Virus record (IMG/VR): IMGVR_UViG_3300007352_000001
Coordinates: 1 to 64,000 of that record
Direction: 5' to 3' (one strand)
Length of the DNA stretch: 64,000 bases
Each line of letters opens with the position of its first letter. Position 1 is the stretch's first letter. Below, piece after piece: positions 1 to 64,000 of this stretch. The notes under the pieces are model-generated. The model had not been told where the DNA came from and did no database searches. It saw only the letters and a list, made by a program, of their open reading frames with translations. The translations under genes and the position numbers were made by a program.

Positions 1-1
1 C

Positions 2-415
2 GCCTGGCGCAAGATGCACGAGCTGGCGCACGCGATCACCAAGCCGATCGTCAACGCGAAGTACGGCGAGGCGCAGCGCATCGGCAAGCTCGGCCACCAC
101 CGCTCGATCCACGAGGCAGAGCGTTCGGTGGAGTGGGAGTGGCACGCCGCGCACAAGCAGCGCGAACTGTCGGCGCAGATCGGGGTGCACGTCCCGGATC
201 ACGTCTTCCACAAGGAGCTGAATACGGTCATGCACGACGCAGTGCACCGCGCCGTGACCGGGAAGTTCACCAACCCGGAGCAGGAAGGCTACGTGCCGCA
301 CAGCCACAAGGTGCCGCTGGCGACGGCGCTCGGGTTGATTCGTCACCACGCGCAGCGCATGGGCTTGACCGACCGCCACCAGACGTTCAAGAACTCGGCG
401 CGTGTCACGGCCTGA
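2..415 (+). CDS. His-rich hypothetical protein, 5'-truncated by window edge; HExxH motif
   Basis: Frame is open from the window start (AWRKMHELAH); about 17 His in the last 133 aa; HELAH motif. Confidence 0.6.
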   Translation, partial: AWRKMHELAHAITKPIVNAKYGEAQRIGKLGHHRSIHEAERSVEWEWHAAHKQRELSAQIGVHVPDHVFHKELNTVMHDAVHRAVTGKFTNPEQEGYVPHSHKVPLATALGLIRHHAQRMGLTDRHQTFKNSARVTA

Positions 416-571
416 ACTCCTGATCGAGAACGGTAAGGCGTGGGTGACCAAGGACGCGTGGTCGCTCGCCTGGCAGAGCGCACGAGGCCACTACCACGGC
501 GTCCACGAGGCGTGGCTCACGCTCGGCTGGGCGTGGTGTGGCCTCTACCGCATCCCGGTCTACATCGTCGG

Positions 572-898
572 ATGAGCCCACGGCGGACGGACCACGTCAG
601 CCTCTCTGATCCGGACTGGGTCGAGTACGTCTGCCGGAACACTGTCGGCCTGATGTTCTGCGACGCCTGCGGGCAGCAGCTCATCAACTACGCTGCAACG
701 CTTGGGCACAAGGGGCGGATCCAGCTGATCGGCATGACGAGAGGTCATGCACTGCTTGCACACCACGCGGCGCATAACCGGAGCCCACCGGCAACGCTCA
801 GTGTCCACGTTGCCGGTGGGGCGGTCCTGTGGGAATCAGGGCAACCGTGGCGGCGGGTTGGCTTCGCTAGCCGCCCCGGCGTCCCTGGGGTGGACTGA
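572..898 (+). CDS. hypothetical protein with CxxC and C-terminal VLWESG...RVGFASR module
   Basis: ATG at 572 inside the 440..898 ORF; CDAC; C-terminal module also found in 6130..6834. Confidence 0.55.
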   Translation: MSPRRTDHVSLSDPDWVEYVCRNTVGLMFCDACGQQLINYAATLGHKGRIQLIGMTRGHALLAHHAAHNRSPPATLSVHVAGGAVLWESGQPWRRVGFASRPGVPGVD

Positions 899-899
899 C

Positions 900-2564
900 T
901 TAGCTCTCCTCGTCGAGCTGCGCGCCGTTGCTGCGGCGCCGGGTGCCACTGCGCGCGGCGATGAACGCCCCGCTGCGCTCGATCAGCTCGGTGATACCGT
1001 CTCTGTGGCGCTCATCGAGCCGGCCGTCGCTGAACGCTGCCTGTGCTCCGCGCTGCAGCGCCGCGATGAGGTACGGCCCCGCGAAGGCCATGAACTCCTC
1101 GAACGGGTTGAACTCGTCCTTGCGCATCCGATCTTCCATGATCTGGCGGTGCTGCAGCATGGAGTCGGCGGCGACCAGGAGGTCGGTCGCGTTGACGAGC
1201 AGCGGCTGGTCGTCCTGGACGTAGCGAATCGCCGAGAGCTTCGCGCGCGTGATGATCTCGGAGATCATGGCCGGGATGATGCCGGTCAACCGCTCGCCGA
1301 CCTCGGTGAGGTCCGCGTCATCGGCGATGAGGCCGGCGCCGTAGGTGCGCACGAGGCGAATGGCTGCCTCGGCGTCCGGCGGCTCGATCTCGATGATGTC
1401 GTCGAAGCGGCCGGGGCGCAGCGCCGCCTCGTGGATCAGGTCGATGTTGTTGGTGGTGAGCACGGTGACGACCTTCGTGCCCTTCGAGCCGACGCCGTCC
1501 ATGATCTCCAGCAGCTGGTTGCCGTCGTCGTCGCGCTCTTCCATGTCGCGGTCGATGTCCTCGAAGAACACCATCGCCGGCTGGTACTGCTGCGCGAACT
1601 GCAGCGCCTTGGCCAGGTTGTCGCGGGCGTAGATGAACGTCCACCCGTGCTCGACCGCGATGATCGCCGCCTTGTAGGCGGTCATGGTCTTGCCGGTGCC
1701 GTAGGTGCCGTGCAGCAGCACGCCGCGCTTCAGGCCGACGCCCTCGCGCTCGCAGCGCGCGGTGTTGCGCAGCACGGTGAAGAGCGAGGCGTCGATGCGG
1801 TCCTCGATCCGCGTCGGCAGGACGAGGTGGGCGGGGTTGATGCCCTTCAGGTCGAGGAACTGCGGCCGGCGCATGATGTCGCGCTTCCTCGGGTCCGGGT
1901 CCTCGACGAACGAGATCTGGATCGCCCGGCCGCGGTAGATGCTGTTGCGCTGCAGCTCGATCGCCACCAGGTCGGCGATCGCCTTCACGATCGCAGCGTC
2001 GACGCGCTTGAACGAGCCCGAGAGCACGAACACGGTGCGGTCGGGCTTGATGGCGAGGCTCGTCTGCAGGACGGCCGTCGTGTCGGGCAGCTTGAACTTG
2101 CCCCAGATGACGTCACGCGTCTCGGTCGGGCTGACCTCGACGCCGACCGACGCGTTCTGGTTCTCCCACCAGAAGGCCTTCTCGGTCGAGGTGTAGCCGA
2201 ACTCGCGCTGGAGCACGGCCGCGAGCGCGTGCGCCCCGTCGTACGGGTGCGCGTTGTACTCGCGGTTGATCTCCAGCTCCTCGTCGTCGAGGTGCAGCCG
2301 GCGCGTGAGGATCTCGATGCCGGTCGCGTACGACATCCCTTCGGGCAGCGTGACGATCTTCTTGTCGGTCTGCGTGAACTGCACGTCGGTGTGCCCCGCA
2401 TCCGCTTCCGCCTGGAGATCCTCCAAGAGGGCCTGCAAGACGGCGCCTTTGCGGCGCGACTTGAACACGGCCCCGACGTCGGGCATGCCCTCCACGCCCT
2501 CGGCGCCGTCCATGCTCTCCATGGCACGTACCATCATCGGCTTCTTCCGTGCTGCTGTTGCCAT
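900..2564 (-). CDS. AAA+ ATPase (classical AAA clade)
   Basis: Walker A HGTYGTGKT, Walker B MVFFEDID, SRH TTNNIDLIHEAALRPGRFD; ATG at 2564 with purine-rich RBS. Confidence 0.92.
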   Translation of the reverse strand: MATAARKKPMMVRAMESMDGAEGVEGMPDVGAVFKSRRKGAVLQALLEDLQAEADAGHTDVQFTQTDKKIVTLPEGMSYATGIEILTRRLHLDDEELEINREYNAHPYDGAHALAAVLQREFGYTSTEKAFWWENQNASVGVEVSPTETRDVIWGKFKLPDTTAVLQTSLAIKPDRTVFVLSGSFKRVDAAIVKAIADLVAIELQRNSIYRGRAIQISFVEDPDPRKRDIMRRPQFLDLKGINPAHLVLPTRIEDRIDASLFTVLRNTARCEREGVGLKRGVLLHGTYGTGKTMTAYKAAIIAVEHGWTFIYARDNLAKALQFAQQYQPAMVFFEDIDRDMEERDDDGNQLLEIMDGVGSKGTKVVTVLTTNNIDLIHEAALRPGRFDDIIEIEPPDAEAAIRLVRTYGAGLIADDADLTEVGERLTGIIPAMISEIITRAKLSAIRYVQDDQPLLVNATDLLVAADSMLQHRQIMEDRMRKDEFNPFEEFMAFAGPYLIAALQRGAQAAFSDGRLDERHRDGITELIERSGAFIAARSGTRRRSNGAQLDEES

Positions 2565-2619
2565 TCGTTTCCCACCTTTCACCACAGGATAAGGCTCCCA
2601 GCCCCATGCCGGGAGACGG

Positions 2620-2997
2620 TTACGCGGCTGCGTCCTGAGACCGCACGATCGCGATGGCGAAGCCCGCGTCGCGTAGTGCGGCAATGATGTCGTCCGCTGA
2701 GCGCTTGCGCGCGTAGTTCACCTGCAAGAGCGCCCGCGTCGCTGCGTCCTGGCTGAGGATGTCGCCGCCGGTCTCGACCTGCTCGGCGGGGGCCTCGGTC
2801 GCGAGCCACTTGCTGCCCGACTCCCCCACCACGAGCTTGCTGCTGCAGAGCAGCCGGTTGTACTGCCGCACCCGCTCGATGATCTTCGTTTCTGTCTGCT
2901 GCGCGTGCTTGGGACAGAACTGCGGCGGGATGTCCGAGTAGATCGCGTAGACCGCGTGCGCGGTGCAGCCGTTGTAGCAGCAGGTGTACGTGGTCAC
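2620..2997 (-). CDS. small Cys/His zinc-finger-like hypothetical protein
   Basis: GTG overlaps the stop of the upstream gene (GTGA); CCYNGC...FCPKH. Confidence 0.55.
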   Translation of the reverse strand: MTTYTCCYNGCTAHAVYAIYSDIPPQFCPKHAQQTETKIIERVRQYNRLLCSSKLVVGESGSKWLATEAPAEQVETGGDILSQDAATRALLQVNYARKRSADDIIAALRDAGFAIAIVRSQDAAA

Positions 2998-3695
2998 GCG
3001 GCCACCGGCGTCGGCATGAGGCGCTCGAACGCGAGATTCCAAAACGCGCGCCAGAAGCCCATGACGTCGGTGAACCCGCGCACGGCCTCCACGCGCGTGT
3101 GCCGGTCGCGGATGTAGGGCAGGCACTTGCCGTGCGCCCAGATGATGTGCGACGGCTCGACCTGCACGTGGATGCGCAGGTACGGGTCGGTGTCGAGCAG
3201 CTCAGGGAAGCCGGCTTTCTTCACGACCTCCATGAGGATGAGCGTGATATCGAGCGCCGGGTGCTCGAAGCCGCTGACGAAACCGGTCGCTCGCGCCTCG
3301 GACATGCCCGGCAGCAACGACATGAAGTGCTCGATGATGGACTCGGCGCGCTCGTTCAGCACCAACGTCCCGCCCATCTTCTCGATCAGGTGCACGAGCA
3401 GATCGTAGTGGGGCTCGTGTCCCTCACCGGTCAGGCCGTCCTCTTCGAGGTAGTTCGCCATGAGCTGCTTGCGTGAGGGCTGGTCCGGGTACGCCGCAGC
3501 ACAGCTCAGCAAGATCTGCGGCGTCCGTCTGGAGAAGCTGTACCAGATGCAGAGGAACTCCAGCGCGCGATCGCGCGAGAGGGTCTGGACACCGTTCAGG
3601 CGAGCGAGGTATGGGTTCTGCTCCCCGTGCTGGTAGTCCGTGTACTGCGCGAAGGTGTCGAGGAACTGCGCTGCCTGTGCTTCGAGGTCCCGCAT
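2994..3695 (-). CDS. heme-oxygenase-like (PqqC/TenA/CADD-type) diiron enzyme
   Basis: All-helical, about 233 aa; ligand-like motifs NYLEEDG..EPHY, GFEH, YLRIHVQVEPSH. Confidence 0.7.
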   Translation of the reverse strand: MRDLEAQAAQFLDTFAQYTDYQHGEQNPYLARLNGVQTLSRDRALEFLCIWYSFSRRTPQILLSCAAAYPDQPSRKQLMANYLEEDGLTGEGHEPHYDLLVHLIEKMGGTLVLNERAESIIEHFMSLLPGMSEARATGFVSGFEHPALDITLILMEVVKKAGFPELLDTDPYLRIHVQVEPSHIIWAHGKCLPYIRDRHTRVEAVRGFTDVMGFWRAFWNLAFERLMPTPVAA

Positions 3696-3802
3696 GGTTG
3701 GTTCCCTTTCCCACAGAGTAGAGGTGATTGACCGGTGACGCGCGCGACAGGGCCAGCTAGCAGAGTTCTGCATCGGTTGTCCATCTTTTTCGGACTTGCG
3801 TT

Positions 3803-4042
3803 GTGACTTCTCCGACCTACACCCTGCAGGACCCCAACACGCAGACCGGGGAACTGGAGGCCTGCGTCGCCTTCCTGCAGTGGCAAGGGCTCCCCTGTCA
3901 GACCTTCTGCACCACCCAGGCGCTCAAGCACAGCAAGGGAGTGCGCCGACCGGTGTTACTTGACCGCAAGGGGAAACCCGTAGCGGTCGGCTTCTTCGAG
4001 ATCGTCAAGTGGATCACCGGCCAGGGCCTCGTACATTGCTAG
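3803..4042 (+). CDS. small glutaredoxin-like hypothetical protein
   Basis: 79 aa; RRPVLL..GKPVAVGFFEI resembles a glutaredoxin C-terminus, but no CxxC at the usual position. Confidence 0.4.
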   Translation: MTSPTYTLQDPNTQTGELEACVAFLQWQGLPCQTFCTTQALKHSKGVRRPVLLDRKGKPVAVGFFEIVKWITGQGLVHC

Positions 4043-4225
4043 ACCCCGGCAGTGAGTTTCGCTGGTGGCTGGCCTTCGGGTGTTGGGCCGTCTTCGCAGC
4101 CATCGTCTTGTGGAGACAGTGGCGGTAACGTGCGCGCCGCGCGGGCGCGCGACGACTCGGACCAACGGGCCGGCGACCTCCCGCCGAGTTGGTAGCAACG
4201 GCCGGACGGTCCGGCTGCCGCCCCT

Positions 4226-4246
4226 TTCTCCACAAGGTTGTCCACA
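4226..4246 (+). promoter_or_regulatory. two tandem DnaA-box-like 9-mers (TTCTCCACA, TTGTCCACA)
   Basis: Match to the high-GC DnaA box TT(G/C)TCCACA; 3-nt spacer; intergenic. Confidence 0.45.
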
Positions 4247-4295
4247 GGTTGATGCCGCCCACGTCCTGCGCGATAACCAGGGGCTGGAGGTGGTG

Positions 4296-4775
4296 ATGGA
4301 CGATGAGGGTCGGGTCTCCGCAGTCGAGTACCGCAAGCTCCCCACGCACGATTTTCTGATCTACTCGCGCGCGGCGCTGGAAGCATCGCACCCGCCCACG
4401 GTGCCGCACGTGGTCATCTCGATCACGGGCTACGACGAGAAGGTCGGGCACAAGGCGAACGTGCCGACCAACGAGCACACGTTGGGTATCCACCGGGAAG
4501 TCTTCGCTGACGTCTCACGCACCATGGGCGAGTGGGTGCGGATGACGCCGGAACAAGCCGAGCGGATCGTCGACTTCGTGCGCTCGCATCAGGAGCAGGT
4601 GCAGCTCGTGATCGTGCATTGCCAGGCGGGCATCTCCCGGTCCTCGGCGATTGCACTCGGGCTCCAGCTCCTGCTCGACAATCACATTCACACGGACTTC
4701 CGCGATCGCTACGTGCCGAACCTGCACGTGCTGCGGCTGATTCTGAATGCCGGACTCCGGCATCTCGACCGATGA
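4296..4775 (+). CDS. protein-tyrosine/dual-specificity phosphatase-like protein
   Basis: HCQAGISRS CX5R motif, VVISIT and C-terminal PN motif; GGAGG before ATG 4296. Confidence 0.88.
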   Translation: MDDEGRVSAVEYRKLPTHDFLIYSRAALEASHPPTVPHVVISITGYDEKVGHKANVPTNEHTLGIHREVFADVSRTMGEWVRMTPEQAERIVDFVRSHQEQVQLVIVHCQAGISRSSAIALGLQLLLDNHIHTDFRDRYVPNLHVLRLILNAGLRHLDR

Positions 4776-4785
4776 GGAGGTGAGG

Positions 4786-5139
4786 ATGATGAGTGCTTCG
4801 ATCTACACAGTACCAGGAGCCACGCCCGTTGCGGGCTCGGCCATGGGGAAGGCACCGGACGACTACCTGGCGCCGCTGCTGGGTCAACTCGATTCGGTGT
4901 TGTCGATGAGCGGGTACCTGCACGCGGAAGTGAGCTTGCTGGAACGCAGCATCGGCGTACTGGCCCCCGACGTGGTCAGCACCGGGGCGAAGGACGCGGC
5001 AGCCGCGCCGTCGGCCAGTGACTTCGCCGCCATGGTGGCGCAGAACCTGAGCCTGCTGTTGCTGCGCTTGCAGGCGGTGAACACGCGCATCTCTGGAGAC
5101 AGCGCGCCCCGTGTGGTTGGGCAGGGGCCGCAAGGCTGA
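4786..5139 (+). CDS. hypothetical protein
   Basis: GAGGAGG RBS; follows the phosphatase gene. Confidence 0.55.
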   Translation: MMSASIYTVPGATPVAGSAMGKAPDDYLAPLLGQLDSVLSMSGYLHAEVSLLERSIGVLAPDVVSTGAKDAAAAPSASDFAAMVAQNLSLLLLRLQAVNTRISGDSAPRVVGQGPQG

Positions 5140-5311
5140 GCCCAGCGCTGCACGCTGTTCTAGCCACGGATCCGCAGGCGCTGTGTCGCGGGTGCTGGCT
5201 GAAGATCAACATCCCCGCGGAGGAGTGGGACGCCATCCTCCGCGGGGACGTCGACGACACGATTGACCCCGAGGCGTTTCTGCACTGGCTCCGCACTGGT
5301 GAGGGTGATCC

Positions 5312-5839
5312 ATGCACATCAACGCCATCTTCCAGGCGCTCGTAGAAGCGCAGGCGAAGCCGCCATGCTGTGCCAAGATCTCGGATCCGCACGCATTGGA
5401 CGCACACATGATTCGTTTCCACCTCGGGAAGTCTCGCCACCAGACCTTCGAGCCTGATGCGGACTGGCGCACGGACAAGATGGGCAAGACCGCACCGGGA
5501 GCGCGCCAAGCACTCGACCGGTCCGAGCTAGGCGCCCCGTGGAAGCGCGCCCACGTGCCGATCGCGCAGTTCATGGATCGGCCTGCGCACGCACCGTCGT
5601 GTTGCACGCGCCCGAGCGATCACAGCTTTCGCATCAACGGTATCGACCACTGGGTGCGTCGCCGGCACAAGGGCGACGTCCAGCAAGCGTTGCGTCAGAA
5701 CCCTGTCGTGCTGGCCCAGAAGCCGGATGGGCAGCTCGACCTCGTCGACGGGTACCATCGCACGTTGCACGCCCAGGCCAAGGGGCACACGCACGTGCCA
5801 GCCGTCATCGTCCGCTCCACTGTCAACCGGTCATGGTGA
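5312..5839 (+). CDS. ParB/sulfiredoxin-like domain protein, His-rich
   Basis: NPVVL...LVDGYHR....AKG.THVPAVIV; N-terminal FQALVEA. Confidence 0.75.
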   Translation: MHINAIFQALVEAQAKPPCCAKISDPHALDAHMIRFHLGKSRHQTFEPDADWRTDKMGKTAPGARQALDRSELGAPWKRAHVPIAQFMDRPAHAPSCCTRPSDHSFRINGIDHWVRRRHKGDVQQALRQNPVVLAQKPDGQLDLVDGYHRTLHAQAKGHTHVPAVIVRSTVNRSW

Positions 5840-5842
5840 CGA

Positions 5843-6133
5843 ATGCCTGCCTCGGTGAGCTACATGGCCCTGGAGCGGGATAACCCGCGCCAATGGGATC
5901 CCGCGCAGTTGCTGCGCAAGCTGCTCGAAGACATCGAAGACGGGGAGTTCCACCCCGACAAGATGGTGATCGTCTGGAACGAGCAGCCGAAGGACGGCCC
6001 GTCCGGGATCCGGCCGCGCGTTGCGTACGCCGGCACCGAAGGGTATGAGGCTCTCGGCGTGATGCGGCTCGCCATGTGCGACATGGAGCACGGGCTGCTC
6101 GCGCAACAGCAAGCCAGTGAGGATGACGAGTGA
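5843..6133 (+). CDS. hypothetical protein
   Basis: Tightly packed ORF, overlaps the next gene. Confidence 0.6.
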   Translation: MPASVSYMALERDNPRQWDPAQLLRKLLEDIEDGEFHPDKMVIVWNEQPKDGPSGIRPRVAYAGTEGYEALGVMRLAMCDMEHGLLAQQQASEDDE

Positions 6134-6834
6134 GGGTGTCGTTCACGACATCATGGCCGATCACCACGAAGTCGGCGGCGGCGAACTACATGGCGCAAGC
6201 GCTGCGGGCCGAAGAGGACCTGAGCCTGTTCCAGCGTGGACTGCAGTTCTGGCTCACGCTCGGTAGTCCGTACAAGTCCACGCGCATGCCGACCATCACG
6301 CCGATCCAACGCGGCAGCACCGTCACGCCCGACGCGATCGAACAGTTCATCCGGCACGTCGAGTGCACCAAGGGTCAAGAGCGCCTCGCCGATGATGAGC
6401 CGTACGGCAACGCCACCAAGCCCAGTACGCCGCGCGCGTCGGCGGGGACGGTGGACCTGCGCGAGTGTGCCGGACCCAACCCGACGATCGCGATCCGCAT
6501 CGAGCACGGCCCCGTCTTGTGGGAGACCGGCTGGTACGAAGGCCGCGTCGGCTACACGAGCCGCAAAGAGCACCGGTGGGACAAAGGACTCACTGGGGAA
6601 GACGTCAGAGTCTCGCGCCGCCGGCAAGGGGTGGTCTACAACTTCGCGTGCCCCTCGTGCAGCGCTCCGGCCGATCCTTGCCAGACGCTTCGCAACGGTG
6701 GGCACCAGGGCGCGTGCATGAACCGGCACCTCTACCAGGTCTGTCGTCTGCACTTGCGGGCCGAGGCCGGCCACTCGATCACCGAGTTCGATGCGGACAC
6801 GTGCTCGTGCTGGATGCCGCGGCGCTACGCGTGA
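6130..6834 (+). CDS. hypothetical protein with C-terminal Cys/His cluster and VLWETG...GRVGYTSR module
   Basis: GTGA overlap; CPSC..C..C..C..H..C.C. Confidence 0.55.
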   Translation: MRVSFTTSWPITTKSAAANYMAQALRAEEDLSLFQRGLQFWLTLGSPYKSTRMPTITPIQRGSTVTPDAIEQFIRHVECTKGQERLADDEPYGNATKPSTPRASAGTVDLRECAGPNPTIAIRIEHGPVLWETGWYEGRVGYTSRKEHRWDKGLTGEDVRVSRRRQGVVYNFACPSCSAPADPCQTLRNGGHQGACMNRHLYQVCRLHLRAEAGHSITEFDADTCSCWMPRRYA

Positions 6835-7004
6835 TGACGCACCCCACCACCGTCTGCGACCAGGCGTCGCACGTGAACTGCGGTTGCCTGCTCTCTACTC
6901 CAACACGGGGTGAAGAGCCGAGCTTCATGGCCGAGATCCGAGCGGTAGACGCGTACTTCGATCGGCCGCGCTGGTGGCATCGCTTCTGGCCATGCCGTCG
7001 CTGA
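6834..7004 (+). CDS. small hypothetical protein
   Basis: TGATG coupling with the upstream gene. Confidence 0.35.
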   Translation: MTHPTTVCDQASHVNCGCLLSTPTRGEEPSFMAEIRAVDAYFDRPRWWHRFWPCRR

Positions 7005-7558
7005 ACCTCGGCGCGGCGAACACGCGCATCGCCGGCTTCCTCAACGTCGACGCCGACCCGCGCTGGCGCCCAGACGTCTGTGCGCTTCTGACCGAGGTCG
7101 AGTTCCACTCCTGCTCGATCGACCGGGTCTACTGCTCGCACACACTCGAACACCTGCCCTACCCCGAGGCGATCGCAGTGCTGCACAAGATCGGCCGGTG
7201 GATGAAGCCGGGCGGTACGCTCTGGCTCGCTGTGCCAGACTTCGAGCGGTTGTGCCTGATCGTGGCGATCGGTGAGGGTGACAGCGACTACATCCGCAAC
7301 CACTTCTACGGCAACACGCTGGAGCCGTGGAACCCGCACCGCAGTGGATGGACGCGACCCTACCTGACGCAGTGTCTTTCTGACGCCGGCTTCGAGGTCA
7401 TTCGAGACTTCGAGCCGTGGGTTCGCAACGTCGACGACTCGGGGGCAGACGCGTCCGGTGCCTGGTTCGAGTTGAGTAGCGGAGAGCGCGGCCCGCTCTC
7501 GCTCAATCTGGAGTGCCGGCGGCGGGAGGGCGAGGATGCGGGTGGACGCGAACCATGA
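6992..7558 (+). CDS. class I SAM-dependent methyltransferase (paralog of 15167..15748)
   Basis: LNLGA motif I, YCSHTLEH, MKPGGTLWLAVPD. Confidence 0.88.
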   Translation: MPSLNLGAANTRIAGFLNVDADPRWRPDVCALLTEVEFHSCSIDRVYCSHTLEHLPYPEAIAVLHKIGRWMKPGGTLWLAVPDFERLCLIVAIGEGDSDYIRNHFYGNTLEPWNPHRSGWTRPYLTQCLSDAGFEVIRDFEPWVRNVDDSGADASGAWFELSSGERGPLSLNLECRRREGEDAGGREP

Positions 7559-7799
7559 GCTGGCCAAGCACGTCGACATCTACTGCAACGGCCAGCTGCT
7601 CGATCATGTCGCCTGGGCCGACGACGTCGAGGGCGTCGTGAGCCAGTTCAAGTTGACCGCCGCGGGCCTGATCGACACCGCCTATGGCGAGCCCATCAAG
7701 CAGCGCACGGAAGGCACCGTTGAGATCTACCTGCGGCCGAACGCTCCGGATGCCGCGCGCAAGCTCTACTTCCGAGTCGCTGGGCTCTTGAAGGAGTGA
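7536..7799 (+). CDS. hypothetical protein
   Basis: GAGG RBS; beta-rich 87 aa. Confidence 0.6.
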   Translation: MRVDANHELAKHVDIYCNGQLLDHVAWADDVEGVVSQFKLTAAGLIDTAYGEPIKQRTEGTVEIYLRPNAPDAARKLYFRVAGLLKE

Positions 7800-7803
7800 C
7801 GTG

Positions 7804-8613
7804 ATGATACCGCGCGGACGCGCCGGCTACGAGTCGACCCCACGCCCCACGCCAGAAGGCAAAGCGGTGCGGCGCTTCGGCGCTCGGATGGCGAAGACCG
7901 ACCGGTGGGCAAACAAGCCCAGCAACAAGGTCGCCTATCAGTACGGCGACGGGATGGCGAAGCACTTCGAGCGGCCGGCACCCTACTTCCAGCATCAGCC
8001 GACCGGCCTCTACGTCCAGCAGCATTCCACGGTGATGGGCACCGACACGCGCCTGACCGGTGACGTGCAGTACTCGGTGCCGGGCATGGGACGCCTCGCG
8101 GTGATCAAACACGACGAGCTGCGTCCCGCCCCGCATGGCATGGACGTGCTGGCGGCGGCTCGGCACAACCGCACGATGACGCGTGGCGCGAAGTGGCCGG
8201 GGCCGGTTGGCCGGCTGGACTATCTCACGCGCAAGCACGAAGGGATCAACGTGCGCTGGGACGACATCCTCGCCGAGGCGTTGAAGAAGTCCTCACCGCT
8301 GCTCGGCAAGACCACCAACATGTTCGGGCCGACCTCGCAGAGCCCCGATGTCCACCAGCGCCTGCGCGCGGTCCTCAGCAACCCGACGCACGACACCTGG
8401 GACAACGCCCACGGCATCGTCGTCTCGCAACATGGAGGCCTCGGCGGCACGACCCTCTGGCAAGCGGTGCTGGCGGTCGACCCGAGCTTCCCGAACGTCG
8501 GTCCCCGGTCCGATGCGTCTGGTCGACGGTTGAAGGGGTGGGATCGAATCCCGGATCAAATGACGTTGGCGCGAGCGATCAAGCACGCCACGTCGCTCAA
8601 GCCGCGGCGCTAG
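7804..8613 (+). CDS. two-domain hypothetical protein
   Basis: AAGGAG RBS; N-terminal IPRGRAGYES; internal WDDILAEA linker. Confidence 0.65.
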   Translation: MIPRGRAGYESTPRPTPEGKAVRRFGARMAKTDRWANKPSNKVAYQYGDGMAKHFERPAPYFQHQPTGLYVQQHSTVMGTDTRLTGDVQYSVPGMGRLAVIKHDELRPAPHGMDVLAAARHNRTMTRGAKWPGPVGRLDYLTRKHEGINVRWDDILAEALKKSSPLLGKTTNMFGPTSQSPDVHQRLRAVLSNPTHDTWDNAHGIVVSQHGGLGGTTLWQAVLAVDPSFPNVGPRSDASGRRLKGWDRIPDQMTLARAIKHATSLKPRR

Positions 8614-8757
8614 TCGCGGCGGGTCTCACTGCGGTCTCTGCGGCGAAAACGTCACCGCACGATCACCGGCAGTTCACGGGTGCGGTGCTACCGACGGGAG
8701 AGGTACGCGCATGCAGCCGGGAGAAAGGGGGTTGGTCGCGAGTCTGCGGAGTGAGCG

Positions 8758-9126
8758 ATGAGATTCACGCTCCCGCCGCCGAAGCTCCTCGCCGAGATCA
8801 ACGGGCATCTCGAAGACTTCTTCACGGAGCACGACGAGGCCGATCTCACCAGCGCGCTCGATCTGCTCTGTGCGTTCTACGACGTCGCCCACCCCCGCGT
8901 ACTGTGGCGCCGCACGATCGACCGTGGGGTCACCCTCGGGATCACCTACCACCACAACACGCTCCACCTGATTCGCCCCGCGGTGTGGGTCACGCGCAAG
9001 CGCGACAACACCGAAGAGGAGTGGATCGAGACGTTCTGGCACGAGTGGTACCACGTCGTGCACTACGTCGATGACGAGACCAAGGCGGACCAGTTCGCGC
9101 GCCTCTGCATGGAGGTCGCCGCCTGA
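8758..9126 (+). CDS. minimal zincin-like HExxH metalloprotein
   Basis: ETFWHEWYH followed by E..ADQFA. Confidence 0.65.
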   Translation: MRFTLPPPKLLAEINGHLEDFFTEHDEADLTSALDLLCAFYDVAHPRVLWRRTIDRGVTLGITYHHNTLHLIRPAVWVTRKRDNTEEEWIETFWHEWYHVVHYVDDETKADQFARLCMEVAA

Positions 9127-10562
9127 TGCCACAGGGAAAGTCCGAAGGGGTCGTCCAGTGCCGCAAGTGCGGCACCCACAAGAACCTCTGCACCGACCGC
9201 TCGAACCGCAGCGGCGTGCGCAGCATCTGCCGCAAGTGTCAGCGGCAGGAGTGCAAAGACGGCCGCGCCCGTCGACGCTCGACCAACGGCGGCACGATCA
9301 AGCCGGCGTACCACGCCGCGATCGACGCCGATCAGATCACGCAAGAGACCGAGGGCAACTACGAAGTCGTCACCACGGTCTCGAAGACGATCCGCACCGT
9401 TCCGCAGCTGCTCGACGCGATCAAGGTGCCGCGCAGTGCGTTGCTGGTGAACGGCAGCAGCGAGTGGGTCGTTGACGGCAAGGAAGCGCGCAAGTGGGAT
9501 CAGGGCGTCATCATCGACGGCGTCCACCGCGTGGTCGAACTCTGGTACGTGAAGGTGAATCTCAAGCGCCGCCGTGCGGTGCCGATCGCCTTCGAGCCCA
9601 TCCGGCCGCTGACGCTCACCATCCACATCCCGAGCCGCGCCGACACAGCCCCGCCCGCGAGCTTGCGCCGCGCGCTCATCGTCCCGGACTCCCAGCACGG
9701 CTTCGCCCGTGACGTGCAGGGGCGGCTCGATCCGCTCCACGATCGCCAGGCCTGGGCCTGCATGGTCGAGATCGCCCGCTACGCGAAGCCCAACCGCGTC
9801 GTGTTCCTGGGCGACATGCTCGACATGACCGACTGGTCCGAGAAGTTCATCACCGGACCGGAGTTTCGCTCGGTCACTCAGCCGGCGCTGGTCGAGCTGG
9901 CGTGGAACTTCGCGCAGGTGAAGGCGACGCTCGTGCCGTACAAGCGCGAGCAACCGCATGGGGACTGGCTCGCCGGCAATCACGAGTGGCGCATGGTGAA
10001 GGCGTTCTACCAGCACCTGCGCGCGGCAGCGGAACTCCGGCCGATCGACGAGCCCGACGGGCCACCGATCTATTCCTTCGAGCGGTTGATGAAGCTGACT
10101 GAGAAGTTCGGCATCACCTACCACGACAAGTACCCCCACGCCGAGCTGTGGCTGAACGACAACCTGCGCATTTCCCACGGGGAGCGGGTGCGTGGCGAGT
10201 CCGGCGAGACCGCCAAGTCGGTCATCCGCGATGCGCGCTGCTCGGAGATCTACGGCCACGTGCACCGCATCGAGCAGATCCACAAGACGGTGCACCCGCG
10301 CCATGGCGCGGTCAGCTACGTCGCGTTCTGCCCTGGTACGCTCGCTCGCATCGACGGGACGGTGCCCGCGGCAACCAGCCGGGTGAACTGGCAGCAAGGG
10401 TTCGCGATCGTCGACTACGAGCCTGGCAACGGCCGCTTCTGGATCCAGTCCGTGCCGATCCACCCCGGCGGGTGGGCGATCTACGACGGCAAGGTGTTCC
10501 GCGGGAAGTTCAGCATGGCGGCGCTGCGTGCCGGCACGCCAGGATGGCGATGGGCAGCCTAG
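9126..10562 (+). CDS. calcineurin-like metallophosphoesterase with N-terminal zinc finger
   Basis: PDSQHG, LGDMLD, AGNHE, SHG, GHVHR motifs; N-terminal CRKC...CRKC. Confidence 0.9.
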   Translation: MPQGKSEGVVQCRKCGTHKNLCTDRSNRSGVRSICRKCQRQECKDGRARRRSTNGGTIKPAYHAAIDADQITQETEGNYEVVTTVSKTIRTVPQLLDAIKVPRSALLVNGSSEWVVDGKEARKWDQGVIIDGVHRVVELWYVKVNLKRRRAVPIAFEPIRPLTLTIHIPSRADTAPPASLRRALIVPDSQHGFARDVQGRLDPLHDRQAWACMVEIARYAKPNRVVFLGDMLDMTDWSEKFITGPEFRSVTQPALVELAWNFAQVKATLVPYKREQPHGDWLAGNHEWRMVKAFYQHLRAAAELRPIDEPDGPPIYSFERLMKLTEKFGITYHDKYPHAELWLNDNLRISHGERVRGESGETAKSVIRDARCSEIYGHVHRIEQIHKTVHPRHGAVSYVAFCPGTLARIDGTVPAATSRVNWQQGFAIVDYEPGNGRFWIQSVPIHPGGWAIYDGKVFRGKFSMAALRAGTPGWRWAA

Positions 10563-10564
10563 AG

Positions 10565-10834
10565 ATGACACCGATCGGTGCCGGGCCTCGCCGCGGCCGG
10601 CCGCGTACGCGGGGCCTGTTCCAGGAACTGGTCCGTTCCGCGGACAACGGAACAGGCCCAAAACTGGAACAGGCCGTGGTCTGCCCGGTCTGCCGGTACA
10701 GCAGCTTCACCGTGTTCGAGCGCTACCGCATCCGGAAGGACGCGGTCGCGTGGGGCGAGTGGTGCCAGGCGTGCGTGGAGCAGTTTGAGACGCGGGGCTG
10801 GTTCGTGCTGTCGATCGTCCCCGATCAGCCGTAA
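10565..10834 (+). CDS. zinc-ribbon hypothetical protein
   Basis: CPVC...CQAC; ATG 3 nt after the upstream stop. Confidence 0.55.
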   Translation: MTPIGAGPRRGRPRTRGLFQELVRSADNGTGPKLEQAVVCPVCRYSSFTVFERYRIRKDAVAWGEWCQACVEQFETRGWFVLSIVPDQP

Positions 10835-10979
10835 GCCCAGCAGCGACGATCAGGCGTTGGAGATCCGCAAGGGAGCGCACACGGCATCGCTGATTGTTCG
10901 CGCGATCGCGCTGGGTGCGGGGTGATCGCGATGCGCGGCAGGCCGCGCAACGCAGGCGGAACGGGACGGTCGCGAAACG

Positions 10980-11276
10980 TCACAGGAACTCCTCTCCCCT
11001 GCCTTCATCTTCGATGAAGCGGTAGATGATCTCGACGTCCTCCTCGTTGCGGCTGTAGCGCGTGACGAAGACCGCGAGCACATGCCGGACGCGCAACAGC
11101 CGTTGGGCTGTGCGAGTCGCATCCCGTTTCTGCGGCGACGTCCAGCCGATGTCTCGCTCGCCGAAACCGATCCCGGACTGGCAGCAGCCGCCGGCAACCT
11201 TTTCGAGCACGTGATCGAGCGCTGGATAGTGCTCGGCCGAGTACATCGCCTCGATCAAGTAGTATGGTCGGCTCAT
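10980..11276 (-). CDS. hypothetical protein
   Basis: ATGA overlap within a minus-strand operon. Confidence 0.6.
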   Translation of the reverse strand: MSRPYYLIEAMYSAEHYPALDHVLEKVAGGCCQSGIGFGERDIGWTSPQKRDATRTAQRLLRVRHVLAVFVTRYSRNEEDVEIIYRFIEDEGRGEEFL

Positions 11277-12119
11277 GTGTGCTTCACGTCGGTGAGCCCG
11301 AGCGCCTCGACGACCAGCTGCCGCATGCGGCGCCCGAGCGCATCCACACTGCCGTCGTGAAAGGTGTAGCGTCCAGGGTGGTGCTGCTTCACCATCGTCG
11401 TCCACGCCGCCTTGGCGGTCTTGCAGACGTAGACGTGATCCGCGTCAGTCATCGTCGTGCGCATCGGCGCTTCCGGCGGGAAGGTGACCACTCGGGCCGG
11501 GACACCGTCGACCAAGTGCTTGATCCGCGCGGCCTGGTTGTCCGGCAGGCCGACGACGTAGAGCTTCAGCTCGGCCGGGCGGTGCTCGGTGATCTCGATC
11601 CGCGACGGCTTGATGATGCCCTTGTTCGCCAGCTCGCCGATGATCTGCGCGAGCAGCTGGCGGTTGCGTTCGACCCGCGCCCCGAGCGCCGTGTTCAGCA
11701 TCGACATCCATCAGCGTGCCGATCAGGCGCGTCACGACCGTGGCCACGAGCTGGTCGGTGGACAGCTCGGCGAGTAGTTCCTCTGGTGTCGGCGGTGGGG
11801 GCGGTGGCTCAGGCGGTGGGGGCGGCTCCGGTGCCGGCGCGTCCGCACGCGCGAGCTTCTCCTGCACACCGATTGCGGCCTCGACCAGGCCGTCGGTGAA
11901 CCACTTCTCGCCGACCACGGAGATGATGCCGTTGCGCTGACGCTCGGCAGGCATCACCTCGGCCTGGGCGCGCAGCAAGAGCTTCACCGGCCCCTGTAGA
12001 CTGATCGGATCGTCGAGCCAGATTGCGACCGCTCGCGCGAGCACCGCGGCACGTTCGTCAGCGGTCCAGTCGATGCGCCGCCGTTTCTTCGTCGGATCGT
12101 TAGGGACGCCCTTCGGCAT
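11273..12119 (-). pseudogene. frameshifted hypothetical protein (ORFs 11445..12122 and 11273..11707 joined)
   Basis: CATCCATC duplication at 11705-11712; removing 4 nt (or 1 nt) joins ...LIGTLM to SMLNTAL... Confidence 0.55.
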
Positions 12120-12676
12120 CACGGCCTCCTACTCAACTCGAACTTGATGGCGCGCACGACGTCGCGAATCTTCTGCTCGTCATCGAGTCGCACGCTGATC
12201 CTGACCCCGGTCCCGTTGCCTAACGCCTCGACCTCGACTTTGTTGCTGCCAATCTCGCTGCCGAGCTGCTTCCACTTGCCGCGGGCGCGCTCACGCTCTC
12301 GGCGCTTCTCCGCGTCGACCTTCGCCGCCGCAATCCAGGTATCGAGGCGATCGAGCACGGCGTCGATCGGCACCGCGGCGAACGGATAGACCGCGCGGTA
12401 CTTCGGCCGGTCGGTGCTCCCGCCCCACTCGATCGCGACCCGCCACCGCTCGGGCAGCTCGATGTTGCGCTGTACGCGCGGCGGGTACACACGGTGCGTT
12501 GACAGCCGGAGCCGTAGGCGCTCCCCATCAACCGGATCGCTGACGTCGAGCCCGGAGAAGAGGGTTGGGTGGCCTTGCATCAGCTTGTGCCCGCGTCGGC
12601 GCAGGCCTTTGTTGAGCGCGTCGAGCACCTTGCCGGGCGCATTGGCGTTGAAAGCGACTGTCGGGCGACGGGCCAT
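12119..12676 (-). CDS. hypothetical protein
   Basis: Overlapping start/stop in the operon. Confidence 0.6.
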   Translation of the reverse strand: MARRPTVAFNANAPGKVLDALNKGLRRRGHKLMQGHPTLFSGLDVSDPVDGERLRLRLSTHRVYPPRVQRNIELPERWRVAIEWGGSTDRPKYRAVYPFAAVPIDAVLDRLDTWIAAAKVDAEKRRERERARGKWKQLGSEIGSNKVEVEALGNGTGVRISVRLDDEQKIRDVVRAIKFELSRRP

Positions 12677-12930
12677 CAGAAAATGATCTCCCCTGCGTCC
12701 TCGATCGGCATGCACTGCAGATGCGAGGTCTCGTAGCGGAGCACGACCTCGTGCTCGCGTTGCTCCGTGATCAGCACCACCTTGCCGTCGCGGATGAGCT
12801 TGTAGATGTGCGTGACCAAACGGACGCGGTACGCTCCATCGCCTGAGAGGAACGCATACGGCGGTTCCTCTGGCTGGCGATGATCCGGCACCATGATGAG
12901 GCGGGGCCGGCCTGCGTAGTCGCGTTCCAT
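12676..12930 (-). CDS. hypothetical protein
   Basis: ATG 12930; TGATG overlap downstream. Confidence 0.55.
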   Translation of the reverse strand: MERDYAGRPRLIMVPDHRQPEEPPYAFLSGDGAYRVRLVTHIYKLIRDGKVVLITEQREHEVVLRYETSHLQCMPIEDAGEIIF

Positions 12931-13087
12931 GTCGTCACGGGAGGTGGGTGAGAATCCAGGTCTGGTGCGTTGGCGACCAGTAGAGCGCGATGTGGTCGTG
13001 GATCTCGATGGGGTCACCATCCTTGAGCGTCGCTTCGTTGTGCAGGACGGTGTCCTGCGCGTAGAGGAAGGCCAGCAGTTCCACCTT

Positions 13088-13372
13088 TCAAGGCTGGACG
13101 CGCCGAAGCACGTCCAGGTCCCGTTCCGCGCCCTGTGTGATCAGCTCCCCTTTGCGCTTCTCGGCTTCGAGGCGCGCTTTGAGCAGCGCCACCGCCTCCG
13201 CGGGCGTCTCGCTGTAGAGCGTGTCGAAGTACGCCCGTGCGTAGTTGGTCAGCGGGCCGTCGTTCGAGCGGATCCGAGCATTCCCCTCGGTGAGCCCGAC
13301 CACGACGGCTTCGCTGATCGTCACCCGACCCTCGGTGATGAACGCGATGTAGACGACCTGTCCCTTCTTCAT
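13088..13372 (-). CDS. hypothetical protein (small beta-barrel plus coiled coil)
   Basis: MKKGQVVYI start; ATGA overlap. Confidence 0.6.
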   Translation of the reverse strand: MKKGQVVYIAFITEGRVTISEAVVVGLTEGNARIRSNDGPLTNYARAYFDTLYSETPAEAVALLKARLEAEKRKGELITQGAERDLDVLRRVQP

Positions 13373-13857
13373 GACCGCAGCCCGAGCCGCTTGGCGTGGT
13401 CGAGGTCGTGCACCGGGATCGGGATGGTCTCTCCTGTCGGCGTCGGGAGGAATACCACGCGCTTCAGGCTGCTAGCCTGCGCCGCCGGCACGTCGGTGAA
13501 CACCGACGCGTCGTCCGGTTCGTGGACCCGGATGGAGAGCACGGAGGAGACCGCGCGCAGCGGCAGCGTGATCTCCTGGCCCGGCTGGAACGTCAGGTTG
13601 GCGCGGGCGCCGATCACGGTGTCGGCCGCGACGCGCAGCCGCAAGGTGCCGCGCTCGTCGACGGCGAGCACCTCGGCGGTCGCCAGGATCTCGCTGGTGA
13701 CCTCGACGACCTGGTTGGCCGGGTAGTAGCCGATCTGGATCTGGACCTGGTCGCCCACAGCCGGCTCGTCGAACCGCTCGTAGAGGTAGCGGTAGCCGAC
13801 GACGTAGGCGCTGAACGGGAACGACGTGCGGTTGGCAGTGATCTCTACGCGTCTCAT
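13369..13857 (-). CDS. hypothetical protein
   Basis: AGGAGG RBS upstream of ATG 13857. Confidence 0.65.
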   Translation of the reverse strand: MRRVEITANRTSFPFSAYVVGYRYLYERFDEPAVGDQVQIQIGYYPANQVVEVTSEILATAEVLAVDERGTLRLRVAADTVIGARANLTFQPGQEITLPLRAVSSVLSIRVHEPDDASVFTDVPAAQASSLKRVVFLPTPTGETIPIPVHDLDHAKRLGLRS

Positions 13858-13892
13858 TGGGTTCCTCCTACCGGGACAAAAGTGCGAGAACT

Positions 13893-14237
13893 ATGCCATT
13901 AACGGTCCGCGATTGGAACGACGATGCGTCCGGATTCTACGCCGTAGATCACCGTCATCCCTTTGCCGCACCGTCCTACGTCGCTCGGGACGCACCACCG
14001 CCCGCCGGCTACGCCGCCCGGCACGTGCTGTCCTTCATGCGAGATGCTCAGATCGTGGCCACGGCCGAGCTGACCGTGGCCGAAGGCGTCTGCCATATCA
14101 GCTTCCTGACGTCCAGCGTGGGCGTCCAGCCGCTCCTGCGGCGCTTCCGTCAACTCTTCCCCGATGTTCGGACCTTCCGCGGCACGCGCAGCGGTGGGAT
14201 CCGCACGGGCTACCACGAGGTCCTTGCGCATGCGTGA
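13893..14237 (+). CDS. hypothetical protein
   Basis: Divergent from the minus operon; overlaps the next gene. Confidence 0.5.
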   Translation: MPLTVRDWNDDASGFYAVDHRHPFAAPSYVARDAPPPAGYAARHVLSFMRDAQIVATAELTVAEGVCHISFLTSSVGVQPLLRRFRQLFPDVRTFRGTRSGGIRTGYHEVLAHA

Positions 14238-14949
14238 TTGGCTCACCGAGGCGCGCCAGTTCCTGCCCTCGCGGGAGCGGCCCGTCGTGAACATGGAGAA
14301 GGGCGATACCTTCTTGCACCCGAAGCACGGCCAGCTGACGCGCCGGGAGACCGACGCGCTGCAGTTCCGCGGGGCGGACGCGATCCAGCAGATCCGCCGA
14401 AGCCCTGACGTGCACGGCAAGACGGGCAACGTCGACTGGATGGCGCTGCACAAGACGGCCACTGACTTCGGCTACCGCACCCGCTCGGTTTCCAAGGGGG
14501 TGCGCGCTTACGAGCATCCGCAGCTGCGCCACTCGCTCAAGATCTTCTACAACGACCCCTCGAACGACGCCTGGGCGTTCATCGCGGGCCGGCACCGGGT
14601 CGATCACAAGCGCGGCGCTGACGCCTGCCAGATTGGGTACTCGAACGAGGACCTCGGCACCTACCTCGCGCACGTGCACACGGCCCACGCTGAGGGCGGC
14701 AACCACCCCGAACTCTGCCAGCACACCGACCCACGCAAGCGGGGGATTCGGATCGACGTCGGCGAGTCGCGCTTCGCGCACCTGATCGACGCCGTGCTGA
14801 TCGAGCGCAGCCGCCACGGTGTCGGTGATGCGAAGCTCCACCACCAACACTCGCGGTGGTACGCCGCGCGCCCAACGCGCACCCGCGCACACCCCCTGCA
14901 GCAGTCCGACGCGTACCACAGCGGCTACGGGTACGGCGATGCACACTAA
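14230..14949 (+). CDS. His-rich hypothetical protein (candidate internal head protein)
   Basis: N-terminal MRDWLTEA; internal FAHLIDAVLIE; many His. Confidence 0.6.
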   Translation: MRDWLTEARQFLPSRERPVVNMEKGDTFLHPKHGQLTRRETDALQFRGADAIQQIRRSPDVHGKTGNVDWMALHKTATDFGYRTRSVSKGVRAYEHPQLRHSLKIFYNDPSNDAWAFIAGRHRVDHKRGADACQIGYSNEDLGTYLAHVHTAHAEGGNHPELCQHTDPRKRGIRIDVGESRFAHLIDAVLIERSRHGVGDAKLHHQHSRWYAARPTRTRAHPLQQSDAYHSGYGYGDAH

Positions 14950-14961
14950 GGAACTCTGGTG

Positions 14962-15144
14962 ATGGCGAGCAAAGAGCAGATCAACGCCGCAATCGAGCTG
15001 GTCATGCGCAAGGCGCCGATCGACCAAGTCACGGCTGCGCTGATCGAGGATCGCACCTTCCACGTCCGCGCGATCGGACAGGCGAAGGGACCGGGCGAGC
15101 CGCGTGCCGCGTCCGGGCTCAAGCGCACGCGCAAGCTCTGCTGA
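14962..15144 (+). CDS. small protein made mostly of the helical tag
   Basis: AAGGA RBS; INAAIELVMRKAPIDQVTAALIE. Confidence 0.6.
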   Translation: MASKEQINAAIELVMRKAPIDQVTAALIEDRTFHVRAIGQAKGPGEPRAASGLKRTRKLC

Positions 15145-15166
15145 AGCGCTGCCTGAACTGTGGATC

Positions 15167-15748
15167 GTGAAGCTGAACCTCGGCGCGCACGGTACGCGTC
15201 TCCCTGGCTTCCTCAGCGTCGATCTCCTGCCGGACACGCAGCCGGACATCGTTGGGAATCTCCTCACCATCGAGTTCGCCGACGCCTCGATCGAGGAGAT
15301 CTACTGCTCGCACACGCTGGAGCACTTCACGTACCTGCAGGCCTTCGCCCTACTGGAGAAGTTCGAGCGCTGGTTGATGCCCGAGGGCATTCTCTGGCTC
15401 GCCGTGCCGGACTTCGAGGCGCTCTGTCAGATCGTCACGGCCGGTGAAGGGCACAGCGCGCACATCCGCGGGCTCTTCTACGGCGGCGACCACTACGAGA
15501 CCGACGTGCACAAGAGCGGCTGGACCCGCCGCTTCCTGCGCGAGGTCCTCGAAGCACGAGGCTACGAGATCATCGGAGACTGGAACGCGTTCGTCACCAA
15601 CGCCGAAGGCGATGGCAGCGATGCGGCTGGGGTCTGGTTCGAGTGGAGTGACGGCCGGCGCCAAACGCTCTCGCTCAACTGGCGATGTCGGAAGGTGGGT
15701 GGCGGTGGCGCATCGAGAGCAGGCGGACTTCCTACACCGGGTGCGTGA
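15167..15748 (+). CDS. class I SAM-dependent methyltransferase (paralog of 6992..7558)
   Basis: KLNLGA, YCSHTLEH, ILWLAVPD. Confidence 0.88.
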   Translation: MKLNLGAHGTRLPGFLSVDLLPDTQPDIVGNLLTIEFADASIEEIYCSHTLEHFTYLQAFALLEKFERWLMPEGILWLAVPDFEALCQIVTAGEGHSAHIRGLFYGGDHYETDVHKSGWTRRFLREVLEARGYEIIGDWNAFVTNAEGDGSDAAGVWFEWSDGRRQTLSLNWRCRKVGGGGASRAGGLPTPGA

Positions 15749-16286
15749 GAAGTTCCCCGAGAGCTTCCGCGGCACGCGCGTCCTGGAGATTGGCTCCTAC
15801 AACGTCAACGGCACCCCGCGTGCCTTCTTCGAGCAGTGCGAGTACACCGGCCTCGATCTGCTGCCAGGGCCGGGCGTCGACGTCGTCGGCGTCGCACACG
15901 AGTACGATCTGCCGGACGCCAGCGTCGACGTCGTGCTCTCGTGCGAGTGCTTCGAGCACAACCCGTACTGGGCCGAGACGCTTGGCTGGATGGTGCGCGT
16001 CCTGCGCCCCGGCGGGCTCTGTGTCATCACCTGCGCTACCACCGGCCGTCCAGTGCACGGCACGTGGTCGACGGACGCCGACGGGCGGGCGGCACACGAG
16101 CAGTGGGTGACGTTGCCGAACGCGCAGTGCGAGCGGCCAGGGTGGGACCGCGACTACTACCGCAATCTCACCGAGGCCGACTTCCGCTCTGTGCTTTCGA
16201 TCGGCGGCGCGTTCACCGAGTACGTGTTCGAGATCGACACCAACCACTGTGACCTCTTCTTCTGGGGTCGGAAACGAGTCCGCTGA
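15705..16286 (+). CDS. class I SAM-dependent methyltransferase
   Basis: VLEIGSYNVNG, GLD..PGPGVD, SCECFEH, LRPGG. Confidence 0.88.
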   Translation: MAHREQADFLHRVREKFPESFRGTRVLEIGSYNVNGTPRAFFEQCEYTGLDLLPGPGVDVVGVAHEYDLPDASVDVVLSCECFEHNPYWAETLGWMVRVLRPGGLCVITCATTGRPVHGTWSTDADGRAAHEQWVTLPNAQCERPGWDRDYYRNLTEADFRSVLSIGGAFTEYVFEIDTNHCDLFFWGRKRVR

Positions 16287-17161
16287 TGCAAGTCGCCATT
16301 GGGGTTCCCAGCTGCATCTACCCAGAGGGGCTGTTCCACTTGGGGCGTTCGATTGCGGCGGCAACCCAGCACGATCACTACCGTTTGACGGTACTCCTCG
16401 ACGGCAACCGCGACTGGCAGCGGCTCGATCGCATGCCGGAGTATCAGGCGCGGTTCACCACGCTGAAGCTCCACGACGATCCCGAGACCGACCACCAGCG
16501 GATCGAGCGCAACAACCCGAACGTCGGCGACTACGCGTTCCTGCAGGGCTGGCATGCGGCCGGCACTGAAGTGATCCGTCACGCGGAGCGTCGCGGCGTC
16601 ATCGCGGCTTGGAACACGCTGGCGATGCATCTCCTCCAGACCGATGCCGACTACATCGTGATCATGAACGACGACGTGGTCGTGCAGCCTGGCTGGCTGA
16701 ACTACCTGCTGGGCTGCGCCAACAAGGGCTACCCGAAGGGCATCATGTTCGGCTTCGGCAGCGCCGGCACGCCGTCGCATCCTGGTCCGGCATGGCCGGG
16801 GCTGAAGGAAGAGAACTTCTGGGGGCCGTGTCTGTTCCTGCGCGCGAGCTGTGTGCGCGAGCTGATCGGCGATCGCGGCTGGGTGTTCAACCCCGAGTTC
16901 ACCGTCTTCAACTCCGACGGCTGGTTCATCCAAGAAGCCCTCGGCCGCGGCTTCGACATCGTCTCGATCGCCGACCCGCTGAAGCTGAGCACTGTCTGGC
17001 ACCGCTCGCTCGGGCACTGGGTGTACGACGAGGTCATGCGCGACCGTGCCCGCGTCGACGAGTACCACCGCGTCGGCAACTACCCGGCGGCGAACGGCAA
17101 GCTCTTCACCTACGTGCGGATGAACGACGCGTACGACGTCATCGACGAGAAGCTCCTCTAG
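16286..17161 (+). CDS. GT-A fold (GT2-like) glycosyltransferase
   Basis: GVIAAWN...DYIVIMNDDVVVQPGWL. Confidence 0.75.
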   Translation: MQVAIGVPSCIYPEGLFHLGRSIAAATQHDHYRLTVLLDGNRDWQRLDRMPEYQARFTTLKLHDDPETDHQRIERNNPNVGDYAFLQGWHAAGTEVIRHAERRGVIAAWNTLAMHLLQTDADYIVIMNDDVVVQPGWLNYLLGCANKGYPKGIMFGFGSAGTPSHPGPAWPGLKEENFWGPCLFLRASCVRELIGDRGWVFNPEFTVFNSDGWFIQEALGRGFDIVSIADPLKLSTVWHRSLGHWVYDEVMRDRARVDEYHRVGNYPAANGKLFTYVRMNDAYDVIDEKLL

Positions 17162-17198
17162 TTGACAAACTCCACAGATCCCTGCTGAATGGCAGACG

Positions 17199-17720
17199 AT
17201 GTCTGTCGCTCGGCGCCGCTTCCGCGCCCAAGTGGTTTGCTACGCGGTGATGTCGCACGTTGGCGGACCGTCCGCGAACCCGAAGCGGTTCGCTAATCTC
17301 ATGCAACGGCAGCTGAACGGCTGGTCGTCCGACACCGCAGCCAACCTTTATCTGCGCCCGATTGGTCTCGATCGCCGTGGCTGGCGGCAACGCGCGCAGG
17401 CGCCGCGGCGCTTTCTCCTTCGGCGCTACCAGCAGGTCGGGGTCAATCTCTCAGTGTACCGGGATCCCGCCAACGGCATCGCTTGGGTCGAGGACCACGA
17501 CACGGGCTTGCAGTATGGCGCCCACCCGTTCATTGAGATGCCACACGATGACCAATCGTTCCACGAACGGATCTTCTCGAAGCGCCAAGTCGAAAAGGCG
17601 TGGAACAAGCACTACGTCATCGGATACGTCCGCACCGATGACGCGCTCGCGACGATTGCGCGGCTCTACTGCCGCTGCAAAGGCAACCACGATGTCGACC
17701 CGCGCGCAGCGGCGGCGTAG
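17199..17720 (+). CDS. hypothetical protein
   Basis: 173-aa ORF; TTGACA upstream at 17162. Confidence 0.5.
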   Translation: MSVARRRFRAQVVCYAVMSHVGGPSANPKRFANLMQRQLNGWSSDTAANLYLRPIGLDRRGWRQRAQAPRRFLLRRYQQVGVNLSVYRDPANGIAWVEDHDTGLQYGAHPFIEMPHDDQSFHERIFSKRQVEKAWNKHYVIGYVRTDDALATIARLYCRCKGNHDVDPRAAAA

Positions 17721-18345
17721 GCGCACCCAGGGGCTGATGCCCGCCAAGCACCTGTCGGTTGTCGGCGGGGTCTACATCGGCAACGGGAAGTCGATCCCTG
17801 TGCGGCTGGTGGATTTCGACGGCGAGCGGCGTGAGCTGACGGTCGAGATCGTGGCGGACACCGACCACGAGATCAAACCGTTGAAGATGCTCTACATCGA
17901 CGGCCGCGCGTTCACGTACTTGCTGACGCAGCCGCACTTCCGGACCGACGGTGGTACGATTCGGTTCGTCTACCTCGAACACGTGGCCGGGACGTCGCTC
18001 ATCGACCAGCCGCGTAACTTCGCAGTGCAATACTGGCCCGCTCCGATTGCTGTCGCACAAGAGCTTGGGGTGCGCGGCACGCTCTACTGCGTTGCCGGCA
18101 CGCCACATCGCCAAGGGGGTACGTTGCCGCACAACGTGCACGACGAACACGAGGGCAAGCTCGAAGTCATGGGCTACGACCCGAGCCGCCAGATCACGCT
18201 CTACTTGAACAGCTCGCTGAACGTCTCGTGGCAATCACCCAGTGCCGCCCGTTTGTCCGCGTTGCTGCTGGACCGCCCGCAGCCTGGTCAGCTCGTGCTG
18301 CCGAGCACGCAGCTCCAGTACCAGCTCCCCATCGCCCATGAGTGA
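17692..18345 (+). CDS. hypothetical protein
   Basis: ORF with plausible composition; start uncertain. Confidence 0.55.
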   Translation: MSTRAQRRRRRTQGLMPAKHLSVVGGVYIGNGKSIPVRLVDFDGERRELTVEIVADTDHEIKPLKMLYIDGRAFTYLLTQPHFRTDGGTIRFVYLEHVAGTSLIDQPRNFAVQYWPAPIAVAQELGVRGTLYCVAGTPHRQGGTLPHNVHDEHEGKLEVMGYDPSRQITLYLNSSLNVSWQSPSAARLSALLLDRPQPGQLVLPSTQLQYQLPIAHE

Positions 18346-19180
18346 CGAGTACGACGACGTCGGCTTCGTGGCGCACCACACGCGGTTCCGGCACACCCCG
18401 AGTCTCGACCAGCACCGCACCCTTTTCCAATCGCTCCTCCGGCTCCCTGGCGTCGTGCCGTACCGGCAGAAGATGCAAGTCGGCCGCGATGAACAACACG
18501 GCTTGGGCGCCCTCGTGCAAGACCAGGCACGCCGCCGTGAGATCCTCGCGGAGATCCGGGCGATCGCAACTGACCACAAGGTCGGCATCGACCTCGTGCA
18601 GCGGCGCACCAGCGAGTACGTCGATCGCGTCTTGAAGGGCGAACTGCCCGGTCAGTACTCCGACGATCTCGCCGTGCAGAAGGCATGCGTCGGCTGCTCA
18701 GACATCGGCTACTTGGACGACGACGGGCTCTGCGCGAAGTGCATCGCGCGCGTGACCTACCACGTCGTCGACCACGAGACAGCCACCGACCGCTTCCACG
18801 TGGTGAATCAACTCTACGGCGTGCGTGTGTTCGCCTCGAACAACAAGGGCGAGGCCGACAGCGCGGCGCGTGACTGGACCGCCGGCCGGCGCGCGAAGGC
18901 CCGCCAGGGCATCTTCATGAACGCGGGCGAGGCGATCGACGCCGTCGCCCACGGGCAGCCGGTCCGCGGCGCCGCGAAGACGCTCACCAAGAAGACCTTC
19001 GTCCGCAATGACGTCGTCGAGTTCACTGATGGTGCGGGGATCCTGCAACGCGGAGTGGTCCTCCGTGCCCACCGTACGGTGCATGGGCTTGGGTATGTTG
19101 TCCAGGTCACCCGGACGCAGCACAATGTCTGGGTGGTGGCCGCGGATCTCCGCAAAGCGAACCCCGAGCACTGGCAATGA
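18338..19180 (+). CDS. multi-module hypothetical protein (zinc ribbon, internal helical tag, C-terminal SH3-like barrel)
   Basis: CVGC...CAKC; MNAGEAIDAVAHGQPV at 18917. Confidence 0.65.
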   Translation: MSDEYDDVGFVAHHTRFRHTPSLDQHRTLFQSLLRLPGVVPYRQKMQVGRDEQHGLGALVQDQARRREILAEIRAIATDHKVGIDLVQRRTSEYVDRVLKGELPGQYSDDLAVQKACVGCSDIGYLDDDGLCAKCIARVTYHVVDHETATDRFHVVNQLYGVRVFASNNKGEADSAARDWTAGRRAKARQGIFMNAGEAIDAVAHGQPVRGAAKTLTKKTFVRNDVVEFTDGAGILQRGVVLRAHRTVHGLGYVVQVTRTQHNVWVVAADLRKANPEHWQ

Positions 19181-19184
19181 TCCG

Positions 19185-19421
19185 GTGACCACGGAGCTGA
19201 AACGGAGCCGGTGCACGGTGCCTACCACCATCCACACCACCGCAGGCCAGTGCCACTTCGTCATGATCCCTGGCGGGTTCGTCGCCATCGTCCCTGGCCG
19301 GGTGGGTTGGTACTCGGTGCACTCTCGACAGTGCCCGGAGCCCACCGTGGATGAGCCGAACCGAGCCAGCCGATTCGCCCACGTCGACCGCGTTAGTCGC
19401 CGACTCGCCCGCAAGCGCTGA
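19185..19421 (+). CDS. small hypothetical protein with GRVGWYS motif
   Basis: GTG just after the upstream stop; motif at 19296. Confidence 0.4.
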   Translation: MTTELKRSRCTVPTTIHTTAGQCHFVMIPGGFVAIVPGRVGWYSVHSRQCPEPTVDEPNRASRFAHVDRVSRRLARKR

Positions 19422-19533
19422 CGCCACGTTGTACTGTCCTGCGTGCGGGCATCGCGGAGAGGCCCGTCGATGCAAACTCGTGTGCGCCAACCCCGCGTGC
19501 AGCGTGCAGATCATCCTGACGTGCGCGGACTGA
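19351..19533 (+). CDS. small zinc-ribbon protein
   Basis: CPACG...CKLVC....C......C. Confidence 0.5.
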   Translation: MSRTEPADSPTSTALVADSPASADATLYCPACGHRGEARRCKLVCANPACSVQIILTCAD

Positions 19534-19652
19534 TCCGCCACGAACCTGAAGTCGATCGGTCGTGCGCCGGCTGCGGGCGCATCGCCAAGAGCTGGGCACG
19601 GATGCCTCAGCCGAGCTACTGTGTCGTCTGCGCGGCACGATGGAGTGACTGA

Positions 19653-20243
19653 ATGAACCTGGCATTGGACGAGGGGCGTCAGCCCGGCCACTTCAACACC
19701 GCCAAGCGCAACGCGCGCAATGACGCGACGCGCCGCGGCCACAACCTCGGCACGTGGAACAACACGGGCTTCGGTGCGCACGTGGCGGTGTGCAAGGACT
19801 GCAACGCACAGGTGCGCGTGCGGATCACGCCCGACCAGAAGGAATCGTGGATCGAGTCGAAGCCGGCCCTGGCGACCGATTGGTCCGAGGGACAGCCAGA
19901 AGGTGGCGTCTGCCGCACGCGCAAGCCGACCTACGGCGGTGGTGGCCGCGGTGGAATGGCCGAGCACGTCATCGACGCCGTCATGAACGGCGCGGGGGTG
20001 CTCGAAGCGATCAAGGACTTCCGCACGGCCTATCCAGACGGTACCAAGGTGCCGATGACCGCCGACGATCACCGGCCGATCGGCCAGCGTCCACGTGGGC
20101 TCAACTACTCGCACCGCAAAGTGTTGAAGCAGATGCGGGCCACGGGCCGCACCGCGTACGACGACCTGCAGGCGCAGCAGAACCCTCGCCCGCATCTTCC
20201 GTGCGGAGGCTGCGGTCACCCGAACTGCGGCTACTGCGCCTGA
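19653..20243 (+). CDS. hypothetical protein with zinc ribbons and internal helical tag
   Basis: CKDC, CGGC..PNCGYC; MAEHVIDAVMNGAGV at 19956. Confidence 0.65.
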   Translation: MNLALDEGRQPGHFNTAKRNARNDATRRGHNLGTWNNTGFGAHVAVCKDCNAQVRVRITPDQKESWIESKPALATDWSEGQPEGGVCRTRKPTYGGGGRGGMAEHVIDAVMNGAGVLEAIKDFRTAYPDGTKVPMTADDHRPIGQRPRGLNYSHRKVLKQMRATGRTAYDDLQAQQNPRPHLPCGGCGHPNCGYCA

Positions 20244-20249
20244 AGGAGG

Positions 20250-20639
20250 TTGATCGTGCCGGTCAGTGACATCCGCAAGAATCACAAGGGGCACTTCTTC
20301 GATCGCGACACGATGCGGTTCTTCAAGAGCCGCGCCCATGACCGTTCGTACGAAGGCCCCGGTGGGCACTACTTCGTGACCAGCGAGCAGCAGCCGCGCT
20401 GGGGCGGTGGCCACCAGCGCCGGCACTACAAGGTGCGCAGCTACGACTCTGCGGCTGACCGCATCACCTCCGCGGGCGAGTTCCTCGGCTACAAGACCGC
20501 GCGCCGCGCGCATCGCGCTGCCTCGAAGCTCGCACTCACGCCGCGCAAGATGAAAGTCGCCGAGGCAGCCACTGCGTTGCTTGCCGGGACGCCTGTCGCC
20601 GAAGCGATTACGGCGATCGTCGAGGGCGAGCGCGAGTAG
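20250..20639 (+). CDS. conserved phage protein (HFF...TMRFF.SR type) with C-terminal helical tag
   Basis: AAGGAGG RBS; HFFDRDTMRFFKSR...YFVTSE recalled as a widespread uncharacterised phage domain. Confidence 0.7.
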   Translation: MIVPVSDIRKNHKGHFFDRDTMRFFKSRAHDRSYEGPGGHYFVTSEQQPRWGGGHQRRHYKVRSYDSAADRITSAGEFLGYKTARRAHRAASKLALTPRKMKVAEAATALLAGTPVAEAITAIVEGERE

Positions 20640-20640
20640 C

Positions 20641-22344
20641 ATGTCACTCTTTCGTAGGGCGGGGCACGCTGCCTGGATCGCTCCGTCCGGCGAAGTGCAC
20701 CCGCTCGACACCAACGAAGGCCACTGGCTCTGGGTGGAGAAGAATCGGCACCGGATTCCGGAGTCGCTCCATCGCCCGACCGCGGAGCAGACCGGCTACA
20801 ACATGATCCAGCGCGGCTGGATTCGTCAGGCAGCGCCGAACGCGTACCACATCGGCCGGCCGCAGGACGTCCGCCGCGTGCGCGATCACGTGCTCATGCA
20901 CCATCCGAAGCTGAAGACGGTCTTCGTCGATCAGATGGGCGGGCCGTCACGTGAGGTGGATGTGCACGAAGATCTCGAAGGGCTTGCTCAAGCGCGTGCC
21001 GCCACGCACCCGGCGCCGAGCGAGGCGCAGAAGCGCGCGGGCAACTACGCCAAGGGCAAGGTGCAGCTGCACGGGATGACGATCGCCATCGAGAACGCCA
21101 GGGGCTCGCTGCGCACCGGCGTCTCGAAGGCCGGAGTGCGCTGGTCGAACCGGATGAAGCACGACTACGGCTACATCCTGGGCACGCTCGGCAAGGACAA
21201 GGATCATCTCGACGCGTTCGTCGGACCGCACCACGAGTCGGAGCTGGTGCACGTCATCGACCAGTACCGTCCCGACAGCGGCGCCTTCGACGAGCACAAG
21301 ATCGTCTTCGGGGCGCGGTCAACAGCTGAGGCCAAGGACATCTACCACTCCAACTACGCGAAGGGGTGGAAAGGGCTGGGACACATCACGCCGATGCACG
21401 TCACCGAGTTCAAGGCCTGGTTGGCGCACCACAACACGATGAGCCCGATGCACGCACAGCGCCGCGCGCCGCACGACACCTTCCGCACGGTGCGCGAGGC
21501 GATCGCCGCCGTCGCGGACGGTGTCGCCCCGGCCGACGTCATCGAGTCAGGTTGGGACGATGCGGTCTATCTGCGTGGCCGGCACGGCGCGTGGCTGAGC
21601 CCGCGCGGGAACTTCCACCCGCTCCAGCGTGGCGAGCTACACAAGGACTGGGTGCACTCGCACGCCAAAGAGCTGGGCGTGAAGGTCCCCAAGCGTCCGG
21701 GCCGCACCGCACCAGGCATGGGCGACACCACCGAGGTCGAGCATGATCTTCTGCGCTCGGGCTGGGTGAAGAAGTCCGACGCCACGACGTACGAGGCGCA
21801 CTCGGCTGAGCCGCGCGTGCTGCGCAGTATCCGGCAGCACATGCGCGAGTATCACCCCGACGAGTCGCACTTCGCGTTGCAGGTCGGCAAGGTCGGGGCC
21901 GGCGCCACCGGTCACTACCTGCCGGTCTGGGAAGGCCTCGACGAGGGCGACGTCATCCGTCCGCCGGTGGCCTGGTGGAACGATCCAGTGCGCATCAAGT
22001 TGCCGATGAAGGGACAGGTGGTGCCGATCAGTCACGGCGTGCATGGCCGGACGCCCCGGCCGACCGCGACCCCCATTGACCCCGTTGCGTTCGAGAAGGG
22101 CGTTGCCAAGCTCCGCGGAGTCCGTGCGGCGCTCGACCACACTGAGCTGAGCCACCGCTCGAAGCTGCCGTGCCCGCAGTGCAAGGGGCCGACCTCCATG
22201 CGCGTGACGCGCCGCGCCACGATCCACACGTGCAAAGACGGGTGGTGCAAGCACGAGTTCACCAAGCCGCTCGCGGAAGAGCGCGAGCGCGATGCTGTCG
22301 CCGAGTGGCATCGTCGCCTCAAGCAAGCTCTCGGACAGGAGTGA
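20641..22344 (+). CDS. polyvalent-type multidomain protein: W-x-x-P-x-G domain, inorganic-pyrophosphatase-like domain, helical tag, second W-x-x-P-x-G domain, zinc ribbon
   Basis: PSEAQKRAGNYAKG...IEN..GS.R.G...DYGYI.GT.G.D.DHLD.F...FDEHK matches the polyvalent-protein InPase domain. Confidence 0.8.
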   Translation: MSLFRRAGHAAWIAPSGEVHPLDTNEGHWLWVEKNRHRIPESLHRPTAEQTGYNMIQRGWIRQAAPNAYHIGRPQDVRRVRDHVLMHHPKLKTVFVDQMGGPSREVDVHEDLEGLAQARAATHPAPSEAQKRAGNYAKGKVQLHGMTIAIENARGSLRTGVSKAGVRWSNRMKHDYGYILGTLGKDKDHLDAFVGPHHESELVHVIDQYRPDSGAFDEHKIVFGARSTAEAKDIYHSNYAKGWKGLGHITPMHVTEFKAWLAHHNTMSPMHAQRRAPHDTFRTVREAIAAVADGVAPADVIESGWDDAVYLRGRHGAWLSPRGNFHPLQRGELHKDWVHSHAKELGVKVPKRPGRTAPGMGDTTEVEHDLLRSGWVKKSDATTYEAHSAEPRVLRSIRQHMREYHPDESHFALQVGKVGAGATGHYLPVWEGLDEGDVIRPPVAWWNDPVRIKLPMKGQVVPISHGVHGRTPRPTATPIDPVAFEKGVAKLRGVRAALDHTELSHRSKLPCPQCKGPTSMRVTRRATIHTCKDGWCKHEFTKPLAEERERDAVAEWHRRLKQALGQE

Positions 22345-22346
22345 TC

Positions 22347-23822
22347 GTGAACCCAGGAGTGCGCCTCGCCATCGACTTCGCCACGCAAGGCACGCCGGTG
22401 AGCGTGCTCGCCGAGGCGCTCATCAACGAGATCACCAAGGGCCATCTGAGCGCCCTCATGGCGCACGACCCGCACGCCCTCATCTACCACCCGCAGATCG
22501 AGCAGGGCGGGGAGCGCGAGACGATCGACTGGCACACGCGCAAGAAGCGCAACCCCGGCGAGGACGTCACCCGCTACACTGACGATCTCCGTCCCGAGGT
22601 CCGTGCGCAGTTCCGCTCGCCGAAGGAAGGGGCGTACCGCAAGACCGACCTGACGGTGGTGAAGGCGCACATGGGCCACCCGCTCTACTCGCGTTCCGCG
22701 GTGGCCCCCAACCTCCACGGCAAGCCGAGCGGCCGGCCGGCGCCGTCGATCTCCGGGGAGCACCTCGACTTGATGACGCACGCGGCCAAGGGCCAGGCGG
22801 AATCGCGTCACTGGTACGAGCACATCGCGCCACACGTGCAGCGGATCTTCGACTCTCCGCACTACAAGGACTCACACATGATCATGGGCCTGCTGGCGGC
22901 GTACTCGCCGCAGACCCACCCGCACCCGAACGTCCACAAGGCACTGCGTGGCTGGCGCGATCTGATCCAGGGCAAGCCGCTGATCGGCTCGCACTCGGAC
23001 AACACCAACGCGCTGCGCGCCGCGCATGGGATGCACCTCTCGGGGCCGAAGGTCCACTGGTACAACCGCAACATGCAGCACGGCATCACGCCGACGGCGA
23101 CGACGCCGACCGGGGATCCGATCGGCTCGGTCGACCACCCGACCAACGATCGGCACATGAAGTACGCCTTCCTGCGCGACTACGACGACGAGACGGTGCA
23201 CCCAGAGCAGCACGTCGCGATCACGCAGGCGACGCGGCACGTCGCCAACAAGCTCGGCTGGGGCCAGCACCAGGCGCAGGCCGCGGTGTGGGCGCACGAC
23301 ATCCGTACCACGGGCCTGAACGATCCGTCGTTCCACACGCCGGGCTCGCCGTTCAAGAAGCTCTCGCAGCGCTACGGGGGCTACCTGCCGGTTGTCGACG
23401 ACAAGAAGCCGATCCAGGACTACGGCCAGTTCTTCCGCGAGAACGAGCACGCGCTGCGCGGCATGAAGCACGAGATGGATCAGTACCGCATGTACCACCC
23501 GAACTACCGTGAGCACGCTGGCAAGGGGACGCCGTTCCTCTTCCACCCGGCAGGTATTCGCGGCGCGGCGATCAAGTACGGCCACGAAGTCTCGGCCGAG
23601 CACTTGTCGAACGCGCGCGAGGGGAAAGCGGTCCTCACCGATCTGAAGAATCGCGACATCACCCGCACCGATCCCAAGTCGGGATGGGAGATCGGCCCGA
23701 CTTCCGGCGCCTTCACCGGTCGGAAGAAGGATGTCGTGCGGCCGAACGTGTCGTTCGTGCACCCGACGCAGAAGCGCGTCACCCGCAAGGACCTCAAGAA
23801 CCTGGAACCGGCACCGTTCTGA
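22347..23822 (+). CDS. His-rich protein with N-terminal helical tag and HhH-glycosylase-like (DUF7178-like) domain
   Basis: HWYE, LLAAYSPQ, LSGPKV, DRHM, AQAAVW motifs in order. Confidence 0.6.
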   Translation: MNPGVRLAIDFATQGTPVSVLAEALINEITKGHLSALMAHDPHALIYHPQIEQGGERETIDWHTRKKRNPGEDVTRYTDDLRPEVRAQFRSPKEGAYRKTDLTVVKAHMGHPLYSRSAVAPNLHGKPSGRPAPSISGEHLDLMTHAAKGQAESRHWYEHIAPHVQRIFDSPHYKDSHMIMGLLAAYSPQTHPHPNVHKALRGWRDLIQGKPLIGSHSDNTNALRAAHGMHLSGPKVHWYNRNMQHGITPTATTPTGDPIGSVDHPTNDRHMKYAFLRDYDDETVHPEQHVAITQATRHVANKLGWGQHQAQAAVWAHDIRTTGLNDPSFHTPGSPFKKLSQRYGGYLPVVDDKKPIQDYGQFFRENEHALRGMKHEMDQYRMYHPNYREHAGKGTPFLFHPAGIRGAAIKYGHEVSAEHLSNAREGKAVLTDLKNRDITRTDPKSGWEIGPTSGAFTGRKKDVVRPNVSFVHPTQKRVTRKDLKNLEPAPF

Positions 23823-24217
23823 TGGCCGAGTGGGAGCCGCTTCGCAAACACTGCTGGTCGATTGAGGGCCTGCCGGATGACCTCACGCTCAGTCTCGCGT
23901 GGATCAAGTCCGAACCAGGCCGCTGTGTCATCGGCTTCCGCAGCTGGGTGGATAAGCCGTCCGCGATGTTCGCCTTGCTGAAGGACTTCGCCCGCAAGCC
24001 GCTCATCATCGTGCAGTACGGGCCGTGGATGAGCGATGACCCTGACGGGGCGGTGGTGCGCCGCACGAAGGTGGCGTTCGACGAGATGAAACCGATGCCC
24101 TTCGACCTCGACTACGGTGCCGACCCACAGGCGCCGGACAAAGGTCAAACGTTCGAGTGCGTCCTGTTGACGCGCCCCGAATACACGCTCCTGCCCAATG
24201 CGCGCTCCGCGACCTGA
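23822..24217 (+). CDS. hypothetical protein
   Basis: TGATG coupling. Confidence 0.55.
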   Translation: MAEWEPLRKHCWSIEGLPDDLTLSLAWIKSEPGRCVIGFRSWVDKPSAMFALLKDFARKPLIIVQYGPWMSDDPDGAVVRRTKVAFDEMKPMPFDLDYGADPQAPDKGQTFECVLLTRPEYTLLPNARSAT

Positions 24218-24398
24218 GCAGGTCCTGCACGGCACGCTGCTCTTGCAGCGCCGGGTCACCATCGACCCACCGCTCCACGACGACGAGCCGTGGCAGATCC
24301 GTCTTCCGAACGGGAAACGGATCGCGGTCAGCGAGGAGACACTCCGTGCCTACGGCTTCGAGACACGGGCGCGTATCCCTGCCGTTGAACGCTGGTAG
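24198..24398 (+). CDS. small hypothetical protein
   Basis: 66-aa ORF in the operon. Confidence 0.45.
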   Translation: MRAPRPEQVLHGTLLLQRRVTIDPPLHDDEPWQIRLPNGKRIAVSEETLRAYGFETRARIPAVERW

Positions 24399-24427
24399 TT
24401 CGGCCCGTCCTGTGTCAGCGTCGGGCT

Positions 24428-24862
24428 ATGCCCGCCGCTGACGATCTCCAGGACTCACTCTCCACGACCAAGCGGTTGATGGAAGAGTTCGGGTTCACCA
24501 AAGAAGAGGTCCGGCAGCACTTCGAGAACGTGCAGGCGGACATGCAGCGCATGGGTGAGTCGAACGGGGAGCTTGCGGAGGCCGCTCGCTACCTCGTCGA
24601 CGAACTGCGGAAGGCGTACCCCAAGCGGGTCGGCGACTTCTCGCAGCACGGCCCCGCGTTGCCGGACGACCAGTTGCGGAAGGGGCGAGGGGATGGCGGG
24701 GCGGTACGACTGGTACAGCATTCCGAAGACGATCATTTACCACAACAACTGCCCGGACGGATTCACCGCCGCCTGGGTCGCTCACTCGAAGTTTGGCGAC
24801 CACGACGTCCAGTTCCACCCAGCCAACTTCGGCGAACCGCCGCCCGACGTCGCTGGCCATGA
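24428..24862 (+). CDS. hypothetical protein carrying the RVGDFSQHGPA tag
   Basis: Helical N-terminus; motif at about 24626; 3' part overlaps the DHH gene. Confidence 0.55.
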   Translation: MPAADDLQDSLSTTKRLMEEFGFTKEEVRQHFENVQADMQRMGESNGELAEAARYLVDELRKAYPKRVGDFSQHGPALPDDQLRKGRGDGGAVRLVQHSEDDHLPQQLPGRIHRRLGRSLEVWRPRRPVPPSQLRRTAARRRWP

Positions 24863-25520
24863 CGTCCTGATCGCGGACTTCAGCTACGCGCGCGACGTGC
24901 TCCAACTCTTGCACGGGCGCGCGAACTCGCTGCAGGTCCTCGATCACCACTTCAGCGCGGAGCAAGATCTGCGTGGCCTGCCGTTCTGTGTCTTCGACAT
25001 GGAGCGCAGTGGCGCGGGCCTCACCTGGGACACGCTCTTCCCGGACACGCCGCGGCCGTGGATCGTCGACTACATCGAAGATCACGACCTCTGGCGGTTC
25101 AAGCTGCCAGACTCCAGCGCCGTCCGTGGCTACCTCGGCAGCGTGCCGCGCACCTTCGAGGCCTACGACGCGCTGGTGCAGGTGCCACTCACCGAGGTGA
25201 TCGAGCACGGCCGCACGGTCGAGCGCTACGTCGCCAACCACGTCCGCGAGCTGGTCGACATGTTCGCCCGCCAGGTCGAGTTCGAGGGCATGCGCGTGTG
25301 GGCGATCAACCTGGGCGGACGCCTGGTGAGTGAGACCCTGCATGCGCTGAACGAGCGCTCGGCGGTGTCGGTGGCGTGGTGCCAGAAGCAAGACGGCAAG
25401 TACCTCTACTCGCTGCGGTCCAACGGAGACGTGGACGTGAGCGAACTCGCCCGCCACTACGGCGGCGGGGGCCACCGAACGGCTGCGGGCTTCCGCACAG
25501 ATCGGTGCCTCTGGCTGTAA
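24693..25520 (+). CDS. DHH/DHHA1 phosphoesterase
   Basis: YHNNCPDG, ADFS, LDHH, DHDLW, SLRS, GGGGHRTAAG. Confidence 0.93.
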   Translation: MAGRYDWYSIPKTIIYHNNCPDGFTAAWVAHSKFGDHDVQFHPANFGEPPPDVAGHDVLIADFSYARDVLQLLHGRANSLQVLDHHFSAEQDLRGLPFCVFDMERSGAGLTWDTLFPDTPRPWIVDYIEDHDLWRFKLPDSSAVRGYLGSVPRTFEAYDALVQVPLTEVIEHGRTVERYVANHVRELVDMFARQVEFEGMRVWAINLGGRLVSETLHALNERSAVSVAWCQKQDGKYLYSLRSNGDVDVSELARHYGGGGHRTAAGFRTDRCLWL

Positions 25521-25536
25521 CCCCCAAGGAGATTCG

Positions 25537-25719
25537 ATGCCCACCACGCATGAGCTAGCCGACCAGCTGCTCGACGCCATCGACAACGGCATGCCCGTCG
25601 ACGAAGCGGTCGAGGCCGCGATCAACGAAGCGCCCGCCAAGGGTCCGCGTATGATCCGGTTCGGCACGAGCAAAGAGCGCCTCGGCGCTCGCCCGATCGC
25701 ACAAGCACGCCAGCAGTAA
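25537..25719 (+). CDS. small protein made mostly of the helical tag
   Basis: AAGGAG RBS; LLDAIDNGMPVDEAVEAAINE. Confidence 0.65.
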   Translation: MPTTHELADQLLDAIDNGMPVDEAVEAAINEAPAKGPRMIRFGTSKERLGARPIAQARQQ

Positions 25720-25729
25720 GACGCAGGAG

Positions 25730-26314
25730 GTGGCGGTGGTGTGGCGGCGGTTTCTCATTCTTGCGCTACTCGTGTGCCCACGGCTCGCCCTGGGTGGTGA
25801 GCTGTACTTCGACCCGGCTGGTGCGATCCTCGACGACTGCGCCACGACGCTGAAGGGCGCGTCTACAGCCGCGCGCATCGCCGCCGTCGACTGTCCGTAC
25901 GTCAACGGCACGCAGCGCACGTTTTACTACGCCACCTGGTGGCCGGCCGGCGCGGGCGTGAACTGGACGCCGAAGGTCACCCACCAGACCAGCGCCACCG
26001 GGCGCGTGTGCTGGCGAGTACAGGCGACGGCACTGGCCGGTGCAGGCGCCTCGGGAAAGAGCCTCAACGACCTCACCTTCAGCGGCGGCGCGCTCTTCAA
26101 CACGAACTTCGCCTCGGCGAACGTATCGCTGGCAGTGACCGGCTCGTCGTTCACTCCGAAGCAGGGCGACGGGACCACCGACTGCAGCACGGTCACCTGC
26201 GCGGGCGCGCGAGTGCTGGTCAAGGTGCAGCGCGAGATGGACGACGGCAGCTGTGCGGCGACGCAGTCTGCGGTCACCGCGAACTTCCAAGGGCTGCTGC
26301 TCACGCATGACTAA
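25730..26314 (+). CDS. Cys-rich beta protein with signal peptide (paralog of the next gene)
   Basis: RRFLILALL..ALG signal; GELYFDP..CP..FYY..WT..GRVC. Confidence 0.7.
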   Translation: MAVVWRRFLILALLVCPRLALGGELYFDPAGAILDDCATTLKGASTAARIAAVDCPYVNGTQRTFYYATWWPAGAGVNWTPKVTHQTSATGRVCWRVQATALAGAGASGKSLNDLTFSGGALFNTNFASANVSLAVTGSSFTPKQGDGTTDCSTVTCAGARVLVKVQREMDDGSCAATQSAVTANFQGLLLTHD

Positions 26315-26897
26315 GTGGGCAGCGCTCGCCGTGTTCCTCTGGGCGAGCGCCGCGGGAGCGGGCGAGTACTACTTCGAGCCCGGCCAAGGACTCGTTGACG
26401 GCACGTGCAGCCGGAATGTTCGCGGCACTGGCGCCGAGCCGCGCACGCTGGTCCTCACCTGCCCCGACCATACCAGCAGCAACTTCTTCTACTACAACTT
26501 CTCGTACCCCGAGTCGGTCGGGGCTGGGTGGTCGCACATCTGGACTGGATCCTTGCAGTTTGAAGCCGTGGCACCTGGCCGCGTGTGCTTCTCGTTCTCC
26601 TTGTGGGTCATTGACGAGACGGTGCAGTCGCTCAGCAACCTGTCCCCGACGACGTTTGTGTCCTTCGCGACGCGGACCGTCTCGGCCGGTGAGGTGAACC
26701 AGACGCTCAGTGTGCCGATTGCGACGCTGCTCACCACGTTCGGTCAGAACTCCATCCCGGTTGGCTGCAACACGAACGATTGCCGCCGCCGTCGCGCCGT
26801 ATTGCGCATCGGCCGCGCGCCCAGCGCGTCGTGTGCGCCTGGACCAGCGAACACCGGTGCCATCGACCTTCAAGGGATTCGCTTGCGGTTCGACTGA
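26307..26897 (+). CDS. Cys-rich beta protein with signal peptide (paralog of the previous gene)
   Basis: MTKWAALAVFLWASAAGA signal; GEYYFEP..CP..FYY..WT..GRVC. Confidence 0.7.
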   Translation: MTKWAALAVFLWASAAGAGEYYFEPGQGLVDGTCSRNVRGTGAEPRTLVLTCPDHTSSNFFYYNFSYPESVGAGWSHIWTGSLQFEAVAPGRVCFSFSLWVIDETVQSLSNLSPTTFVSFATRTVSAGEVNQTLSVPIATLLTTFGQNSIPVGCNTNDCRRRRAVLRIGRAPSASCAPGPANTGAIDLQGIRLRFD

Positions 26898-27271
26898 TGA
26901 ACGAGGCGCGTAAGCCGCGGCGTCAGTTCCAGGTCAACGTCAACAGCCTCTGGCAGCCAGATGACTGGCAGACCGGTGCGTCGTTCTCCGTCGGCGGCAC
27001 CGGACCCGGCAAAGCCGCGCTGCAACGGATCCTGCGGGATCTCACGCCGCGCCCGAAGGGGAAGAAGAAGATGAACAACGAGAGCGCCGCAGAGGTGGTC
27101 ATCGCGCGCGTGATGAACGGCGAGCTGATCGAAGACGTGGTCGCCGAGATGACGCACTGGCCGGCAGTGCCGACCTATCGCGTTGTCCCCAAGCCGAAGC
27201 CGGCGCCGCAACCGAAGCCGCAAGTGAGTCCCAGCGCGCACGCGTCGATGCCGAAGTCGTGGGGCAAGTGA
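26897..27271 (+). CDS. hypothetical protein with internal helical tag
   Basis: TGATG coupling; MNNESAAEVVIARVMNGELIEDVVAE at 27071. Confidence 0.6.
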   Translation: MNEARKPRRQFQVNVNSLWQPDDWQTGASFSVGGTGPGKAALQRILRDLTPRPKGKKKMNNESAAEVVIARVMNGELIEDVVAEMTHWPAVPTYRVVPKPKPAPQPKPQVSPSAHASMPKSWGK

Positions 27272-27299
27272 GCGGCATCCAAGAAAGTGAGGTGGTGGG

Positions 27300-29036
27300 A
27301 TGATGCGGAAGTTGGTTCTGATCGTCGCAACGCTCCTGATTGCGAACACAGTCAGCGCGGAAAACTGGACGCAGTTCCGGCGCGATGAGCGCCACTCTGG
27401 CTGGGCCACGCTGACGCTCGATACGCCGCTGCATCTCGTCTACGACGGCACGCTGCGCTGGTACAAAAGCGGATGGGTGCCGTCCCCGGCCGTGCAGGTC
27501 GACAACCTGACGATCCGCAACGACACGGTGATGCTGATGGGCTCGGTCGCGGGCGGTGACCCCAAGCAAGCGCACGGCGCCGCGCGGTGGGCCGCGTACC
27601 TCTCGCGCTCGAAGAACTTCGCCAACGCCAAGCCAGGCGGACAGGCTGCCTACCGGCCGTCGCTCTATTTCCTGGAGAGCATCACCCCGAAAGCGGGCAT
27701 CGAGACGGACTCGGGGCACCACCCGTGCCAGTTCTCCATGGGCCTCACCGATGCCGGCGGCTGGATGATGGAGTCGGGCTTCCTGAAGTTCAGCGGCAAC
27801 GTCGTCAGCACGCGCATGCAGTCGGACATCTTCGGCCCGTCGATCTGTCGCGATGACGACTCCGAGGGCCTCTTCATCTCGCGCCAGCAGTGGCATGGCG
27901 GCGGCATGTACGCCCGCCGGCAACCTATGCGGAGCCAGGCCACGGGCACGGGGACGCTCTGGGCGCAGTGGGGCGCGGTCCCTGACGGCGACAACAGCGG
28001 CGACGTCCTCGGCTACACCATCGCCTACGATGCGGTGTACGCCGGCCAGTACCTCGTCAGCAACTTCGTCACCTCGGTCGGCAACCCGAAGAACCTGCCC
28101 AAGAACTACGAGTTCGCCCCAGAGGTCTCCGGCCTTTGCAGCTGGCAGCTGAATCCGCAGCAGCGCCTCTCGTGCCGGCCGGGCTCGTGGGGGCAACTGG
28201 CGACCGACGGGATCCGCCTGTGGACCTACGAGCAGACGCCGTACGAGCGCATCCCCGACGGCTACTGGCAGGTTGGCGGGGCCTCGCGAAAGCTCGTCGC
28301 GCTCAGCATCCCTGACCTGGTCACGATCTTCGAGGCGGATGTCGGCAACATCCCGCTGAACGTGCAGGACGCGCCGCTGGTCGGCCCGTCAGTGATCGCT
28401 ACGATCGCCTACCACAACGATCAGCCGTTCATCGAAGCGTACGACCAGGTGACGTTCACGAAGCTCTGGTCGCGCACCGTGCCGATAGTGCCGCGCTCGG
28501 GCGGCTGCGCCTACTGGCCGGCCCGTGGCACAGAGCAGGTCGTGCTTGCTGCCTCCGGCGACACCATCGTCGTCGCCTCCAACGGCATCAGCGTGCTCGA
28601 CGCCACCACGGGCGAGCTGCTCTTCCAGGACAAGCTCGGCACCACCTACTTCAATCCAGTCATCGCCGACGGGCAACTGTTCGTGCTCCGCGATGATTCT
28701 GGACCGGGGCAAGATCCGGTGACCAACAACTGCTCGGGCAATGCGCTGGAGGTGTGGGCGGGGGTCAACGTTCCGACCATCCCACTCACCCCGCCACCGA
28801 CCGCCAAGCCGACGCTCACCGGAACAGCCACGCGGATCCCGACGCGGACCGCCACGGAGACGCGCACGGCCACGCGTACACGGACGCCGAGGCCTACACG
28901 GACACCGACCACGACGCGCACGGGTACGCGCACCGCTTCACCGACGCGCACACCAAGCGCAGCGCCAGCGTCTCCCACGCCGACCGAGTGCACGTGTCCG
29001 TGTCCGTGCCCGCCGACGGCAATCGGAGCGCAGTGA
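27300..29036 (+). CDS. secreted PQQ-like beta-propeller protein with Pro/Thr-rich tail
   Basis: Signal peptide; NWTQFRRDERHSG; VLDATTGELLF; PVIADGQLFV; PT/RT repeats. Confidence 0.75.
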   Translation: MMRKLVLIVATLLIANTVSAENWTQFRRDERHSGWATLTLDTPLHLVYDGTLRWYKSGWVPSPAVQVDNLTIRNDTVMLMGSVAGGDPKQAHGAARWAAYLSRSKNFANAKPGGQAAYRPSLYFLESITPKAGIETDSGHHPCQFSMGLTDAGGWMMESGFLKFSGNVVSTRMQSDIFGPSICRDDDSEGLFISRQQWHGGGMYARRQPMRSQATGTGTLWAQWGAVPDGDNSGDVLGYTIAYDAVYAGQYLVSNFVTSVGNPKNLPKNYEFAPEVSGLCSWQLNPQQRLSCRPGSWGQLATDGIRLWTYEQTPYERIPDGYWQVGGASRKLVALSIPDLVTIFEADVGNIPLNVQDAPLVGPSVIATIAYHNDQPFIEAYDQVTFTKLWSRTVPIVPRSGGCAYWPARGTEQVVLAASGDTIVVASNGISVLDATTGELLFQDKLGTTYFNPVIADGQLFVLRDDSGPGQDPVTNNCSGNALEVWAGVNVPTIPLTPPPTAKPTLTGTATRIPTRTATETRTATRTRTPRPTRTPTTTRTGTRTASPTRTPSAAPASPTPTECTCPCPCPPTAIGAQ

Positions 29037-29395
29037 TGCCAGTCCTCGAAGACGGCACTGGCATTCTGTTCGATCCGCCGGAAGAGGACCCGTCTTTCGA
29101 TCAGGACCTGAAGGAAGAGGAAGCGATTCGCCCGAAGGAGGCGAACGTCTTCCAGTTGCAGATGGACAGCTTCGACTACTTCCAAGTGTTCTGGGTCGAT
29201 GCCCAGGGCGGCAAGCACTGGCAGGAGTTCGCAGACTACGCCGTGCTCGAACGGTGGGTGAAGCGCCAGGTCCGTGATGAGTGGCTCGCCGAGCAGGGGC
29301 TCACGATGATGTCGAACTTCCGACTCGCCGAGATCAACCTGCGTGACCGCACCGCCTTTCCGGTGCGCGGTTACAACAAGGTTGGCCAACTCTGA
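29036..29395 (+). CDS. hypothetical protein
   Basis: TGATG coupling; acidic. Confidence 0.6.
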   Translation: MPVLEDGTGILFDPPEEDPSFDQDLKEEEAIRPKEANVFQLQMDSFDYFQVFWVDAQGGKHWQEFADYAVLERWVKRQVRDEWLAEQGLTMMSNFRLAEINLRDRTAFPVRGYNKVGQL

Positions 29396-29439
29396 GCCTC
29401 GCGCGTCTGGGAAAGGAGTTTTGGCTCGGAGGTATCACG

Positions 29440-31660
29440 GTGAAAACGTCCCTACGTGGTTGCGCGCTCGCGCTCATGATCGTCGTCGCGCTGGCACAGG
29501 CTGCAGCAGGCGTGACGTACACCGTCACCAGCACCTGCGATACGGGCGACGCCTCTCCGGATGGGACGTGCAGTGACCCGTGCTGTCTGCGCGAATCCAT
29601 CGACGAGGTGAACGCTGGCAGTGGCGGCGACACCATCGCGTTCGCCATCCCCGGCGCCGGCCCGCACACCATCACGCTCGGCTCGGCCTTGCCGACGATC
29701 AGCAAGGCGAACACCGTCATTGACGGCACCACCCAGAGTGGGACGGTGTGCTGCACAGGCTGGGACTGTTCGGCCGCGGTGTGGAAGATCCGCATCGACG
29801 CGAACGGCGGGGACTTCAACATCATCGAGTTCACCCTGGGTGCGACCGACGCGATCGTGCGCGGTCTGGAACTGATCAACGACGACCCAGACGCAGAATA
29901 CGGTCTGACGTTCGACACGGTCGAGTCGGTCACCTGCAACAGCATCCACGGCGGGCGCGGCGGCATTGCGATGTCGAACGGCGGGACCATCGGTGGCGTT
30001 GGGGTCAACGACGCGAACGTCGTCTACGACACCGGGGAGTTTGGCCTCACCTCTCGCGGCACCACCGGCACGAACGTCATCACCGGCAACGTCGTCTGCT
30101 TGGCGCCCGACGGGGAGACCGACGGCGGGCCGATGAACTACGGCATCTACGCTGAAGACTCCGTCGACTTGGTGATCACCAACAATCTCGCCGCCAGCTG
30201 TGATGTGGCCGGCATTCTCACTCGCAGCAGCGGGACGGTCGACACGGTAGTGACCGAGAACACGCTAGGGCCGACGCGCAGTGGCGCAACCACCCACTGC
30301 TTCGGATTCACGGTGATCGAGGACAACGGCACCGGCACCAGCCTGAGCGACAACACGCTCTGCCCACAAATCGGCTGCTGCAACGTGACCGGACTCGAAG
30401 AGTTCGACGTGACCTGCGTCGACCACACCCTCGGCTCAGGCAATCCCTACTCTCAAGCGGACTGTCTGGAGATTGTGGGTGGGGTTGGCGGGGTGCCGAC
30501 GAGTTTCAACCCTGACGCTGTCTGCGACCCGGATGTGAGTGGTACCTGTCCGGCAGCGGTACCGACCGCCACGCCGACTGTCACGGCGACCGCCACCGCC
30601 ACGGCAACGCCCACGTCTGGAGGCCTGACCGACGTCGTTGTCGTGCCGGGCTCGCAAGAATGCCCATCACCGTACGAGACGTTGCTCGCCGGCCACGTGC
30701 CGTACGCGAGCATCGCCCAGCAGTTGCGCGGCGCGTGCCTGCAGCAGCCGCGCAACGAGTTCACGATCGGCCCGTGCGCGGTCTGTGGCAGCGCGCAGCA
30801 CGTCGCCATGGTGCTCGGACGCCAGACGTGCCCTGCCGGGTCCGCGACAGTGTCCGGCTCGATCTACACTTGGGCGGGCCTCTCGGATCAGTTGTGTTGG
30901 CCGACCCCGCCCGACGAAGTCGCGACGGCCGCGGGATCCTGTGTGCTGTGTCAGACGGACGACCCAGTGTTCTCGGTGCACGGGGCGGCAACCTGCCCCC
31001 AGCCCATTCACCGCCTACACCACCGGCAACGTCTACCAGTGGCCGTTGAAGCACCAGGCTGACGGGCTCTGCTGGACGTCCGCTCCGCAAGGGCTCGCCA
31101 CCACGGTCGGCCCGTGCGCCCTGTGCACCAACAGCGTGCGGCCGTTCACTGTGTACGGCACCAGCGCGTGCCCCGACGGCACAACGCAGGTCTACGCGGG
31201 AGGCATCTACCAGTACGGCCTCGGCCCGAAGGTCGATCGCGAGTGCTGGAAGAACCCACCGTCGGCGAGCGCCCTGCAGGTCGGCCCGTGTGCGCGGTGC
31301 GTGGGCAACGGCAAGGAAGTCACCATCAACGGACAGTACGGCTGCCCTGGTGGGTGGACGAAGCTCGCCGACGGGCAAGCCTACTCGTGGAGTCCTGCCC
31401 AGCGGCCGTCAGACCAGTGCTGGCAGCGCGCCCCGACGAACGTCCTGTCACAGCCGGTCGGCCCGTGCTCGCTCTGCCAGCCGTCGACCGACGTCGTCTC
31501 GCTGCTCGGCGCGACGCGCTGCCCCGACACCGCCATCACTACGATCTCCGGCAACGTGTACTTCTGGCCCGGAGGACTCGTCGACAACGCCTGCTGGGTA
31601 CAGCCGGCGTACGACACGACGATGTCCTACATGCCCTGCCAGCTGTGCGTGCTGCCGTAG
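29440..31660 (+). pseudogene. secreted CSLREA-domain/beta-helix protein with six Cys-rich repeats, interrupted by a +1 frameshift
   Basis: Signal peptide, YTVTS..D..D..PDGTC...CCLRESI, PT linker; C5 run at 30996-31000 splits repeat 3. Confidence 0.7.
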
Positions 31661-31679
31661 GTTCAAGAGGGAGCCTCAC

Positions 31680-31964
31680 ATGCTCGATCCGTCCGGAAGC
31701 CGCGACTTCCTCGTCATCGACGCGGTGCCTCGCATCGGCGGCGATCTTCCCGGTGCGGATGACACCGGGGTGCCGCGCGCGGCCGGCCCTATCTCCATCG
31801 CGCATCCGCTTCAGGCTGGGGAGCGCGTTCGTACCCTGTCCGGCATGGCTGTCGTGCTGGGCGTCACCGGATCCCGCGCAACCCTGCGACTGGATCATAC
31901 CTTCGACGAGATCGTCGTGAACGCCAGCGGCTCCTCCGGTAGCCACTGGAGCACCTCGGTCTAA
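31680..31964 (+). CDS. small SH3-like hypothetical protein
   Basis: GAGGGAG RBS; LQAGERVRT..G.AVV. Confidence 0.55.
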   Translation: MLDPSGSRDFLVIDAVPRIGGDLPGADDTGVPRAAGPISIAHPLQAGERVRTLSGMAVVLGVTGSRATLRLDHTFDEIVVNASGSSGSHWSTSV

Positions 31965-31988
31965 CAACCCCACAGGAGGGAACGCACC

Positions 31989-32402
31989 ATGAGTGGAGCG
32001 ACTTCGTTCGCCCAGCTGGTCGCGGCCCACATGGACGGGATGCACCCGACGTCTGTCGTCGAGAGCATGCTGGGTCCGGATCGCACGGACGACTTCACCA
32101 GTGACGACGTGCGAGCCCGCGAGTTCACCCGCATCGCCTCGCAAGCAGCGTCGGCCTTCCCGTACATCGGGCCGGACTGGATCGGCACGATCGCGCAGGC
32201 AGTCCGCCAGGCTGATGCGCAGGGCATGCAGGAACTCGTCCGCATGTCTACCCAGAACCGTGATCAGTATGCGGGCACCGCCCGCATCGACTCTGACGGG
32301 TCGTTCGCGCTCTGGGACGCGATTCTCAAGGGGCTGCTCGCGGTGCCGACCACCCAGCTGCCGCCGCCCGCCCCGCCGCTGAACACGGCCCCGCTTCCGT
32401 AA
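31989..32402 (+). CDS. hypothetical protein with N-terminal helical tag
   Basis: AGGAGG RBS; FAQLVAAHMDGMHPTSVVES. Confidence 0.7.
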   Translation: MSGATSFAQLVAAHMDGMHPTSVVESMLGPDRTDDFTSDDVRAREFTRIASQAASAFPYIGPDWIGTIAQAVRQADAQGMQELVRMSTQNRDQYAGTARIDSDGSFALWDAILKGLLAVPTTQLPPPAPPLNTAPLP

Positions 32403-32406
32403 GGTC

Positions 32407-32631
32407 GTGGCGATCTACCCGGATACCTCGGAGTTCGAGCATCCGGAGTTCACTGAAGCGGATCTCCCTGCGCTGCGTACGCACCTCGAAAACGCCGCGC
32501 AGCAGTTGGAGCTAGCGCTCCGACTGACCACCCACACGTCCAACCACAACCTGCGCGCCTGGCAATCGCGGATCGCGAATCTGCGCCACGGCGTGCACGG
32601 GCTGCTGAACCAGCTCCGGCATCGGTTCTAG
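32407..32631 (+). CDS. small helical hypothetical protein
   Basis: 74-aa ORF. Confidence 0.5.
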   Translation: MAIYPDTSEFEHPEFTEADLPALRTHLENAAQQLELALRLTTHTSNHNLRAWQSRIANLRHGVHGLLNQLRHRF

Positions 32632-32655
32632 CCCGACTTTCCCAGGAGGTTCATC

Positions 32656-33528
32656 ATGCAGAGTTCCGGTCGCCGGCAGCTGTCGGCACCCAAGGGGACT
32701 GCGTTCACCGGCACGGGTGTGATGGCGGCTTCGACGTCGGCTACGGTCTACGCCAACGCCAACACCACGCTCACGGCCAACGCGGCAAAGGCAGCGACGA
32801 GCATCGCCGTCGCCGAACGCCGCGGCATCCAGGCGTCGCAGTCGCTGATCGTCGGCTTCGGAGCCGATTCGCAAGAAGTCGTCACCGTCGACGGTGGGTA
32901 CTCGCCGGCCACCGGCGCGGGCTCGGTCACGGTGTCGGCGCTCAAGAAGGCACACCTCGACAACGAGACGGTCGTCGAGCAGCTGTCGAACACCCCGGTC
33001 ATGCCGGGCACGGTGGTCGTGAAGTCCGGCTCGGATGTCGCTGGCGTCGACGACGGCGCTGGCAACCTGGTCGCCAGCGGCGTTGCCGACCCGATCAGCA
33101 CCGGCACGATCGACTACACCAGCGGCGCGGTCAGCGTGACGTTCGGTGGGTCGTCGTCGCGCACCATGACCTACAACGGCGACAAGTTCTCCGACCAGGG
33201 CGCGATCGACTCGCTCGACGGCTCGGGGTTCTACCGCAACTTCCAGGTCCTGCAGTACACGCGCTTCGACGCGCCGGACAACGTCGCGCTCAAGAACCTC
33301 GGCACCACCACGGTCAGCTGGCTCGTCGAGAAGTCGCTGAACGGTGGCAAGTCGTTCAAGAGCGCGGGCAAGTCGGGCACGCTCAGCTCGCTCGCCAAGG
33401 CCGTGTCGATGCTCAACTCGGGCGCCGGCACGGACATGGTGCGCATCCGCGCTGGCGCTGCGTCCACGGGTTCGTCGTCGGTCCTCGAAGTCGACACGTA
33501 CTCGGACATCTCGGACAACGGCCAGTAA
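32656..33528 (+). CDS. putative virion structural protein
   Basis: AGGAGG RBS; Ser/Thr/Gly/Ala-rich beta protein; shares a domain with the capsid-protein insertion. Confidence 0.65.
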   Translation: MQSSGRRQLSAPKGTAFTGTGVMAASTSATVYANANTTLTANAAKAATSIAVAERRGIQASQSLIVGFGADSQEVVTVDGGYSPATGAGSVTVSALKKAHLDNETVVEQLSNTPVMPGTVVVKSGSDVAGVDDGAGNLVASGVADPISTGTIDYTSGAVSVTFGGSSSRTMTYNGDKFSDQGAIDSLDGSGFYRNFQVLQYTRFDAPDNVALKNLGTTTVSWLVEKSLNGGKSFKSAGKSGTLSSLAKAVSMLNSGAGTDMVRIRAGAASTGSSSVLEVDTYSDISDNGQ

Positions 33529-33564
33529 GCCGGCGTCCGCCCAACTCACAGGTCACGATCGCCG

Positions 33565-34377
33565 ATGCCTGGTCCGGATTTCGCCGTCGACGGCTTGTCT
33601 CCCACTCAAGTGCCGGGGCTGGGTCTCCAGCCCCGGTCACTCGGGAGCTGCAACAAGTGCCGCTACTACGGCGAGCCGGCGTTCGACGATCGCTGCCCTC
33701 AGTGCGGAGATCCTATGGAACTGAAGACGCCTGCAAATCCTGCTGCCGACACGCGTACCAACGCGCCAGGCAGTCAGCCGCAGGCGCCCGCGGCGCTCAC
33801 CTCGTCCGCCGACCAATCGACCATGGAATCCATGGTCGAGGGGGCTGACGGACTGGAGTGCGCCTTCTGCGGGTTGGTCATGGGCCTCGAAGAGGAGTGC
33901 TGCCCGCGGTGCGGGCTCACGGTGGAAAACACCGAGAGTTCTTTCGCAGCCAGTGCCTCCTCGCCGAAGTCCTACCAGCCTGGCGGGCTCCTGCCTTCCG
34001 AAGATCATCCCATGAACTGCGCAGCCTGCGGCATGCCCGTGGGTGAGTCGCTCTGCAACAACTGCGGCTTCCGTGCAGTCAGCGAAGACGAGGACCTCTC
34101 GTGGTCCGACATCGTCTCGCCGGCTGTCCACGCGAACTCCCGCTTCGCGGTCTCGGCCGCGATGCAGTGCGACGAGCAGGGACTGAAGCAGCTGGCCAAC
34201 TCGCTCGTCTGGGGCGAGGACGGTCAGCGGCAGCTCGACCCGGAACAGCTGGCCGGCGAGCCGCCCAAGTGGCTCCCAGCACAGCACGAGTCGCTCTGGC
34301 GCGATCTCGTCACGGACCACTCGTACACCACGTACCGTGACGCGGTCTTCGCGCTCAAGCGCGAACTCCTGGCCTGA
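33565..34377 (+). CDS. multi-zinc-ribbon protein
   Basis: Three CxxC...CxxCG ribbons. Confidence 0.65.
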   Translation: MPGPDFAVDGLSPTQVPGLGLQPRSLGSCNKCRYYGEPAFDDRCPQCGDPMELKTPANPAADTRTNAPGSQPQAPAALTSSADQSTMESMVEGADGLECAFCGLVMGLEEECCPRCGLTVENTESSFAASASSPKSYQPGGLLPSEDHPMNCAACGMPVGESLCNNCGFRAVSEDEDLSWSDIVSPAVHANSRFAVSAAMQCDEQGLKQLANSLVWGEDGQRQLDPEQLAGEPPKWLPAQHESLWRDLVTDHSYTTYRDAVFALKRELLA

Positions 34378-34391
34378 CGGAGGGAACGGCG

Positions 34392-34679
34392 ATGGCAACC
34401 ATTCTCGTTCCCGGACAAGTTCCGAAGCGCGCGACCGACGGCCAGCCGCTGGCGTCGTCGAGCGACCTGAAGCCGCGATCGGAGGGGCCAGTCACGCCCT
34501 CCCAGCCGCTGCAGGTCGGCGACATCGTCGACACCAAGGACAACCGTCGTGCGCAAGTCGTCGCTGTGTCTGGGCAGCGCGCGACGCTGCTCTTCGAGCA
34601 CCTCGACCACACCGGCTACGGCGACGGCTTGATCACCGTCGACGCGTCCGGCTCGACCGGTTCGACGGGGCCGCTGTAA
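34392..34679 (+). CDS. small KOW/SH3-like protein
   Basis: GGAGG RBS; LQVGDIVDT...RAQVVAV. Confidence 0.6.
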   Translation: MATILVPGQVPKRATDGQPLASSSDLKPRSEGPVTPSQPLQVGDIVDTKDNRRAQVVAVSGQRATLLFEHLDHTGYGDGLITVDASGSTGSTGPL

Positions 34680-34683
34680 GCCC

Positions 34684-36294
34684 ATGTCGGATCCCGTTAC
34701 CTCCCCGCTCCTGCTGGAGGAGACGCGCATCTTCACGCCCCAGATCGTGGAGCGCGCAACGCCCGGTGGTCGTCTGCGACTGCAAGGCATCTACCAGCTC
34801 GGCGAGGTCGTCAACCAGAACAAGCGTCGGTACCCGAACCCGCTCTGGGATCGGTTGCTGGGGGAAGGTTCCGCGTTTCAGAACCGCGTCCGCGCTCGCC
34901 GTGTACTCGGCGAACTCGGGCACCCCAAGGACGGCAAGACGCTCCTCGAACGCGTCTCGCACCTGATCACCAAGACCTGGATCGACCCCAACGGGCGGCG
35001 TGACTGTCTCGCCTGCGAGCAGAGCCTCAACCCCGGCCACTACCACGTCATGGCCGAGGAAGAGGTGCTCAACACGCCGCACGGGAAGATCCTGGGCGAA
35101 CTCTACGAAGCTCAGGTCGAAACCGGCGTTTCCTCGCGTGGCCGCGGCACGCTCGTCCCGATGGGCGAGTACTCCAACGTCAACGACGACTACGCCATGG
35201 AGACCTTTGACCACGTGCTCGATCCGAGCACGCCTGGTGCGATGCCGCGCGTCGTGTCCGAGAACGTCGTCGGCGTCATCTCCCGCTTCGCCAACTGCGA
35301 CGCCACCCCTGCGGAACTGCAGGGGTACCGTTCCATCCTGGCTGAGGTGACCGAATCGGCCGCGCCCGAGATCCGTTCCAACGCCCACGCGGTGATGGAA
35401 GCGATCGAGGTGCGTCTTGCCAACGCGAGTCGTGGACAGGTGCAGTGCTCGGTGCCGGCGTCGGCACCCCTGCTGCACATGTCCGACAGTGATTCTCGCG
35501 TCGAGTCCCCTCTCGCCGCAACCCCAACCCTGGAGGCACGCATGACCATCACCAAGGACCTGCCCGAGGTCCGTGCGATTGTCGCCGAGGCCGTCCGCGA
35601 GCACGAGGCATCGCTCCGCACGCAGTTTGACACCGCCATGTCCGAGATGGTCGCGACGGTGGAGAGCCTGCAGCAGGAGCTGCTCGCGTCGCAGCAGCGC
35701 AATGAGGCTGCTGACCTCGTCGGCAATGAGCTGGTCTCCCAGCTCAAGGAAACGAATCTGAAGCTCACGGCGTACTCGACCGCGAACAGCGGTGGGCATG
35801 ACGTGCTGCAGAAGTTCGACACCGCCAAGGGCGTGATCGAGGAACTCATCGAGCACGTCCGCAGCCTGCGCTACGCCGAGGCCCGCGCCGATGCGGCCGA
35901 GCGTCTCCTCTCCGAGGTGGTCGCTCGCACGCAGCGCGAGCATCTGATGGCGCACGTCGACCGCCTGCTCCAGGTGGTCCCCGAAGAGCACGTCGGCCGC
36001 GTGAAGCCGTTCCTCACCGAGGCGAGCAGCATCGCCGAGGCGAACCGTCGCTTCTCCACCGTCACCGCCGCGCTCATCACCGAGGCGCCGGAGACCGAAC
36101 AGCCGGCCGCGGTGCGTACCGACGGCGCACTCCCGCCGACCGCGGGACACCACGCCGCCGCCCTCACCGAGTCGACCACGCTCGTCGGCACTCCTACCCA
36201 GGGGACGCAGGCCGGGCAGCAGGTCAACGAGAGCGTGAACATCACCCGCGCGATGGTGCGCCGGCTGTCCGGCCGCACCGCCGTCGGCGCGTAA
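34684..36294 (+). CDS. gp21: T4 gp21-type prohead protease fused to a scaffold-like coiled coil
   Basis: NQNKRRYP, GELGHP, LNTPHGKI, GVSSRGRG, FDHVLDPST; coiled-coil C-terminal half; directly upstream of the capsid gene. Confidence 0.9.
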   Translation: MSDPVTSPLLLEETRIFTPQIVERATPGGRLRLQGIYQLGEVVNQNKRRYPNPLWDRLLGEGSAFQNRVRARRVLGELGHPKDGKTLLERVSHLITKTWIDPNGRRDCLACEQSLNPGHYHVMAEEEVLNTPHGKILGELYEAQVETGVSSRGRGTLVPMGEYSNVNDDYAMETFDHVLDPSTPGAMPRVVSENVVGVISRFANCDATPAELQGYRSILAEVTESAAPEIRSNAHAVMEAIEVRLANASRGQVQCSVPASAPLLHMSDSDSRVESPLAATPTLEARMTITKDLPEVRAIVAEAVREHEASLRTQFDTAMSEMVATVESLQQELLASQQRNEAADLVGNELVSQLKETNLKLTAYSTANSGGHDVLQKFDTAKGVIEELIEHVRSLRYAEARADAAERLLSEVVARTQREHLMAHVDRLLQVVPEEHVGRVKPFLTEASSIAEANRRFSTVTAALITEAPETEQPAAVRTDGALPPTAGHHAAALTESTTLVGTPTQGTQAGQQVNESVNITRAMVRRLSGRTAVGA

Positions 36295-36333
36295 GCGCCA
36301 GGTGCGTTCACCCAACCCCCAACGAGGTACTAC

Positions 36334-37860
36334 ATGATCACTGCCAATCTGGTGGAACAGACGAGTGGTCGTGGCCTGAGCGACAACTTCCTGTCGCTGG
36401 GTCGCGTCCTCTCCGAGGAGCGCTGGGCCGACTACTGCAACGACCCCGAGATCCCCATCGCAGAAGACGCGACCCGCTACGGTCTCGCGTGCATGCTGGA
36501 GAATCTCGATCGCTTCCTCGGTCAACTCGACGAGACCACGCGCGCGGTCGCGATCGGCGACTTCCAGAAGTACGCCTTCCCCCTCGTCCGCGCCATCTTC
36601 CCTGAACTCGTCGCGAACAGCCTGGTGTCGGTGCAGCCGATGCTCGGCCCCACGAGCCTGATCTTCTACCTGGACTTCGTCTACGGGACGAACAAGGGCT
36701 CGGTGCGTCGCGGTGACACCGCCTTCTCGGCGGTGGCGCGCGGCCCGAACAACCCATCGTACACCTCGCCGAACGTCGACGAGGAGCAGGTCGCGACTGG
36801 CGACGGCACCACGGTGGCGTTCACCGCGAACATCTCCTTCACCCCGATCGTTCCGTCCTCGATCGTCATCACCGACGGCATCCAGGTCGTGACCGACAAC
36901 GGGGCGGGCGGTGTGACCGGCGACGCGTCGGCCGGCTCGGTCAACTACGCCAACGGGTCGCTGGCCGTCACCTTCAGCTCGGCGCCGTCGTCGGGCACCC
37001 CGATCACCGTGTCGTACACGTACGACATGGAAGCCAACCCCCTCCTGCCGGAGATGGACCTGGTGCTGCAGAGCACCCCGGTCATGGCCCGGCCGCGCAA
37101 GCTCAAGACCAAGTGGTCGCTGGAGGCGGCGTTCAACCTCCGCTCGCTGCATGGTCTGGAGGCTGAGGTCGAGTTGACTTCGGCCGTCGGCAGCGAGATC
37201 CGCTTCGAGATCGACCGCGAGGTCATTCTCGATCTGCAGAAGCTCGCGGGCGCGGGCTCGGTGTTCTGGAACAAGGACCTGCCGCAGGGCGTGTCCTTCA
37301 CCGAGCAGAAGCTGTCGATCATCGACACCTTCGTCACCGCCTCGAACCTCATCCACAAGACGACTGGTCGCGGCACCGCCACCTGGATCCTCGGTGGCGA
37401 GGGCGTGGCCAACGTCATCGAGACTCTGCCCGGCTTCGTGCCGACGCCGGGTCTCCCGAGCGGTCTCGTCAAGGGCGTGTACCGCGCGGGCCGTCTGAAC
37501 GGGCGCTGGGACTTCTTCAAGGACCCGTTCTACACGGACAACTTCTTCATGATGGGCTACAAGGGCATGAGCTTCCTGGAAGCCGGCTACGTGTACGCCC
37601 CGTACATCCCGCTCTACACCACGCCGACGATCGTCCTGGACGACTTCATCGCGCGCAAGGGTCTCGCCACGCAGTACGGCAAGAAGGCGGTGAACCCGCT
37701 CTTCTACGTCACCGGTGAGGTCGACCGCGGTCTCGCTCTGGAGACCAAGGCTGGTGTCGCCGCGGGCACCATCTCGTCGAGCGGTCAGGCCGTCCTGACC
37801 CACGGTTCGGCGAAGGAAGACCTCGGCCTGGCAACGGGCCGCGGCGTCTTCGGCATCTGA
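36334..37860 (+). CDS. gp23: T4 gp23-type major capsid protein
   Basis: LVSVQPMLGPTSLIF, RKLKTKWSLEAA, EIRFEIDREVI, AGYVYAPYIPL, KGLATQYG. Confidence 0.96.
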   Translation: MITANLVEQTSGRGLSDNFLSLGRVLSEERWADYCNDPEIPIAEDATRYGLACMLENLDRFLGQLDETTRAVAIGDFQKYAFPLVRAIFPELVANSLVSVQPMLGPTSLIFYLDFVYGTNKGSVRRGDTAFSAVARGPNNPSYTSPNVDEEQVATGDGTTVAFTANISFTPIVPSSIVITDGIQVVTDNGAGGVTGDASAGSVNYANGSLAVTFSSAPSSGTPITVSYTYDMEANPLLPEMDLVLQSTPVMARPRKLKTKWSLEAAFNLRSLHGLEAEVELTSAVGSEIRFEIDREVILDLQKLAGAGSVFWNKDLPQGVSFTEQKLSIIDTFVTASNLIHKTTGRGTATWILGGEGVANVIETLPGFVPTPGLPSGLVKGVYRAGRLNGRWDFFKDPFYTDNFFMMGYKGMSFLEAGYVYAPYIPLYTTPTIVLDDFIARKGLATQYGKKAVNPLFYVTGEVDRGLALETKAGVAAGTISSSGQAVLTHGSAKEDLGLATGRGVFGI

Positions 37861-37862
37861 TC

Positions 37863-37885
37863 GAAGCGGGAGGTGGGCTCGCTTC
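37863..37885 (+). terminator. hairpin after the capsid gene (possible terminator or stability element)
   Basis: GAAGCGGG...CTCGCTTC stem; no U-tract. Confidence 0.35.
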
Positions 37886-37925
37886 GGTGAGTCCACCTCC
37901 GTCCTTCCCCACCACGGAGGATTAC

Positions 37926-38264
37926 ATGGATCCAAGCAACAGCGGCGAGTGGATCAAGCTCTTCTCCACGCTCGACATGGGCGTGATGGTCGCCATCGGC
38001 ATCATCGCTCTGATCTGCGAGCGCGCCTCGAAGGTCAACGACGCCATGGCCCTCCTGATCCCGCTCGCTCTCGGCACCGCCTGGGGCATGCTCGAAGCGT
38101 CGCAGCAAGGCTGGGGAGAACCGTACGTGATCGCCAAGGGGGCGCTCATGAACGGCGCCGGTGCCTCAGTCGCCGCGCAGCTCGTCAGCCAGGGCTGGGA
38201 CAAGTTCATCGAGAAGGTCTCAGGCAGCAAGACGACTCCTCCACCGCCACCGCCTGGCGCGTAA
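37926..38264 (+). CDS. holin-like small membrane protein
   Basis: GGAGG RBS; about 3 hydrophobic segments and a charged/Pro tail. Confidence 0.5.
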   Translation: MDPSNSGEWIKLFSTLDMGVMVAIGIIALICERASKVNDAMALLIPLALGTAWGMLEASQQGWGEPYVIAKGALMNGAGASVAAQLVSQGWDKFIEKVSGSKTTPPPPPPGA

Positions 38265-38277
38265 CACCGGACGACCC

Positions 38278-38796
38278 ATGTCGTTCATCAACTGGCTATT
38301 CCAGTCCGACTGGATGCCGCACCGCTACTGTGTGCTCGGCAACCCGTGGCTGGTGTGGCCGCAGGTGATCGCGGACGCCATCATCGCCTTGTCGTTCATC
38401 ACGATGCCCTTCGCGATTGCCCAGTTCGTCAACAAGAACCATGAGAAGCTCGTGGCAGCGGGCATCGGGTTCGTCCGGCTCTTCGCGCTGCTGGAACTGT
38501 TCATGTTCTGTTGCGGCGTCCGGCACCTCGTGCAGGTCTACACCATGTTCGTCGGCGCCTACGTGCTCGATGAGATGGTCACCCTCGTCACCGCCTGCTT
38601 CGCACTCCCCACAGCGGTCGCCGTGTTCTGGGGCGTCTCACGGGCCAACTTCATGTGGGCGGACTCGCTCGTCATCGAGCGGTTGGAACGGGCCATGACC
38701 CGATTGGCGGGGATCATCGTGCGCATTCGTCCGAAGAGCACCATCATTCCACAACCCGACACCATCATCACCCATGAGACGGCCCCCTCCCCATGA
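38278..38796 (+). CDS. stand-alone ethylene-receptor-like membrane sensor domain
   Basis: WMPHRYC..PWLVW..IADAIIALSF..MP; FMFCCGVRHL; 3 TM segments; no kinase domain. Confidence 0.75.
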   Translation: MSFINWLFQSDWMPHRYCVLGNPWLVWPQVIADAIIALSFITMPFAIAQFVNKNHEKLVAAGIGFVRLFALLELFMFCCGVRHLVQVYTMFVGAYVLDEMVTLVTACFALPTAVAVFWGVSRANFMWADSLVIERLERAMTRLAGIIVRIRPKSTIIPQPDTIITHETAPSP

Positions 38797-39269
38797 CCGA
38801 GCAGTCGTCGACCGACCTGGAGTTGGTCGAGGACTTCGCCATCGTCGCCCAGGACTTGCGCGAGGCTGTGACGCAGCTGCGCCGGCTGAACGCCTCTCCT
38901 CCCCCACCGGCCGAGGAGAAGACCTGGAAGCAAGTGATGGTGAACGTCCTCGGCACCATCATCGCGTCGCTGCTCTCCGCAGCGTTCGGCGCCTACCTCG
39001 GGCTCGCCGTGAAGATGGGACAGATCGACCGTATCCTTGAAGATCTCGCCAAGACCGACACGCGTCACGCCGAGGAAGCGGAGCAGTTCGAGCAGCGCGC
39101 TTCGCGCGACCAAGAAGACACCCAACGCATCATCGACGACCTGCGCTCCAAGCAACAGGACCTTGTCGCTGAGGTGGTGGGATTGAAGTCCACTGACCGG
39201 CTGCACGAGCGGGAACTCGACTCGTATGAGCGCCGGCTCGCCACCGTGGAGTCCCGGCCGCACAAATGA
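38793..39269 (+). CDS. single-TM coiled-coil protein (lysis-accessory-like)
   Basis: One TM segment then a long coiled coil; ATGA coupling. Confidence 0.55.
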   Translation: MTEQSSTDLELVEDFAIVAQDLREAVTQLRRLNASPPPPAEEKTWKQVMVNVLGTIIASLLSAAFGAYLGLAVKMGQIDRILEDLAKTDTRHAEEAEQFEQRASRDQEDTQRIIDDLRSKQQDLVAEVVGLKSTDRLHERELDSYERRLATVESRPHK

Positions 39270-40003
39270 CCGACGTTCAGCCGCTCCTCCAACCGAAGAA
39301 GCTCGTCGAGGACGACCTCAAGACCTACGTCTTGCACATGCTCGGTGCGCCGTTCGTCACCGTCGAGGTCAAGCCCGAGCAGATCACCACGTTCATCACG
39401 AGCGGCCTGGAGCGGTACTCGCGCCTGATGCCCAAGCTCCGCTACTTCTCGATCCCAGCGTTTGCCGGCATCCAGGAGTACGAGCTGCCGCGCGACACCA
39501 TCGGCTTCGGTGTGTGCGACGTGATGATCCCGCGCCTCGATCCGATCGCGCCATTGCTGCTGAGCAGCGGCCCGCGCCTCGACATTTTCGGCTACCGGTA
39601 CTCCTACCCCTACCGCGACATCTCCGAGCTGTACATCGACTACTTCTACTTCAAGGAAGCCACGCGCATCCTCTCGGCCGACTTCGACTGGGAGTACCTC
39701 GATGGCGCAATCCGCATCCATCCGAAGCCTGACGAGCCGTTCCCGCTGACCTACGTGAGCGCGTTCCCGCGCGACCTCGACTCGTTTCCCGCGGACGACT
39801 TCGACTGGTTGAAGGACTACGTGCTCGGCAGCGTGAAGGTGGCCGTCGGTCATGCGCGCCGGAAGTTCGGCACGATTCCTGGTGCGCAGACCGGGCAACA
39901 GCTCGACGGCGCGCAGATGATCAGCGAAGGCATGCAGATGGTGAAGGACGCGGAAGAAGACCTGCTGCTCCGTACGCCGCCCTTCCCGCTGTGGCGTACC
40001 TGA
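39266..40003 (+). CDS. gp13: neck/head-completion protein (T4 gp13-like)
   Basis: LKTYVLHMLGAPFVTVEV..EQI; WLKDY...K..G..RRKF..IPG...LDG. Confidence 0.85.
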   Translation: MTDVQPLLQPKKLVEDDLKTYVLHMLGAPFVTVEVKPEQITTFITSGLERYSRLMPKLRYFSIPAFAGIQEYELPRDTIGFGVCDVMIPRLDPIAPLLLSSGPRLDIFGYRYSYPYRDISELYIDYFYFKEATRILSADFDWEYLDGAIRIHPKPDEPFPLTYVSAFPRDLDSFPADDFDWLKDYVLGSVKVAVGHARRKFGTIPGAQTGQQLDGAQMISEGMQMVKDAEEDLLLRTPPFPLWRT

Positions 40004-40470
40004 TGCCGCCGATCGAAGAGACGCCGCAAAGCGTTCCCACCCAGGACGTGCCGCTGGCCGGTGGCCGGCAAGACCTGGAGTTCGTCATCACCACCAACGC
40101 CGAGCAGTTCACCTACCTCTACCCGGCACTGCGCTTCTTGCCGCTCGACCGCACGCGCGACTCCGACCCGCTCTACCGTGAGAAGGTGAAGCCGGTCTTC
40201 CTCGACCCGGTCACAATCCCGACCTACGTCGAGCTGCAGCCGCAGCTGAAGCTGCTCAAGCGCTTCGGGATCGAAGAAGAGCAGGAAGCGATCGCTGTGT
40301 GGTCCTGCCGGCACCTGAACCAGTACAAGCTCGATCCGAAGACGGGTGACCGCCTGCAGTACTTCAACATCCTCTTCGAGCTGTTGACCGTGAAGCTCAC
40401 CGACTACTTCCTCTCAACCCAGGTGCCGCTGAACAAGGTGGCGACCCTGAAGCAGGTGGCGCAACGATGA
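40003..40470 (+). CDS. neck protein (T4 gp14-like)
   Basis: Follows gp13; DPLYRE, LKRFGIE, PKTGDRL. Confidence 0.65.
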   Translation: MPPIEETPQSVPTQDVPLAGGRQDLEFVITTNAEQFTYLYPALRFLPLDRTRDSDPLYREKVKPVFLDPVTIPTYVELQPQLKLLKRFGIEEEQEAIAVWSCRHLNQYKLDPKTGDRLQYFNILFELLTVKLTDYFLSTQVPLNKVATLKQVAQR

Positions 40471-41729
40471 CGAATCCTCTCCGCGCGGTTGTGGATGCGA
40501 TCGCCAAGGACTACACGGCGTACTCGACCGGCGACGTCGACCGGATCAGCGGCGTGATTCGTCAACGGCTGGAGCGCACCCATCCGCACTTGGTGAGCGG
40601 GGCCACGAGCGGTTCTGTCGATGTGCACGTGCATGACCACTTCCGTGAGCGCGACGCGCGCCACCGCCGGCAGTTCTATCGCGAGGAGTTCGAGGGTATG
40701 GTGAGCCCGATCTGGGAAGGTGTGCTCAGCGAGATGCCGATCATCGGCGGGACCAGCTACAGCGACCATCCGCACCCCGAGGTGTACACGCACCTGGAGA
40801 ACGCGCGCCTGCGCGGCACGCGGCTGAAGATCACCTACGGCGACGTGAAGACTGGCCGTTCGTGGGAAGATCCCAGCGAGACCGAGCAGCTGAAGCGCCG
40901 GCCTGGCTGGATCCGCGCCTACGGCGCCCTCGGCAAGATCGGTCGGTCGATGGGACCGACGAAGATCCCTCTGGAGATCCCCACCGCGCGCTCGATGGGT
41001 GGCGGTGGGTTGCTCGTCAGCAACATCGTCAAGATCGAGCACGCCAACAAGAAGCACGGTGGTCTGATCTGGCAGCACCCCAAGTACCATGTCGGCAGCA
41101 ATCGCGTCGGCGACGCCAGCGCGGGCGGACCGCCAACGTCGGTGGGCGAAGCGATCCTACAGCGCATCATGTACGCACACGAGGACGTGCGCGACGTGAT
41201 CGAACAGCTGACGCGTCCCGACCTCGACGAGGCTGAGAAGCCGGCCGCGCGGTTGATCGACAGCGTGCGTCCGCACGATCGCGTCACCTATCTGATCCAC
41301 GCCGGCACCGGCCGCAACGGGCCGGAGTGGAAGCAGCACACCGGCCGGGTCGTCATGGTGAAGCCGAGCGGGCACGATCACCTGGTCGTCAACGGTGGTG
41401 GGCGCCACGGGACACCGCACGTGGTCACGCACGACACGCTGCTGAAGGTGCACACGCGCAAGGTCGACGGGCCGAGGCCGTTACCAGCCACTGCCAAGCG
41501 CGACCCACACGGCTTCAGCGAAGCCAAGGTGCGCGACACGGCCAACGAGCTGGGCTGCGAGCACTGCGGTGGGCGGGCGAAGTTCTCCTACGGCACCGCC
41601 GGCAAGATGCACTACGCGTGCACCACGCCAACATGTGGCAAGATCACCAGCAAGCGCGTGCTCGGGAGCGCAGGCGCGACCGCGGACCCGTACGGCTCGC
41701 GCTTCCTCGTCCCACCGTCGCGCCGATGA
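40467..41729 (+). CDS. His-rich multidomain protein carrying both the RVG tag and the helical tag
   Basis: RVGDASAGGPP at 41103 followed by GEAILQRIM..EDVRDVIE; SH3-like and zinc-ribbon modules. Confidence 0.7.
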   Translation: MTNPLRAVVDAIAKDYTAYSTGDVDRISGVIRQRLERTHPHLVSGATSGSVDVHVHDHFRERDARHRRQFYREEFEGMVSPIWEGVLSEMPIIGGTSYSDHPHPEVYTHLENARLRGTRLKITYGDVKTGRSWEDPSETEQLKRRPGWIRAYGALGKIGRSMGPTKIPLEIPTARSMGGGGLLVSNIVKIEHANKKHGGLIWQHPKYHVGSNRVGDASAGGPPTSVGEAILQRIMYAHEDVRDVIEQLTRPDLDEAEKPAARLIDSVRPHDRVTYLIHAGTGRNGPEWKQHTGRVVMVKPSGHDHLVVNGGGRHGTPHVVTHDTLLKVHTRKVDGPRPLPATAKRDPHGFSEAKVRDTANELGCEHCGGRAKFSYGTAGKMHYACTTPTCGKITSKRVLGSAGATADPYGSRFLVPPSRR

Positions 41730-41920
41730 TGGTTCCCGACGCACCAGAACTCATTGACCAGTTGCTCTCAGTCGCACTGCGACTCGGCTGGCGCGTCGCG
41801 GTGCTGCCCAATCACCCCGGCGGCATGATCATGGGCACCGACGCGTACATGAACGCGGTGCAGGACGAACTCACCGGCGAGAAGCTCCAAGTCTACGAGC
41901 AAGTCGCCGGGCTCTGCTAG
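41726..41920 (+). CDS. small hypothetical protein
   Basis: ATGA coupling. Confidence 0.5.
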   Translation: MMVPDAPELIDQLLSVALRLGWRVAVLPNHPGGMIMGTDAYMNAVQDELTGEKLQVYEQVAGLC

Positions 41921-41928
41921 GAGGATCC

Positions 41929-42132
41929 ATGGCCGGCCACGTCTACATGACGACGCAGTTCGCTCTGAGCGCACGGGTGCCGGGGATGCTGATCACCGAC
42001 GACCCCATCCGCGCAGGGTTCGACTGGCATCACCTCTACCGGGACCAGGTGAACCCTCGGCTGCGCCGGCTGCGCGAGCCCGAACGAACCCGCGAGTCCC
42101 TCGACCGTCTGCCCTACTACCAACGGGCGTGA
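41929..42132 (+). CDS. small hypothetical protein
   Basis: AGGAGG RBS. Confidence 0.55.
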   Translation: MAGHVYMTTQFALSARVPGMLITDDPIRAGFDWHHLYRDQVNPRLRRLREPERTRESLDRLPYYQRA

Positions 42133-42163
42133 GCAGAACAGGCCGAGACTGCGGGCACCCTTG

Positions 42164-42442
42164 CTACGAAGCGAGTAGCGAGCAGAAAAACTCGCGCTGT
42201 GGCTGGTCCAACTCCTGGACCTGGTCGTAGAGCGAGACGACTTGCGCAAGCCGCGGCGGCTGGTGGGCAACCCTCGGTTCGGTCCGGACCGTCGGCTTGA
42301 CCGTGAGCCGCCGCGCGGTCGCGCGCTTCGGCCCAGCTCCGTTGCCGGCGGTAGCCGCTGCCGCGCGACGTTTCGCGTGGCGCTCGGTGGCGAGCTTGCT
42401 CAAGTGCGCTCGCATCTCCTTGCTCATCCTGCGTCGTGCCAT
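42164..42442 (-). CDS. small basic, probably nucleic-acid-binding protein
   Basis: AAGGAGG RBS; RRRMSKEMRAHLSKLATERHAKRRA. Confidence 0.65.
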   Translation of the reverse strand: MARRRMSKEMRAHLSKLATERHAKRRAAAATAGNGAGPKRATARRLTVKPTVRTEPRVAHQPPRLAQVVSLYDQVQELDQPQREFFCSLLAS

Positions 42443-42506
42443 GTTTCCTCCTTCGCTGTGAGGTCCTAGTGCAGACCTCTTCAGCCTATGTCTTGGCTAG
42501 GTGATC

Positions 42507-42809
42507 ATGCCAACTACGGTTCCGCAAGCCATCCAAGCGGTTTTGGACGGACATTCCACAAAAAGTCTGGTGGAAGCCCTCCTCGAAGGCCGCAAAATCA
42601 CCCGGTGGTGGCAGGCGCATGCTGGGGACCTCGTGACCGACATCACGATGGGACAACCGGCCGGCGTCGGGCGCGTGAAGCGCCAAGACAAGAATGCCCG
42701 CGTGGAAGTCGAGTGGCTGTCTCACCCGCACTACAAGGGCAGGACGTTCACGCACACCCAAGGGGAACTGCGGAAGCTGCGCAAGCCTGGGGAAGGGAGC
42801 CAGCAATGA
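42507..42809 (+). CDS. helical tag plus SH3-like domain protein
   Basis: QAIQAVLDGHSTKSLVEALLE, then AGDLV...GRV...VEVEW. Confidence 0.7.
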   Translation: MPTTVPQAIQAVLDGHSTKSLVEALLEGRKITRWWQAHAGDLVTDITMGQPAGVGRVKRQDKNARVEVEWLSHPHYKGRTFTHTQGELRKLRKPGEGSQQ

Positions 42810-43234
42810 CCGATACCAACCGCGTGAAGTACGTCGGCCTCGGAGATCTCATCCGACTGACGACGAAGTCCATCGACGATGGCATGAAGGTCGGTCTGCG
42901 ACACAAGCTGACGCAGACCTCCGAGCAGCTCACCACTCAGGTCCTCGACGAGGAGCAGGTGCGAGCGGTGCTCGACGACCTGCAAGCCTTCGCGCCGTTG
43001 CGCGAGACGATCGACGCCGTCCGTCACGCGATCCGCACTTCCCGCGACCTGCAAACCTTCTGCTCGACGATGCTGCGCTACGTCGAGGAACAGGGCGAGA
43101 TGGCGGCGCAGACGATGCGCTCGATGCCGGACCGTCCACAGGGCAACAACCCACAGACTGCGAGCGGTGAGCACTACCACCGCGCGCAGGACGAGATGGA
43201 GCGCCTGGCGTGGGACTTGATCAACCAGTCGTAA
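42806..43234 (+). CDS. hypothetical protein
   Basis: ATGA coupling; helical. Confidence 0.6.
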   Translation: MTDTNRVKYVGLGDLIRLTTKSIDDGMKVGLRHKLTQTSEQLTTQVLDEEQVRAVLDDLQAFAPLRETIDAVRHAIRTSRDLQTFCSTMLRYVEEQGEMAAQTMRSMPDRPQGNNPQTASGEHYHRAQDEMERLAWDLINQS

Positions 43235-43238
43235 GCCA

Positions 43239-43859
43239 ATGGCGATCCCGGACATCACAGCGATGGGCATCTACGTAGATCACGGGCGCAACCTCCGCGG
43301 AAAGCTGATGGTCGAGCACGGCGCGTGGATCGCGCTCGGCCGTACCAAGTTCGACACGGTCGACTACCCGTGGTCGAACGAAGGCGCGCCGCCGGCCGAG
43401 AGCGCCACCGACGACGAGTTCACCATCGACAACGAGATGACCTCACCGCTCGGCAGTCAGGTGATGGTGCCGTTCAAGAAGGCGACCATCTGCGCGATGG
43501 TGAAGCAGGACGCGGAAGGAACCATCGAGTTCGGTTCGCAGACCTGGAAGGTGTCGACCGAGGCGGACGCCAAGCACATCTACTTCAAGTTCATCATCGA
43601 GCCCGAGGACTTCGAGCCGCTGTCGGGGACACCGCACCAAGGTTTCCCAGCCATCCTCGGCTATCGCCGGCTCGAAGTGCATCTCGGCACGGTGCAGAAC
43701 GCGCAGTTCGCGAGCGATCTCACCTCGCGGCGCAAGCTCGTGCTCGCGACGACTCCTGGCGGCAGTGATCTCGGCCGACTCTTGTTCGTGTCGAATGAGG
43801 TCTTGCAGAACCGACTGCCGGAAGAGCGGCACGTCATCGAGATTCTCCTCCTCGCATGA
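43239..43859 (+). CDS. baseplate wedge-like structural protein (T4 gp8-like N-terminus)
   Basis: WIALGRT...PWSNEGAPP. Confidence 0.55.
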   Translation: MAIPDITAMGIYVDHGRNLRGKLMVEHGAWIALGRTKFDTVDYPWSNEGAPPAESATDDEFTIDNEMTSPLGSQVMVPFKKATICAMVKQDAEGTIEFGSQTWKVSTEADAKHIYFKFIIEPEDFEPLSGTPHQGFPAILGYRRLEVHLGTVQNAQFASDLTSRRKLVLATTPGGSDLGRLLFVSNEVLQNRLPEERHVIEILLLA

Positions 43860-44194
43860 GCACGCTGCTGACGTTGAGCGGAACGATCATCCGCACCACC
43901 GACATCGAGAACCGCGCCTACCTGCCGGTCTCGGCCCAGGACACGATCACCGCCGACGAGTTGAGCACGGTGGGCATCGCGCCGACCGGTTCGTTCGTTG
44001 CCTCGTTCGTCCAGGTGCCGACCGGCTCGTTCGTCGCCTTGCAAGCGGACCGTCCGGTCGACCTCACGCTGAACGGCTTGGAGCCGCTGCGCGTGCGCGA
44101 GATCTATCTCAGCGGCACGCGGGTCCTTGGCATCACGATCTCGAACCCTGACGCCCAGAATCCGGTGAAGGTCCGGCTGCTGGTGGGAGGCTGA
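43856..44194 (+). CDS. small beta-rich putative structural protein
   Basis: ATGA coupling; resembles the next gene (VKVRLLVGG end). Confidence 0.6.
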   Translation: MSTLLTLSGTIIRTTDIENRAYLPVSAQDTITADELSTVGIAPTGSFVASFVQVPTGSFVALQADRPVDLTLNGLEPLRVREIYLSGTRVLGITISNPDAQNPVKVRLLVGG

Positions 44195-44196
44195 CC

Positions 44197-44550
44197 ATGG
44201 CGCGGTTTCGCACCCGCACGGAGATCTACCGCGCGGACACGCGCGACCTTGTCAAGCTCGCCATCTGGCAAGGCTTCGCAGAAGTCGACCAGACGCAGGA
44301 TCTGCAGCTGGTGCTCCCGATGTCGGGCAGCACCGTCACGCTCGACCCGGCCAACTACGGCATGACGCGGTTCGAGGAAGTGTACCTGGAGAGCGAGCAG
44401 GAGATCACCGTCACGCTCGAAGGGACCACGACCGCCGAGCTGCAGCTCGAACAGATGCTCATCCTGCGCGGCACCGACATCGCCTCGATCACGCTGTTCA
44501 GCGCGTGGCCGGTCGAGACCAGGGTGCACGTCATCCTGGGAGGCAGCTGA
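44197..44550 (+). CDS. small beta-rich putative structural protein
   Basis: GGAGG RBS; TRVHVILGGS end. Confidence 0.6.
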   Translation: MARFRTRTEIYRADTRDLVKLAIWQGFAEVDQTQDLQLVLPMSGSTVTLDPANYGMTRFEEVYLESEQEITVTLEGTTTAELQLEQMLILRGTDIASITLFSAWPVETRVHVILGGS

Positions 44551-45107
44551 TGTACACGCCCCAGGGCCTCACCTGGGTCTCGGCAGGCCAGCGTGATGCC
44601 CAAGGGCGCCTGCGCCGCGGCACGGTGCCGTGGGATTCCGTGAAGCCGATTCGGTACAAGAACCCGATCGGCCCCCACACCACCGCTGTGCGGCACACGA
44701 TCTTGATCCGCGATCATCACTTCGGTGGTCCTACCGGGACACCTAACACGCTCGGGTTCGGCGGGAGCCTTGGCCCGGTGACGCGCAAGGACATTGGCCG
44801 AACCCTCACCGTCGACAAGCTGCCTGACGGGCGGTGGATCGACCACATCAGCACGGAGAAAGCTGTGGCACAAACCCGAGTTGGTGACGCGAGTCGCCGT
44901 GGTTCCGATTGGAAGAAGCGCAACGAGGCAGTCGAAGAGAACTTCGGCGCGATCTATCACCACCACTTCGCCGTCCCGGCCACGGGCATCTCGGCGCAGC
45001 GGCCGTGGTCGCGTCAGGACTTTCGCGACTACTACCAACAGCACCCCGATCTGCCGCAGCTCGTCGGTGACGAACTCGCAGAGCAGATCCGGAAGGTCTT
45101 CGAGTAA
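44550..45107 (+). CDS. hypothetical protein with RVGDASRRG motif
   Basis: TGATG coupling; motif at 44877. Confidence 0.6.
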   Translation: MYTPQGLTWVSAGQRDAQGRLRRGTVPWDSVKPIRYKNPIGPHTTAVRHTILIRDHHFGGPTGTPNTLGFGGSLGPVTRKDIGRTLTVDKLPDGRWIDHISTEKAVAQTRVGDASRRGSDWKKRNEAVEENFGAIYHHHFAVPATGISAQRPWSRQDFRDYYQQHPDLPQLVGDELAEQIRKVFE

Positions 45108-45124
45108 GCCTTCCCTGACGGAGG

Positions 45125-47773
45125 ATGAGCATGAGCAACTGGTACACGGACCGCCTGAACGACGTGTCGGCGATTCGCCAGGCACACTACGGGCGCACCG
45201 ATCACGGCCGGCCGTTTCAGGTGAACGAGTCGGTGCAGCTCACCGCACGTGTGGTCACTGAGAGCGCAACGCTGCCACCCTACATCACCGGCCGCGTCAC
45301 GTCGCTCGATGAACACGGCGTGACGGTCGACTTCAGTGGCTACGGCAAGCAGCGTCTCGGCGAGGCCGTCGCGCGCGACTTCCTGGTCGGCTACCGGAAC
45401 CACACCCCGGTCGACGTCCTGTCGCGCATGATGGGCAAGGGGCCGAACAAGCTCCACGAGTTCAAGGTTGGCGACACGGTCACCGACCGCCACGGGGCGG
45501 CGTTGGTGATCGAGCGCATCGACCCGAACACGCAGACGGCGATGCTGACCGACGGCTCGCACCTCTACCCGCGGCCGATCCGCGAGTTGAAGCTGGCGGG
45601 AGGCGGCGCCGCGATCGGCGGCGGCAAGGTGGTCGCCGAGCGTGGCAAGCAGGGCAACGGCAAGCAAGGCACTCTGCAGGAAGAGGGCGAGCGCCAGACC
45701 GTTGGGTCCGACGGGATCGCGCCAGGCACGAAGGTGCGCGTCACGAGCATCGACCCGATGTTCAACCAGTGGCGCCGGTTCGCTGTGCAGCAAGGCGAAG
45801 CGGAAGGCATCGTCGGCCAGGAAGGCACCGTGATCGCCGCGATGTACCCGACGGGCGTCGGGGCCGGTGGGCAGTCGCAGGGCGAGACGATGTACCGCGT
45901 ACTCTTCCCGTTCGGCGGCAAGAAGGACCTCTCGGCGAAGGAACTCGCCATGGGGGGAATGGGCGGTGACGGCCTCGTTCGCGAGTCCGTGAACCGGGGG
46001 TTGCTTCGGCGCCCCGGCCAGCGCCCGATCGACGAATCGCTCCTAGAGGAAGGATCGGCGTTCAGTCGCCGGCACTACGAGCGCATCGCGGACCTGATCC
46101 GCGAGTCGAGCATCCCCGAGAACGATCGACACGAGATCGTGCAGAGCTTCGGCCGCACGTTCATGAACGACAATCCCTACTACGACCACGCGCGGTTCGC
46201 CTCGCGCGTGCACAACGACATGGAAGGGGCCGGTCGGCAGTCGCGCCAGGGCATCACGGCGACGCCGACGCAGCGCCACTTCGTCGAGGTGGCGCGCACG
46301 CTGCGCGAGGCGCACATCAACCAGGACTCGCGCAACAAGCTGGTCCAGGCGTTCGGTCGGCACTTCAGCGGCCTCAACGAGCGCTACAAGCACCACGTCT
46401 TCCACAAAGCCGCTGGTGGGGTCGGGGATCCGATGGCCGGGCTGCACGAGGCCGGTGGGGTGACCCAAGGCTCAGTCATTCGCCAGCCGAAGCCGGTGAC
46501 CGACAAGTCGGTCAAGGCGGCGACCAAGCCGCGGGCAATGGCGTCGAAGATCGGGCAGACCGTCAAGACCGGCGGCACGGGCGGGGTCGTGGTCGGCGAA
46601 GAGAAGGGGCTGCTCAAGGTGCTGACCGACGATGGGCGGCAGGTCTTCGTCAACGAGTCGGTGCTGATGGCGCCGGCCGGTGGCCAGGCTCGCTGGACCC
46701 CTCCGCAGACCGAGTACAACGCGCCGCCCATCGCGCTCGCGGTCGGCTCGACCATCAACTTCGATGGCCGCTCGGGCGTCGTGGTCGAGGCCGGTCCCGC
46801 CTCGTGCCGCGTCCTGATGGACAACGGTGAGGACCTCCGTGTCGCCACCCGCTCGCTCGCCCTCGCCGAGGGTGAGAAGCCGGCGTTCTTGAAGGACAAG
46901 GACGACGACAACGACGACTCGGGTTCCAAGAAGAAGGACGAGAAGTCGGGGTCCAAGGACAAGTCCGGCTCCAAGGACAAGGACGACGACGAAGACGAGG
47001 ATGAGGACGACGACAAGAAGGACGAGAGCGTCGGCATGATGGCGCCGCAGTCGATGGGCCTCACCGCACCGTCGCTCGCACGTCCGGCTGGCGCCGCCCA
47101 AGCCCTCGAAGGTCAGACGATCGACGTCGCTGGGCAGCCGGCGATGATCCTCGGATTCACCAAGTTCAACCAGGCCGGGCAACCGACCGAGGCCCGCGTC
47201 GCCTACGAAGGCGGCAAGGAAGGGCTCGTCACGCTCGCAGAGAAGCGCGTGGACGAGTCGATGCAACTCGCCAAAGGGCTGACTCGCCGGCTCATGCGGG
47301 CGGACAACGCTGCGCGTGTGAGCGCGCAGAGCGGCACGGTCGACCGCCAGGTCGCCCAGGTCGCCGCCCGTCTGCGCCCAGTCAGCGAGAACAACCATCG
47401 CGCCCGCGCGGTCGACCTCGACCAGAGCAACGCGCTGGCGATGTCCGCGATCCAGCCGAACGGCCAGATCGTGAACCCGGAGATGGCCCAAGCGCTCGCC
47501 ATGGTGCAAACCAAGCTCGGCAACTCGCCGGCCGTCAAGCAGGCGGAAGGTGTCCTCGCTGGCGTGCGCCAGCCGGGCGCGGCATCGCCCAAGGCGATGA
47601 GCGAGGAGCAACTCAGCGAGGAGCGTCGCCGCGCGCTCACACGCGGCCTCGTGCGCAGCGTGAAGGAAGGCAAGGGCTTCAGCCCCTCGCGGCCGATCGT
47701 CACCTCGACGGGCACGGCCGTCACCGAAGACGTGCTCGCCGGGGCGCAGTTTGTCCCGAACACCGAGATCTGA
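45125..47773 (+). CDS. large multi-module protein (several KOW/SH3-like barrels, a duplicated helical domain, many hydrophobic-x-E sites); candidate prohead-core polyprotein
   Basis: GGAGG RBS; FKVGDTV, IAPGTKVRV, KIGQTV, LAVGSTI, LEGQTI starts; VNES/VTES/VRES/IDES/VDES; D/K-rich stretch. Confidence 0.75.
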   Translation: MSMSNWYTDRLNDVSAIRQAHYGRTDHGRPFQVNESVQLTARVVTESATLPPYITGRVTSLDEHGVTVDFSGYGKQRLGEAVARDFLVGYRNHTPVDVLSRMMGKGPNKLHEFKVGDTVTDRHGAALVIERIDPNTQTAMLTDGSHLYPRPIRELKLAGGGAAIGGGKVVAERGKQGNGKQGTLQEEGERQTVGSDGIAPGTKVRVTSIDPMFNQWRRFAVQQGEAEGIVGQEGTVIAAMYPTGVGAGGQSQGETMYRVLFPFGGKKDLSAKELAMGGMGGDGLVRESVNRGLLRRPGQRPIDESLLEEGSAFSRRHYERIADLIRESSIPENDRHEIVQSFGRTFMNDNPYYDHARFASRVHNDMEGAGRQSRQGITATPTQRHFVEVARTLREAHINQDSRNKLVQAFGRHFSGLNERYKHHVFHKAAGGVGDPMAGLHEAGGVTQGSVIRQPKPVTDKSVKAATKPRAMASKIGQTVKTGGTGGVVVGEEKGLLKVLTDDGRQVFVNESVLMAPAGGQARWTPPQTEYNAPPIALAVGSTINFDGRSGVVVEAGPASCRVLMDNGEDLRVATRSLALAEGEKPAFLKDKDDDNDDSGSKKKDEKSGSKDKSGSKDKDDDEDEDEDDDKKDESVGMMAPQSMGLTAPSLARPAGAAQALEGQTIDVAGQPAMILGFTKFNQAGQPTEARVAYEGGKEGLVTLAEKRVDESMQLAKGLTRRLMRADNAARVSAQSGTVDRQVAQVAARLRPVSENNHRARAVDLDQSNALAMSAIQPNGQIVNPEMAQALAMVQTKLGNSPAVKQAEGVLAGVRQPGAASPKAMSEEQLSEERRRALTRGLVRSVKEGKGFSPSRPIVTSTGTAVTEDVLAGAQFVPNTEI

Positions 47774-47831
47774 TCACTCGGCCGCTCACCCGCGGCCAAC
47801 AGCAACCCCTGATGTGGGGAGGAGGTGGGTC

Positions 47832-48209
47832 ATGTTGAAGGCCACTCGGGATCGCTCACTGGTGGCGGTCCTCCTGGTGCTGCTGGCGTTTGCGAACGCC
47901 AGCTGTTCGGCCATGCCCTCGTGGCTCGGCGGCACGACGCCGCAGACGCTCGATGAGGGGATTGCCACCGGCTACGTCACCCTGACGGCAGCCAATCGGA
48001 CGTTCGCCACGCTGGTCCAGTCCAAGGTGTTCAGCCCTGAAGACGCGCAGTCCGTGTCGAAGGAGTTGGACAACGCCGGCTTGTACCTGCGCCAGGCGAA
48101 GGGCGCGCTCGCCAACAAGGATCCGGACTCCGCAGAGGAGTATCTGAGCCTGGCGACGCAGATTCTCCAGCTCGTGAACAACGAGCTGGCCAAGCGGTCG
48201 GCGAAGTAG
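47832..48209 (+). CDS. putative lipoprotein
   Basis: GGAGG RBS; hydrophobic signal ending ANAS-C. Confidence 0.65.
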   Translation: MLKATRDRSLVAVLLVLLAFANASCSAMPSWLGGTTPQTLDEGIATGYVTLTAANRTFATLVQSKVFSPEDAQSVSKELDNAGLYLRQAKGALANKDPDSAEEYLSLATQILQLVNNELAKRSAK

Positions 48210-48246
48210 TTCACCCGGAACGTTGGGTGGTGGAGGAGGTGAGGTC

Positions 48247-48468
48247 ATGAATCCGGAAATGATCGCGCAGATCATTCAGTACATCCTGCTCGGGATCCAG
48301 GTCTCCGAGCAGCTGCTGAAGGCGTCCGCAGAGTTGAAGGACGTCCTGGCAACCGCTCGCGCCGCGGGCGGGGTCACCGACGAGCAGTGGGCTGAACTGG
48401 AAGCCAAGCTCGCCGACGCGGAAGCGGCACGGCGCGCAGCCGTCGCACAGGCGGCGGACGGCCAGTAA
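48247..48468 (+). CDS. small helical protein, likely partner of the lipoprotein
   Basis: GGAGG RBS. Confidence 0.6.
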   Translation: MNPEMIAQIIQYILLGIQVSEQLLKASAELKDVLATARAAGGVTDEQWAELEAKLADAEAARRAAVAQAADGQ

Positions 48469-48470
48469 CC

Positions 48471-49079
48471 GTGTGGTTGCTGGGCCTCGCGGCCTGGTTC
48501 TTCCTGTGCGAGCCGGCGTGGGCACAAGAGCCTACGCCGGCTCCAACAGGTGCCGCCGCAGAATACGACCGCAGCGCGTGGCCGCTGTGGACTGATGAAG
48601 ATCGAGATCGGGAGGACGCGCGCACGGAGGTGCTGATTCGCGACTCACTGATCCCGCCGCGCGTGTTCGTGAACAACCGCGGCAACCGATTGGTCAGCGA
48701 GGGCGTGTGGGTCTGTCCCTACACTGGACAGGTCATGACCGACCCGCGCCAACTCGACATCGACCACATGGTACCGCTCGGCTACGCGTTCCACGCGGGC
48801 GGCAAGGACTGGACGCGTGAGCAGCGCCAGGCCTATGCGAACTGGCTCCAAGATCCGAATCACCTGAAAGCGGTGAGCGCCTCAGCCAATCGCTCGAAGA
48901 GCGATCAAGGTCCGGCCGAGTGGAAGCCGCCGCTGAAGACGACCTGGTGCGAGTACGCGATTGCGTTCGCGGAGGTCGCGACCACGTGGCACTTGACGTT
49001 GCCGCCGGCTGATGCGCATGCGATCGTCGAGATGATCGCGACCTGCCCGCTCTCCAACCGGTGGGATCTCCGCGAGTAA
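48471..49079 (+). CDS. secreted HNH-type nuclease (DUF1524-like)
   Basis: Signal peptide; CPYTG, DIDHMVPL, AVSASANRSKSDQGP.EW.PP..WCEYA. Confidence 0.85.
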   Translation: MWLLGLAAWFFLCEPAWAQEPTPAPTGAAAEYDRSAWPLWTDEDRDREDARTEVLIRDSLIPPRVFVNNRGNRLVSEGVWVCPYTGQVMTDPRQLDIDHMVPLGYAFHAGGKDWTREQRQAYANWLQDPNHLKAVSASANRSKSDQGPAEWKPPLKTTWCEYAIAFAEVATTWHLTLPPADAHAIVEMIATCPLSNRWDLRE

Positions 49080-49163
49080 CACGATCGACGAAGTGCCGGC
49101 TCTAGCTACGCCGCCGGCAAGCAGGTAGAGCAGAGCAGAGACGTCGCTCGGCCAGATGGAGAC

Positions 49164-49241
49164 CGGGGTGTAGGGCAGCCAGGCCAGCCCACCTGCCTTG
49201 GGAGCAGGTTGCCGCAGGTTCAAATCCTGCCACCCCGACCA
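49164..49241 (+). tRNA. tRNA-Pro(TGG), CCA encoded
   Basis: Acceptor CGGGGTG/CACCCCG; anticodon arm CCTGC-CTTGGGA-GCAGG; GGTTCAAATCC T-arm. Confidence 0.93.
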
Positions 49242-49242
49242 T

Positions 49243-50037
49243 CTAGGCGACGACCCGATCGACGCGCTTCACGGGCGCATCAACGGCGTAGAGCGGTGAC
49301 AAGTGCCGCGGCTTCATGGTCGCGATGAAGTGCTCGCGCCAGCCGCGGGCAAACGCATCGAGATCCTCGATCGACTGCACCACGAGCTGTCCGTGCGCCG
49401 CGTGCCGGATGCTGGTGCGCACCACCTGCTGCGCCAGCTCGTGCGCTTCGCTCCAGGTCGCCGTGCGGCCGAGGTAGGTGTCGATGCGCTCCCAGAGCTG
49501 CTCGCGCTTCTCGGGGGGAATCACCCGAGCGTGTCGATCCAAGGCTGAGGCCGACCGGATGGCCTTGCCGCGGGTGCGGTCCTCCTCGGAGACGTCCTCG
49601 ACCGGCGCGCCAGGCTTCGGGATGTTCAGTGCCGCGGCGATCTCACAGCGGCGCTGATGGGCGAGCTGCTCGTAGCGCTCGTGGCAGTCGACACAGAGCG
49701 CGACGACGTCGTACGAGTTTCGAGAGCCCAGGCGGTTGGGAAACCACCGCCGGTAGCAGTACGGCACGATGTGGTGCTTGGTGAGCCGCTCAGTGACTCC
49801 ACAGACGGCGCAGTGGTTCGCCCGCGGCAAGAGCATGTAGGCGTTGCCCTTGTCGCCCGGACCGTTCGGCTCGAAGGTGAGCCGGATCTGCTTGTCGCCG
49901 ACGTACTCGGCGAGGTTGTTGCGCAGGTAGAAGTTCACCTTGCGCTGTGATGCTCGACACAATGGCTCCCCCTCACGGGTGAGGATCAACCAGTTGTCGA
50001 ACAGGACCCCCCGCCTCGCCTTCAACCGCCACCGCAT
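49243..50037 (-). CDS. HNH-like protein resembling the EXD2 C-terminal domain
   Basis: G.PLC....K..FY, RLTFEP, CAVCG, HHIVPYCYRRWFP, NSYDVVALCVDCH, HG..VV, WREHF..MKPRHL. Confidence 0.75.
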   Translation of the reverse strand: MRWRLKARRGVLFDNWLILTREGEPLCRASQRKVNFYLRNNLAEYVGDKQIRLTFEPNGPGDKGNAYMLLPRANHCAVCGVTERLTKHHIVPYCYRRWFPNRLGSRNSYDVVALCVDCHERYEQLAHQRRCEIAAALNIPKPGAPVEDVSEEDRTRGKAIRSASALDRHARVIPPEKREQLWERIDTYLGRTATWSEAHELAQQVVRTSIRHAAHGQLVVQSIEDLDAFARGWREHFIATMKPRHLSPLYAVDAPVKRVDRVVA

Positions 50038-50057
50038 GGCACAGGAGAATAGGCACG

Positions 50058-50321
50058 ATGGCCGACCGCGTCCAGGTCCAGTCAGAAACGACCACCTCCG
50101 TCGGTGTTGGGCCTGGTCTGGTGCGCCCGTTGGCGCTGCAGCACAGCGGCCTCGCTGACGAGTTCTTCCACCGCTTCGGCCGCATGCACCCCGGCGGCAT
50201 CCAACAGGCCTTCTCCGACTTTGCCCACGCGCGCGACCTCTCCAGGGACGACGCCGAACAGTTGCGCACCCGGCTGCATCAGGTGTACGGTCTCACCGGC
50301 ATTGCGACGCGTGTCTGGTGA
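50058..50321 (+). CDS. hypothetical protein
   Basis: AGGAG upstream; first gene before the tag array. Confidence 0.55.
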   Translation: MADRVQVQSETTTSVGVGPGLVRPLALQHSGLADEFFHRFGRMHPGGIQQAFSDFAHARDLSRDDAEQLRTRLHQVYGLTGIATRVW

Positions 50322-50330
50322 GGTGAGGGC

Positions 50331-50555
50331 ATGGGTGAGGGTGGGGACTTTTCCTTTGTCGATCTAGGAGAGCAGTGCACCAGCGACCGCGCGCTGGCGA
50401 TCCGGTTCCTCTGGGAGAGCATGCAGGCCGGCCTCATGCAGCTAGACGAAGTGCGCGCCGGCCTCGACCTCCCACTGATCGGGCAGCCGCCTGGCCGTGT
50501 TGGTGACTTCTCGAAGAGCGGTCCAGCGCCGCTCAGCTTGCCAGGATACTGCTGA
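50331..50555 (+). CDS. tag-array protein 1 (tail GRVGDFSKSGPAPLSLPGYC)
   Basis: Shared C-terminal motif; TGATG coupling. Confidence 0.7.
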   Translation: MGEGGDFSFVDLGEQCTSDRALAIRFLWESMQAGLMQLDEVRAGLDLPLIGQPPGRVGDFSKSGPAPLSLPGYC

Positions 50556-50905
50556 TGCTCACGCGCAAGCGTCTGCTCGCCGCGGTGAAGTACCCGACCC
50601 GGTACGATGACCGCTGGCGTGAAGAGAGCTGGCCGGTCATCCGGTTCACGACCGACCAGATGTCCGAGCTGAAGCTAGGGGATCGCATCAGTGTCGACGT
50701 CGGCAAGGCGAGACAGAGCCGCATCTACGTCGTCGACTCGATCACGCACACCCCCGAGGGCGGGACCAACATCAGTGCCCACATGCCGATTCTCGGCGAC
50801 GCACCAGGTGAGAAGACCTACGACGTCTTGCTCGGGCCACCGAAAGGGCGTGTCGGGTTCTTCTCGAACGACGGCCCCGCGCCGAAGACTGCGAGCTGTC
50901 CGTGA
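50555..50905 (+). CDS. tag-array protein 2 (tail GRVGFFSNDGPAPKTASCP)
   Basis: Shared C-terminal motif. Confidence 0.75.
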   Translation: MLTRKRLLAAVKYPTRYDDRWREESWPVIRFTTDQMSELKLGDRISVDVGKARQSRIYVVDSITHTPEGGTNISAHMPILGDAPGEKTYDVLLGPPKGRVGFFSNDGPAPKTASCP

Positions 50906-51139
50906 ATGGGCGATCGCCTTCCAGATTTCTTCCACAACGGCACGTTCGACTTCGAGCCGCTGACGCGGCATCTCGACGAACTCGGTTGGCAGACCGAGGC
51001 CGCAATGCGTCAGTTCGCGCGATTGGCGGCGCTCGCTTTCCGTATTCCCGAGGAGTACCTCGTGCCGCCGATCCCGACTGGGAGAGTGGGGTCGTACTCG
51101 GAGGGTGGACCAGCGGCGCGCACAGCACTGCGGCCATGA
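50906..51139 (+). CDS. tag-array protein 3 (tail GRVGSYSEGGPAARTALRP)
   Basis: Shared motif; ATG directly after the previous stop. Confidence 0.75.
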   Translation: MGDRLPDFFHNGTFDFEPLTRHLDELGWQTEAAMRQFARLAALAFRIPEEYLVPPIPTGRVGSYSEGGPAARTALRP

Positions 51140-51366
51140 TCCCGAAGGGCGAGAAGCCGTTGACGCGCAACCAGCAACGCATCGTCAACGCGCTGAAGGT
51201 CATCGGTGAGAAGGGCCTCCTCGATCATCCAGTAGAAGATTTGACCGAGAGCGAAGACGTGCGCAGAGCTGTGGCAGTGCTCAAGAAGTTCTTGGTGCCG
51301 AAGAACGGCCGCGTCGGGTACTACTCGCAGCACGGACCGGCGAAGTCGACGAGTCGCTTCCCATGA
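51136..51366 (+). CDS. tag-array protein 4 (tail GRVGYYSQHGPAKSTSRFP)
   Basis: Shared motif; ATGA coupling. Confidence 0.75.
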   Translation: MIPKGEKPLTRNQQRIVNALKVIGEKGLLDHPVEDLTESEDVRRAVAVLKKFLVPKNGRVGYYSQHGPAKSTSRFP

Positions 51367-51635
51367 GCGGCAGCGGACCGGTGATGACGTGCGTCCAGTG
51401 CGGGAAGATCGGTCTGTTCCTACGCTCGGACAACCTCTGCGATCACTGCTGGAAGCAGCTCATGCACGCTCGTAACTACGGGATGACCGGCAGGCAGTTC
51501 CGAGACATCATCGAGGCGAGCCACATCGCGATGCCGGCGCCGATCCCTGACTGGATCACGGTGCTATTCCCAGCGGGGCGCGTCGGCTTCTTCTCGCAGT
51601 TCGGGCCGGCGCTGCGTACCGACACGCACCCATGA
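51363..51635 (+). CDS. tag-array protein 5, zinc ribbon (tail GRVGFFSQFGPALRTDTHP)
   Basis: CVQC...CDHC; shared motif; ATGA coupling. Confidence 0.75.
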   Translation: MSGSGPVMTCVQCGKIGLFLRSDNLCDHCWKQLMHARNYGMTGRQFRDIIEASHIAMPAPIPDWITVLFPAGRVGFFSQFGPALRTDTHP

Positions 51636-51904
51636 AAGACGCCCCGCCACCGAAAGGGGTCGTCTGGGTCGACCGGGAGGGCGTCCGCGTCCAGAACATC
51701 GAGGACTTCGAGTGGTACCGTGAGCACATCGAGAAGCCGCTGAAGGCTCTCATGGAACGCTCCGGCCAAGAGGTCATCCCCCTACGTGGATGGACGTTCA
51801 CGCCGGACGGCAAGTGGGCGATCAGCAAGAAGCTCCCTGTGCACGGAAGCGCCGGTTCCTATTCGATCAACGGTCCGGCAGACTCGACGAAGACATGTCC
51901 TTGA
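51632..51904 (+). CDS. tag-array protein 6 (tail GSAGSYSINGPADSTKTCP)
   Basis: Shared motif variant; ATGA coupling. Confidence 0.72.
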   Translation: MKDAPPPKGVVWVDREGVRVQNIEDFEWYREHIEKPLKALMERSGQEVIPLRGWTFTPDGKWAISKKLPVHGSAGSYSINGPADSTKTCP

Positions 51905-52194
51905 TCGACGAGTTCCCAGCCTTGCGCGGCTGGTACAAGATCACGCCACAGGCGGTCGAGTTGCGTGGCCGGGGAATCTCGCCGCTTGCGCCGATACATG
52001 TGTGTACCGGTCCGCCGGTGATCGAGTGCCAGTTTGACGACGATCGCTTGAAGCTCGAAGAATACCTGCGCCGGCAGATGAACGAGGAAGCCTGGCGGCT
52101 CGACATGCAGCTGCGACACTTCCGTGGGCGGCTAGGAAGCGTCGGCTCGTTTTCGCTCCAAGGACCTGCGCCGCGAACGGAGAACTACCCGTGA
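51895..52194 (+). CDS. tag-array protein 7 (tail GSVGSFSLQGPAPRTENYP)
   Basis: Shared motif variant; 10-nt overlap. Confidence 0.72.
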   Translation: MSLIDEFPALRGWYKITPQAVELRGRGISPLAPIHVCTGPPVIECQFDDDRLKLEEYLRRQMNEEAWRLDMQLRHFRGRLGSVGSFSLQGPAPRTENYP

Positions 52195-52379
52195 TGGACT
52201 CTGGGACGACCTATAAGCGTGGCCCTGCCCGCACCGGTGGTGAACAAGACGTGATCTCGCGCCGCTGGCGCAAGATGCTCTGCTACTGCGTCCGCACGGG
52301 CGTCACGGCGAAGATCAAGCGCGGCATCCGCCGCCGCGAACGCCGCGAGGGGCGGCACGAGGCACAGAGCGAATGGTAA
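52194..52379 (+). CDS. small basic hypothetical protein
   Basis: TGATG coupling; Arg-rich. Confidence 0.55.
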   Translation: MDSGTTYKRGPARTGGEQDVISRRWRKMLCYCVRTGVTAKIKRGIRRRERREGRHEAQSEW

Positions 52380-52966
52380 ACGAACGCTTCTTCGATCGCT
52401 CCGGGCCAGATGGGCTCGAAGGTGGGCAGGGCGGGGTCGCTGGCGGCTCTCCTAACTCCGAGTTCTCCGGTGGTGGCGCGAACAGCCAAGCCGGTCGTTG
52501 TCCGAGCTGCAACGCCAACTTCCCAGTCGACGATCCGAACCGGACGACGTTCTGCCCTGAGTGCGGGCAGCAGCGGCAGGGCGTGGTGGCGACGGCGGCA
52601 GCCCAGCAGCGCGGCGGGTGGGGCGTCTACGGCACTGGCCGGCCGGGCTATCTGCGTGTACCGGGCGGGCCGATCTCGACCAATGAAATGGCCGGCAAGC
52701 TCCGGCTCAAGTATCTCGGCGGCAATCTCTTCGAGATGGAGATGCAGGGCGCGACGCTCGAACACGCGCTCTCATCGTCGCACTCGGTGATGTCGCATCG
52801 CCTGCGGGCTCTTGGTATGAACCAGGATCGCGTGATGCAGACGCTGATCCACTGGCTCTTCAACGAGGCCAAGGCGGGACAGGAGTACGTGTGGGATCTC
52901 GCAGGCGGCACGCGTATGGTGGTCGACGAACGCGGTTTTCGTCGCCACGTCGAAGTTTCGGAATAA
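52373..52966 (+). CDS. zinc-ribbon hypothetical protein
   Basis: CPSC...CPECG. Confidence 0.65.
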   Translation: MVNERFFDRSGPDGLEGGQGGVAGGSPNSEFSGGGANSQAGRCPSCNANFPVDDPNRTTFCPECGQQRQGVVATAAAQQRGGWGVYGTGRPGYLRVPGGPISTNEMAGKLRLKYLGGNLFEMEMQGATLEHALSSSHSVMSHRLRALGMNQDRVMQTLIHWLFNEAKAGQEYVWDLAGGTRMVVDERGFRRHVEVSE

Positions 52967-53199
52967 CCGACGACTTCGACGACGTCCCGGAGTTGAACAG
53001 CCTCCCGAAGCTCGACATCGAGTTCGCCCCGCCGGTGAAGCGCCGCTCGCGGCGACTCGACGGCTGGACGCACCAAGACAGACCCTTGCGTGTCGAGGGC
53101 GTCGCCCCACCAGCAATCGACCGGCGCAAGCCGTTGCGCCGCGGACAAGTCGGCTACGCCTCGCGTGGCCGGCGCAAGAGGACGATCGACGATGCGTGA
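52963..53199 (+). CDS. small protein with GQVGYASR motif; apparent ATA start
   Basis: In-frame ATA overlaps the upstream TAA (ATAA); fills the gap exactly. Confidence 0.4.
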   Translation: MTDDFDDVPELNSLPKLDIEFAPPVKRRSRRLDGWTHQDRPLRVEGVAPPAIDRRKPLRRGQVGYASRGRRKRTIDDA

Positions 53200-53707
53200 T
53201 GTCTCCGCGGCGATCAGTGCGATTCTCGACGGCGCGGCCGTGCCGGTGATCGCCGAGGCGATGATGCGCATGGGCATGGGTGCCCCGCCGCCGGTCAACA
53301 CCGGCGCCACCGGCGAAGCCGAGGATCGCAAGCACGCCGCGTGGATCGAGCCCAACGGCCGTACGCACGTGCTCGGCAGGGAAGAGATTCACGGCGACTG
53401 GGCCACGGCACGGCCCGAGATGTGGCCCAAGCGAGCGTACGCGGTCTACCGCGCCGCGGCCGGCCGCGGCGACGACACCTACCACGACGAATCGCGGCAA
53501 ATGAGCCGCATGATGAAGGCCGGGTGGGTGCGCAAGGCTGGCGCCGCCGCGTACCACGTCCACGCCCGCGAGCAGATCCCACGGGTCCTCGCCCACGTGC
53601 GCCGCTGGCATCCAGACGTCGACGAGTTCCATGTCGACGTCGGCTCGCCGAAGATCAAGACGACGGTCACGATGAACGCGCACACCGGGTGGCCGGTGCG
53701 GAGGTAG
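53192..53707 (+). CDS. helical tag plus W-x-x-P-x-G domain protein
   Basis: AAISAILDGAAVPVIAEA; AWIEPNG...H..W...AGWVRK. Confidence 0.7.
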   Translation: MRDVSAAISAILDGAAVPVIAEAMMRMGMGAPPPVNTGATGEAEDRKHAAWIEPNGRTHVLGREEIHGDWATARPEMWPKRAYAVYRAAAGRGDDTYHDESRQMSRMMKAGWVRKAGAAAYHVHAREQIPRVLAHVRRWHPDVDEFHVDVGSPKIKTTVTMNAHTGWPVRR

Positions 53708-53715
53708 ACTGACTC

Positions 53716-55266
53716 ATGCCCATGGACGCTTCGCCCTACCAAGCTCAAGGACCGGGTGACCCGAGCGCAGGCGCGGGGCCTCCGGCGTCGCAGAATCCGC
53801 CGCCGCCAGGCCCACCACAGGTCCCTGGGGCGCCGGATCCGCGCATGCAGCCGTTTGGGCAGCAGGCGTCGCCCGGCAACTTCCTGCAGCAGATCCGACA
53901 GTTCTCGGCGGACTGTGCCCAGGTCGAAGAGATCGTCACCGAGCTGCAGAAGCTCCTGCTGCAGATCAAGATGTCGATGCCGCCCGATCGCGTCGAGGCC
54001 ACGACCCAGGCGATGGGGCAGCTGCTCGCGGCGCAGTCTGGGCTCACCGGTGCTCGCATGGTGCTGGAGATGGCCACGATGCCGCAGCAGCAAGCCGGTG
54101 CCGGCGGTGGCGGTGTGCGAGAGGACAAGACGCCCGAGCCGACGACGTTCACCGCGCTTGTCGAACAGGCGGGCAAAGCAAAGTTCGGCCTGCCTCATGC
54201 GCCGCGGCGCTACACCTGCCAGGACTGCGGCCAAGAGCAGAAGATCTCGACCAACCACACCGACGACGTATCGGACTACTGCCGCGGCTGTTCGTGGAAG
54301 CCGTCGTTCGGCAAGACGGGCCACAACATCCCCGCGCTCGGTGGGCATACCTACCGCCGCTTCTCCTACGTCGGTGAACTGAAGGAATCCGCCGATGACA
54401 TCGAGCGCACGCTCGGGGTTGGTCGCTACGCTCGGCCGCAGACCGCCGCTGATCGCAAGCTCATCCGCGACTTCCTGGCGCCGAACACGACGGCAACGGC
54501 AGATGCATGGGCACGCCGGCCGGCCGGTCCGGTGACCACGCACGCCCGCTCGCCGTTCCAGCTGTCGATCCAGAAGACCGCCCTCGGGAAGAAAGGCGGC
54601 GTGCACGAAGCGCTCGCGACGACCTCGCACCACATGAGCGGGGGCGGTGGCACCGCGACGCAGACGCTCACCATCCCTGAGCGCGAGTACCAGATCCGCG
54701 AGTTCACTGACGGGCCGGTCACCCGTTACGAGCTGTCGCGCATCGGCAATGACCTACGGGCGCAGGTGCCGATCTACGTGTTCCATGACCAGAAGACCGG
54801 CGCGTGGAAGTCGACGCTTTTCCAGGAAGACGACGGAGGCGGCGATCGCCACGCCGAGCTGGTGAAGCGCTGGCTCTTCCAGGGCCGGCCGGCACGCATC
54901 ACCGACGCCATGGAACCGGTTGGCGGCTCGCCGCCAGCGTGGCCGTTCATGGACAACGACGGCTACGAGCGGCCAGGCTTCCACTCGACCCAGCGGCCGG
55001 TGGGAATCCCCGATCCAGGTCCGGGCCAGGGGCACTATGCCGAGTCGTCGTTCGGCGCGCTTGTTGACGAGACCAAGCGGTTCTCGAAGAGCGAGGTGGT
55101 GGCGTCGCTGCGCCAGCACGCACAGGACATCCGCGACGGCAAGATCAAGACGCGCTCGCCGAACGATGAGCCGCACACCATCATTGGCCCCGACGGCAAG
55201 CCGCACATCCCTCGTGGCCGTGTCGGGGCTGCCTCGCGCGTGCGCGTGAAGAAAGGCCGCGTATGA
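53716..55266 (+). CDS. multi-module protein (Pro/Gln-rich N-terminus, zinc ribbon, FxALV[DE] linkers, C-terminal GRVGAASR)
   Basis: GGAGG RBS; CQDC...CRGC; VRED, LKES, VHEA linkers. Confidence 0.7.
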   Translation: MPMDASPYQAQGPGDPSAGAGPPASQNPPPPGPPQVPGAPDPRMQPFGQQASPGNFLQQIRQFSADCAQVEEIVTELQKLLLQIKMSMPPDRVEATTQAMGQLLAAQSGLTGARMVLEMATMPQQQAGAGGGGVREDKTPEPTTFTALVEQAGKAKFGLPHAPRRYTCQDCGQEQKISTNHTDDVSDYCRGCSWKPSFGKTGHNIPALGGHTYRRFSYVGELKESADDIERTLGVGRYARPQTAADRKLIRDFLAPNTTATADAWARRPAGPVTTHARSPFQLSIQKTALGKKGGVHEALATTSHHMSGGGGTATQTLTIPEREYQIREFTDGPVTRYELSRIGNDLRAQVPIYVFHDQKTGAWKSTLFQEDDGGGDRHAELVKRWLFQGRPARITDAMEPVGGSPPAWPFMDNDGYERPGFHSTQRPVGIPDPGPGQGHYAESSFGALVDETKRFSKSEVVASLRQHAQDIRDGKIKTRSPNDEPHTIIGPDGKPHIPRGRVGAASRVRVKKGRV

Positions 55267-55631
55267 GCTTCCAACGGCTCGTCGACCAAGTCATCGAGTC
55301 TGACAAGGACCCGTCGCACGCCAAGGCGCCGTCGCTCGGGCAGATGAGCAGTCAGTTCTCCTCGCGCTTGCGGATGCCAGGGAAGATGCCACGGCTCGGC
55401 AGCCTCCGGCCTGGTACGGGCCGCGCGCTCCCGCTCGCCAACCTCCGACCACAGTTGCACCAGGGCCAGCACGCGATCCACGGCCCTGGGGACCTCAAGC
55501 CGAAGTTCCGTTTCCACTCGCAAGCGATCGCCGGGCGCGTCGCGCAACTCCTCTCGATGCGCTCGAAACAGAAGCACGAAGTCCGGTTGAGTCCAGTGGC
55601 GCAGCGCCATCCTTTCGCGCCAACGGGCTAA
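55263..55631 (+). CDS. basic protein with N-terminal MSFQRLVDQVIES
   Basis: ATGA coupling. Confidence 0.6.
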   Translation: MSFQRLVDQVIESDKDPSHAKAPSLGQMSSQFSSRLRMPGKMPRLGSLRPGTGRALPLANLRPQLHQGQHAIHGPGDLKPKFRFHSQAIAGRVAQLLSMRSKQKHEVRLSPVAQRHPFAPTG

Positions 55632-55768
55632 CCACCAGCCGACGGCCTGCTCTGCCCAGCTCGCCGACCCGGCGCGTCCTGCGGGAGCGCCCTCCCCCGG
55701 CGCTCCCGTAGTCGACCTGTTCAGCACGGGAGGCTTACCCGTGCGGCAGCACCAACGGAGACAAGCAC

Positions 55769-56662
55769 ATGGCGCTGCTGGACATCTTCCGTATCTACGA
55801 TCGGCACGTGGTCGACTTCGTTCGACACACCGTGAATCCGATCATCACGCAGTTGGACGTCGATGTCAGTGACGACGTCTCCTTCGCTTCGCCCGAGCGT
55901 CCCTACGCGGCTCGCGGCAACAATCCCCAATCTCGTGAACAAGCAGAACGCACCAAGCACGTCTCCGGCCTGATCGGAGACTTCCAATACGACGACCTGG
56001 TCGGCCAGACCGAGACGACGATCGACGAGCAGCGCGGCGTGCAGACCTTTGCCACGCCACGAGTGTCAGTCACGCGGCTCACCTGGCAGTTCTCCTCCGC
56101 ACGCAACAACACCGTGCCGGTCCGCCGGCTCCGGGTGTGGGATGCGGACGGCAAGCAGAACTTCTACCTGCAGACCGCCAAGGGCATCCGTCCGTGGGAT
56201 CTGCACTACCAGCTCGACTTCCAGACGCGCTTTCGCGAGGACATGAACCAGCTCCTGCGCTGGTACCTGTACCACCCGGACCAGACCTACTCGATCCAGG
56301 TGGACTTCCGGTACCCGTGGGGCTTCAAGTCCATCCCGCTGCAGTTCGATCAGATCGTCGACAACTCCGACATCGAGACCGGCGAGAAGGAACGCGCGAT
56401 CCGCTACACCATCCCCATGACCGTTGAGGGGTGGATGCTCGAAGCGTACGAGACCGAGCGGGACATTCCGTTCGACTCGGTCGCGCCGAACTTCTGGCTC
56501 ACGCAGAAGACCCGCATCGCCAAGACGGTCTGCATTCAGCACGCGCTGGCGTCGTTCGACGCCGCCGGCAACGTGCGCTCCTCCACCATCATCGAGCTGC
56601 CCGAGACGTGTTTCTCCGGAAGCACCATCGCGCTCCAAGGCAGTGGGAGCACGACGATCTAA
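55769..56662 (+). CDS. tail terminator/sheath stabilizer (T4 gp15-like)
   Basis: FASPER, PRVSVTR, PWDLHYQLDF, DMNQL, RYTIPMTVEGW. Confidence 0.7.
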   Translation: MALLDIFRIYDRHVVDFVRHTVNPIITQLDVDVSDDVSFASPERPYAARGNNPQSREQAERTKHVSGLIGDFQYDDLVGQTETTIDEQRGVQTFATPRVSVTRLTWQFSSARNNTVPVRRLRVWDADGKQNFYLQTAKGIRPWDLHYQLDFQTRFREDMNQLLRWYLYHPDQTYSIQVDFRYPWGFKSIPLQFDQIVDNSDIETGEKERAIRYTIPMTVEGWMLEAYETERDIPFDSVAPNFWLTQKTRIAKTVCIQHALASFDAAGNVRSSTIIELPETCFSGSTIALQGSGSTTI

Positions 56663-57162
56663 TGCGCCCCTCCGATCTCACCAAACAGGTCCACCGTGCG
56701 CTCAAGGAAGAGTGGGACCGGTTGAAGGAGCAAGAAGGGAAGAAGCTCGCGCGCGAGTTCAAGAATGACCTGCGCACGCGCATCAAGCTCCAGGCCTTCA
56801 CCAGCTGGGTGCCTCTCTCACCCGAATACAAGAAGCGCAAGGAGAAGCTCGGGCTCGACCCGCGCACGCTGATGGCACGGGGCGACTACGTCAACTCGAT
56901 CCGGATCCGCCGCACAACCGAGAACACCTACGTCGTCGACGTGCCGCAGACCGTCAAGCACTACTCCGGTCTCACCTACAAGGAGCTGGCGGCGGTGCAC
57001 GAGTACGGCAGCAAGAAGGCGCACATCCCGGCTCGGCCGCATTGGCGTCCCACCATCCGTCGCTACCAGGCTCGCAAGCGCGAGCTGGAGAAGGCGATGC
57101 AGGAGAAGCTCGTGCAGCGGGTCGAGAAGCGCGTGAAGGCCTCGCTCAGCGGTGGGAGCTAG
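56662..57162 (+). CDS. tail completion/neck protein (HK97 gp10 / virion morphogenesis-like)
   Basis: WVPLSP.Y..RK, AAVHEYG...HIPARPHWRP. Confidence 0.75.
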   Translation: MRPSDLTKQVHRALKEEWDRLKEQEGKKLAREFKNDLRTRIKLQAFTSWVPLSPEYKKRKEKLGLDPRTLMARGDYVNSIRIRRTTENTYVVDVPQTVKHYSGLTYKELAAVHEYGSKKAHIPARPHWRPTIRRYQARKRELEKAMQEKLVQRVEKRVKASLSGGS

Positions 57163-57737
57163 AGCGCGACCAGGAGCCCGGTAGAGACGATCAGGATCAA
57201 CACGAAGAGCATCACCCAACGGGTTGCAATGATCCGAATGCTGATGTCCTGGCCGAAAAACTCCGTGCTCTTCTTGCGACGACGCTGCCCGTCGACCGGC
57301 TCTAAGACGATGCTCTTGATCAGGCACATGCGCCGGAAGAAGTAGACCCACATCGGCACGAAGGTCGCCAAGAACAGGACGCCAATCACGACGTGCAAGA
57401 TGTCCTCGCCCGCCACCTTCCAGACGATCAGGGCGAGCGTGACCTTGCCGGTTGTCGAGGCTAAGAACTGGTCCGCGGCCACGCCCAACTCTTTCGCCAC
57501 CGTGGTGAAAGCGAGAGCGATGTCCTTGCCGAGCTGTGCCCAGTCGCTCACGCGTTCAGGGGTCAGTGCGCCGAGCGCGTTGGGGTCTACAGTCGGGGTG
57601 GAACGCATCCGCTCAGCCTGCTGGGCCAGGTCCAGCTTCTGCATCTCTGACAGCCCGCTCGTGTCAACGGTGACAGCAGCGAATGCTCCACTGCTGAACA
57701 CCAGGGCTCCTACGACGATCGCCACCGTCATCCTCAT
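57159..57737 (-). CDS. membrane protein with signal peptide
   Basis: Signal peptide plus 2-3 TM segments; ATGA coupling to pyrE. Confidence 0.7.
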   Translation of the reverse strand: MRMTVAIVVGALVFSSGAFAAVTVDTSGLSEMQKLDLAQQAERMRSTPTVDPNALGALTPERVSDWAQLGKDIALAFTTVAKELGVAADQFLASTTGKVTLALIVWKVAGEDILHVVIGVLFLATFVPMWVYFFRRMCLIKSIVLEPVDGQRRRKKSTEFFGQDISIRIIATRWVMLFVLILIVSTGLLVAL

Positions 57738-58294
57738 CGCTGTCCTCCATCCTCTTCTCGGCGAAACGCTTCGATGTCGCTCTTCGTCACAAGCGCGGTG
57801 CAGGGGACGTCCAGCTCGTCCTCGATCCGGCGTCGCCCACCTTCCTCGCGGTCAACGCACGCGAGCACCATCAAGACCTTCAGTTGCGCGGCTTTGCATG
57901 CTGCCGCCGCTCGTAGCACGCTTCCACCGGTGGTGATCACGTCCTCAACGAGGATCACGCGGTCGTTCGGTCGTGTCGGGCCGGTGATGACGCTGGTGTC
58001 GAGCCCGTGGTCCTTGGGCTCGCGGCGTACGCTGAACCAGTAGAGGTCCGGGCACAGTGCGAGCACCGCAACTGCCATCGGGTCCGCACCGAGCGCCGGC
58101 CCGCCAACGCCATGGGCAGAGCCAGGGAGTGGACCAATCAGGTCGACCAGCGCCGGCATGATGTCCCCGCGGCGCAGCGCCTTGCTGGCGTCAATCAAGA
58201 CGGGGCTACGTCCACCCGAGGACAGCTTGAAGTCGCCCGTGCGGTAGGAGAACGCGGCGAGTGCTGCCAGGAGTCGTCTTCGGCTCGGATTCAT
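57734..58294 (-). CDS. pyrE: orotate phosphoribosyltransferase
   Basis: GDFKLSSG, VRREPKDHG loop, VILVEDVITTGGS PRPP motif, VDREEG; GAGGAG RBS before ATG 58294. Confidence 0.88.
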   Translation of the reverse strand: MNPSRRRLLAALAAFSYRTGDFKLSSGGRSPVLIDASKALRRGDIMPALVDLIGPLPGSAHGVGGPALGADPMAVAVLALCPDLYWFSVRREPKDHGLDTSVITGPTRPNDRVILVEDVITTGGSVLRAAAACKAAQLKVLMVLACVDREEGGRRRIEDELDVPCTALVTKSDIEAFRREEDGGQR

Positions 58295-58306
58295 GGCTCC
58301 TCGAAA

Positions 58307-58379
58307 TGTCCCCGACGGGAATCGAACCCGTGTTGCCGACGTGAAAGGCCGGTGTCCTAGACCGCTAGACGACGGGGAC
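58307..58379 (-). tRNA. tRNA-Glu(TTC), no encoded CCA
   Basis: GTCCCCG/CGGGGAC acceptor; CCGGC-CTTTCAC-GTCGG anticodon arm; GGTTCGATTCC. Confidence 0.92.
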
Positions 58380-58384
58380 TGAAG

Positions 58385-58466
58385 TGCGAAGAGGGGGAGT
58401 CGAACCCCCACGGATTGCTCCACTAGGCCCTCGACCTAGCGCGTCTGCCAGTTCCGCCATCCTCGC
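58385..58466 (-). tRNA. tRNA-Leu(GAG), long variable arm, C at position 33
   Basis: GCGAGGA/TCTTCGC acceptor; CTAGG-TCGAGGG-CCTAG. Confidence 0.88.
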
Positions 58467-58507
58467 CAATGCTGTCAGAAAACTGTGCTGGTTTTTCTGA
58501 CAAGGAG

Positions 58508-58592
58508 TGCGCGGAGAGGGACTTGAACCCCCACGCCGTGTGGCCGGCAACAGGTTTTGAGCCTGCCGTGTCTGCGATTCCACCATCCGCGC
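58508..58592 (-). tRNA. tRNA-Leu(CAA), long variable arm
   Basis: GCGCGGA/TCCGCGC acceptor; GCAGG-CTCAAAA-CCTGT. Confidence 0.92.
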
Positions 58593-59150
58593 TTACTGTC
58601 CATTCCACCCGGCCGCAGTGATCTCGCCGCGGTGTTCGTGCAACATCTCGTTGAGCGGGAGGATCGGCTCTTCTCCCACCAGCTGCCGTTTCATCAGTCG
58701 ATCGTACAACAGCACGTTCACCGCTGCACTCAAGTTCAAGCAGTGGAAGCTCGGGATGTGGACGAAGCGGTGACAGAGTGTGCGGTACGCTGGCGGCACG
58801 GCGCCGTCTTCCGGACCAAACACGTAGACTGGGCGCGCCGGATGCTCGAAAGTCGTCAGCGGCTCTGAGTGCTCAAAGAGATCGACGCACACCGGCGTGC
58901 AGTCCACCGGCAAGGCGTCGAACGGCCGCTCACTACGCTGCCAGTTCACGGCTGCGTACCCTTTCATGCGTTCCTCACGTGGCAGGCGTTCGTACTCATC
59001 GCCGGTCACACGAGTGCCGGTCCAGAAGAGGGTCGATACGCCGAAGCACGACAGCGCGCGGATCGCTGCGCCAACGTTGTGCGAGTACTTCGGGTCGACC
59101 AGGACGACCGCAGGAACCTCCAACCGTTTCATCGTCACACCAGCGGACAT
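58593..59150 (-). CDS. SPOUT (SpoU/TrmL-like) RNA 2'-O-methyltransferase
   Basis: VVLVDPKYSHNVGAAIR, FGPEDGA, VHIP..CLNLSAAV..LLYD; single domain; start at 59132, 59150 or 59159. Confidence 0.88.
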   Translation of the reverse strand: MSAGVTMKRLEVPAVVLVDPKYSHNVGAAIRALSCFGVSTLFWTGTRVTGDEYERLPREERMKGYAAVNWQRSERPFDALPVDCTPVCVDLFEHSEPLTTFEHPARPVYVFGPEDGAVPPAYRTLCHRFVHIPSFHCLNLSAAVNVLLYDRLMKRQLVGEEPILPLNEMLHEHRGEITAAGWNGQ

Positions 59151-59313
59151 CGTTCGCATAGCTCTGTGTTGGTTGTCAACGCTGAGCTTCCGCCCGTCCC
59201 CTAACCTTCGCGCTCTCTCATTCGACTCCATGTGACCGAACCATCCTTGGGCGGATGGGTCGGCCTGCCCTGATGGCGTTGGGAGAGGCGACCACCACAG
59301 GAGGGGTGCGCCT

Positions 59314-61068
59314 ATGGCCACCGCATTCGTCTCTCCCGGTGTGTTTGTCCGGGAGATCGACCAATCCCTGTACGTCCGGCAGCTGTCGGATACGTCTTTG
59401 GGAGTGGTCGGTACCGCCAGCTGGGGTCCGGTCAACGAACCGCAGCTGATCACCAGTGTCAACCAGCTGCTCAACACCTTCGGTCCACCACTCGGACTCG
59501 ACACGAGCAACGCCTACGGCACCGCCGTCCACCCGATGATCAACACGGTCATGCGCTACCTGCGCAAGGGTCGTCGCGCGTGGGTCGTACGTGTCGAGGG
59601 GTCGGGCAGCAACTCGGCCGTGGAAGCCAACGTCGATCTCTACGCGATCGCCGGATCGGGCTCGGGGCCGTCGATTGCAGTGAACGCCAAGCACGGCGGC
59701 ACCTACGGCAACCAGATCCGCCTGCGGATCTCGAACGGCACGATCACTGGCCGCAAGAAGCTGACCGTCTACCTCGGCTCGCCGAACGACGCCGCGGTCC
59801 TGCAACAGGTCGAGACGTTCGACAACCTGAAGAAGACCAACGAGGCGGCCACCGCGACGACGTCGACCGACGTCGACTCATGGCTGACCAAGATCAACGG
59901 CGTCTCGGCGTACATCGAGGTCGCGCAGGGTGGTGACATCACCAACCAGCCCGACAACGTGAACCAGTCCGAGCCGGCGTCGGCGGGTCTCCAAGACGCG
60001 TCCGATCTCACCAACTCGGCCGATCAGCTCGACACCAACGACACGTTCTACAGCTTCGCGAACGGCGCCGACGGTGTGGGGCAGGTCTCGGACTCCGACT
60101 TCATCGGCACGCCGACGGGCGGGCCGAACGGGCAACCGTCTGGTCTGCACTGCTTCGACAACGCGGAAGCGTTCGTCGTCAACGTGCTGGCCGTGCCGGG
60201 CGCCCAGAAGCACTTCAACTCGACCGAGCACATCCGGCCGGGGCACACGTCGGCCATCGTCAACGCCCTCCAGTCCGTCTGCCTGATCCGGCAGGACTCG
60301 ATGGCACTGGTCGACCCACCGATCGCGCTCACGCCGACGCAGGTCGCGCACTGGCACAACGGCGACTTCAACCTCGACGGCACCGACGAGTCGGCGGCGT
60401 TCAACTCGAACCTCCTGGCGCTCCACTACCCGTGGGTCCAGGTGTTCGACGAGTTCACCGGCACCAACGTCTACCTCCCGCCATCGGCGTTCGTCGCCGA
60501 GGCGATCGCCAACACGGACTTCGTCTCGGATCCGTGGTTCGCACCGGCTGGTCTCAACCGTGCCCGGATCGAGGCGGCGATCAAGGCCGAGCGCACGCTC
60601 ACCCAGGGCGAGCGCGACTTCCTCTACTCGGGCGGCAACGTCATCAACCCGATCGCCACGTTCCAGGGCACCGGGCTGGTGATCTGGGGACAGCGCACGA
60701 TGCAGCGGCAAGCCACCGCGCTCGACCGCATCAACGTGCGCCGCATGCTGCTCATCCTCCGCAAGCTGATCGCCACGGCGTGTCAGTCGCTCGTCTTCGA
60801 GCCGAACGACGCGACGCTCTGGCGGCGTTTCCGTGGCCTCGTCTCGCCGTTCTTGGAGGCGGTGCAGAACCGCCGCGGCATCACGCAGTTCCGTGTGATC
60901 TGCGACGAGACCACCAACACCCCTGACGTCATCGAGCAGAACCAGATGATCGGGAAGATCTTCATTCAGCCGACCAAGACGGCTGAGATCCTGGTCATCG
61001 ACTTCGTGCTGACGCCACAGGGGGCGCAGTTCCAAGAGATCGTCCAGTCGCTCGGCGGCTCGGTCTGA
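59314..61068 (+). CDS. gp18: tail sheath protein (T4 gp18-like)
   Basis: FVSPGVFVREID, WGPVNEP, PWFAPAGLNR, WGQRT, RINVRR, FEPND, PTKTAE. Confidence 0.97.
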   Translation: MATAFVSPGVFVREIDQSLYVRQLSDTSLGVVGTASWGPVNEPQLITSVNQLLNTFGPPLGLDTSNAYGTAVHPMINTVMRYLRKGRRAWVVRVEGSGSNSAVEANVDLYAIAGSGSGPSIAVNAKHGGTYGNQIRLRISNGTITGRKKLTVYLGSPNDAAVLQQVETFDNLKKTNEAATATTSTDVDSWLTKINGVSAYIEVAQGGDITNQPDNVNQSEPASAGLQDASDLTNSADQLDTNDTFYSFANGADGVGQVSDSDFIGTPTGGPNGQPSGLHCFDNAEAFVVNVLAVPGAQKHFNSTEHIRPGHTSAIVNALQSVCLIRQDSMALVDPPIALTPTQVAHWHNGDFNLDGTDESAAFNSNLLALHYPWVQVFDEFTGTNVYLPPSAFVAEAIANTDFVSDPWFAPAGLNRARIEAAIKAERTLTQGERDFLYSGGNVINPIATFQGTGLVIWGQRTMQRQATALDRINVRRMLLILRKLIATACQSLVFEPNDATLWRRFRGLVSPFLEAVQNRRGITQFRVICDETTNTPDVIEQNQMIGKIFIQPTKTAEILVIDFVLTPQGAQFQEIVQSLGGSV

Positions 61069-61076
61069 TCTCAGTC

Positions 61077-61121
61077 GGCCCCGGCGTCGGTTACCGCAAC
61101 GACGCCGGGGCCTCTCCCTTC
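61077..61121 (+). terminator. intrinsic terminator-like hairpin between convergent genes
   Basis: 13-bp perfect stem GGCCCCGGCGTCG/CGACGCCGGGGCC followed by a pyrimidine tract. Confidence 0.7.
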
Positions 61122-61124
61122 ACG

Positions 61125-61649
61125 TCACGGTGTACAGAAGCCGAAGTCCTCGCTGCACTTCGCCTTCACGCGCCCACGGACCTGCACCTGACGTCCCAAC
61201 CCGTCGCGGTAGGAGTAGAAGAAGTCACCGTCGCTGCTGGTGAAGCGAAGCGACGGCCCGGACCCACTGAATCGCCACTCTTCGGCCATGCCGCCGACGA
61301 GCACGTTCTGGGTGGAGAGATCGACGGTGTCACTGCCCAGGACACCGGTGAACAGGAAGCGCCGCGTGAGTCCGGCTTCCTGCTCGCGGCCACGGAACGT
61401 GACCGTGTCCGCATCAGCATTGAGCGGGCAGTTCACGTCGAAGTCGATGATGCGCAAGGACTCGGGGTCGCCGCCGGCCGGCGGAACCCACTCGATCAGG
61501 TTCAGTCCGCCGTGGCACGAGATGGTCTCGCGGTTGCCGTCGATCACCCGAGTGCCCTTGATCTTCGCCGTACCGATGAACTGCGCGCTGGCCGTGCTAG
61601 CCGCGGTCAGAACGAGCGCGGCGAGTACGAGTTTCTGCAGTCGATACAT
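61125..61649 (-). CDS. secreted beta-rich protein
   Basis: MYRLQKLVLAALVLTAASTASA signal peptide; 4 Cys. Confidence 0.7.
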   Translation of the reverse strand: MYRLQKLVLAALVLTAASTASAQFIGTAKIKGTRVIDGNRETISCHGGLNLIEWVPPAGGDPESLRIIDFDVNCPLNADADTVTFRGREQEAGLTRRFLFTGVLGSDTVDLSTQNVLVGGMAEEWRFSGSGPSLRFTSSDGDFFYSYRDGLGRQVQVRGRVKAKCSEDFGFCTP

Positions 61650-61741
61650 TGTGGTTTCCCCCCACAAAGCTGAGGTGCATTGGCATTCGCACACGATAGC
61701 CCCCACGTGTGCGAGGGGGACCACGACAGTTCATCAGGGTG

Positions 61742-63313
61742 TCACTCGGTCAAATACGCACGGAAGCGTATGCGATCGCCGTACACCACTTCGAGTTCGT
61801 GCCCGTCGGGCCAGCGCTCTTCTGCGCGCGGTGCCCACGGCAGATACCGACCGAGGAAGAAGAACGCCGCTGGCGGGGTGACATCGCCCCAGGCGCCATC
61901 CTCGGCCGCACGAAACTCGCGCGATCGGTCCCGTGCATCCAAATCCCCAGCAAGGAAGCGGAGCGTCTCGTAGTGCACGCTCCAGCGGTCGGAGAAGAAG
62001 TTGACCTGCGTGCCCGCCGGCAAGGTGACCACCTGCTCGGCGAAGAGCCGCAGTTCGGGTGCAAAGACGTGCTCGGCCTCTTCGGTCTTGAGCGACGCCG
62101 GGTAACGCAAGATGTCCACCGCGGCACTGAGAGCGAGAATCGCCCCGAGCGCGGCCGTCCACTGGTAGCGCTTGGAGTGCCACAAGGCGCCGAGCGGCAG
62201 CGCCGCCAGGAACGCGATGAACGGCGCGAGCGCCAGCGTGCGTCGGAAGTCGCCGTTGCCAGTGGTCAGGATCGCTCCCCACGGGAAGATCAAGACAGCT
62301 GCGCAGCAGACGGCGCACGCCCAGTCGAACCGGCGATGCCAAGCCAGCACGAAGCCGACAGCGGCGGCGATCGAGATCAGTGGGTTGATCGGTGGGAAGC
62401 CTGGACTGGACAGGCCGTCACCGAAGTCTGGGCGCCCGCCAGCGAGAAGCCCAACAACGAACTTCCCTAGCTCGGCGATGATGAGCGCCACGCGCTCCCA
62501 CCAGTGCGCCGCGGCCAGCCACTCCTCGGACGTGAAGATCATCAGGCCGGAAGCGCGGTTGAAGTACTGCTGTGGGTTCTCGACCGCATACAAGATCATC
62601 GGCACCACCGCGGTGCTCACCGCCACCGCGAAAATGGTCGCCCGCGCCAGGTAGCGATCAGACGGCTCACGGATTTTCGCCAGCACGAACATAGCCGCGT
62701 AGAGCGCAAAGGTGAGTGGATAGGCGTTGTACGTGTAGATCCCCAAGCCTGCGAGGAACCCCGCGGCCAGGGACAGCCCTGGGTGCGCACGGGTACGCAG
62801 CGCGTAGGTGAGCACGATGCAGGTCGCCAGCATCACCAGCGGCCAACTCGCCACCATGTAGCCGGTGCGGCTCAGGTGGAAGTGCCACGGCATGCACGCC
62901 AGCAGGAAGGCGGCGATGGTCGCCTGTGGGCGTGAGAACCAGAGCAACCCGAGCACGTAGGTGAGCACCACCGTGGCGATACCGAGGACCGCGATCGCCC
63001 CACGCAGCGTCGTCATCGAGACACCGAAGACAGAGAAGACGGCGGCGACCCAGTAGAGCGGCCCGGCCGGTTGCCCCAGTCCGCTGGGGTAGACGTAGGG
63101 ACCGATCCAGCCTTCGTCGAGGATGCGCTGGGCATCGAGCCCGGTGAGCGCCTCATCGCCGTGGAGACCGAACGGCACGTCGCCGATCCCCACCAAGCGG
63201 ACCAGTGCGGCGAAGACCGCCACCACCAGCCCCAGGCTGATGGTCAGCGCCCGCTCCCGCGTCGCCGTCGCCACCCCTGCCTGCGCCGGGGCGGCGGCAA
63301 CCCGAAACATCAT
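61742..63313 (-). CDS. GT-C fold membrane glycosyltransferase (GT39/ArnT-like)
   Basis: LVRL..G.VP.GLHGDEA, many TM segments, PWHFHLSR, GIYTY. Confidence 0.85.
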   Translation of the reverse strand: MMFRVAAAPAQAGVATATRERALTISLGLVVAVFAALVRLVGIGDVPFGLHGDEALTGLDAQRILDEGWIGPYVYPSGLGQPAGPLYWVAAVFSVFGVSMTTLRGAIAVLGIATVVLTYVLGLLWFSRPQATIAAFLLACMPWHFHLSRTGYMVASWPLVMLATCIVLTYALRTRAHPGLSLAAGFLAGLGIYTYNAYPLTFALYAAMFVLAKIREPSDRYLARATIFAVAVSTAVVPMILYAVENPQQYFNRASGLMIFTSEEWLAAAHWWERVALIIAELGKFVVGLLAGGRPDFGDGLSSPGFPPINPLISIAAAVGFVLAWHRRFDWACAVCCAAVLIFPWGAILTTGNGDFRRTLALAPFIAFLAALPLGALWHSKRYQWTAALGAILALSAAVDILRYPASLKTEEAEHVFAPELRLFAEQVVTLPAGTQVNFFSDRWSVHYETLRFLAGDLDARDRSREFRAAEDGAWGDVTPPAAFFFLGRYLPWAPRAEERWPDGHELEVVYGDRIRFRAYLTE

Positions 63314-63435
63314 GGTCGGCGCGTAGCATACCTCTTCAGCTTTTGTCCAGCACCACCTCACCACCCCACCACACTGACGGCACCGGTCGTCATTAACCGC
63401 GGCCTTTTTGTGAGCCGCGAAGCGAGGTCACCCGC

Positions 63436-64000
63436 ATGGGTATCCATGTCTTGGCAACGAACCTGGCGCAGCAGAATGGGTTCTTCGAGCCCCAGCGCCA
63501 GCACAACTGGAACCTGGAGATCACGGGTATCGGCGACGGCAACGACGCCGAGATCATCTCGCTCTCGCTCGCCAACGGATTCATTCCCCAGGTGGCGAAC
63601 GAAGAGGTCGAGATCCCGTACGGCAACGAGCGCGTGTACGTCGCCGGCAAGGCTGTCTGGGCAGCCGGTACGGTGACGGTGCGCGACTGGGTGGACCGTC
63701 GCACGGCGGCAGTGCTCTACAACTGGCGTCTGCAGGTCTACAACCCGGTCACCGGTCGCATCGGTCTGGCGAGCCAGTACAAGAAGAAGGCCTTCGTGGT
63801 CCTCTTCGGCCCGAACCAGGACGAGATCGGCGGCGTAGTTTCCAACCCGAAGATGGAACGGGAATGGGAGCTGATCGGCTGCTGGCCGCAGACGGTCAAC
63901 TACGCCGCGAACGGACTCGACATGTCGTCCAGCGGACAGGTCATGATCGAGCTGAACCTGCGCTACGACAAGGCCATCGCAACGCAGATCGAGTCGGCTG
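63436..64000 (+). CDS. gp19: tail tube protein (T4 gp19-like), 3'-truncated by window end
   Basis: Not in the ORF track because no stop is reached; MGIHVL..FEPQRQHNW..EIPYGN..YVAGK..YNW...VYNPVTG..G....YKK..W.LIGCWP..LRYDKA. Confidence 0.9.
   Translation, partial: MGIHVLATNLAQQNGFFEPQRQHNWNLEITGIGDGNDAEIISLSLANGFIPQVANEEVEIPYGNERVYVAGKAVWAAGTVTVRDWVDRRTAAVLYNWRLQVYNPVTGRIGLASQYKKKAFVVLFGPNQDEIGGVVSNPKMEREWELIGCWPQTVNYAANGLDMSSSGQVMIELNLRYDKAIATQIESA

Follow-up and report, generated by a model that had tools for sequence, protein, structure and literature searches.

A recurrent domain and a recurrent helical tag in an inorganic pyrophosphatase protein of an uncultured jumbo phage

A large share of the counter-defence arsenal of phages consists of polyvalent and other capsid-injected effectors, and these have been little charted. 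In the P1 Dar system, DarB and DdrB are large multidomain anti-restriction proteins that are loaded into the head and injected, and in the giant phages phiKZ, 201phi2-1 and SPN3US the inner-body and ejection proteins are reportedly processed after Glu by a gp21-related protease, at several sites in each protein. In phage T4, unrelated internal proteins enter the capsid through a short capsid targeting sequence at their N-termini, and gp21 cuts this sequence off after a Glu (PMC9026906). Inorganic pyrophosphatase (InPase) and 2H domains have been described as phage-only domains of polyvalent proteins that are probably packaged, and InPase domains of the polyvalent clade are recognised by being without a beta-hairpin insert between strands 1 and 2 (PMC5512222).

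The protein described here, P0001, is a small member of this polyvalent and injected-effector world and as such is of a known kind; the novelty lies in an uncatalogued domain and an uncatalogued tag, both of them recurrent. A sequence-only reading of the locus had called the protein polyvalent-style, which is a generous label. It is supported in that a genuine InPase domain, of the kind found in phage-type polyvalent proteins (PF18823 match; PMC5512222), is present in a phage genome, together with the phage-only distribution, the proposed packaging and delivery with DNA and, if the repeat counts as an effector, the stringing of effector domains. P0001 departs from that description (PMC5512222) in having one recognisable enzyme, two copies of a repeat domain and a zinc ribbon in 567 aa, and no peptidase in cis, as no peptidase family (MPTase, Zn-peptidase/ZnMc) is found in it in Pfam at E<=1; processing here would be in trans, by the prohead protease. 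The repeat domain and the tag both lie outside the catalogued LPD and Pfam families of polyvalent proteins.

The likeness to the other systems is also partial. The InPase region of P0001 matches a PHROG annotated as DarB-like, but the match is confined to the InPase segment and P0001 has no helicase, methylase or DarA_N domain. With T4 and its internal proteins and Alt there is a shared gp23-type capsid protein, an S77 protease, short helical peptides in unrelated proteins and hydrophobic-x-Glu ends, whereas T4 uses an N-terminal propeptide of 10 residues and the tag here is a helix-turn-helix of ~25 residues, placed at either terminus or between domains and with no sequence similarity to the T4 signal. 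The phiKZ-like phages are similar in having a jumbo genome and many paralogous, here putatively head-associated proteins, but the capsid gene set of this phage is T4-like, and tblastn with two members of the repeat family (P0002 and P0006) finds no match among 50,697 GenBank phage records.

The source genome is a single contig of 241,426 bp with ~66% G+C, and the window analysed here is its first 64 kb. By its gene content it is an uncultured jumbo myovirus with T4-type head machinery, since a gp23-type capsid protein, an S77 protease, a head-tail adaptor and a tail sheath are encoded in the window (Table 1). The same contig occurs in JGI metagenome 3300007351 with a rotation of ~67 kb, and related contigs come from groundwater and other metagenomes. 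The S77 protease, a candidate processing enzyme in trans, runs on into a coiled-coil, scaffold-like tail of ~300 aa, and the capsid protein has L-D-E at residues 65-67, immediately ahead of the Gp23 core and at what would be the expected maturation point. The genes for the protease-scaffold, capsid, head-tail adaptor and tail sheath form one plus-strand block in which the tagged genes also lie, and the gene for P0001 is ~14 kb away from the head genes.

Table 1. Coordinates of the features discussed, in the numbering of the window.
Feature	Coordinates	Strand	Evidence
Metallophosphoesterase, nearby	9126-10562		
DUF7447 gene, upstream of P0001	20250..20639	+	Pfam PF24239 E 3e-18; C-terminal tag 20550-20627
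Gene for modular InPase protein P0001, 567 aa	20641..22344	+	ORF and translation; GC3 0.86
Repeat copy A, residues 4-112	20650..20976	+	Family HMM E 2.3e-33, profile positions 5-121 of 128
InPase domain, residues 128-261	21022..21423	+	Pfam PF18823 E 8.6e-51, profile 1-134 of 135
Tag in P0001, residues 282-306, end V-I-E	21484..21558	+	Tag HMM 26 bits
Repeat copy B, residues 311-431	21571..21933	+	Family HMM E 2.4e-29; AlphaFold model
4-Cys zinc ribbon (C511, C514, C531, C536) and C-terminal helix	22171..22248	+	Read from sequence
DHH phosphoesterase, nearby	24555-25520		
Other window tags	18917-18991, 19956-20024, 22356-22430, 25555-25629, 42513-42590	+	Tag HMM 23-29 bits
Prohead protease, S77, T4 gp21 type	34684..36294	+	PF03420 E 9.2e-13; PHROG 207 E 1.8e-33
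Major capsid protein, T4 gp23 type	36334..37860	+	Pfam PF07068 E 4.8e-59, match from residue 75
Gene for P0002, 171 aa: N-terminal tag, spacer, copy C	53192..53707	+	ORF; AAGAGGA 9 nt 5' of ATG
Tag, P0002 N-terminus	53195..53272	+	Tag HMM 25.5 bits
Repeat copy C, P0002 residues 42-162	53315..53677	+	Family HMM E 5.4e-33; AlphaFold model
Tail sheath	59314-61068	+	PHROG 23 E 1.3e-89

P0001 is built, in order, of copy A of the repeat, the InPase domain, the helix-turn-helix tag, copy B, a linker and a 4-Cys zinc ribbon. Its start is most likely the ATG at 20641, as this codon lies one base past the upstream stop, has GAGG upstream of it and restores a complete copy A; the public JGI gene call (P0008) begins at a GTG at 20695, 18 codons later, and so loses the first beta-hairpin of copy A. 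A single sequencing run was found; it contains two 151-nt pieces that are nearly identical, together with InPase fragments of other organisms, and does not confirm the domain order. Towards the C-terminus, the zinc ribbon region has weak Pfam matches to Lar and Zn-ribbon (E 0.006-0.7), and the model of the C-terminus, which is of low to moderate confidence, has three short strands, as in a small zinc ribbon, and a helix.

The match of P0001 to PF18823 scores 171.8 bits against a cutoff of 26.8, and the acidic motifs of this type-I-like InPase domain are intact (E151; D186-K-D-H-L-D191, a DxDxxD motif; and D217-E-H-K); as in family I PPases, E151, D186-D191 and D217 would be the metal-binding catalytic residues. 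The PHROG entries that the domain matches are segments of giant phage proteins, with annotations such as minor head, virion structural and DarB-like, and one InPase protein of Xanthomonas phage Rb1 is annotated as an internal head protein. Other InPase proteins are fusions to portal, MuF, S78 protease, DarA_N, ParB, RadC, NUDIX and TopoI, and the repeat was found in 0 of 72 of them. A match to a Massilia plasmid that seemed to reach upstream of the InPase domain proved to be low-complexity, Ala-rich sequence and not the repeat.

The three segments that the earlier reading had picked out as one domain are where it placed them and are mutually homologous, with two of them flanking the InPase domain as claimed (Table 1). 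BLASTP aligns copy A with copy B at E 4e-12, A with C at 2e-11 and B with C at 3e-16, with pairwise identities of 28-38% across ~110 residues, and all three match the family HMM, a profile of 128 positions built on 127 segments, at E 2.4e-29 or better. The motifs listed for them (A-W-I-x-P-x-G-x-x-H, H-x-x-W, G-W-V/I-R-K and a helix followed by H-P) are those that make up the domain's conserved core; H101-P102 stands at the end of helix alpha4, with His in 93 and Pro in 107 of the 127 family segments. Two copies had also been said to follow the tag directly, which is right for copy B, but between the tag and copy C there is a Pro/Gly-rich spacer of ~14 residues. Scanned with the profile in all six frames, the complete 241-kb genome yields exactly four copies: three are inside the window, and the fourth (copy D) opens a 373-aa protein, P0004 (genome 239743-240861). 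All four match the family profile end to end and show W-I-x-P-x-G, G-W-I-R-K, H-P and the His that is invariant. No hidden copy came to light when neighbouring tagged proteins (a 493-aa protein, the DUF7447 protein and the rest of P0004) were tested by profile-profile comparison.

The repeat is a genuine alpha/beta domain family of ~115 residues that is uncatalogued and widespread in metagenomic phages. When 1.84 billion representative proteins were searched with a profile built from the four copies, 152 matched at E<=1e-3 and 75 still did so at E<=1e-10, and we counted 361 copies in 150 member proteins, with a maximum of 10 in one protein. At least two copies are present in 85 of the 150 members, and a further form is the single-domain protein of at most 200 aa (30 of 150); on a 24-kb contig (L005), 24 copies are spread across six adjacent genes. 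The repeat also occurs in proteins of 1,500-5,000 aa with 2H, ART-PolyVal, LigD and GNAT domains. Cluster records were looked up for ten members and all ten are metagenomic; one of the ten has a name beyond 'hypothetical protein', and this reflects its fused enzyme domains and not the repeat. Member contigs range from 41% to 67% G+C, a spread which argues against a tie to any single host group. No Pfam family lies over the repeat in the four copies and the 108 whole member proteins scanned, and no PHROG covering it was found, so that the locus adds an abundant domain family of metagenomic phages that is missing from both. A word-index search with P0002 gave one homologue.

AlphaFold2 models copy C, on an alignment of the 127 family segments, with a mean pLDDT of 94.6 and a pTM of 0.86, and with the element order beta-hairpin, short helix, variable helical insert, helix, beta-hairpin, long helix, beta-hairpin. 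In a model of P0001 residues 275-567, copy B has a pLDDT of ~95 and the same order of elements, the variable insert being a loop, and for copy A the fold is inferred from the end-to-end profile match; that the copies share one fold, as had been expected of them, is thus borne out by the same topology in B and C and by the profile in A. Foldseek against the PDB with the repeat model gives nothing at E<=1e-3, a sequence-profile search of the PDB has a best E of 0.11, and the best E in a BFVD structure search is 0.026; the top BFVD match is from Agrobacterium phage Atu_ph07, in whose genome the family profile finds nothing, and was rejected. The best Atlas row, at TM 0.55, is a half-viral cluster of 278-residue proteins that is probably the repeat family itself, and an ESM Atlas search based on a poor model (pLDDT 0.47) returned unrelated rows only. 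Of the folds considered, PD-(D/E)XK or Hjc, gelsolin, Stay-Green and winged helix gave no structural match clearly above background, and the weak echo of a winged helix (MntR at E 0.11; AbiEi and PaaX in Pfam at E 0.05-0.1) is unsupported by any fold search. As modelled, the repeat has a confidently predicted structure that resembles no solved fold, and such a structure without a solved relative makes it a clean target for structure determination and ligand screening.

Conservation across the 127 segments was examined with residues numbered on the segment 40-166 of P0002. H28 is the only invariant residue, and every array copy in the alignment keeps it. W12, P15, G72 and W73 are conserved at >97% and G17, W31, Y82 and P102 at >80%, R75 and K76 are present in 78% and 72%, and position 35 is Asn or His in 74%; W-I-x-P-x-G and G-W-I-R-K are the near-invariant motifs. 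Other histidines (H20, H96 and H101) are often Tyr or Phe in the family, a replacement that points to aromatic packing and not to catalysis or metal binding. No conserved Asp or Glu is found across the 127 segments. The family has 7.7% His and 3.4% Trp with a median net charge of 0, and as it is not basic, a generic electrostatic coating of DNA is disfavoured.

The invariant His, with the conserved Arg-Lys and Asn, could form an active site, and the repeat might then be a small enzyme that uses this His, for instance a metal-independent phosphotransferase or nuclease. Beside the conservation of H28, N35, R75 and K76, such a reading can draw on the His-rich composition and on weak, non-significant structural echoes of the tRNA-splicing endonuclease, Hjc and PD-(D/E)XK folds. 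However, H28 is the one polar residue that never varies, none of the conserved residues is acidic, and up to 10 tandem copies in a protein, or 24 in adjacent genes, are atypical for enzymes, and we regard an enzymatic repeat as rather improbable. The pattern of conservation, the composition and the tandem arrays favour a binding or adaptor module instead.

The domain also keeps company with many different effector enzymes. Among the 108 members scanned, the repeat is fused to 2H/Acb1-like phosphoesterase in 15, GNAT in 6, DUF192 in 2 and DUF5661 in 2, with rare or single cases of His_Phos_1, LMWPc, LigD phosphoesterase and ligase, HAD, MetallophosN, ART-PolyVal, SLT, TopoI, PolyA polymerase (PolyA_pol) and others; on a related phage contig (L010) the fusion is to the histidine phosphatase His_Phos_1. 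Phosphoesterases thus recur as partners, counting the InPase of P0001, the 2H/Acb1-like, His_Phos_1, LMWPc, LigD, HAD and MetallophosN domains, and genes for a DHH phosphoesterase and a metallophosphoesterase are nearby in the window (Table 1). The repeat could accordingly be pictured as a binder of nucleotides or immune signals that recruits substrate to phosphoesterases or, in arrays, acts as a sponge: the conserved Trp/Trp/Tyr, His and Arg-Lys would make a plausible stacking-plus-phosphate site, the invariant His is retained throughout the arrays, and there are the 30 small stand-alone versions. Against this, the repeat has no likeness in structure or sequence to a known nucleotide-binding fold or sponge, and many of its partners (GNAT, SLT, TopoI, ART) are not phosphoesterases, and we consider a dedicated ligand-binder possible, if on the unlikely side. 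The more elaborate proposal that the repeat is a new-fold sensor or sponge for nucleotide-type immune signals or phosphorylated ligands, strung into arrays, coupled to phosphoesterases and delivered ready-made from the capsid by way of the tag, seems to us doubtful; if it were true, the phage would carry a pre-packaged anti-signalling toolkit.

The tag that accompanies the repeat has ~25 residues and reads roughly h-x-E-A-I-x-A-V-L-x-G-x-P-V-x-x-V-h-E. A tag HMM scores 22-30 bits in 11 plus-strand ORFs of the genome, whereas reversed sequences reach 7.8 bits at most; the ORFs are at 18.9, 19.96, 20.55, 21.5, 22.36, 25.56, 42.5 and 53.2 kb in the window and at 236.7, 239.4 and 240.4 kb of the genome beyond it, such that the tagged genes cluster at 18-26 kb, 42 kb, 53 kb and 236-241 kb. 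A twelfth match, of 27 bits and in minus-strand orientation at genome 125964-126284, is likely to be spurious. Tags are found at N-termini, at C-termini and between domains, and the one in P0001 is modelled as a helix (284-292), a turn and a second helix (297-314) with pLDDT 54-84. The tag is conserved in relatives, lies directly ahead of the repeat domain in the distant members P0138 and P0142, and is kept at the InPase junction in the closest InPase homologue, P0160, in which a different module comes next. A complex prediction for residues 272-318 of P0001, which hold the tag, with the protease-scaffold protein scored 0.01 with a mark of 0.34, which speaks neither for nor against binding.

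One explanation for such tags is that the proteins are not packaged at all, and that the tags are docking helices of a cytoplasmic complex in which the repeat serves as a scaffold. Two-helix hairpins are able to bundle, they occur here at either end of a protein or in its middle, and the tagged genes sit in clusters of their own and not between the portal and capsid genes. But those clusters share their plus-strand block with the head and tail genes, a family member with seven copies and a 2H domain is encoded within the module of head genes on a 57-kb phage contig, and both InPase and 2H are domains characteristic of polyvalent proteins associated with virions (PMC5512222). We think a purely cytoplasmic scaffold unlikely.

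The reading that we prefer, with a probability of about 0.5, is by analogy to the described systems: the repeat may be a non-catalytic binding or carrier module of effectors that are loaded into the capsid, trimmed by protease and injected. In such a scheme, the tag would direct unrelated proteins into the prohead core, as the capsid targeting sequence does in T4, the S77 protease would cut after Glu at the module borders (E110, E302, E431 and E435), and the fragments would leave the capsid along with the DNA, after which the InPase would remove pyrophosphate or a nucleotide-type signal early in infection. The fusions of InPase to portal, MuF, S78 protease and DarA_N elsewhere argue for packaged effectors. 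The varying position of the tag, unlike that of the T4 signal, and the 14 kb between these genes and the head genes count against this reading. A tag in a phage with a T4-type head is a candidate for a second and different capsid-loading signal, and if it does load capsids, it bears on how jumbo-phage heads are filled with cargo and on the engineering of capsids for protein delivery.

Cleavage after Glu is a reasonable idea because the genome encodes a prohead protease of the T4 gp21 type (S77), and sites of the form [LIV]-x-E are present at several borders. Three of the four genome copies of the repeat are closed by V-(H/W)-E (V-H-E in copies A and D, V-W-E in copy B); in P0001, V-I-E ends the tag motif, and the V-W-E of copy B is followed by G-L-D-E. 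Of the three cleavage sites proposed from the sequence, VIE (300-302) and LDE (433-435) fit this pattern and DLE does not, V-H-E (108-110) immediately before it being the one that fits. The count of [LIV]-x-E in P0001 (9 observed against 6.0 +/- 2.2 in shuffles) is not enriched, and this, together with the position of V-I-E 302 inside a predicted helix, counts against the trimming part of the model.

Orthologues of copies A, B and C occur in related phages in differently built proteins (P0015, P0020, P0031, P0016 and P0005), which argues that modules are shuffled at these junctions. A search for related loci with alignment A1 gave one IMG/VR locus. On a related contig (L003), a DUF7447 gene is paired with a repeat gene as it is here.

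The public JGI annotation starts the gene for P0001, the modular InPase protein, at GTG 20695, which makes the product 18 residues shorter, and the conserved W-I-x-P-x-G hairpin of repeat copy A is among the residues lost. The tagged proteins here are His-rich, with 7.3% His in P0001 and 7.8% in the product of the next gene, compared with a genome median of 2.6%. Two 151-nt contigs from a wastewater 'RNA-Seq' metagenome run match the P0001 gene with 0 and 2 differences, indicating that the phage or a near twin is present in the sample at trace level.

Phosphoesterases, namely the InPase, a DHH phosphoesterase and a metallophosphoesterase, accumulate around the tagged genes; in a related phage (contig L010), the repeat is joined to a histidine phosphatase instead. 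The fourth repeat copy stands at the start of a 373-aa protein and is followed by two more domains, neither with a Pfam match, with another tag between them. The Cys ... His pattern of the middle domain is reminiscent of a small thiol hydrolase.

In the prohead protease, an S77 (gp21-type) protease domain is fused to a coiled-coil tail, some 300 residues long, which looks like a scaffolding protein. L-D-E occupies residues 65-67 of the capsid protein, a site corresponding to the maturation point of T4 gp23. Upstream of the head genes, a 137-aa protein has a tag-like N-terminal stretch (… A-Q-L-V-A-A-H-M-D-G-M-H-P-T-S-V-V-E-S …) that scores below the threshold of the tag HMM. CxxC zinc-ribbon motifs are unusually numerous in one block of the window, and the 270-aa protein directly upstream of the protease contains four pairs.

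A Cys-rich repeat, about 55 residues long and with the pattern GPC-x-x-C ... CP-x-G ... Y-x-W ... CW-x-x-PP, crosses without a break from a frame 0 to a frame 1 ORF near position 31,000, implying a frameshift that may be real or an assembly error. The protein is probably a receptor-binding or fibre protein.

Coordinates of the features (window positions unless stated)
Feature	Position	Remark
Metallophosphoesterase	9126-10562	near tagged genes
CxxC motif block	18242-19180, 19351-19533, 22171-22248, 33565-34377
His-rich tagged proteins	20250-23822
P0001 start difference	20641-20695
Wastewater contig matches	20828-21178
InPase	21022-21423	domain of P0001
DHH phosphoesterase	24555-25520	near tagged genes
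Cys-rich repeat protein	29440-31660
Frame 0 ORF	29440-31062	signal peptide, beta-helix-like region
Frame 1 ORF	30638-31660	repeat carries on from frame 0
137-aa protein	31989-32402
270-aa protein	33565-34377
Prohead protease	34684-36294
Fourth-copy protein	L001 7744-8862	genome 239743-240861
Histidine phosphatase-repeat fusion	L010 5222-6403	related phage

What the first reader, a model, noticed from the sequence alone, without database searches (positions are those of the whole stretch)
38278..38796. Stand-alone ethylene-receptor-like sensor domain between holin-like genes after the capsid gene
Seen: MPHRYC..PWLVW..IADAIIALSF..P and FMFCCGVRHL with three TM helices, and no GAF or kinase domain. 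Known: the ETR1 ethylene-binding domain uses Asp25, Cys65 and His69 for Cu(I), and bacterial homologs begin MPHGxC. The equivalent Asp (38374), Cys (38512) and His (38524) are kept; the Tyr32 position is Phe. It is flanked by a 3-TM holin-like gene and a coupled TM-coiled-coil gene. Inference: a copper or small-gas sensor that could tune lysis timing or poison host receptor kinases by heterodimerising.
Basis: partly seen in the sequence, partly recalled or inferred. Interest (0 to 1): 0.75.

Follow-up and report, generated by a model that had tools for sequence, protein, structure and literature searches.

The report
Phage-encoded stand-alone ethylene-receptor membrane domain
A 241-kb soil phage carries a small membrane protein that is a real, output-less copy of the copper-binding sensor domain of plant and bacterial ethylene receptors; similar genes in other uncultured phages usually sit beside cell-lysis genes, which suggests (but does not prove) a new kind of lysis regulator.

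Summary
ORF 38278-38796 (+) encodes 172 aa that match Pfam ETR1_N (E 2e-16, 60.5 bits against a cut-off of 27). An AF2 model (pLDDT 90.6) has plant ethylene receptors as its 26 best Swiss-Prot fold matches. The ETR1 Asp25/Cys65/His69 equivalents (D33, C79, H83) are present, there is no output domain, and the gene lies between a gp23-type capsid gene and a neck gene in a complete 241,426-bp phage.

- The protein is unusually derived. Besides Tyr32->Phe it has Ile35->Met, Ile62->Met, Thr68->Arg and Lys91->Thr.
- Stand-alone copies occur in about ten other uncultured phage lineages (20-50% identity, Cys/His invariant). None is found in 50,697 GenBank phage records.
- Eight of the ten lineages have a single-pass coiled-coil membrane gene immediately downstream.
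- Four have a profile-confirmed holin or endolysin within 4 kb, and a fifth has a weak spanin-like match.

Best reading: a copper-site membrane module that works with the phage lysis genes as a holin or antiholin-type regulator. The ligand and the mechanism are untested. The decoy-of-host-kinase idea is poorly supported. I rate it a new variant of a known domain, of moderately high interest.

The parts
38278..38796 (+). Stand-alone ethylene-binding-domain (ETR1_N) protein, 172 aa (P0003)
   Evidence: Pfam PF25487 E 2e-16, 60.5 bits. AF2 pLDDT 90.6. The top 26 Swiss-Prot fold hits are all plant ethylene receptors, probability 1.0, TM by query 0.55-0.65. GC3 0.88; dN/dS 0.16 in the core.
38314..38331 (+). 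N-terminal periplasmic motif MPHRYC (residues 13-18). Bacterial consensus is MPHGxC
   Evidence: In 143 cellular domains P14 is 97%, H15 99% and C18 100% conserved. Position 16 is Gly in 93% but Arg here.
38344..38436 (+). Helix 1 (residues 23-53). Carries D33 (38374-38376, ETR1 Asp25), F40 (Tyr32), M43 (Ile35) and P44 (Pro36)
   Evidence: AF2 secondary structure. Column statistics.
38464..38550 (+). Helix 2 (residues 63-91). Carries M76 (Ile62), C79 (38512-38514, Cys65), R82 (38521-38523, Thr68 position) and H83 (38524-38526, His69)
   Evidence: C79 and H83 are invariant in 150 aligned domains. T82 is 95% Thr elsewhere and Arg here.
38560..38727 (+). Helix 3 plus cytoplasmic helix (residues 95-150). 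T102 (38581-38583) replaces the 95%-conserved Lys (ETR1 Lys91)
   Evidence: The role of Lys91 in signal output is taken from PMC10266040.
37926..38264 (+). Upstream 112-aa small membrane protein (P0001); holin-like candidate
   Evidence: GGAGG ribosome-binding site, GC3 0.85. Hydrophobic segments at 12-30 and 40-58, plus a weaker third. The nearest ESM-Atlas clusters carry Phage_holin_5_1/5_2 (score 0.90, 198 of 256 features; a lead only). 92% identical in relative L002; dN/dS 0.08. No significant Pfam or PHROG holin hit.
38793..39269 (+). Downstream 158-aa bitopic coiled-coil membrane protein (P0002). Translationally coupled at both ends: ATGA overlaps at 38793-38796 and 39266-39269
   Evidence: One TM segment around residues 48-72 and a C-terminal coiled coil. 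Weak Rz-like spanin hit, phrog_2466 E 8e-4. 87% identical in L002; dN/dS 0.22. A protein of the same architecture lies downstream of the domain gene in 8 of 10 phage lineages.
36334..37860 (+). Context: gp23-type major capsid protein
   Evidence: Pfam Gp23 4.8e-59; phrog_138 5e-55.
34684..36294 (+). Context: prohead protease (Peptidase_S77) with a long C-terminal extension
   Evidence: phrog_207 1.8e-33; PF03420 9.2e-13.
39266..40003 (+). Context: head-tail adaptor-like gene
   Evidence: phrog_211 1.2e-7.

Best explanation
SHOWN.
- The ORF encodes a real, selectively maintained, output-less member of the ethylene-binding-domain family (Pfam ETR1_N).
- It has three membrane helices, predicted N-terminus out and C-terminus in, and a cytoplasmic helix after the third.
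- The Asp/Cys/His residues that hold Cu(I) in ETR1 are kept.
- It sits in the late structural operon of a complete 241-kb T4-capsid-type soil phage. It is preceded by a small membrane protein and translationally coupled to a single-pass coiled-coil membrane protein.
- Comparable stand-alone copies exist in about ten unrelated uncultured phage lineages. They nearly always have the same downstream partner type and are often beside holin or endolysin genes.

INFERRED (most likely mechanism).
- The protein is made late, inserts into the host inner membrane and probably dimerises like other members of the family.
- It probably binds Cu(I). Together with the coiled-coil partner it acts on the phage's membrane-lesion step, as a holin or antiholin-type regulator of when the membrane is breached. 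It does not feed a phosphorelay.
- The state of the copper site (metal loading, redox, or a small pi-ligand such as ethylene) would be the input.
- In this particular phage the output residue Lys91 is lost and an Arg appears next to the His ligand. Three of the seven ethylene-binding residues are also changed. Copper binding is therefore more likely than high-affinity ethylene binding.
For: Identity:
- Pfam ETR1_N E 2e-16; 3754 homologues.
- AF2 pLDDT 90.6; plant ethylene receptors are the only confident fold matches.
- D33, C79 and H83 are kept.

Functional gene:
- GC3 0.88.
- dN/dS is 0.16 in the core against 0.93 in the tail.

A phage family:
- Twelve phage copies were found, eleven of them stand-alone. 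Cys and His are invariant and Asp is kept in 11 of 12.
- On a tree of 155 domains the phage label needs 3 changes, against 11.7 for shuffled labels (0 of 500 shuffles as low).

Micro-synteny: the window, L002, L003, L004, L005, L006/7, L008, L010 and L011 all have a bitopic, mostly coiled-coil, membrane gene overlapping or within 12 nt downstream.

Link to lysis genes:
- L003: a Phage_holin_10 gene is immediately upstream.
- L005: the cassette runs M15_4 endolysin, 174-aa membrane protein, the domain, tail-anchored coiled coil, and is followed by an integrase.
- L010: the order is tail fibre, 87-aa TM protein, the domain, 89-aa protein, then a GH108 endolysin (phrog_315, 5e-29).
- L011: an Amidase_2 endolysin lies 3.7 kb downstream on the same strand.
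- L006: an Rz-like spanin hit (E 1.5e-4) lies two genes upstream.

In this phage:
- The only endolysin found (GH24, genome 238026-238412) has no holin or spanin beside it, so its membrane partners must be encoded elsewhere.
- P0001 resembles Phage_holin_5 clusters.
- P0002 weakly matches Rz-like spanins.

Topology and size match class I holins (three TM helices, N-out/C-in, charged C-terminal tail). That comparison rests on my own knowledge.

Plant ETR1 and ERS1 are reported to conduct Ca2+, so the fold can plausibly affect membrane permeability (bioRxiv 10.1101/2025.10.20.683334).
Against: - No holin, antiholin or spanin profile matches the domain protein itself.
- In this phage the trio lies between capsid and neck genes, about 41 kb from the endolysin. 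That is not a classical cassette.
- Two lineages (L009, L015) show no lysis neighbours.
- The holin-like call for P0001 rests on language-model similarity at a score that 4-10% of shuffled proteins also reach.
- The spanin hits are weak. In L005 and L011 the coiled coils are probably cytoplasmic, unlike spanins.
- Structure prediction of a 2:2 complex with P0002 gave no answer (score 0.11).
- Clustering of phage copies on the tree may owe something to long-branch attraction.
- No binding or lysis experiment exists.
Confidence: 0.45

Rival explanations
1. Decoy or dominant-negative. The truncated domain heterodimerises with the host's own ethylene-binding-domain sensor kinases and silences or locks their signalling during infection.
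For: Thousands of bacterial sensor proteins, many from soil taxa, start with this domain, so a host target is plausible. The best cellular hits include a Pyrinomonadaceae (Acidobacteriota) kinase. The family acts as dimers (PMC10266040). From my own knowledge, truncated plant receptors can act dominantly.
Against: - Best identity to any cellular domain is about 41%.
- The protein is changed at 11 positions that are at least 90% conserved in cellular copies. A mimic should resemble its target.
- Phage copies cluster together and keep their own partner gene in phages of 38-66% GC.
- The host is unknown, so no target has been identified.
Confidence: 0.12
2. Split sensor. The domain senses ethylene, copper or redox state and passes the signal through the coupled coiled-coil membrane protein to a phage or host regulator. 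It would control gene expression or a lysis-lysogeny type decision, not the lysis machinery itself.
For: The downstream partner is conserved and translationally coupled. All stand-alone copies keep a 25-60-aa cytoplasmic helix after helix 3, like the linker of full-length kinases. A response-regulator gene lies two genes downstream in L006. Some phages carry a complete domain-PAS-HisKA-HATPase kinase (L012-14).
Against: - No kinase or receiver gene is next to the trio.
- The P0002 match to HisKA_3 is not significant (E 0.01, below cut-off).
- Lys91, the residue proposed to couple binding to output, is lost here and is variable in the stand-alone phage copies (T, R, K, E, S, D).
- The gene sits in a late structural operon, which is too late for most regulatory decisions.
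Confidence: 0.15
3. The domain is itself the pore: a viroporin or pinholin-like cation leak that depolarises the membrane and so triggers lysis. The copper site would be structural or gating.
For: Plant ETR1 and ERS1 and algal homologues are reported to be Ca2+-permeable, with the Cys65 equivalent needed for ethylene modulation. The protein has class I holin-like size and topology (own knowledge). In L005, L010 and L011 it sits where holins usually sit.
Against: The channel report is a preprint on full-length eukaryotic receptors. L003 has a recognisable holin immediately beside the domain gene, so the domain is not the only candidate hole-former there. No holin family match.
Confidence: 0.13
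4. No link to lysis. The protein is a copper-handling or morphogenesis accessory, for example buffering Cu(I) during infection, or anchoring head or neck assembly at the membrane as T4-type proheads assemble there. It would sit where it does because it belongs to the head-neck operon.
For: It lies between the capsid and adaptor genes, and P0002 overlaps the adaptor gene's start. The copper ligands are kept. L009 and L015 have no lysis neighbours.
Against: In the other lineages the gene is not in head modules but after tail-fibre genes and near lysis genes. One Cu(I) per monomer is a poor buffer.
Confidence: 0.1

Closest known systems
Ethylene-binding domain of plant ETR1/ERS1 and bacterial SynEtr1 / AzoEtr1 (Pfam PF25487 ETR1_N)
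   Same: Three-helix membrane domain. Profile match is well above cut-off and the fold match is confident. The Asp25, Pro36, Cys65 and His69 equivalents are identical. The bacterial-type N-terminal PH..C motif is present.
   Different: - No GAF, PAS, kinase or other output domain.
- It is encoded by a virus.
- Tyr32->Phe, Ile35->Met, Ile62->Met, Thr68->Arg and Lys91->Thr, plus six more changes at positions at least 90% conserved.
- Ethylene and copper binding are untested.
Class I holins (for example lambda S105) and multi-TM antiholins encoded between lysis genes (for example P2 LysA) - own knowledge
   Same: A small late protein with three TM helices, N-out/C-in, and a charged cytoplasmic tail. 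In several phages it is encoded among holin, endolysin and bitopic coiled-coil genes.
   Different: No sequence or profile similarity to any holin or antiholin family. It carries a conserved metal-ligand triad that no known holin has. Hole formation and timing effects are untested.
Complete ethylene-receptor-like histidine kinases in viruses: brown-alga phaeovirus or megavirus kinases noted in the literature (PMC6324907; PMC6944256 ref. 63), and the phage contigs L012-L014 found here
   Same: A virus-borne copy of the same sensor domain.
   Different: Those are full kinases (domain-PAS-HisKA-HATPase, 479 aa in L012). The window's protein is the sensor domain alone.
Rz-type i-spanins and XhlA-type lysis accessory proteins (for the partner P0002)
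   Same: Single TM segment plus coiled coil. Weak PHROG hits to Rz-like spanin (E 8e-4) and 'hemolysin' families.
   Different: The TM segment is internal (residues ~48-72), not N-terminal. No o-spanin lipoprotein gene is embedded or adjacent. In L005 and L011 the coiled coil is probably cytoplasmic.

Membership tests
Ethylene-binding domain (Pfam PF25487 ETR1_N) | Profile match above the curated cut-off | tested here: met
   60.5 bits against a cut-off of 27, E 2e-16, profile positions 2-93 of 97. Same result on the DNA.
Ethylene-binding domain (Pfam PF25487 ETR1_N) | Three N-terminal transmembrane helices with the family fold | tested here: met
   AF2 helices 23-53, 63-91 and 95-150, pLDDT 90.6. 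The top 26 Foldseek Swiss-Prot hits are all ethylene receptors, probability 1.0.
Ethylene-binding domain (Pfam PF25487 ETR1_N) | Cu(I) ligands Cys65 and His69 on helix 2, and Asp25 on helix 1 | tested here: met
   C79, H83 and D33. Cys and His are invariant in 150 aligned domains and Asp is 97% conserved. Roles are taken from PMC10266040.
Ethylene-binding domain (Pfam PF25487 ETR1_N) | All seven residues required for ethylene binding in ETR1 (Asp25, Tyr32, Ile35, Pro36, Ile62, Cys65, His69) | tested here: inconclusive
   Four are identical (D, P, C, H). Three are conservative changes (Y->F, I->M, I->M) at positions 98-99% conserved in cellular copies. The effect of these particular substitutions is unknown.
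Ethylene-binding domain (Pfam PF25487 ETR1_N) | Conserved Lys91 on helix 3, which pairs with Asp25 for signal output | tested here: not met
   Thr102 here and in P0004. Lys is found in 95% of cellular copies. An Arg replaces the Thr68 position next to the His ligand, which may be a relocation of the charge (inference).
Ethylene-binding domain (Pfam PF25487 ETR1_N) | Saturable Cu(I)-dependent ethylene binding | not testable with these tools
   Needs copper titration and labelled-ethylene binding on the expressed protein.
Ethylene receptor / sensor histidine kinase | Cytoplasmic output module (GAF or PAS plus HisKA and HATPase, or other) on the same polypeptide | tested here: not met
   The 172-aa protein ends 50 residues after helix 3, and ETR1_N is the only domain found. 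It is a domain homologue, not a receptor kinase.
Holin / antiholin | Small phage membrane protein with at least one TM segment and a charged C-terminal tail, made late | tested here: met
   Three TM helices and an Arg/Lys-rich tail, in the late structural operon.
Holin / antiholin | Encoded next to the endolysin or other lysis genes | tested here: inconclusive
   Not met in this phage: the GH24 endolysin is at genome 238026-238412, about 41 kb away. Met in relatives L003, L005, L010 and L011.
Holin / antiholin | Match to a described holin or antiholin family | tested here: not met
   No Pfam or PHROG holin hit for P0003 or for three other phage copies.
Holin / antiholin | Forms or delays membrane lesions and changes lysis timing | not testable with these tools
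   Needs expression or knock-out experiments.
i-spanin (for P0002) | N-terminal TM segment, periplasmic coiled coil and a cognate o-spanin lipoprotein gene | tested here: inconclusive
   A TM segment and coiled coil are present, but the TM segment is internal. The profile hit is weak (E 8e-4). No lipobox ORF is embedded or adjacent.

The most novel reading that the evidence does not exclude
Phages have turned the ethylene-receptor copper domain into a stand-alone gas, copper or redox gate on the lysis clock. The Cu(I) site would read a small diffusible ligand (ethylene or another pi-ligand) or the cell's copper or redox state. Through the coupled coiled-coil partner and a holin, it would advance or delay membrane permeabilisation. 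That would be the first virus-encoded small-gas sensor controlling lysis, and a new antiholin or holin class.
Probability: 0.15. Interest if true: 0.9.

Novelty: new variant of a known kind. Interest (0 to 1): 0.66.

Why it matters
- The ethylene-binding domain is known only as the input module of receptor kinases and other multidomain sensors in plants, algae, fungi and bacteria. A natural, output-less viral version with its own conserved partner gene is not described in the literature I could search. It is also absent from 50,697 GenBank phage records.
- If it regulates lysis, it would add a metal or ligand-sensing component to holin biology. That would link phage burst timing in soil to copper, redox state or ethylene.
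- No experimental structure of this domain exists in the PDB, by sequence or by fold. Compact natural versions of 114-172 aa, which fold confidently in silico, are attractive targets for solving the ethylene-binding site. They could also serve as minimal scaffolds for ethylene sensors.

Tried and rejected
- Chance ORF or non-coding: rejected on GC3 0.88, dN/dS 0.16 and the Pfam match.
- Close relatives in isolated phages: none. megablast and tblastn with four different queries found nothing, and P0001 and P0002 also have no match.
- IMG/VR search with the single protein found nothing. The search only worked with an alignment.
- PDB sequence searches (single protein and 150-sequence profile) and Foldseek against the PDB gave no meaningful hit.
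- Complex prediction of 2x P0003 with 2x P0002 scored 0.11, which the tool reports as 'no answer'. It is not used as evidence either way.
- Two apparently stand-alone short homologues (P0169, P0170) turned out to be pieces of frameshift-split cellular kinases in one JGI sample and were excluded. Many other short hits in the representative search sit on 1-3-kb contigs or have junk tails, so they were not counted as stand-alone.
- P0001 and the L003 holin are not detectably homologous.
- The downstream partners share architecture but not alignable sequence.
- The P0002 match to HisKA_3 (E 0.01, below cut-off) is treated as coiled-coil noise.
- An embedded o-spanin in P0002 was looked for in the other frames and not found.
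The only hints point to Acidobacteriota.
- Endolysin families SLT, Amidase_2 and M15_4 were searched in the phage genome. Only GH24 looks like the endolysin; the SLT match lies inside a 746-aa ORF, probably a virion protein.
Full report
**1. What is at the coordinates**

The + strand carries an ORF from ATG 38278 to TGA 38796, encoding 172 aa (P0003).

The three adjacent genes are clearly coding:
- 37926-38264 (P0001, 112 aa) has GC3 0.85.
- 38278-38796 (P0003) has GC3 0.88.
- 38793-39269 (P0002, 158 aa) has GC3 0.84.

The genome as a whole is 66% GC. P0001 has a GGAGG ribosome-binding site. P0003/P0002 and P0002/next gene overlap by ATGA, which implies translational coupling.

**2. Identity of the protein**

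Pfam gives one significant family, PF25487 ETR1_N (ethylene receptor 1-like N-terminal domain). The hit is E 2e-16 and 60.5 bits against a cut-off of 27, covering residues 25-122, with no further domain. PHROGs has no family for it.

An exhaustive phmmer search of 1.84 billion representatives finds 3754 relatives at E<=1e-3. Nearly all are long multidomain sensors with a median length of 485 aa. The best cellular identities are about 35-41%.

With a 150-sequence alignment (A7), AlphaFold2 gives a confident model. Mean pLDDT is 90.6, with helices at 23-53, 63-91 and 95-150. Foldseek against Swiss-Prot models returns plant ERS1, ETR1, ETR2 and EIN4 as ranks 1-26. Probability is 1.00, TM by query is 0.55-0.65, and residues 19-149 align on ERS1 residues 11-137. 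No solved structure of this fold exists in the PDB, by sequence or by fold.

**3. Residue-level comparison**

The functional roles below come from PMC10266040 and from PMC11819568 and PMC6944256:
- Cys65 and His69 coordinate Cu(I).
- Asp25 is needed for copper and ethylene binding.
- Lys91 pairs with Asp25 to transmit the signal.
- Seven residues are required for ethylene binding.

Conservation in the 143 cellular domains of A7:
- Invariant and kept here: C18, F75, C79 and H83.
- Kept here: D33 (97% conserved), P44 (97%), P14 and H15 (97-99%).
- Changed here and in the 84% relative P0004: G16R, W21G, Y40F (Tyr32), I43M (Ile35), F72L, I76M (Ile62), T82R (Thr68), W91F, K102T (Lys91), S109A and P121S. 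All these positions are 90-99% conserved elsewhere.

So the copper triad is intact. Three of the seven ethylene-binding residues carry conservative changes, and the output lysine is gone. An Arg now sits next to the His ligand. Whether it takes over the Asp-pairing role is my inference only.

**4. The genome and the neighbourhood**

The window is the first 64 kb of a 241,426-bp IMG/VR virus record with direct terminal repeats, judged 100% complete. Soil metagenomes hold it.

Genes around the trio:
- Upstream: a T4 gp21-type prohead protease (34684-36294) and a gp23-type major capsid protein (36334-37860).
- Downstream: a head-tail adaptor-like gene (39266-40003).

The capsid protein is under 40% identical to that of any isolated phage, so this is a new lineage with an unknown host.

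The only convincing endolysin is a GH24 lysozyme at genome 238026-238412 (E 5e-45). No membrane-protein gene lies beside it. Lysis genes in this phage are therefore dispersed, as in T4, and the holin must be encoded elsewhere. A crude gene call finds 303 genes, 45 of them with a hydrophobic segment, so the trio is one candidate among several.

P0001 has two clear and one weak hydrophobic segments. Its nearest ESM-Atlas clusters by features and by predicted structure carry Phage_holin_5_1/5_2. The score is 0.90 with 198 of 256 features shared. That is a lead, not proof. P0002 has one TM segment (~48-72) and a long C-terminal coiled coil, with a weak Rz-like spanin hit (phrog_2466, E 8e-4).

**5. 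Relatives in other phages**

A 2.25-kb soil contig (L002) encodes the same capsid-end, then P0001-like, the domain protein and P0002-like, at 92%, 84% and 87% identity. dN/dS against it is as follows:

| Gene | dN/dS |
|---|---|
| P0001 | 0.08 |
| P0003 domain core | 0.16 |
| P0003 C-terminal tail | 0.93 |
| P0002 | 0.22 |

Profile searches restricted to short proteins, and an IMG/VR scan, gave further stand-alone copies at 20-50% identity:

| Copy | Length | Locus / contig | Context |
|---|---|---|---|
| P0085 | 153 aa | L003, 90.9 kb | Phage_holin_10 gene immediately upstream; overlapping 124-aa TM + helical protein downstream |
| P0094 | 167 aa | L004 | Overlapping 127-aa TM + coiled coil downstream |
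| P0166 | 114 aa | L005, 24 kb, temperate | Tail tube ... M15_4 endolysin, 174-aa membrane protein, the domain, overlapping 113-aa tail-anchored coiled coil ... integrase |
| P0167 | 165 aa | L006/L007 | Rz-like spanin hit (E 1.5e-4) and a secreted 105-aa protein upstream; 180-aa TM + coiled coil; then a response regulator |
| P0165 | 185 aa | L008 | TM protein downstream |
| - | 171 aa | L010, 29 kb, 38% GC | Tail fibre, 87-aa protein, the domain, 89-aa protein ... GH108 endolysin (phrog_315, 5e-29) |
| - | 136 aa | L011, 60.7 kb, complete | Tail-fibre-like genes, the domain, 226-aa TM + coiled coil, 150-aa tail-anchored coiled coil ... Amidase_2 3.7 kb downstream |
| - | 139 aa | L009, 350-kb jumbo contig | No lysis neighbours |
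| - | ~127 aa | L015 | No lysis neighbours |

L012-L014 carry a complete domain-PAS-HisKA-HATPase kinase.

Across all twelve phage copies Cys and His are invariant. Asp is kept in eleven, with one Asn; Asn is a known natural variant. The Lys91 position varies: T, T, R, R, K, R, R, K, E, S, D in the stand-alone copies.

On a maximum-likelihood tree of 155 domain cores, the phage label needs 3 changes against 11.7 for shuffled labels, and 0 of 500 shuffles do as well. Long branches make a single origin unproven.

None of 50,697 GenBank phage records encodes the domain. BFVD holds one distant structural match. Two further 'short' hits were frameshift-split cellular kinases and were discarded.

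**6. Interpretation**

Shown:
- This is a real, constrained, output-less ethylene-binding-domain homologue in a phage.
- Such genes recur in unrelated phages.
- They have a conserved partner type downstream.
- They often sit among lysis genes.

Tally over ten lineages (the close pair window/L002 counted once, likewise L006/L007):
- Eight have the bitopic partner immediately downstream.
- Four have a profile-confirmed holin or endolysin within 4 kb on the same strand, and a fifth has a weak spanin hit.
- Two contigs are too short to judge.

For a random gene in a 25-90-kb phage I would expect roughly a 10-15% chance of such proximity. This estimate is mine and was not computed against a null.

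The protein's size, its three helices, its predicted N-out/C-in topology and its basic tail are those of class I holins. A multi-TM antiholin encoded just before the spanin gene has a precedent in P2 LysA. Both comparisons rest on my own knowledge.

I therefore favour a role in the membrane step of lysis, as a holin or antiholin-type regulator whose conserved copper site provides the input. The coupled coiled-coil protein would be its partner. I put this at about 0.45.

The ligand is open. The canonical phage copies (for example P0085, P0166 and L009) keep all seven ethylene-binding residues and a basic residue at the Lys91 position. They could well bind ethylene. The window's copy is derived, so I expect it to bind copper more surely than ethylene.

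A recent preprint reports that plant and algal receptors of this family conduct Ca2+. That makes a direct permeability role conceivable, and I list it as a rival.

**7. What argues against**

- No holin or antiholin profile matches the protein.
- In this phage the gene is in the head-neck operon, 41 kb from the endolysin.
- Two lineages show no lysis context.
- The holin-like call for P0001 is weak.
- The partner's coiled coil is probably cytoplasmic in L005 and L011, which does not fit spanins.
- The complex prediction was uninformative.
- The decoy hypothesis is weakened by the low identity to cellular domains and by the phage-specific clustering and synteny. It cannot be excluded without knowing the host.

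**8. Verdict**

I rate it a new variant of a known kind: a viral, stand-alone, partner-coupled form of the ethylene-binding domain. Interest is moderately high, for two reasons. It opens a testable link between a copper or gas-sensing module and phage lysis. It also offers minimal natural versions of a domain whose structure is still unsolved.

Noticed in passing
L012:4998-6437 (also L013, L014; IMG/VR contigs of 48-61 kb, 39% GC): Phage contigs encode a complete ethylene-binding-domain-PAS-HisKA-HATPase_c histidine kinase of 479 aa (ETR1_N E 3e-25). This is a full ethylene-receptor-like sensor kinase carried by a phage.
   Followed up: partly
L006:7679-8107: A stand-alone response-regulator receiver gene (142 aa) lies two genes downstream of the stand-alone domain gene in a phage contig. 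It hints that some phage copies may feed a phosphorelay.
   Followed up: no
genome 238026-238412 (outside the window; L017:1426-1917): The GH24 (Phage_lysozyme, E 5e-45) endolysin sits alone near the right end of the genome, with no holin or spanin gene beside it. Lysis genes are dispersed in this phage.
   Followed up: partly
window 38521-38523 and 38581-38583: Thr68->Arg (R82) and Lys91->Thr (T102) occur together in the window's protein and in its 84% relative. This may be a relocation of the basic residue that pairs with Asp25. I had no access to the model coordinates to check it.
   Followed up: no
window 36334-39269 compared with L002: Against the same relative, the capsid C-terminus is identical in protein with dS 0.13, but the three small genes have dS 0.33-0.48. 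This suggests mosaic history or different mutation and selection regimes within 3 kb.
   Followed up: no
window 34684-36294: The prohead protease domain (S77) occupies only about the first 190 of 536 residues. The long helical remainder may be a fused scaffold.
   Followed up: no
window 33565-34377: A 270-aa protein with several zinc-ribbon matches (DZR_2, DZR, Zn_ribbon_15; all below cut-off) lies just upstream of the head genes.
   Followed up: no
window 27300-29036; L003:6335-8341, 8341-8685, 18523-19455: A shared domain of unknown function (phrog_15511) recurs in large proteins of both the window's phage and the L003 phage, probably in tail-fibre-like proteins.
   Followed up: no
L018:8001-11003 and L019:8001-11000 (JGI sample 3300041964): Cellular domain-bearing sensor kinases appear split into many short ORFs (the domain, PAS pieces, HATPase pieces). 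The likely cause is frameshift errors in the assembly. Such pieces mimic stand-alone domains in protein databases.
   Followed up: yes
window 57159-57737 (-) and 61742-63364 (-): Other multi-TM proteins of the phage (192 aa with about 4 TM segments; 540 aa with about 9) are encoded within the window. The first is an alternative holin-like candidate that I did not examine.
   Followed up: no

What the first reader, a model, noticed from the sequence alone, without database searches (positions are those of the whole stretch)
45125..47773. 882-aa beads-on-a-string protein punctuated by gp21-type cleavage sites
Seen: at least five KOW/SH3-like barrels; a tandem duplicated helical domain (SRRHYERIADLIRE..IVQSFGRTF..DNPYYDHARF / TQRHFVEVARTLRE..LVQAFGRHF..LNERYKHHVF); a D/K-rich stretch; and about 20 hydrophobic-x-E sites (VNES twice, VTES, VRES, IDES, LHEA, LAEG, VDES, LSEE), many at module borders. 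Inference: a prohead-core polyprotein cut into small proteins during head maturation.
Basis: partly seen in the sequence, partly recalled or inferred. Interest (0 to 1): 0.6.

Follow-up and report, generated by a model that had tools for sequence, protein, structure and literature searches.

The report
Phage head polyprotein with many cut sites
An 882-residue protein of an uncultured 241-kb T4-like phage is a string of small folded modules whose linkers are packed with the recognition motif of the phage's own head-maturation protease, so it is most likely loaded into the immature head and cut into many small pieces there.

Summary
ORF 45125-47773 (+) is a real gene. A structure model shows six SH3/KOW/Tudor-like barrels, a tandem-duplicated three-helix unit, an acidic D/K-rich stretch and disordered linkers.

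It has 29 [LIVM]-x-E motifs against 12 expected (z 5.8). The excess is specific to this spacing and to Glu. It lies mainly in linkers and tails (19 against 6.4 expected).

The phage encodes one T4 gp21-type (Peptidase_S77) protease and a gp23-type capsid protein. Among 256 ORFs of the genome, only two are outliers for the motif: this protein and the protease-scaffold fusion. In T4 the same statistic picks gp22 and gp21 as the top two.

Homologues keep at least one site in nearly every linker, although the positions drift.

Best reading (confidence about 0.68): a prohead-core protein cut at many sites by the prohead protease. Cleavage, head location and the fate of the pieces are inferred, not shown. 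The family has no Pfam or PHROG match and no relative in cultured phages.

I rate it a new variant of a known kind, of moderate interest.

The parts
45125..47773 (+). Whole gene, 882 aa (P0001), about 95 kDa. It is single-copy in the 241-kb genome.
45125..45229 (+). N-terminal amphipathic helix (residues 6-22), ending at the conserved (V/M)-N-E|S site (residues 33-36). It may be a removable leader.
   Evidence: Model. N34, E35 and S36 are invariant in the three close homologues. h-x-E stands at this column in 10 of 24 family members.
45230..45433 (+). Barrel 1 plus a short helix (residues 36-103). The linker site L-H-E|F (110-112) follows.
45461..45589 (+). Barrel 2 (residues 113-155). It is followed by a disordered linker (160-191) with sites at P1 154, 172 and 186.
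45698..45958 (+). Barrel 3 with a helical insert (residues 192-278). This ends the family-defining N-module. The next linker (279-308) holds sites at P1 287, 304, 308 and 309.
46052..46420 (+). Tandem-duplicated three-helix unit (residues 310-432). A single unit occurs elsewhere as a free-standing phage protein of about 60 aa. The site L-H-E|A (440-442) follows.
46544..46666 (+). Barrel 4 (residues 474-514), ending in V-N-E|S (509-512).
   Evidence: It is 35% identical to barrel 5.
46736..46870 (+). Barrel 5 (residues 538-582), ending in L-A-E|G (580-583).
46871..47044 (+). Disordered acidic D/K/E-rich stretch (residues 583-640, net charge -11).
   Evidence: Similar stretches occur in relatives P0004, P0005 and P0019.
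47102..47242 (+). Barrel 6 (residues 660-706), ending in L-A-E|K and V-D-E|S (704-712).
47243..47770 (+). Basic C-terminal tail with low-confidence helices (residues 707-882). It has sites at P1 755, 827, 832, 848 and 868 and a conserved basic helix around 838-851.
34684..36294 (+). Prohead protease, the presumed cutting enzyme. A Peptidase_S77 domain (about residues 1-190) is fused to a scaffold-like helical extension. This is the only other genome-wide outlier for the motif (30 against 12.4 expected, z 6.2).
36334..37860 (+). Gp23-type major capsid protein. It has candidate propeptide sites at residues 42-44, 54-56 and 65-67.

Best explanation
P0001 is a late, head-associated 'beads-on-a-string' precursor. 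It is incorporated into the prohead core and then cut in trans by the phage's single gp21-type (Peptidase_S77) serine protease, after Glu in hydrophobic-x-Glu motifs.

The accessible motifs sit at the borders of almost every module. Maturation would therefore remove a 35-residue N-terminal leader. It would also break the 95-kDa chain into roughly 10-18 pieces of 0.5-15 kDa: individual barrels, the helical tandem, an acidic peptide and basic tail peptides.

What is shown:
- the gene and its modular fold;
- the specificity, statistics and linker location of the motif;
- the presence of the protease, with the T4 His and Ser motifs kept in the alignment;
- the same motif signature in the protease-scaffold fusion and in T4 gp22 and gp21;
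- retention of linker sites across the family.

What is inferred:
- entry into the prohead;
- actual cleavage;
- the protease's specificity, taken from T4 by homology;
- the fate of the fragments, either expelled like gp22 pieces or kept as internal or ejected proteins.
For: 1. The enzyme is present. There is one Peptidase_S77 gene. It aligns with T4 gp21 with the His-containing and Ser-containing motifs conserved. The phage also has a Gp23-type capsid protein and a T4-type portal.

2. The motif is in excess. [LIVM]-x-E is 29 against 12.0 +/- 3.0. Only the i,i+2 spacing with Glu is enriched. D, K, R or Q in place of Glu and other spacings are not.

3. Genome-wide, among 256 ORFs, the two outliers are the protease-scaffold fusion (z 6.1) and P0001 (z 5.8). 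The next ORF is at 3.9.

4. Calibration in T4. Among 221 ORFs the top two are gp22 (z 4.9) and gp21 (z 3.2 to 4.1). These are known to be cut at many L/I-x-E sites (PMC9026906). Noise reaches about z 3.5.

5. Location of the sites. Outside the folded cores there are 19 sites against 6.4 expected (z 5.8). Of the non-core Glu residues, 58% have L/I/V/M at P3. Eight of ten interdomain linkers of P0001 hold a site.

6. Family conservation. Homologues P0002, P0003 and P0021 show the same excess. Linker sites shift in position, but each linker keeps at least one. In 24 distant N-module relatives (15-30% identity), h-x-E recurs at the same linker columns, for example 13 of 24 at residue 186. Proteins that share only the helical unit show no excess.

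7. Context. The gene is conserved in a late structural block running gp13-like, BW3TFN, this gene, gp15-like, sheath.
Against: - There is no direct evidence of cleavage or of head location.
- The gene lies among neck and tail-terminator genes, not beside the protease and capsid genes.
- There is no sequence similarity to any known T4 core or internal protein.
- Ten of the 29 motifs lie inside folded barrels or helices. Some of these are conserved structural positions that inflate the raw count.
- The helixA|helixB linker and the acidic|barrel-6 linker of P0001 lack a strict [LIVM]-x-E.
- The protease's specificity is assumed from T4 and was not measured.
- The test for binding between the scaffold part and the N-module gave no answer.
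Confidence: 0.68

Rival explanations
1. It is the same substrate, but purely an auxiliary scaffold or core-filling protein, analogous in function to gp22. The pieces have no later role and leave the head before DNA packaging.
For: - The motif density and z-score resemble T4 gp22 and the phage's own scaffold-like extension. They do not resemble single-site substrates such as gp23, gp24 or the internal proteins.
- The minimal family members are just the three-barrel N-module, so that module has a function of its own.
- The predicted fragments are small (0.5-15 kDa) and mostly not basic.
- According to PMC9026906, T4 core fragments mostly exit the head.
Against: - The modules are compact folded barrels, unlike helical scaffolds.
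- The C-terminal content varies between relatives: helical tandem, LRV repeat, zinc ribbon, acidic runs. This looks more like exchangeable cargo than a size-determining scaffold.
- The helical unit exists as an independent small phage gene elsewhere.
Confidence: 0.3
2. It is an uncleaved virion structural protein of the neck, collar or head exterior, such as a flexible fibre or decoration. The h-x-E excess would then be a structural or binding feature unrelated to the protease.
For: - The gene lies between gp13-like neck genes and the gp15-like tail-sheath stabiliser and sheath genes.
- Arrays of small barrels on flexible linkers are common in surface and adhesion proteins.
- Several h-x-E positions are conserved inside barrels.
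Against: - This does not explain why the excess is strongest in disordered linkers.
- It does not explain why it is specific to Glu at i+2.
- It does not explain why the only other outlier among 256 ORFs is the unrelated, helical protease-scaffold protein.
- It does not explain why the statistic picks exactly gp22 and gp21 in T4.
Confidence: 0.15
3. It is a tail tape-measure protein.
For: It is a long protein in the late gene block upstream of the sheath. Small overlapping ORFs lie just upstream (44197-44550 and 44505-45107), faintly reminiscent of tail chaperones.
Against: - The model is mostly beta-barrels and disorder, not a long helix.
- In the window it is followed by variable small ORFs and nuclease genes, and in all loci then by the gp15-like and sheath genes. 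It is not followed by hub or baseplate genes.
- Family members range from 241 to 907 aa within one syntenic slot.
- A protease-site excess is not expected for a tail protein.
Confidence: 0.03
4. It is a non-virion nucleic-acid or chromatin-type binding protein. KOW, Tudor and SH3-like barrels often bind RNA, DNA or peptides. It would act in the infected cell, and the motif excess would be incidental.
For: The fold matches SPT5 KOW arrays and Tudor/Agenet arrays.
Against: - The matches are at fold level only. There is no NGN domain, and Pfam KOW scores are below threshold.
- The gene is in a late structural context.
- This does not explain the motif pattern.
Confidence: 0.04

Closest known systems
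T4 prohead core proteins cut by gp21 at many sites (gp22, gp67, gp68) and the protease gp21 itself
   Same: - The protease family is the same (Peptidase_S77), with the His and Ser motifs kept in the alignment.
- The short hydrophobic-x-Glu motif is the same, at high density.
- The genome-wide statistical signature is the same.
- The T4 proteins are cleaved into multiple fragments during maturation (PMC9026906).
   Different: - There is no sequence or fold relationship. gp22 is helical, while this protein is a chain of SH3-like barrels plus a helical tandem.
- It is three times longer than gp22.
- It is encoded away from the protease-capsid cluster.
- Valine and methionine at P3 are as frequent as leucine and isoleucine.
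T4 internal proteins (IPI, IPII, IPIII, Alt) with an N-terminal capsid targeting sequence
   Same: - An N-terminal leader ends in a hydrophobic-x-Glu site: (V/M)-N-E|S at residues 33-36, invariant in the close homologues.
- The content downstream varies between relatives.
- The concept of cargo released inside the head is shared (PMC9026906).
   Different: - The leader is 35 residues, not 10, and is not similar in sequence.
- In several relatives the module is not N-terminal.
- There are many internal sites rather than one or two.
- No known effector activity is present.
Processed head, inner-body and ejection proteins of giant phages (phiKZ gp175 substrates; SPN3US gp245 substrates such as gp53 and gp54)
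   Same: - The setting is a jumbo phage with a gp21-related protease that cuts after Glu.
- Long regions are cut at several sites.
- A large protein mass lies inside the head (PMC10052503, PMC9026906).
   Different: - Those proteases prefer small residues (A/S/G) at P3. Here [SAG]-x-E is depleted, 8 against 16 expected.
- In those phages the multi-cut part is an N-terminal propeptide ahead of one mature domain. It is not a whole chain of modules.
- There is no homology.
Polyvalent proteins of phages and conjugative elements (Iyer et al. 2017, PMC5512222)
   Same: Both are multidomain proteins encoded among virion genes, proposed to be packaged and split into separate functional units.
   Different: - Polyvalent proteins carry enzymatic or effector domains, usually with an embedded peptidase (MPTase) for self-processing.
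- This protein has no recognisable enzyme or peptidase domain.
- It would be cut in trans by the prohead protease.
SPT5/NusG KOW arrays and Tudor/Agenet arrays
   Same: The fold and the beads-on-a-string layout of small barrels are shared.
   Different: - There is no NGN domain and no family-level sequence match. KOWx_SPT5 scores 17.8 bits against a cut-off of 20.
- The resemblance is in architecture only.

Membership tests
Substrates of a T4-type (Peptidase_S77) prohead protease | The phage encodes an S77 protease with the catalytic His and Ser. | tested here: met
   Pfam PF03420, E 9e-13. It is the only copy in the genome. Alignment with T4 gp21 keeps the LGEL-x-HP and GVSSRG motifs.
Substrates of a T4-type (Peptidase_S77) prohead protease | Hydrophobic-x-Glu motifs at accessible positions, in excess for multi-site substrates. 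| tested here: met
   - 29 sites against 12.0 expected.
- 19 against 6.4 expected outside the folded cores.
- Specific to Glu and to the spacing.
- Top two of 256 ORFs, together with the protease-scaffold fusion.
- The T4 control picks gp22 and gp21.
Substrates of a T4-type (Peptidase_S77) prohead protease | The protein is present in proheads and found as fragments in mature heads. | not testable with these tools
   The phage is uncultured (an IMG/VR record). No cultured relative carries the gene.
T4 internal proteins with a capsid targeting sequence | A short N-terminal leader ending in L/I-x-E that is necessary for head incorporation. | tested here: inconclusive
   A conserved N-terminal helix is followed by (V/M)-N-E|S at residues 33-36. 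The site is kept in only 10 of 24 relatives. In several relatives the module is internal or C-terminal. The targeting function is not testable here.
gp22-type scaffolding core protein | A helical, coiled-coil protein encoded next to the protease and the capsid gene. | tested here: not met
   The model is mainly barrels and disorder. The gene is 7 kb downstream of the capsid gene. The scaffold-like helical segment is instead fused to the protease.
Polyvalent proteins (PMC5512222) | Several enzymatic or effector domains plus an embedded processing peptidase. | tested here: not met
   No Pfam or PHROG family passes threshold. There is no peptidase domain. Only the late-gene context is shared.
Tail tape-measure proteins | A long, mostly helical protein encoded between the tail chaperones and the hub or baseplate genes. 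| tested here: not met
   Secondary structure. Neighbours. Family lengths range from 241 to 907 aa.
KOW / SPT5-NusG family | An NGN domain and KOW sequence motifs at family threshold. | tested here: not met
   KOWx_SPT5 scores 17.8 bits, below the cut-off of 20, and there is no NGN domain. The match is at fold level only.

The most novel reading that the evidence does not exclude
This is a true phage head polyprotein: one 95-kDa precursor is carried into the prohead by its conserved N-module. The gp21-type protease then cuts it in trans at linker sites. This releases about ten stable small proteins that stay with the DNA and are ejected into the host. They would include SH3-like barrels and a three-helix unit that other phages encode as a free-standing gene of about 60 aa. 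The mechanism would be a modular way of packaging exchangeable small effectors, distinct from both the T4 targeting-sequence proteins and the self-processing polyvalent proteins.
Probability: 0.3. Interest if true: 0.75.

Novelty: new variant of a known kind. Interest (0 to 1): 0.55.

Why it matters
Head maturation by gp21-type proteases is well studied in T4, phiKZ and SPN3US. There the known substrates are helical scaffolds, propeptides and single-domain internal proteins.

A chain of folded mini-domains with protease sites kept in its linkers would add a polyprotein strategy to phage head assembly. It would also define a family seen so far only in metagenomes: about 28 clusters share the N-module and about 75 share the helical unit.

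The work also yields a simple predictor. The genome-wide z-score of the protease motif recovers gp22 and gp21 in T4. It could be used to nominate multi-site protease substrates in uncultured T4-like phages.

If the fragments are ejected, the helical unit and the barrels become candidates for small host-directed proteins.

Tried and rejected
- Family scans of P0001 and of 20 relatives found nothing above threshold in Pfam or PHROGs.
- Searches of cultured-phage genomes found no match: megablast and tblastn with P0001, P0004 and P0019.
- IMG/VR pattern scans found nothing with P0001. The 22-sequence alignment had no stretch conserved enough to search with. The three-sequence profile returned only the contig already known.
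- Foldseek of the helical tandem against the PDB gave no match at E <= 0.001. Function remains unknown.
- The complex prediction of the scaffold-like part of the protease protein with the N-module returned 'no answer'. It is not used as evidence either way.
- A shared basic C-terminal motif (T-R-[GA]-[LM]-V-R) occurs in P0001 and the protease-scaffold protein. I wrote the pattern after seeing both sequences, and the local alignment score is exceeded by unrelated ORFs. I dropped it as evidence.
- The idea that the fragments are basic DNA-condensing proteins is not supported. Most barrels are neutral to acidic.
- A simple test of whether sites fall in pLDDT<50 segments showed no enrichment by residue share. 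I worked this out: 10 of 29 sites against 36% of residues. The proper test shuffles composition within each class, and it does show enrichment.
- Contexts of free-standing helical-unit genes were uninformative.
- The exact capsid propeptide site could not be fixed. There are three candidates, at residues 42-44, 54-56 and 65-67.
Full report
**Setting**

The window is the first 64 kb of a 241,426-bp virus record with direct terminal repeats, rated complete. Its G+C content is 65%.

The region around the finding is a late structural block on the + strand:
- a Peptidase_S77 (T4 gp21-type) protease fused to a long helical extension (34684-36294, 536 aa);
- a Gp23-type major capsid protein (36334-37860);
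- a gp13-like neck protein;
- a BW3TFN-family protein (43239-43859);
- small conserved ORFs;
- the gene in question (45125-47773);
- after some variable small ORFs and two HNH-type nuclease genes, a gp15-like tail-sheath stabiliser, a Phage_tail_S protein and the tail sheath.

The capsid protein finds thousands of T4-like phages, at identities below 40%. A T4-type portal lies at 173.7 kb. The S77 protease is the only one in the genome. Its alignment with T4 gp21 keeps the His-containing and Ser-containing motifs.

**The observation**

The ORF is real: 882 aa with GC3 0.89.

An AlphaFold2 model from a 50-sequence alignment has mean pLDDT 67, but that average hides two classes of residues. 450 residues are at pLDDT 70 or more and 322 are below 50. 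The confident parts are:
- an N-terminal helix (6-22);
- six small beta-barrels (36-89, 118-155, 200-276, 479-514, 543-578, 665-703);
- two three-helix repeats (315-363, 383-429).

Disordered linkers lie between them. The D/K-rich stretch (about 583-640) is disordered, and the C-terminal 170 residues form low-confidence helices.

Foldseek places the barrels with SPT5 KOW arrays, Agenet/Tudor arrays and SH3-like domains. The Atlas comparison agrees. Barrels 4 and 5 are recognisable sequence repeats, and the two helical repeats align over 45 residues. A separate model of the helical tandem reaches pLDDT 89.

**The motif**

All listed sites exist. Counting [LIVM]-x-E gives 29 sites against 12.0 +/- 3.0 in composition-preserving shuffles. 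With a small residue after the Glu, the count is 14 against 3.4.

The excess is narrow in kind:
- [LIVM]-E, [LIVM]-xx-E and [LIVM]-xxx-E are not enriched.
- [LIVM]-x-D, -K, -R and -Q are not enriched.
- [SAG]-x-E, the phiKZ/SPN3US type, is depleted.

I split the chain into folded cores (430 residues) and the rest (452 residues) and shuffled within each class. The non-core part holds 19 sites against 6.4 expected (z 5.8). The cores hold 10 against 5.5 (z 2.2). Of the non-core Glu residues, 58% have L, I, V or M two positions before them, while the frequency of these residues there is 19%.

Eight of the ten interdomain linkers contain at least one site. The exceptions are the short linker between the two helical repeats and the junction between the acidic stretch and barrel 6.

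**Is the motif the protease's?**

Three lines of evidence bear on this.

First, I scored 256 ORFs of the whole genome in the same way. Two stand apart: the protease-scaffold fusion (30 sites against 12.4 expected, z 6.1) and P0001 (z 5.8). The third is at 3.9, and the mean is 0.4 with SD 1.2. The two outliers are unrelated in fold, so a shared structural cause is unlikely. The capsid protein is not enriched. That fits a single-propeptide substrate, and it has candidate sites at residues 42-44, 54-56 and 65-67, ahead of the conserved fold.

Second, I ran a positive control in T4, where the protease cuts after L/I-x-E and cuts the core proteins into multiple fragments (PMC9026906). Among 221 T4 ORFs the top two are gp22 (z 4.9) and gp21 (z 3.2 to 4.1). 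Inh, gp68 and gp23 are also in the upper tail. Unrelated proteins reach at most about 3.5, namely I-TevI and DNA ligase. The statistic therefore picks out multi-site substrates, and P0001 scores above every T4 protein.

Third, conservation:
- The word-index search found two homologues (41% and 37% identity) in syntenic metagenomic contigs.
- Both, and the more distant P0021, show the excess.
- In the three-way alignment the sites at residues 33-35, 110-112, 184-186, 307-309, 509-511 and 709-711 are conserved.
- In the poorly conserved linkers the sites move, but every linker in every homologue keeps at least one. A 55-residue insertion in P0003 brings its own I-G-E sites.
- Across 24 N-module relatives at 15-30% identity, h-x-E recurs at the same columns in the linkers before barrel 2 and before barrel 3. 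At residue 186 it is present in 13 of 24, and at the next site in 10 of 20.
- Proteins that share only the helical unit have no excess.

**Relatives and modules**

A profile search of 1.84 billion representatives gave 106 hits that fall into two independent sets.

- About 28 proteins of 241-738 aa carry the three-barrel N-module. In some it stands alone. In some it follows an N-terminal extension. In others it is followed by different C-terminal parts: acidic runs, an LRV repeat or a zinc ribbon.
- About 75, mostly small, proteins carry one or two copies of the helical unit. A single unit matches free-standing phage proteins of about 60 aa with unknown function. There is no fold match in the PDB.

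None of these proteins has a Pfam family. No cultured phage has the gene.

**Mechanism proposed**

The protein is made late, enters the prohead core, and is cut by the S77 protease at accessible hydrophobic-x-Glu sites. Using the 18 sites at or outside module borders, the products would be:
- a 35-residue leader;
- barrel fragments of 4.7 to 10.6 kDa;
- a 15-kDa helical tandem;
- a 13-kDa acidic fragment carrying barrel 6;
- basic tail peptides.

Whether they leave the head like most gp22 fragments or remain as internal or ejected proteins is open. The motif density argues for gp22-like breakdown. The folded, exchangeable modules argue for released products.

**What weakens the case**

- Nothing here shows cleavage or head location.
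- The gene lies among neck and tail-terminator genes.
- Some in-barrel motifs are conserved structural positions.
- The protease specificity is taken over from T4.
- The complex test gave no answer.

**Comparison with known systems, and verdict**

The protein works like a T4 multi-site core substrate. It has an internal-protein-like leader, and conceptually it resembles polyvalent proteins (PMC5512222) and the processed head proteins of giant phages (PMC10052503). It is not a member of any of these families by sequence, fold or architecture.

I file it as a new variant of a known kind. Confidence in the multi-site-substrate reading is about 0.68. The stronger polyprotein reading, with stable and possibly ejected products, is at about 0.3.

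Only genetic code 11 was used. No reads tool was used.

Noticed in passing
window 34684-36294 (+): The prohead protease is a fusion. The S77 domain (about residues 1-190) is followed by some 345 residues of helical, scaffold-like sequence full of h-x-E sites. It ends in Q-V-N-E|S, the same tetrapeptide that occurs twice in P0001. No separate gp22-like gene lies between the protease and the capsid gene.
   Followed up: partly
window 53716-55266 (+): A 516-aa protein with a P/Q-rich N-terminus is third in the genome for the motif (z 3.9). It is a conserved neighbour in all related loci (L002, L003, L004). It may be another protease substrate, but its score is close to the noise level seen in T4.
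   Followed up: partly
window 38161-38796 (+): A 211-aa ORF just after the capsid gene matches Pfam ETR1_N, the N-terminal membrane domain of ethylene receptor 1 (E 3.7e-16). That is unexpected inside a head-neck gene block.
   Followed up: no
window 48471-49079 (+) and 49243-50037 (-): Two HNH-type nuclease genes (GH-E/HNH_4, and PHROG HNH endonuclease) and several small ORFs sit between P0001 and the next conserved gene (52373-52966). Related contigs lack them, so they look like mobile insertions in the structural block.
   Followed up: partly
window 20581-22344 (+): Residues 133-293 of this 587-aa protein match a domain found in very large phage proteins. These are annotated as endolysin, DarB-like antirestriction protein or minor head/virion protein (PHROG E down to 4e-43). 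It may be a virion-associated enzyme domain.
   Followed up: no
window 24555-25520 (+): A DHH phosphoesterase family protein (phrog_4771, E 2e-81).
   Followed up: no
relatives P0006, P0008, P0009, P0014 (N-terminal extensions): Several N-module relatives begin with an M-G/S-Y-F/L start. They carry a conserved h-x-E-G-(H/F)-G-A-I-x-H-x-Y-Y-G-Q-N segment upstream of the module. This looks like another conserved putative cleavage site and leader.
   Followed up: no
window 47636-47677 and 36244-36276: P0001 (residues 838-851) and the protease-scaffold protein (C-terminus) both have a basic T-R-[GA]-[LM]-V-R helix. This could be a shared shell-binding motif, but I wrote the pattern after seeing both sequences and the similarity is not statistically significant.
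   Followed up: partly
window 61742-63364 (-): A 540-aa ORF on the opposite strand, next to the sheath gene, has a weak PMT_2 (membrane glycosyltransferase) match, just below the Pfam cut-off.
   Followed up: no
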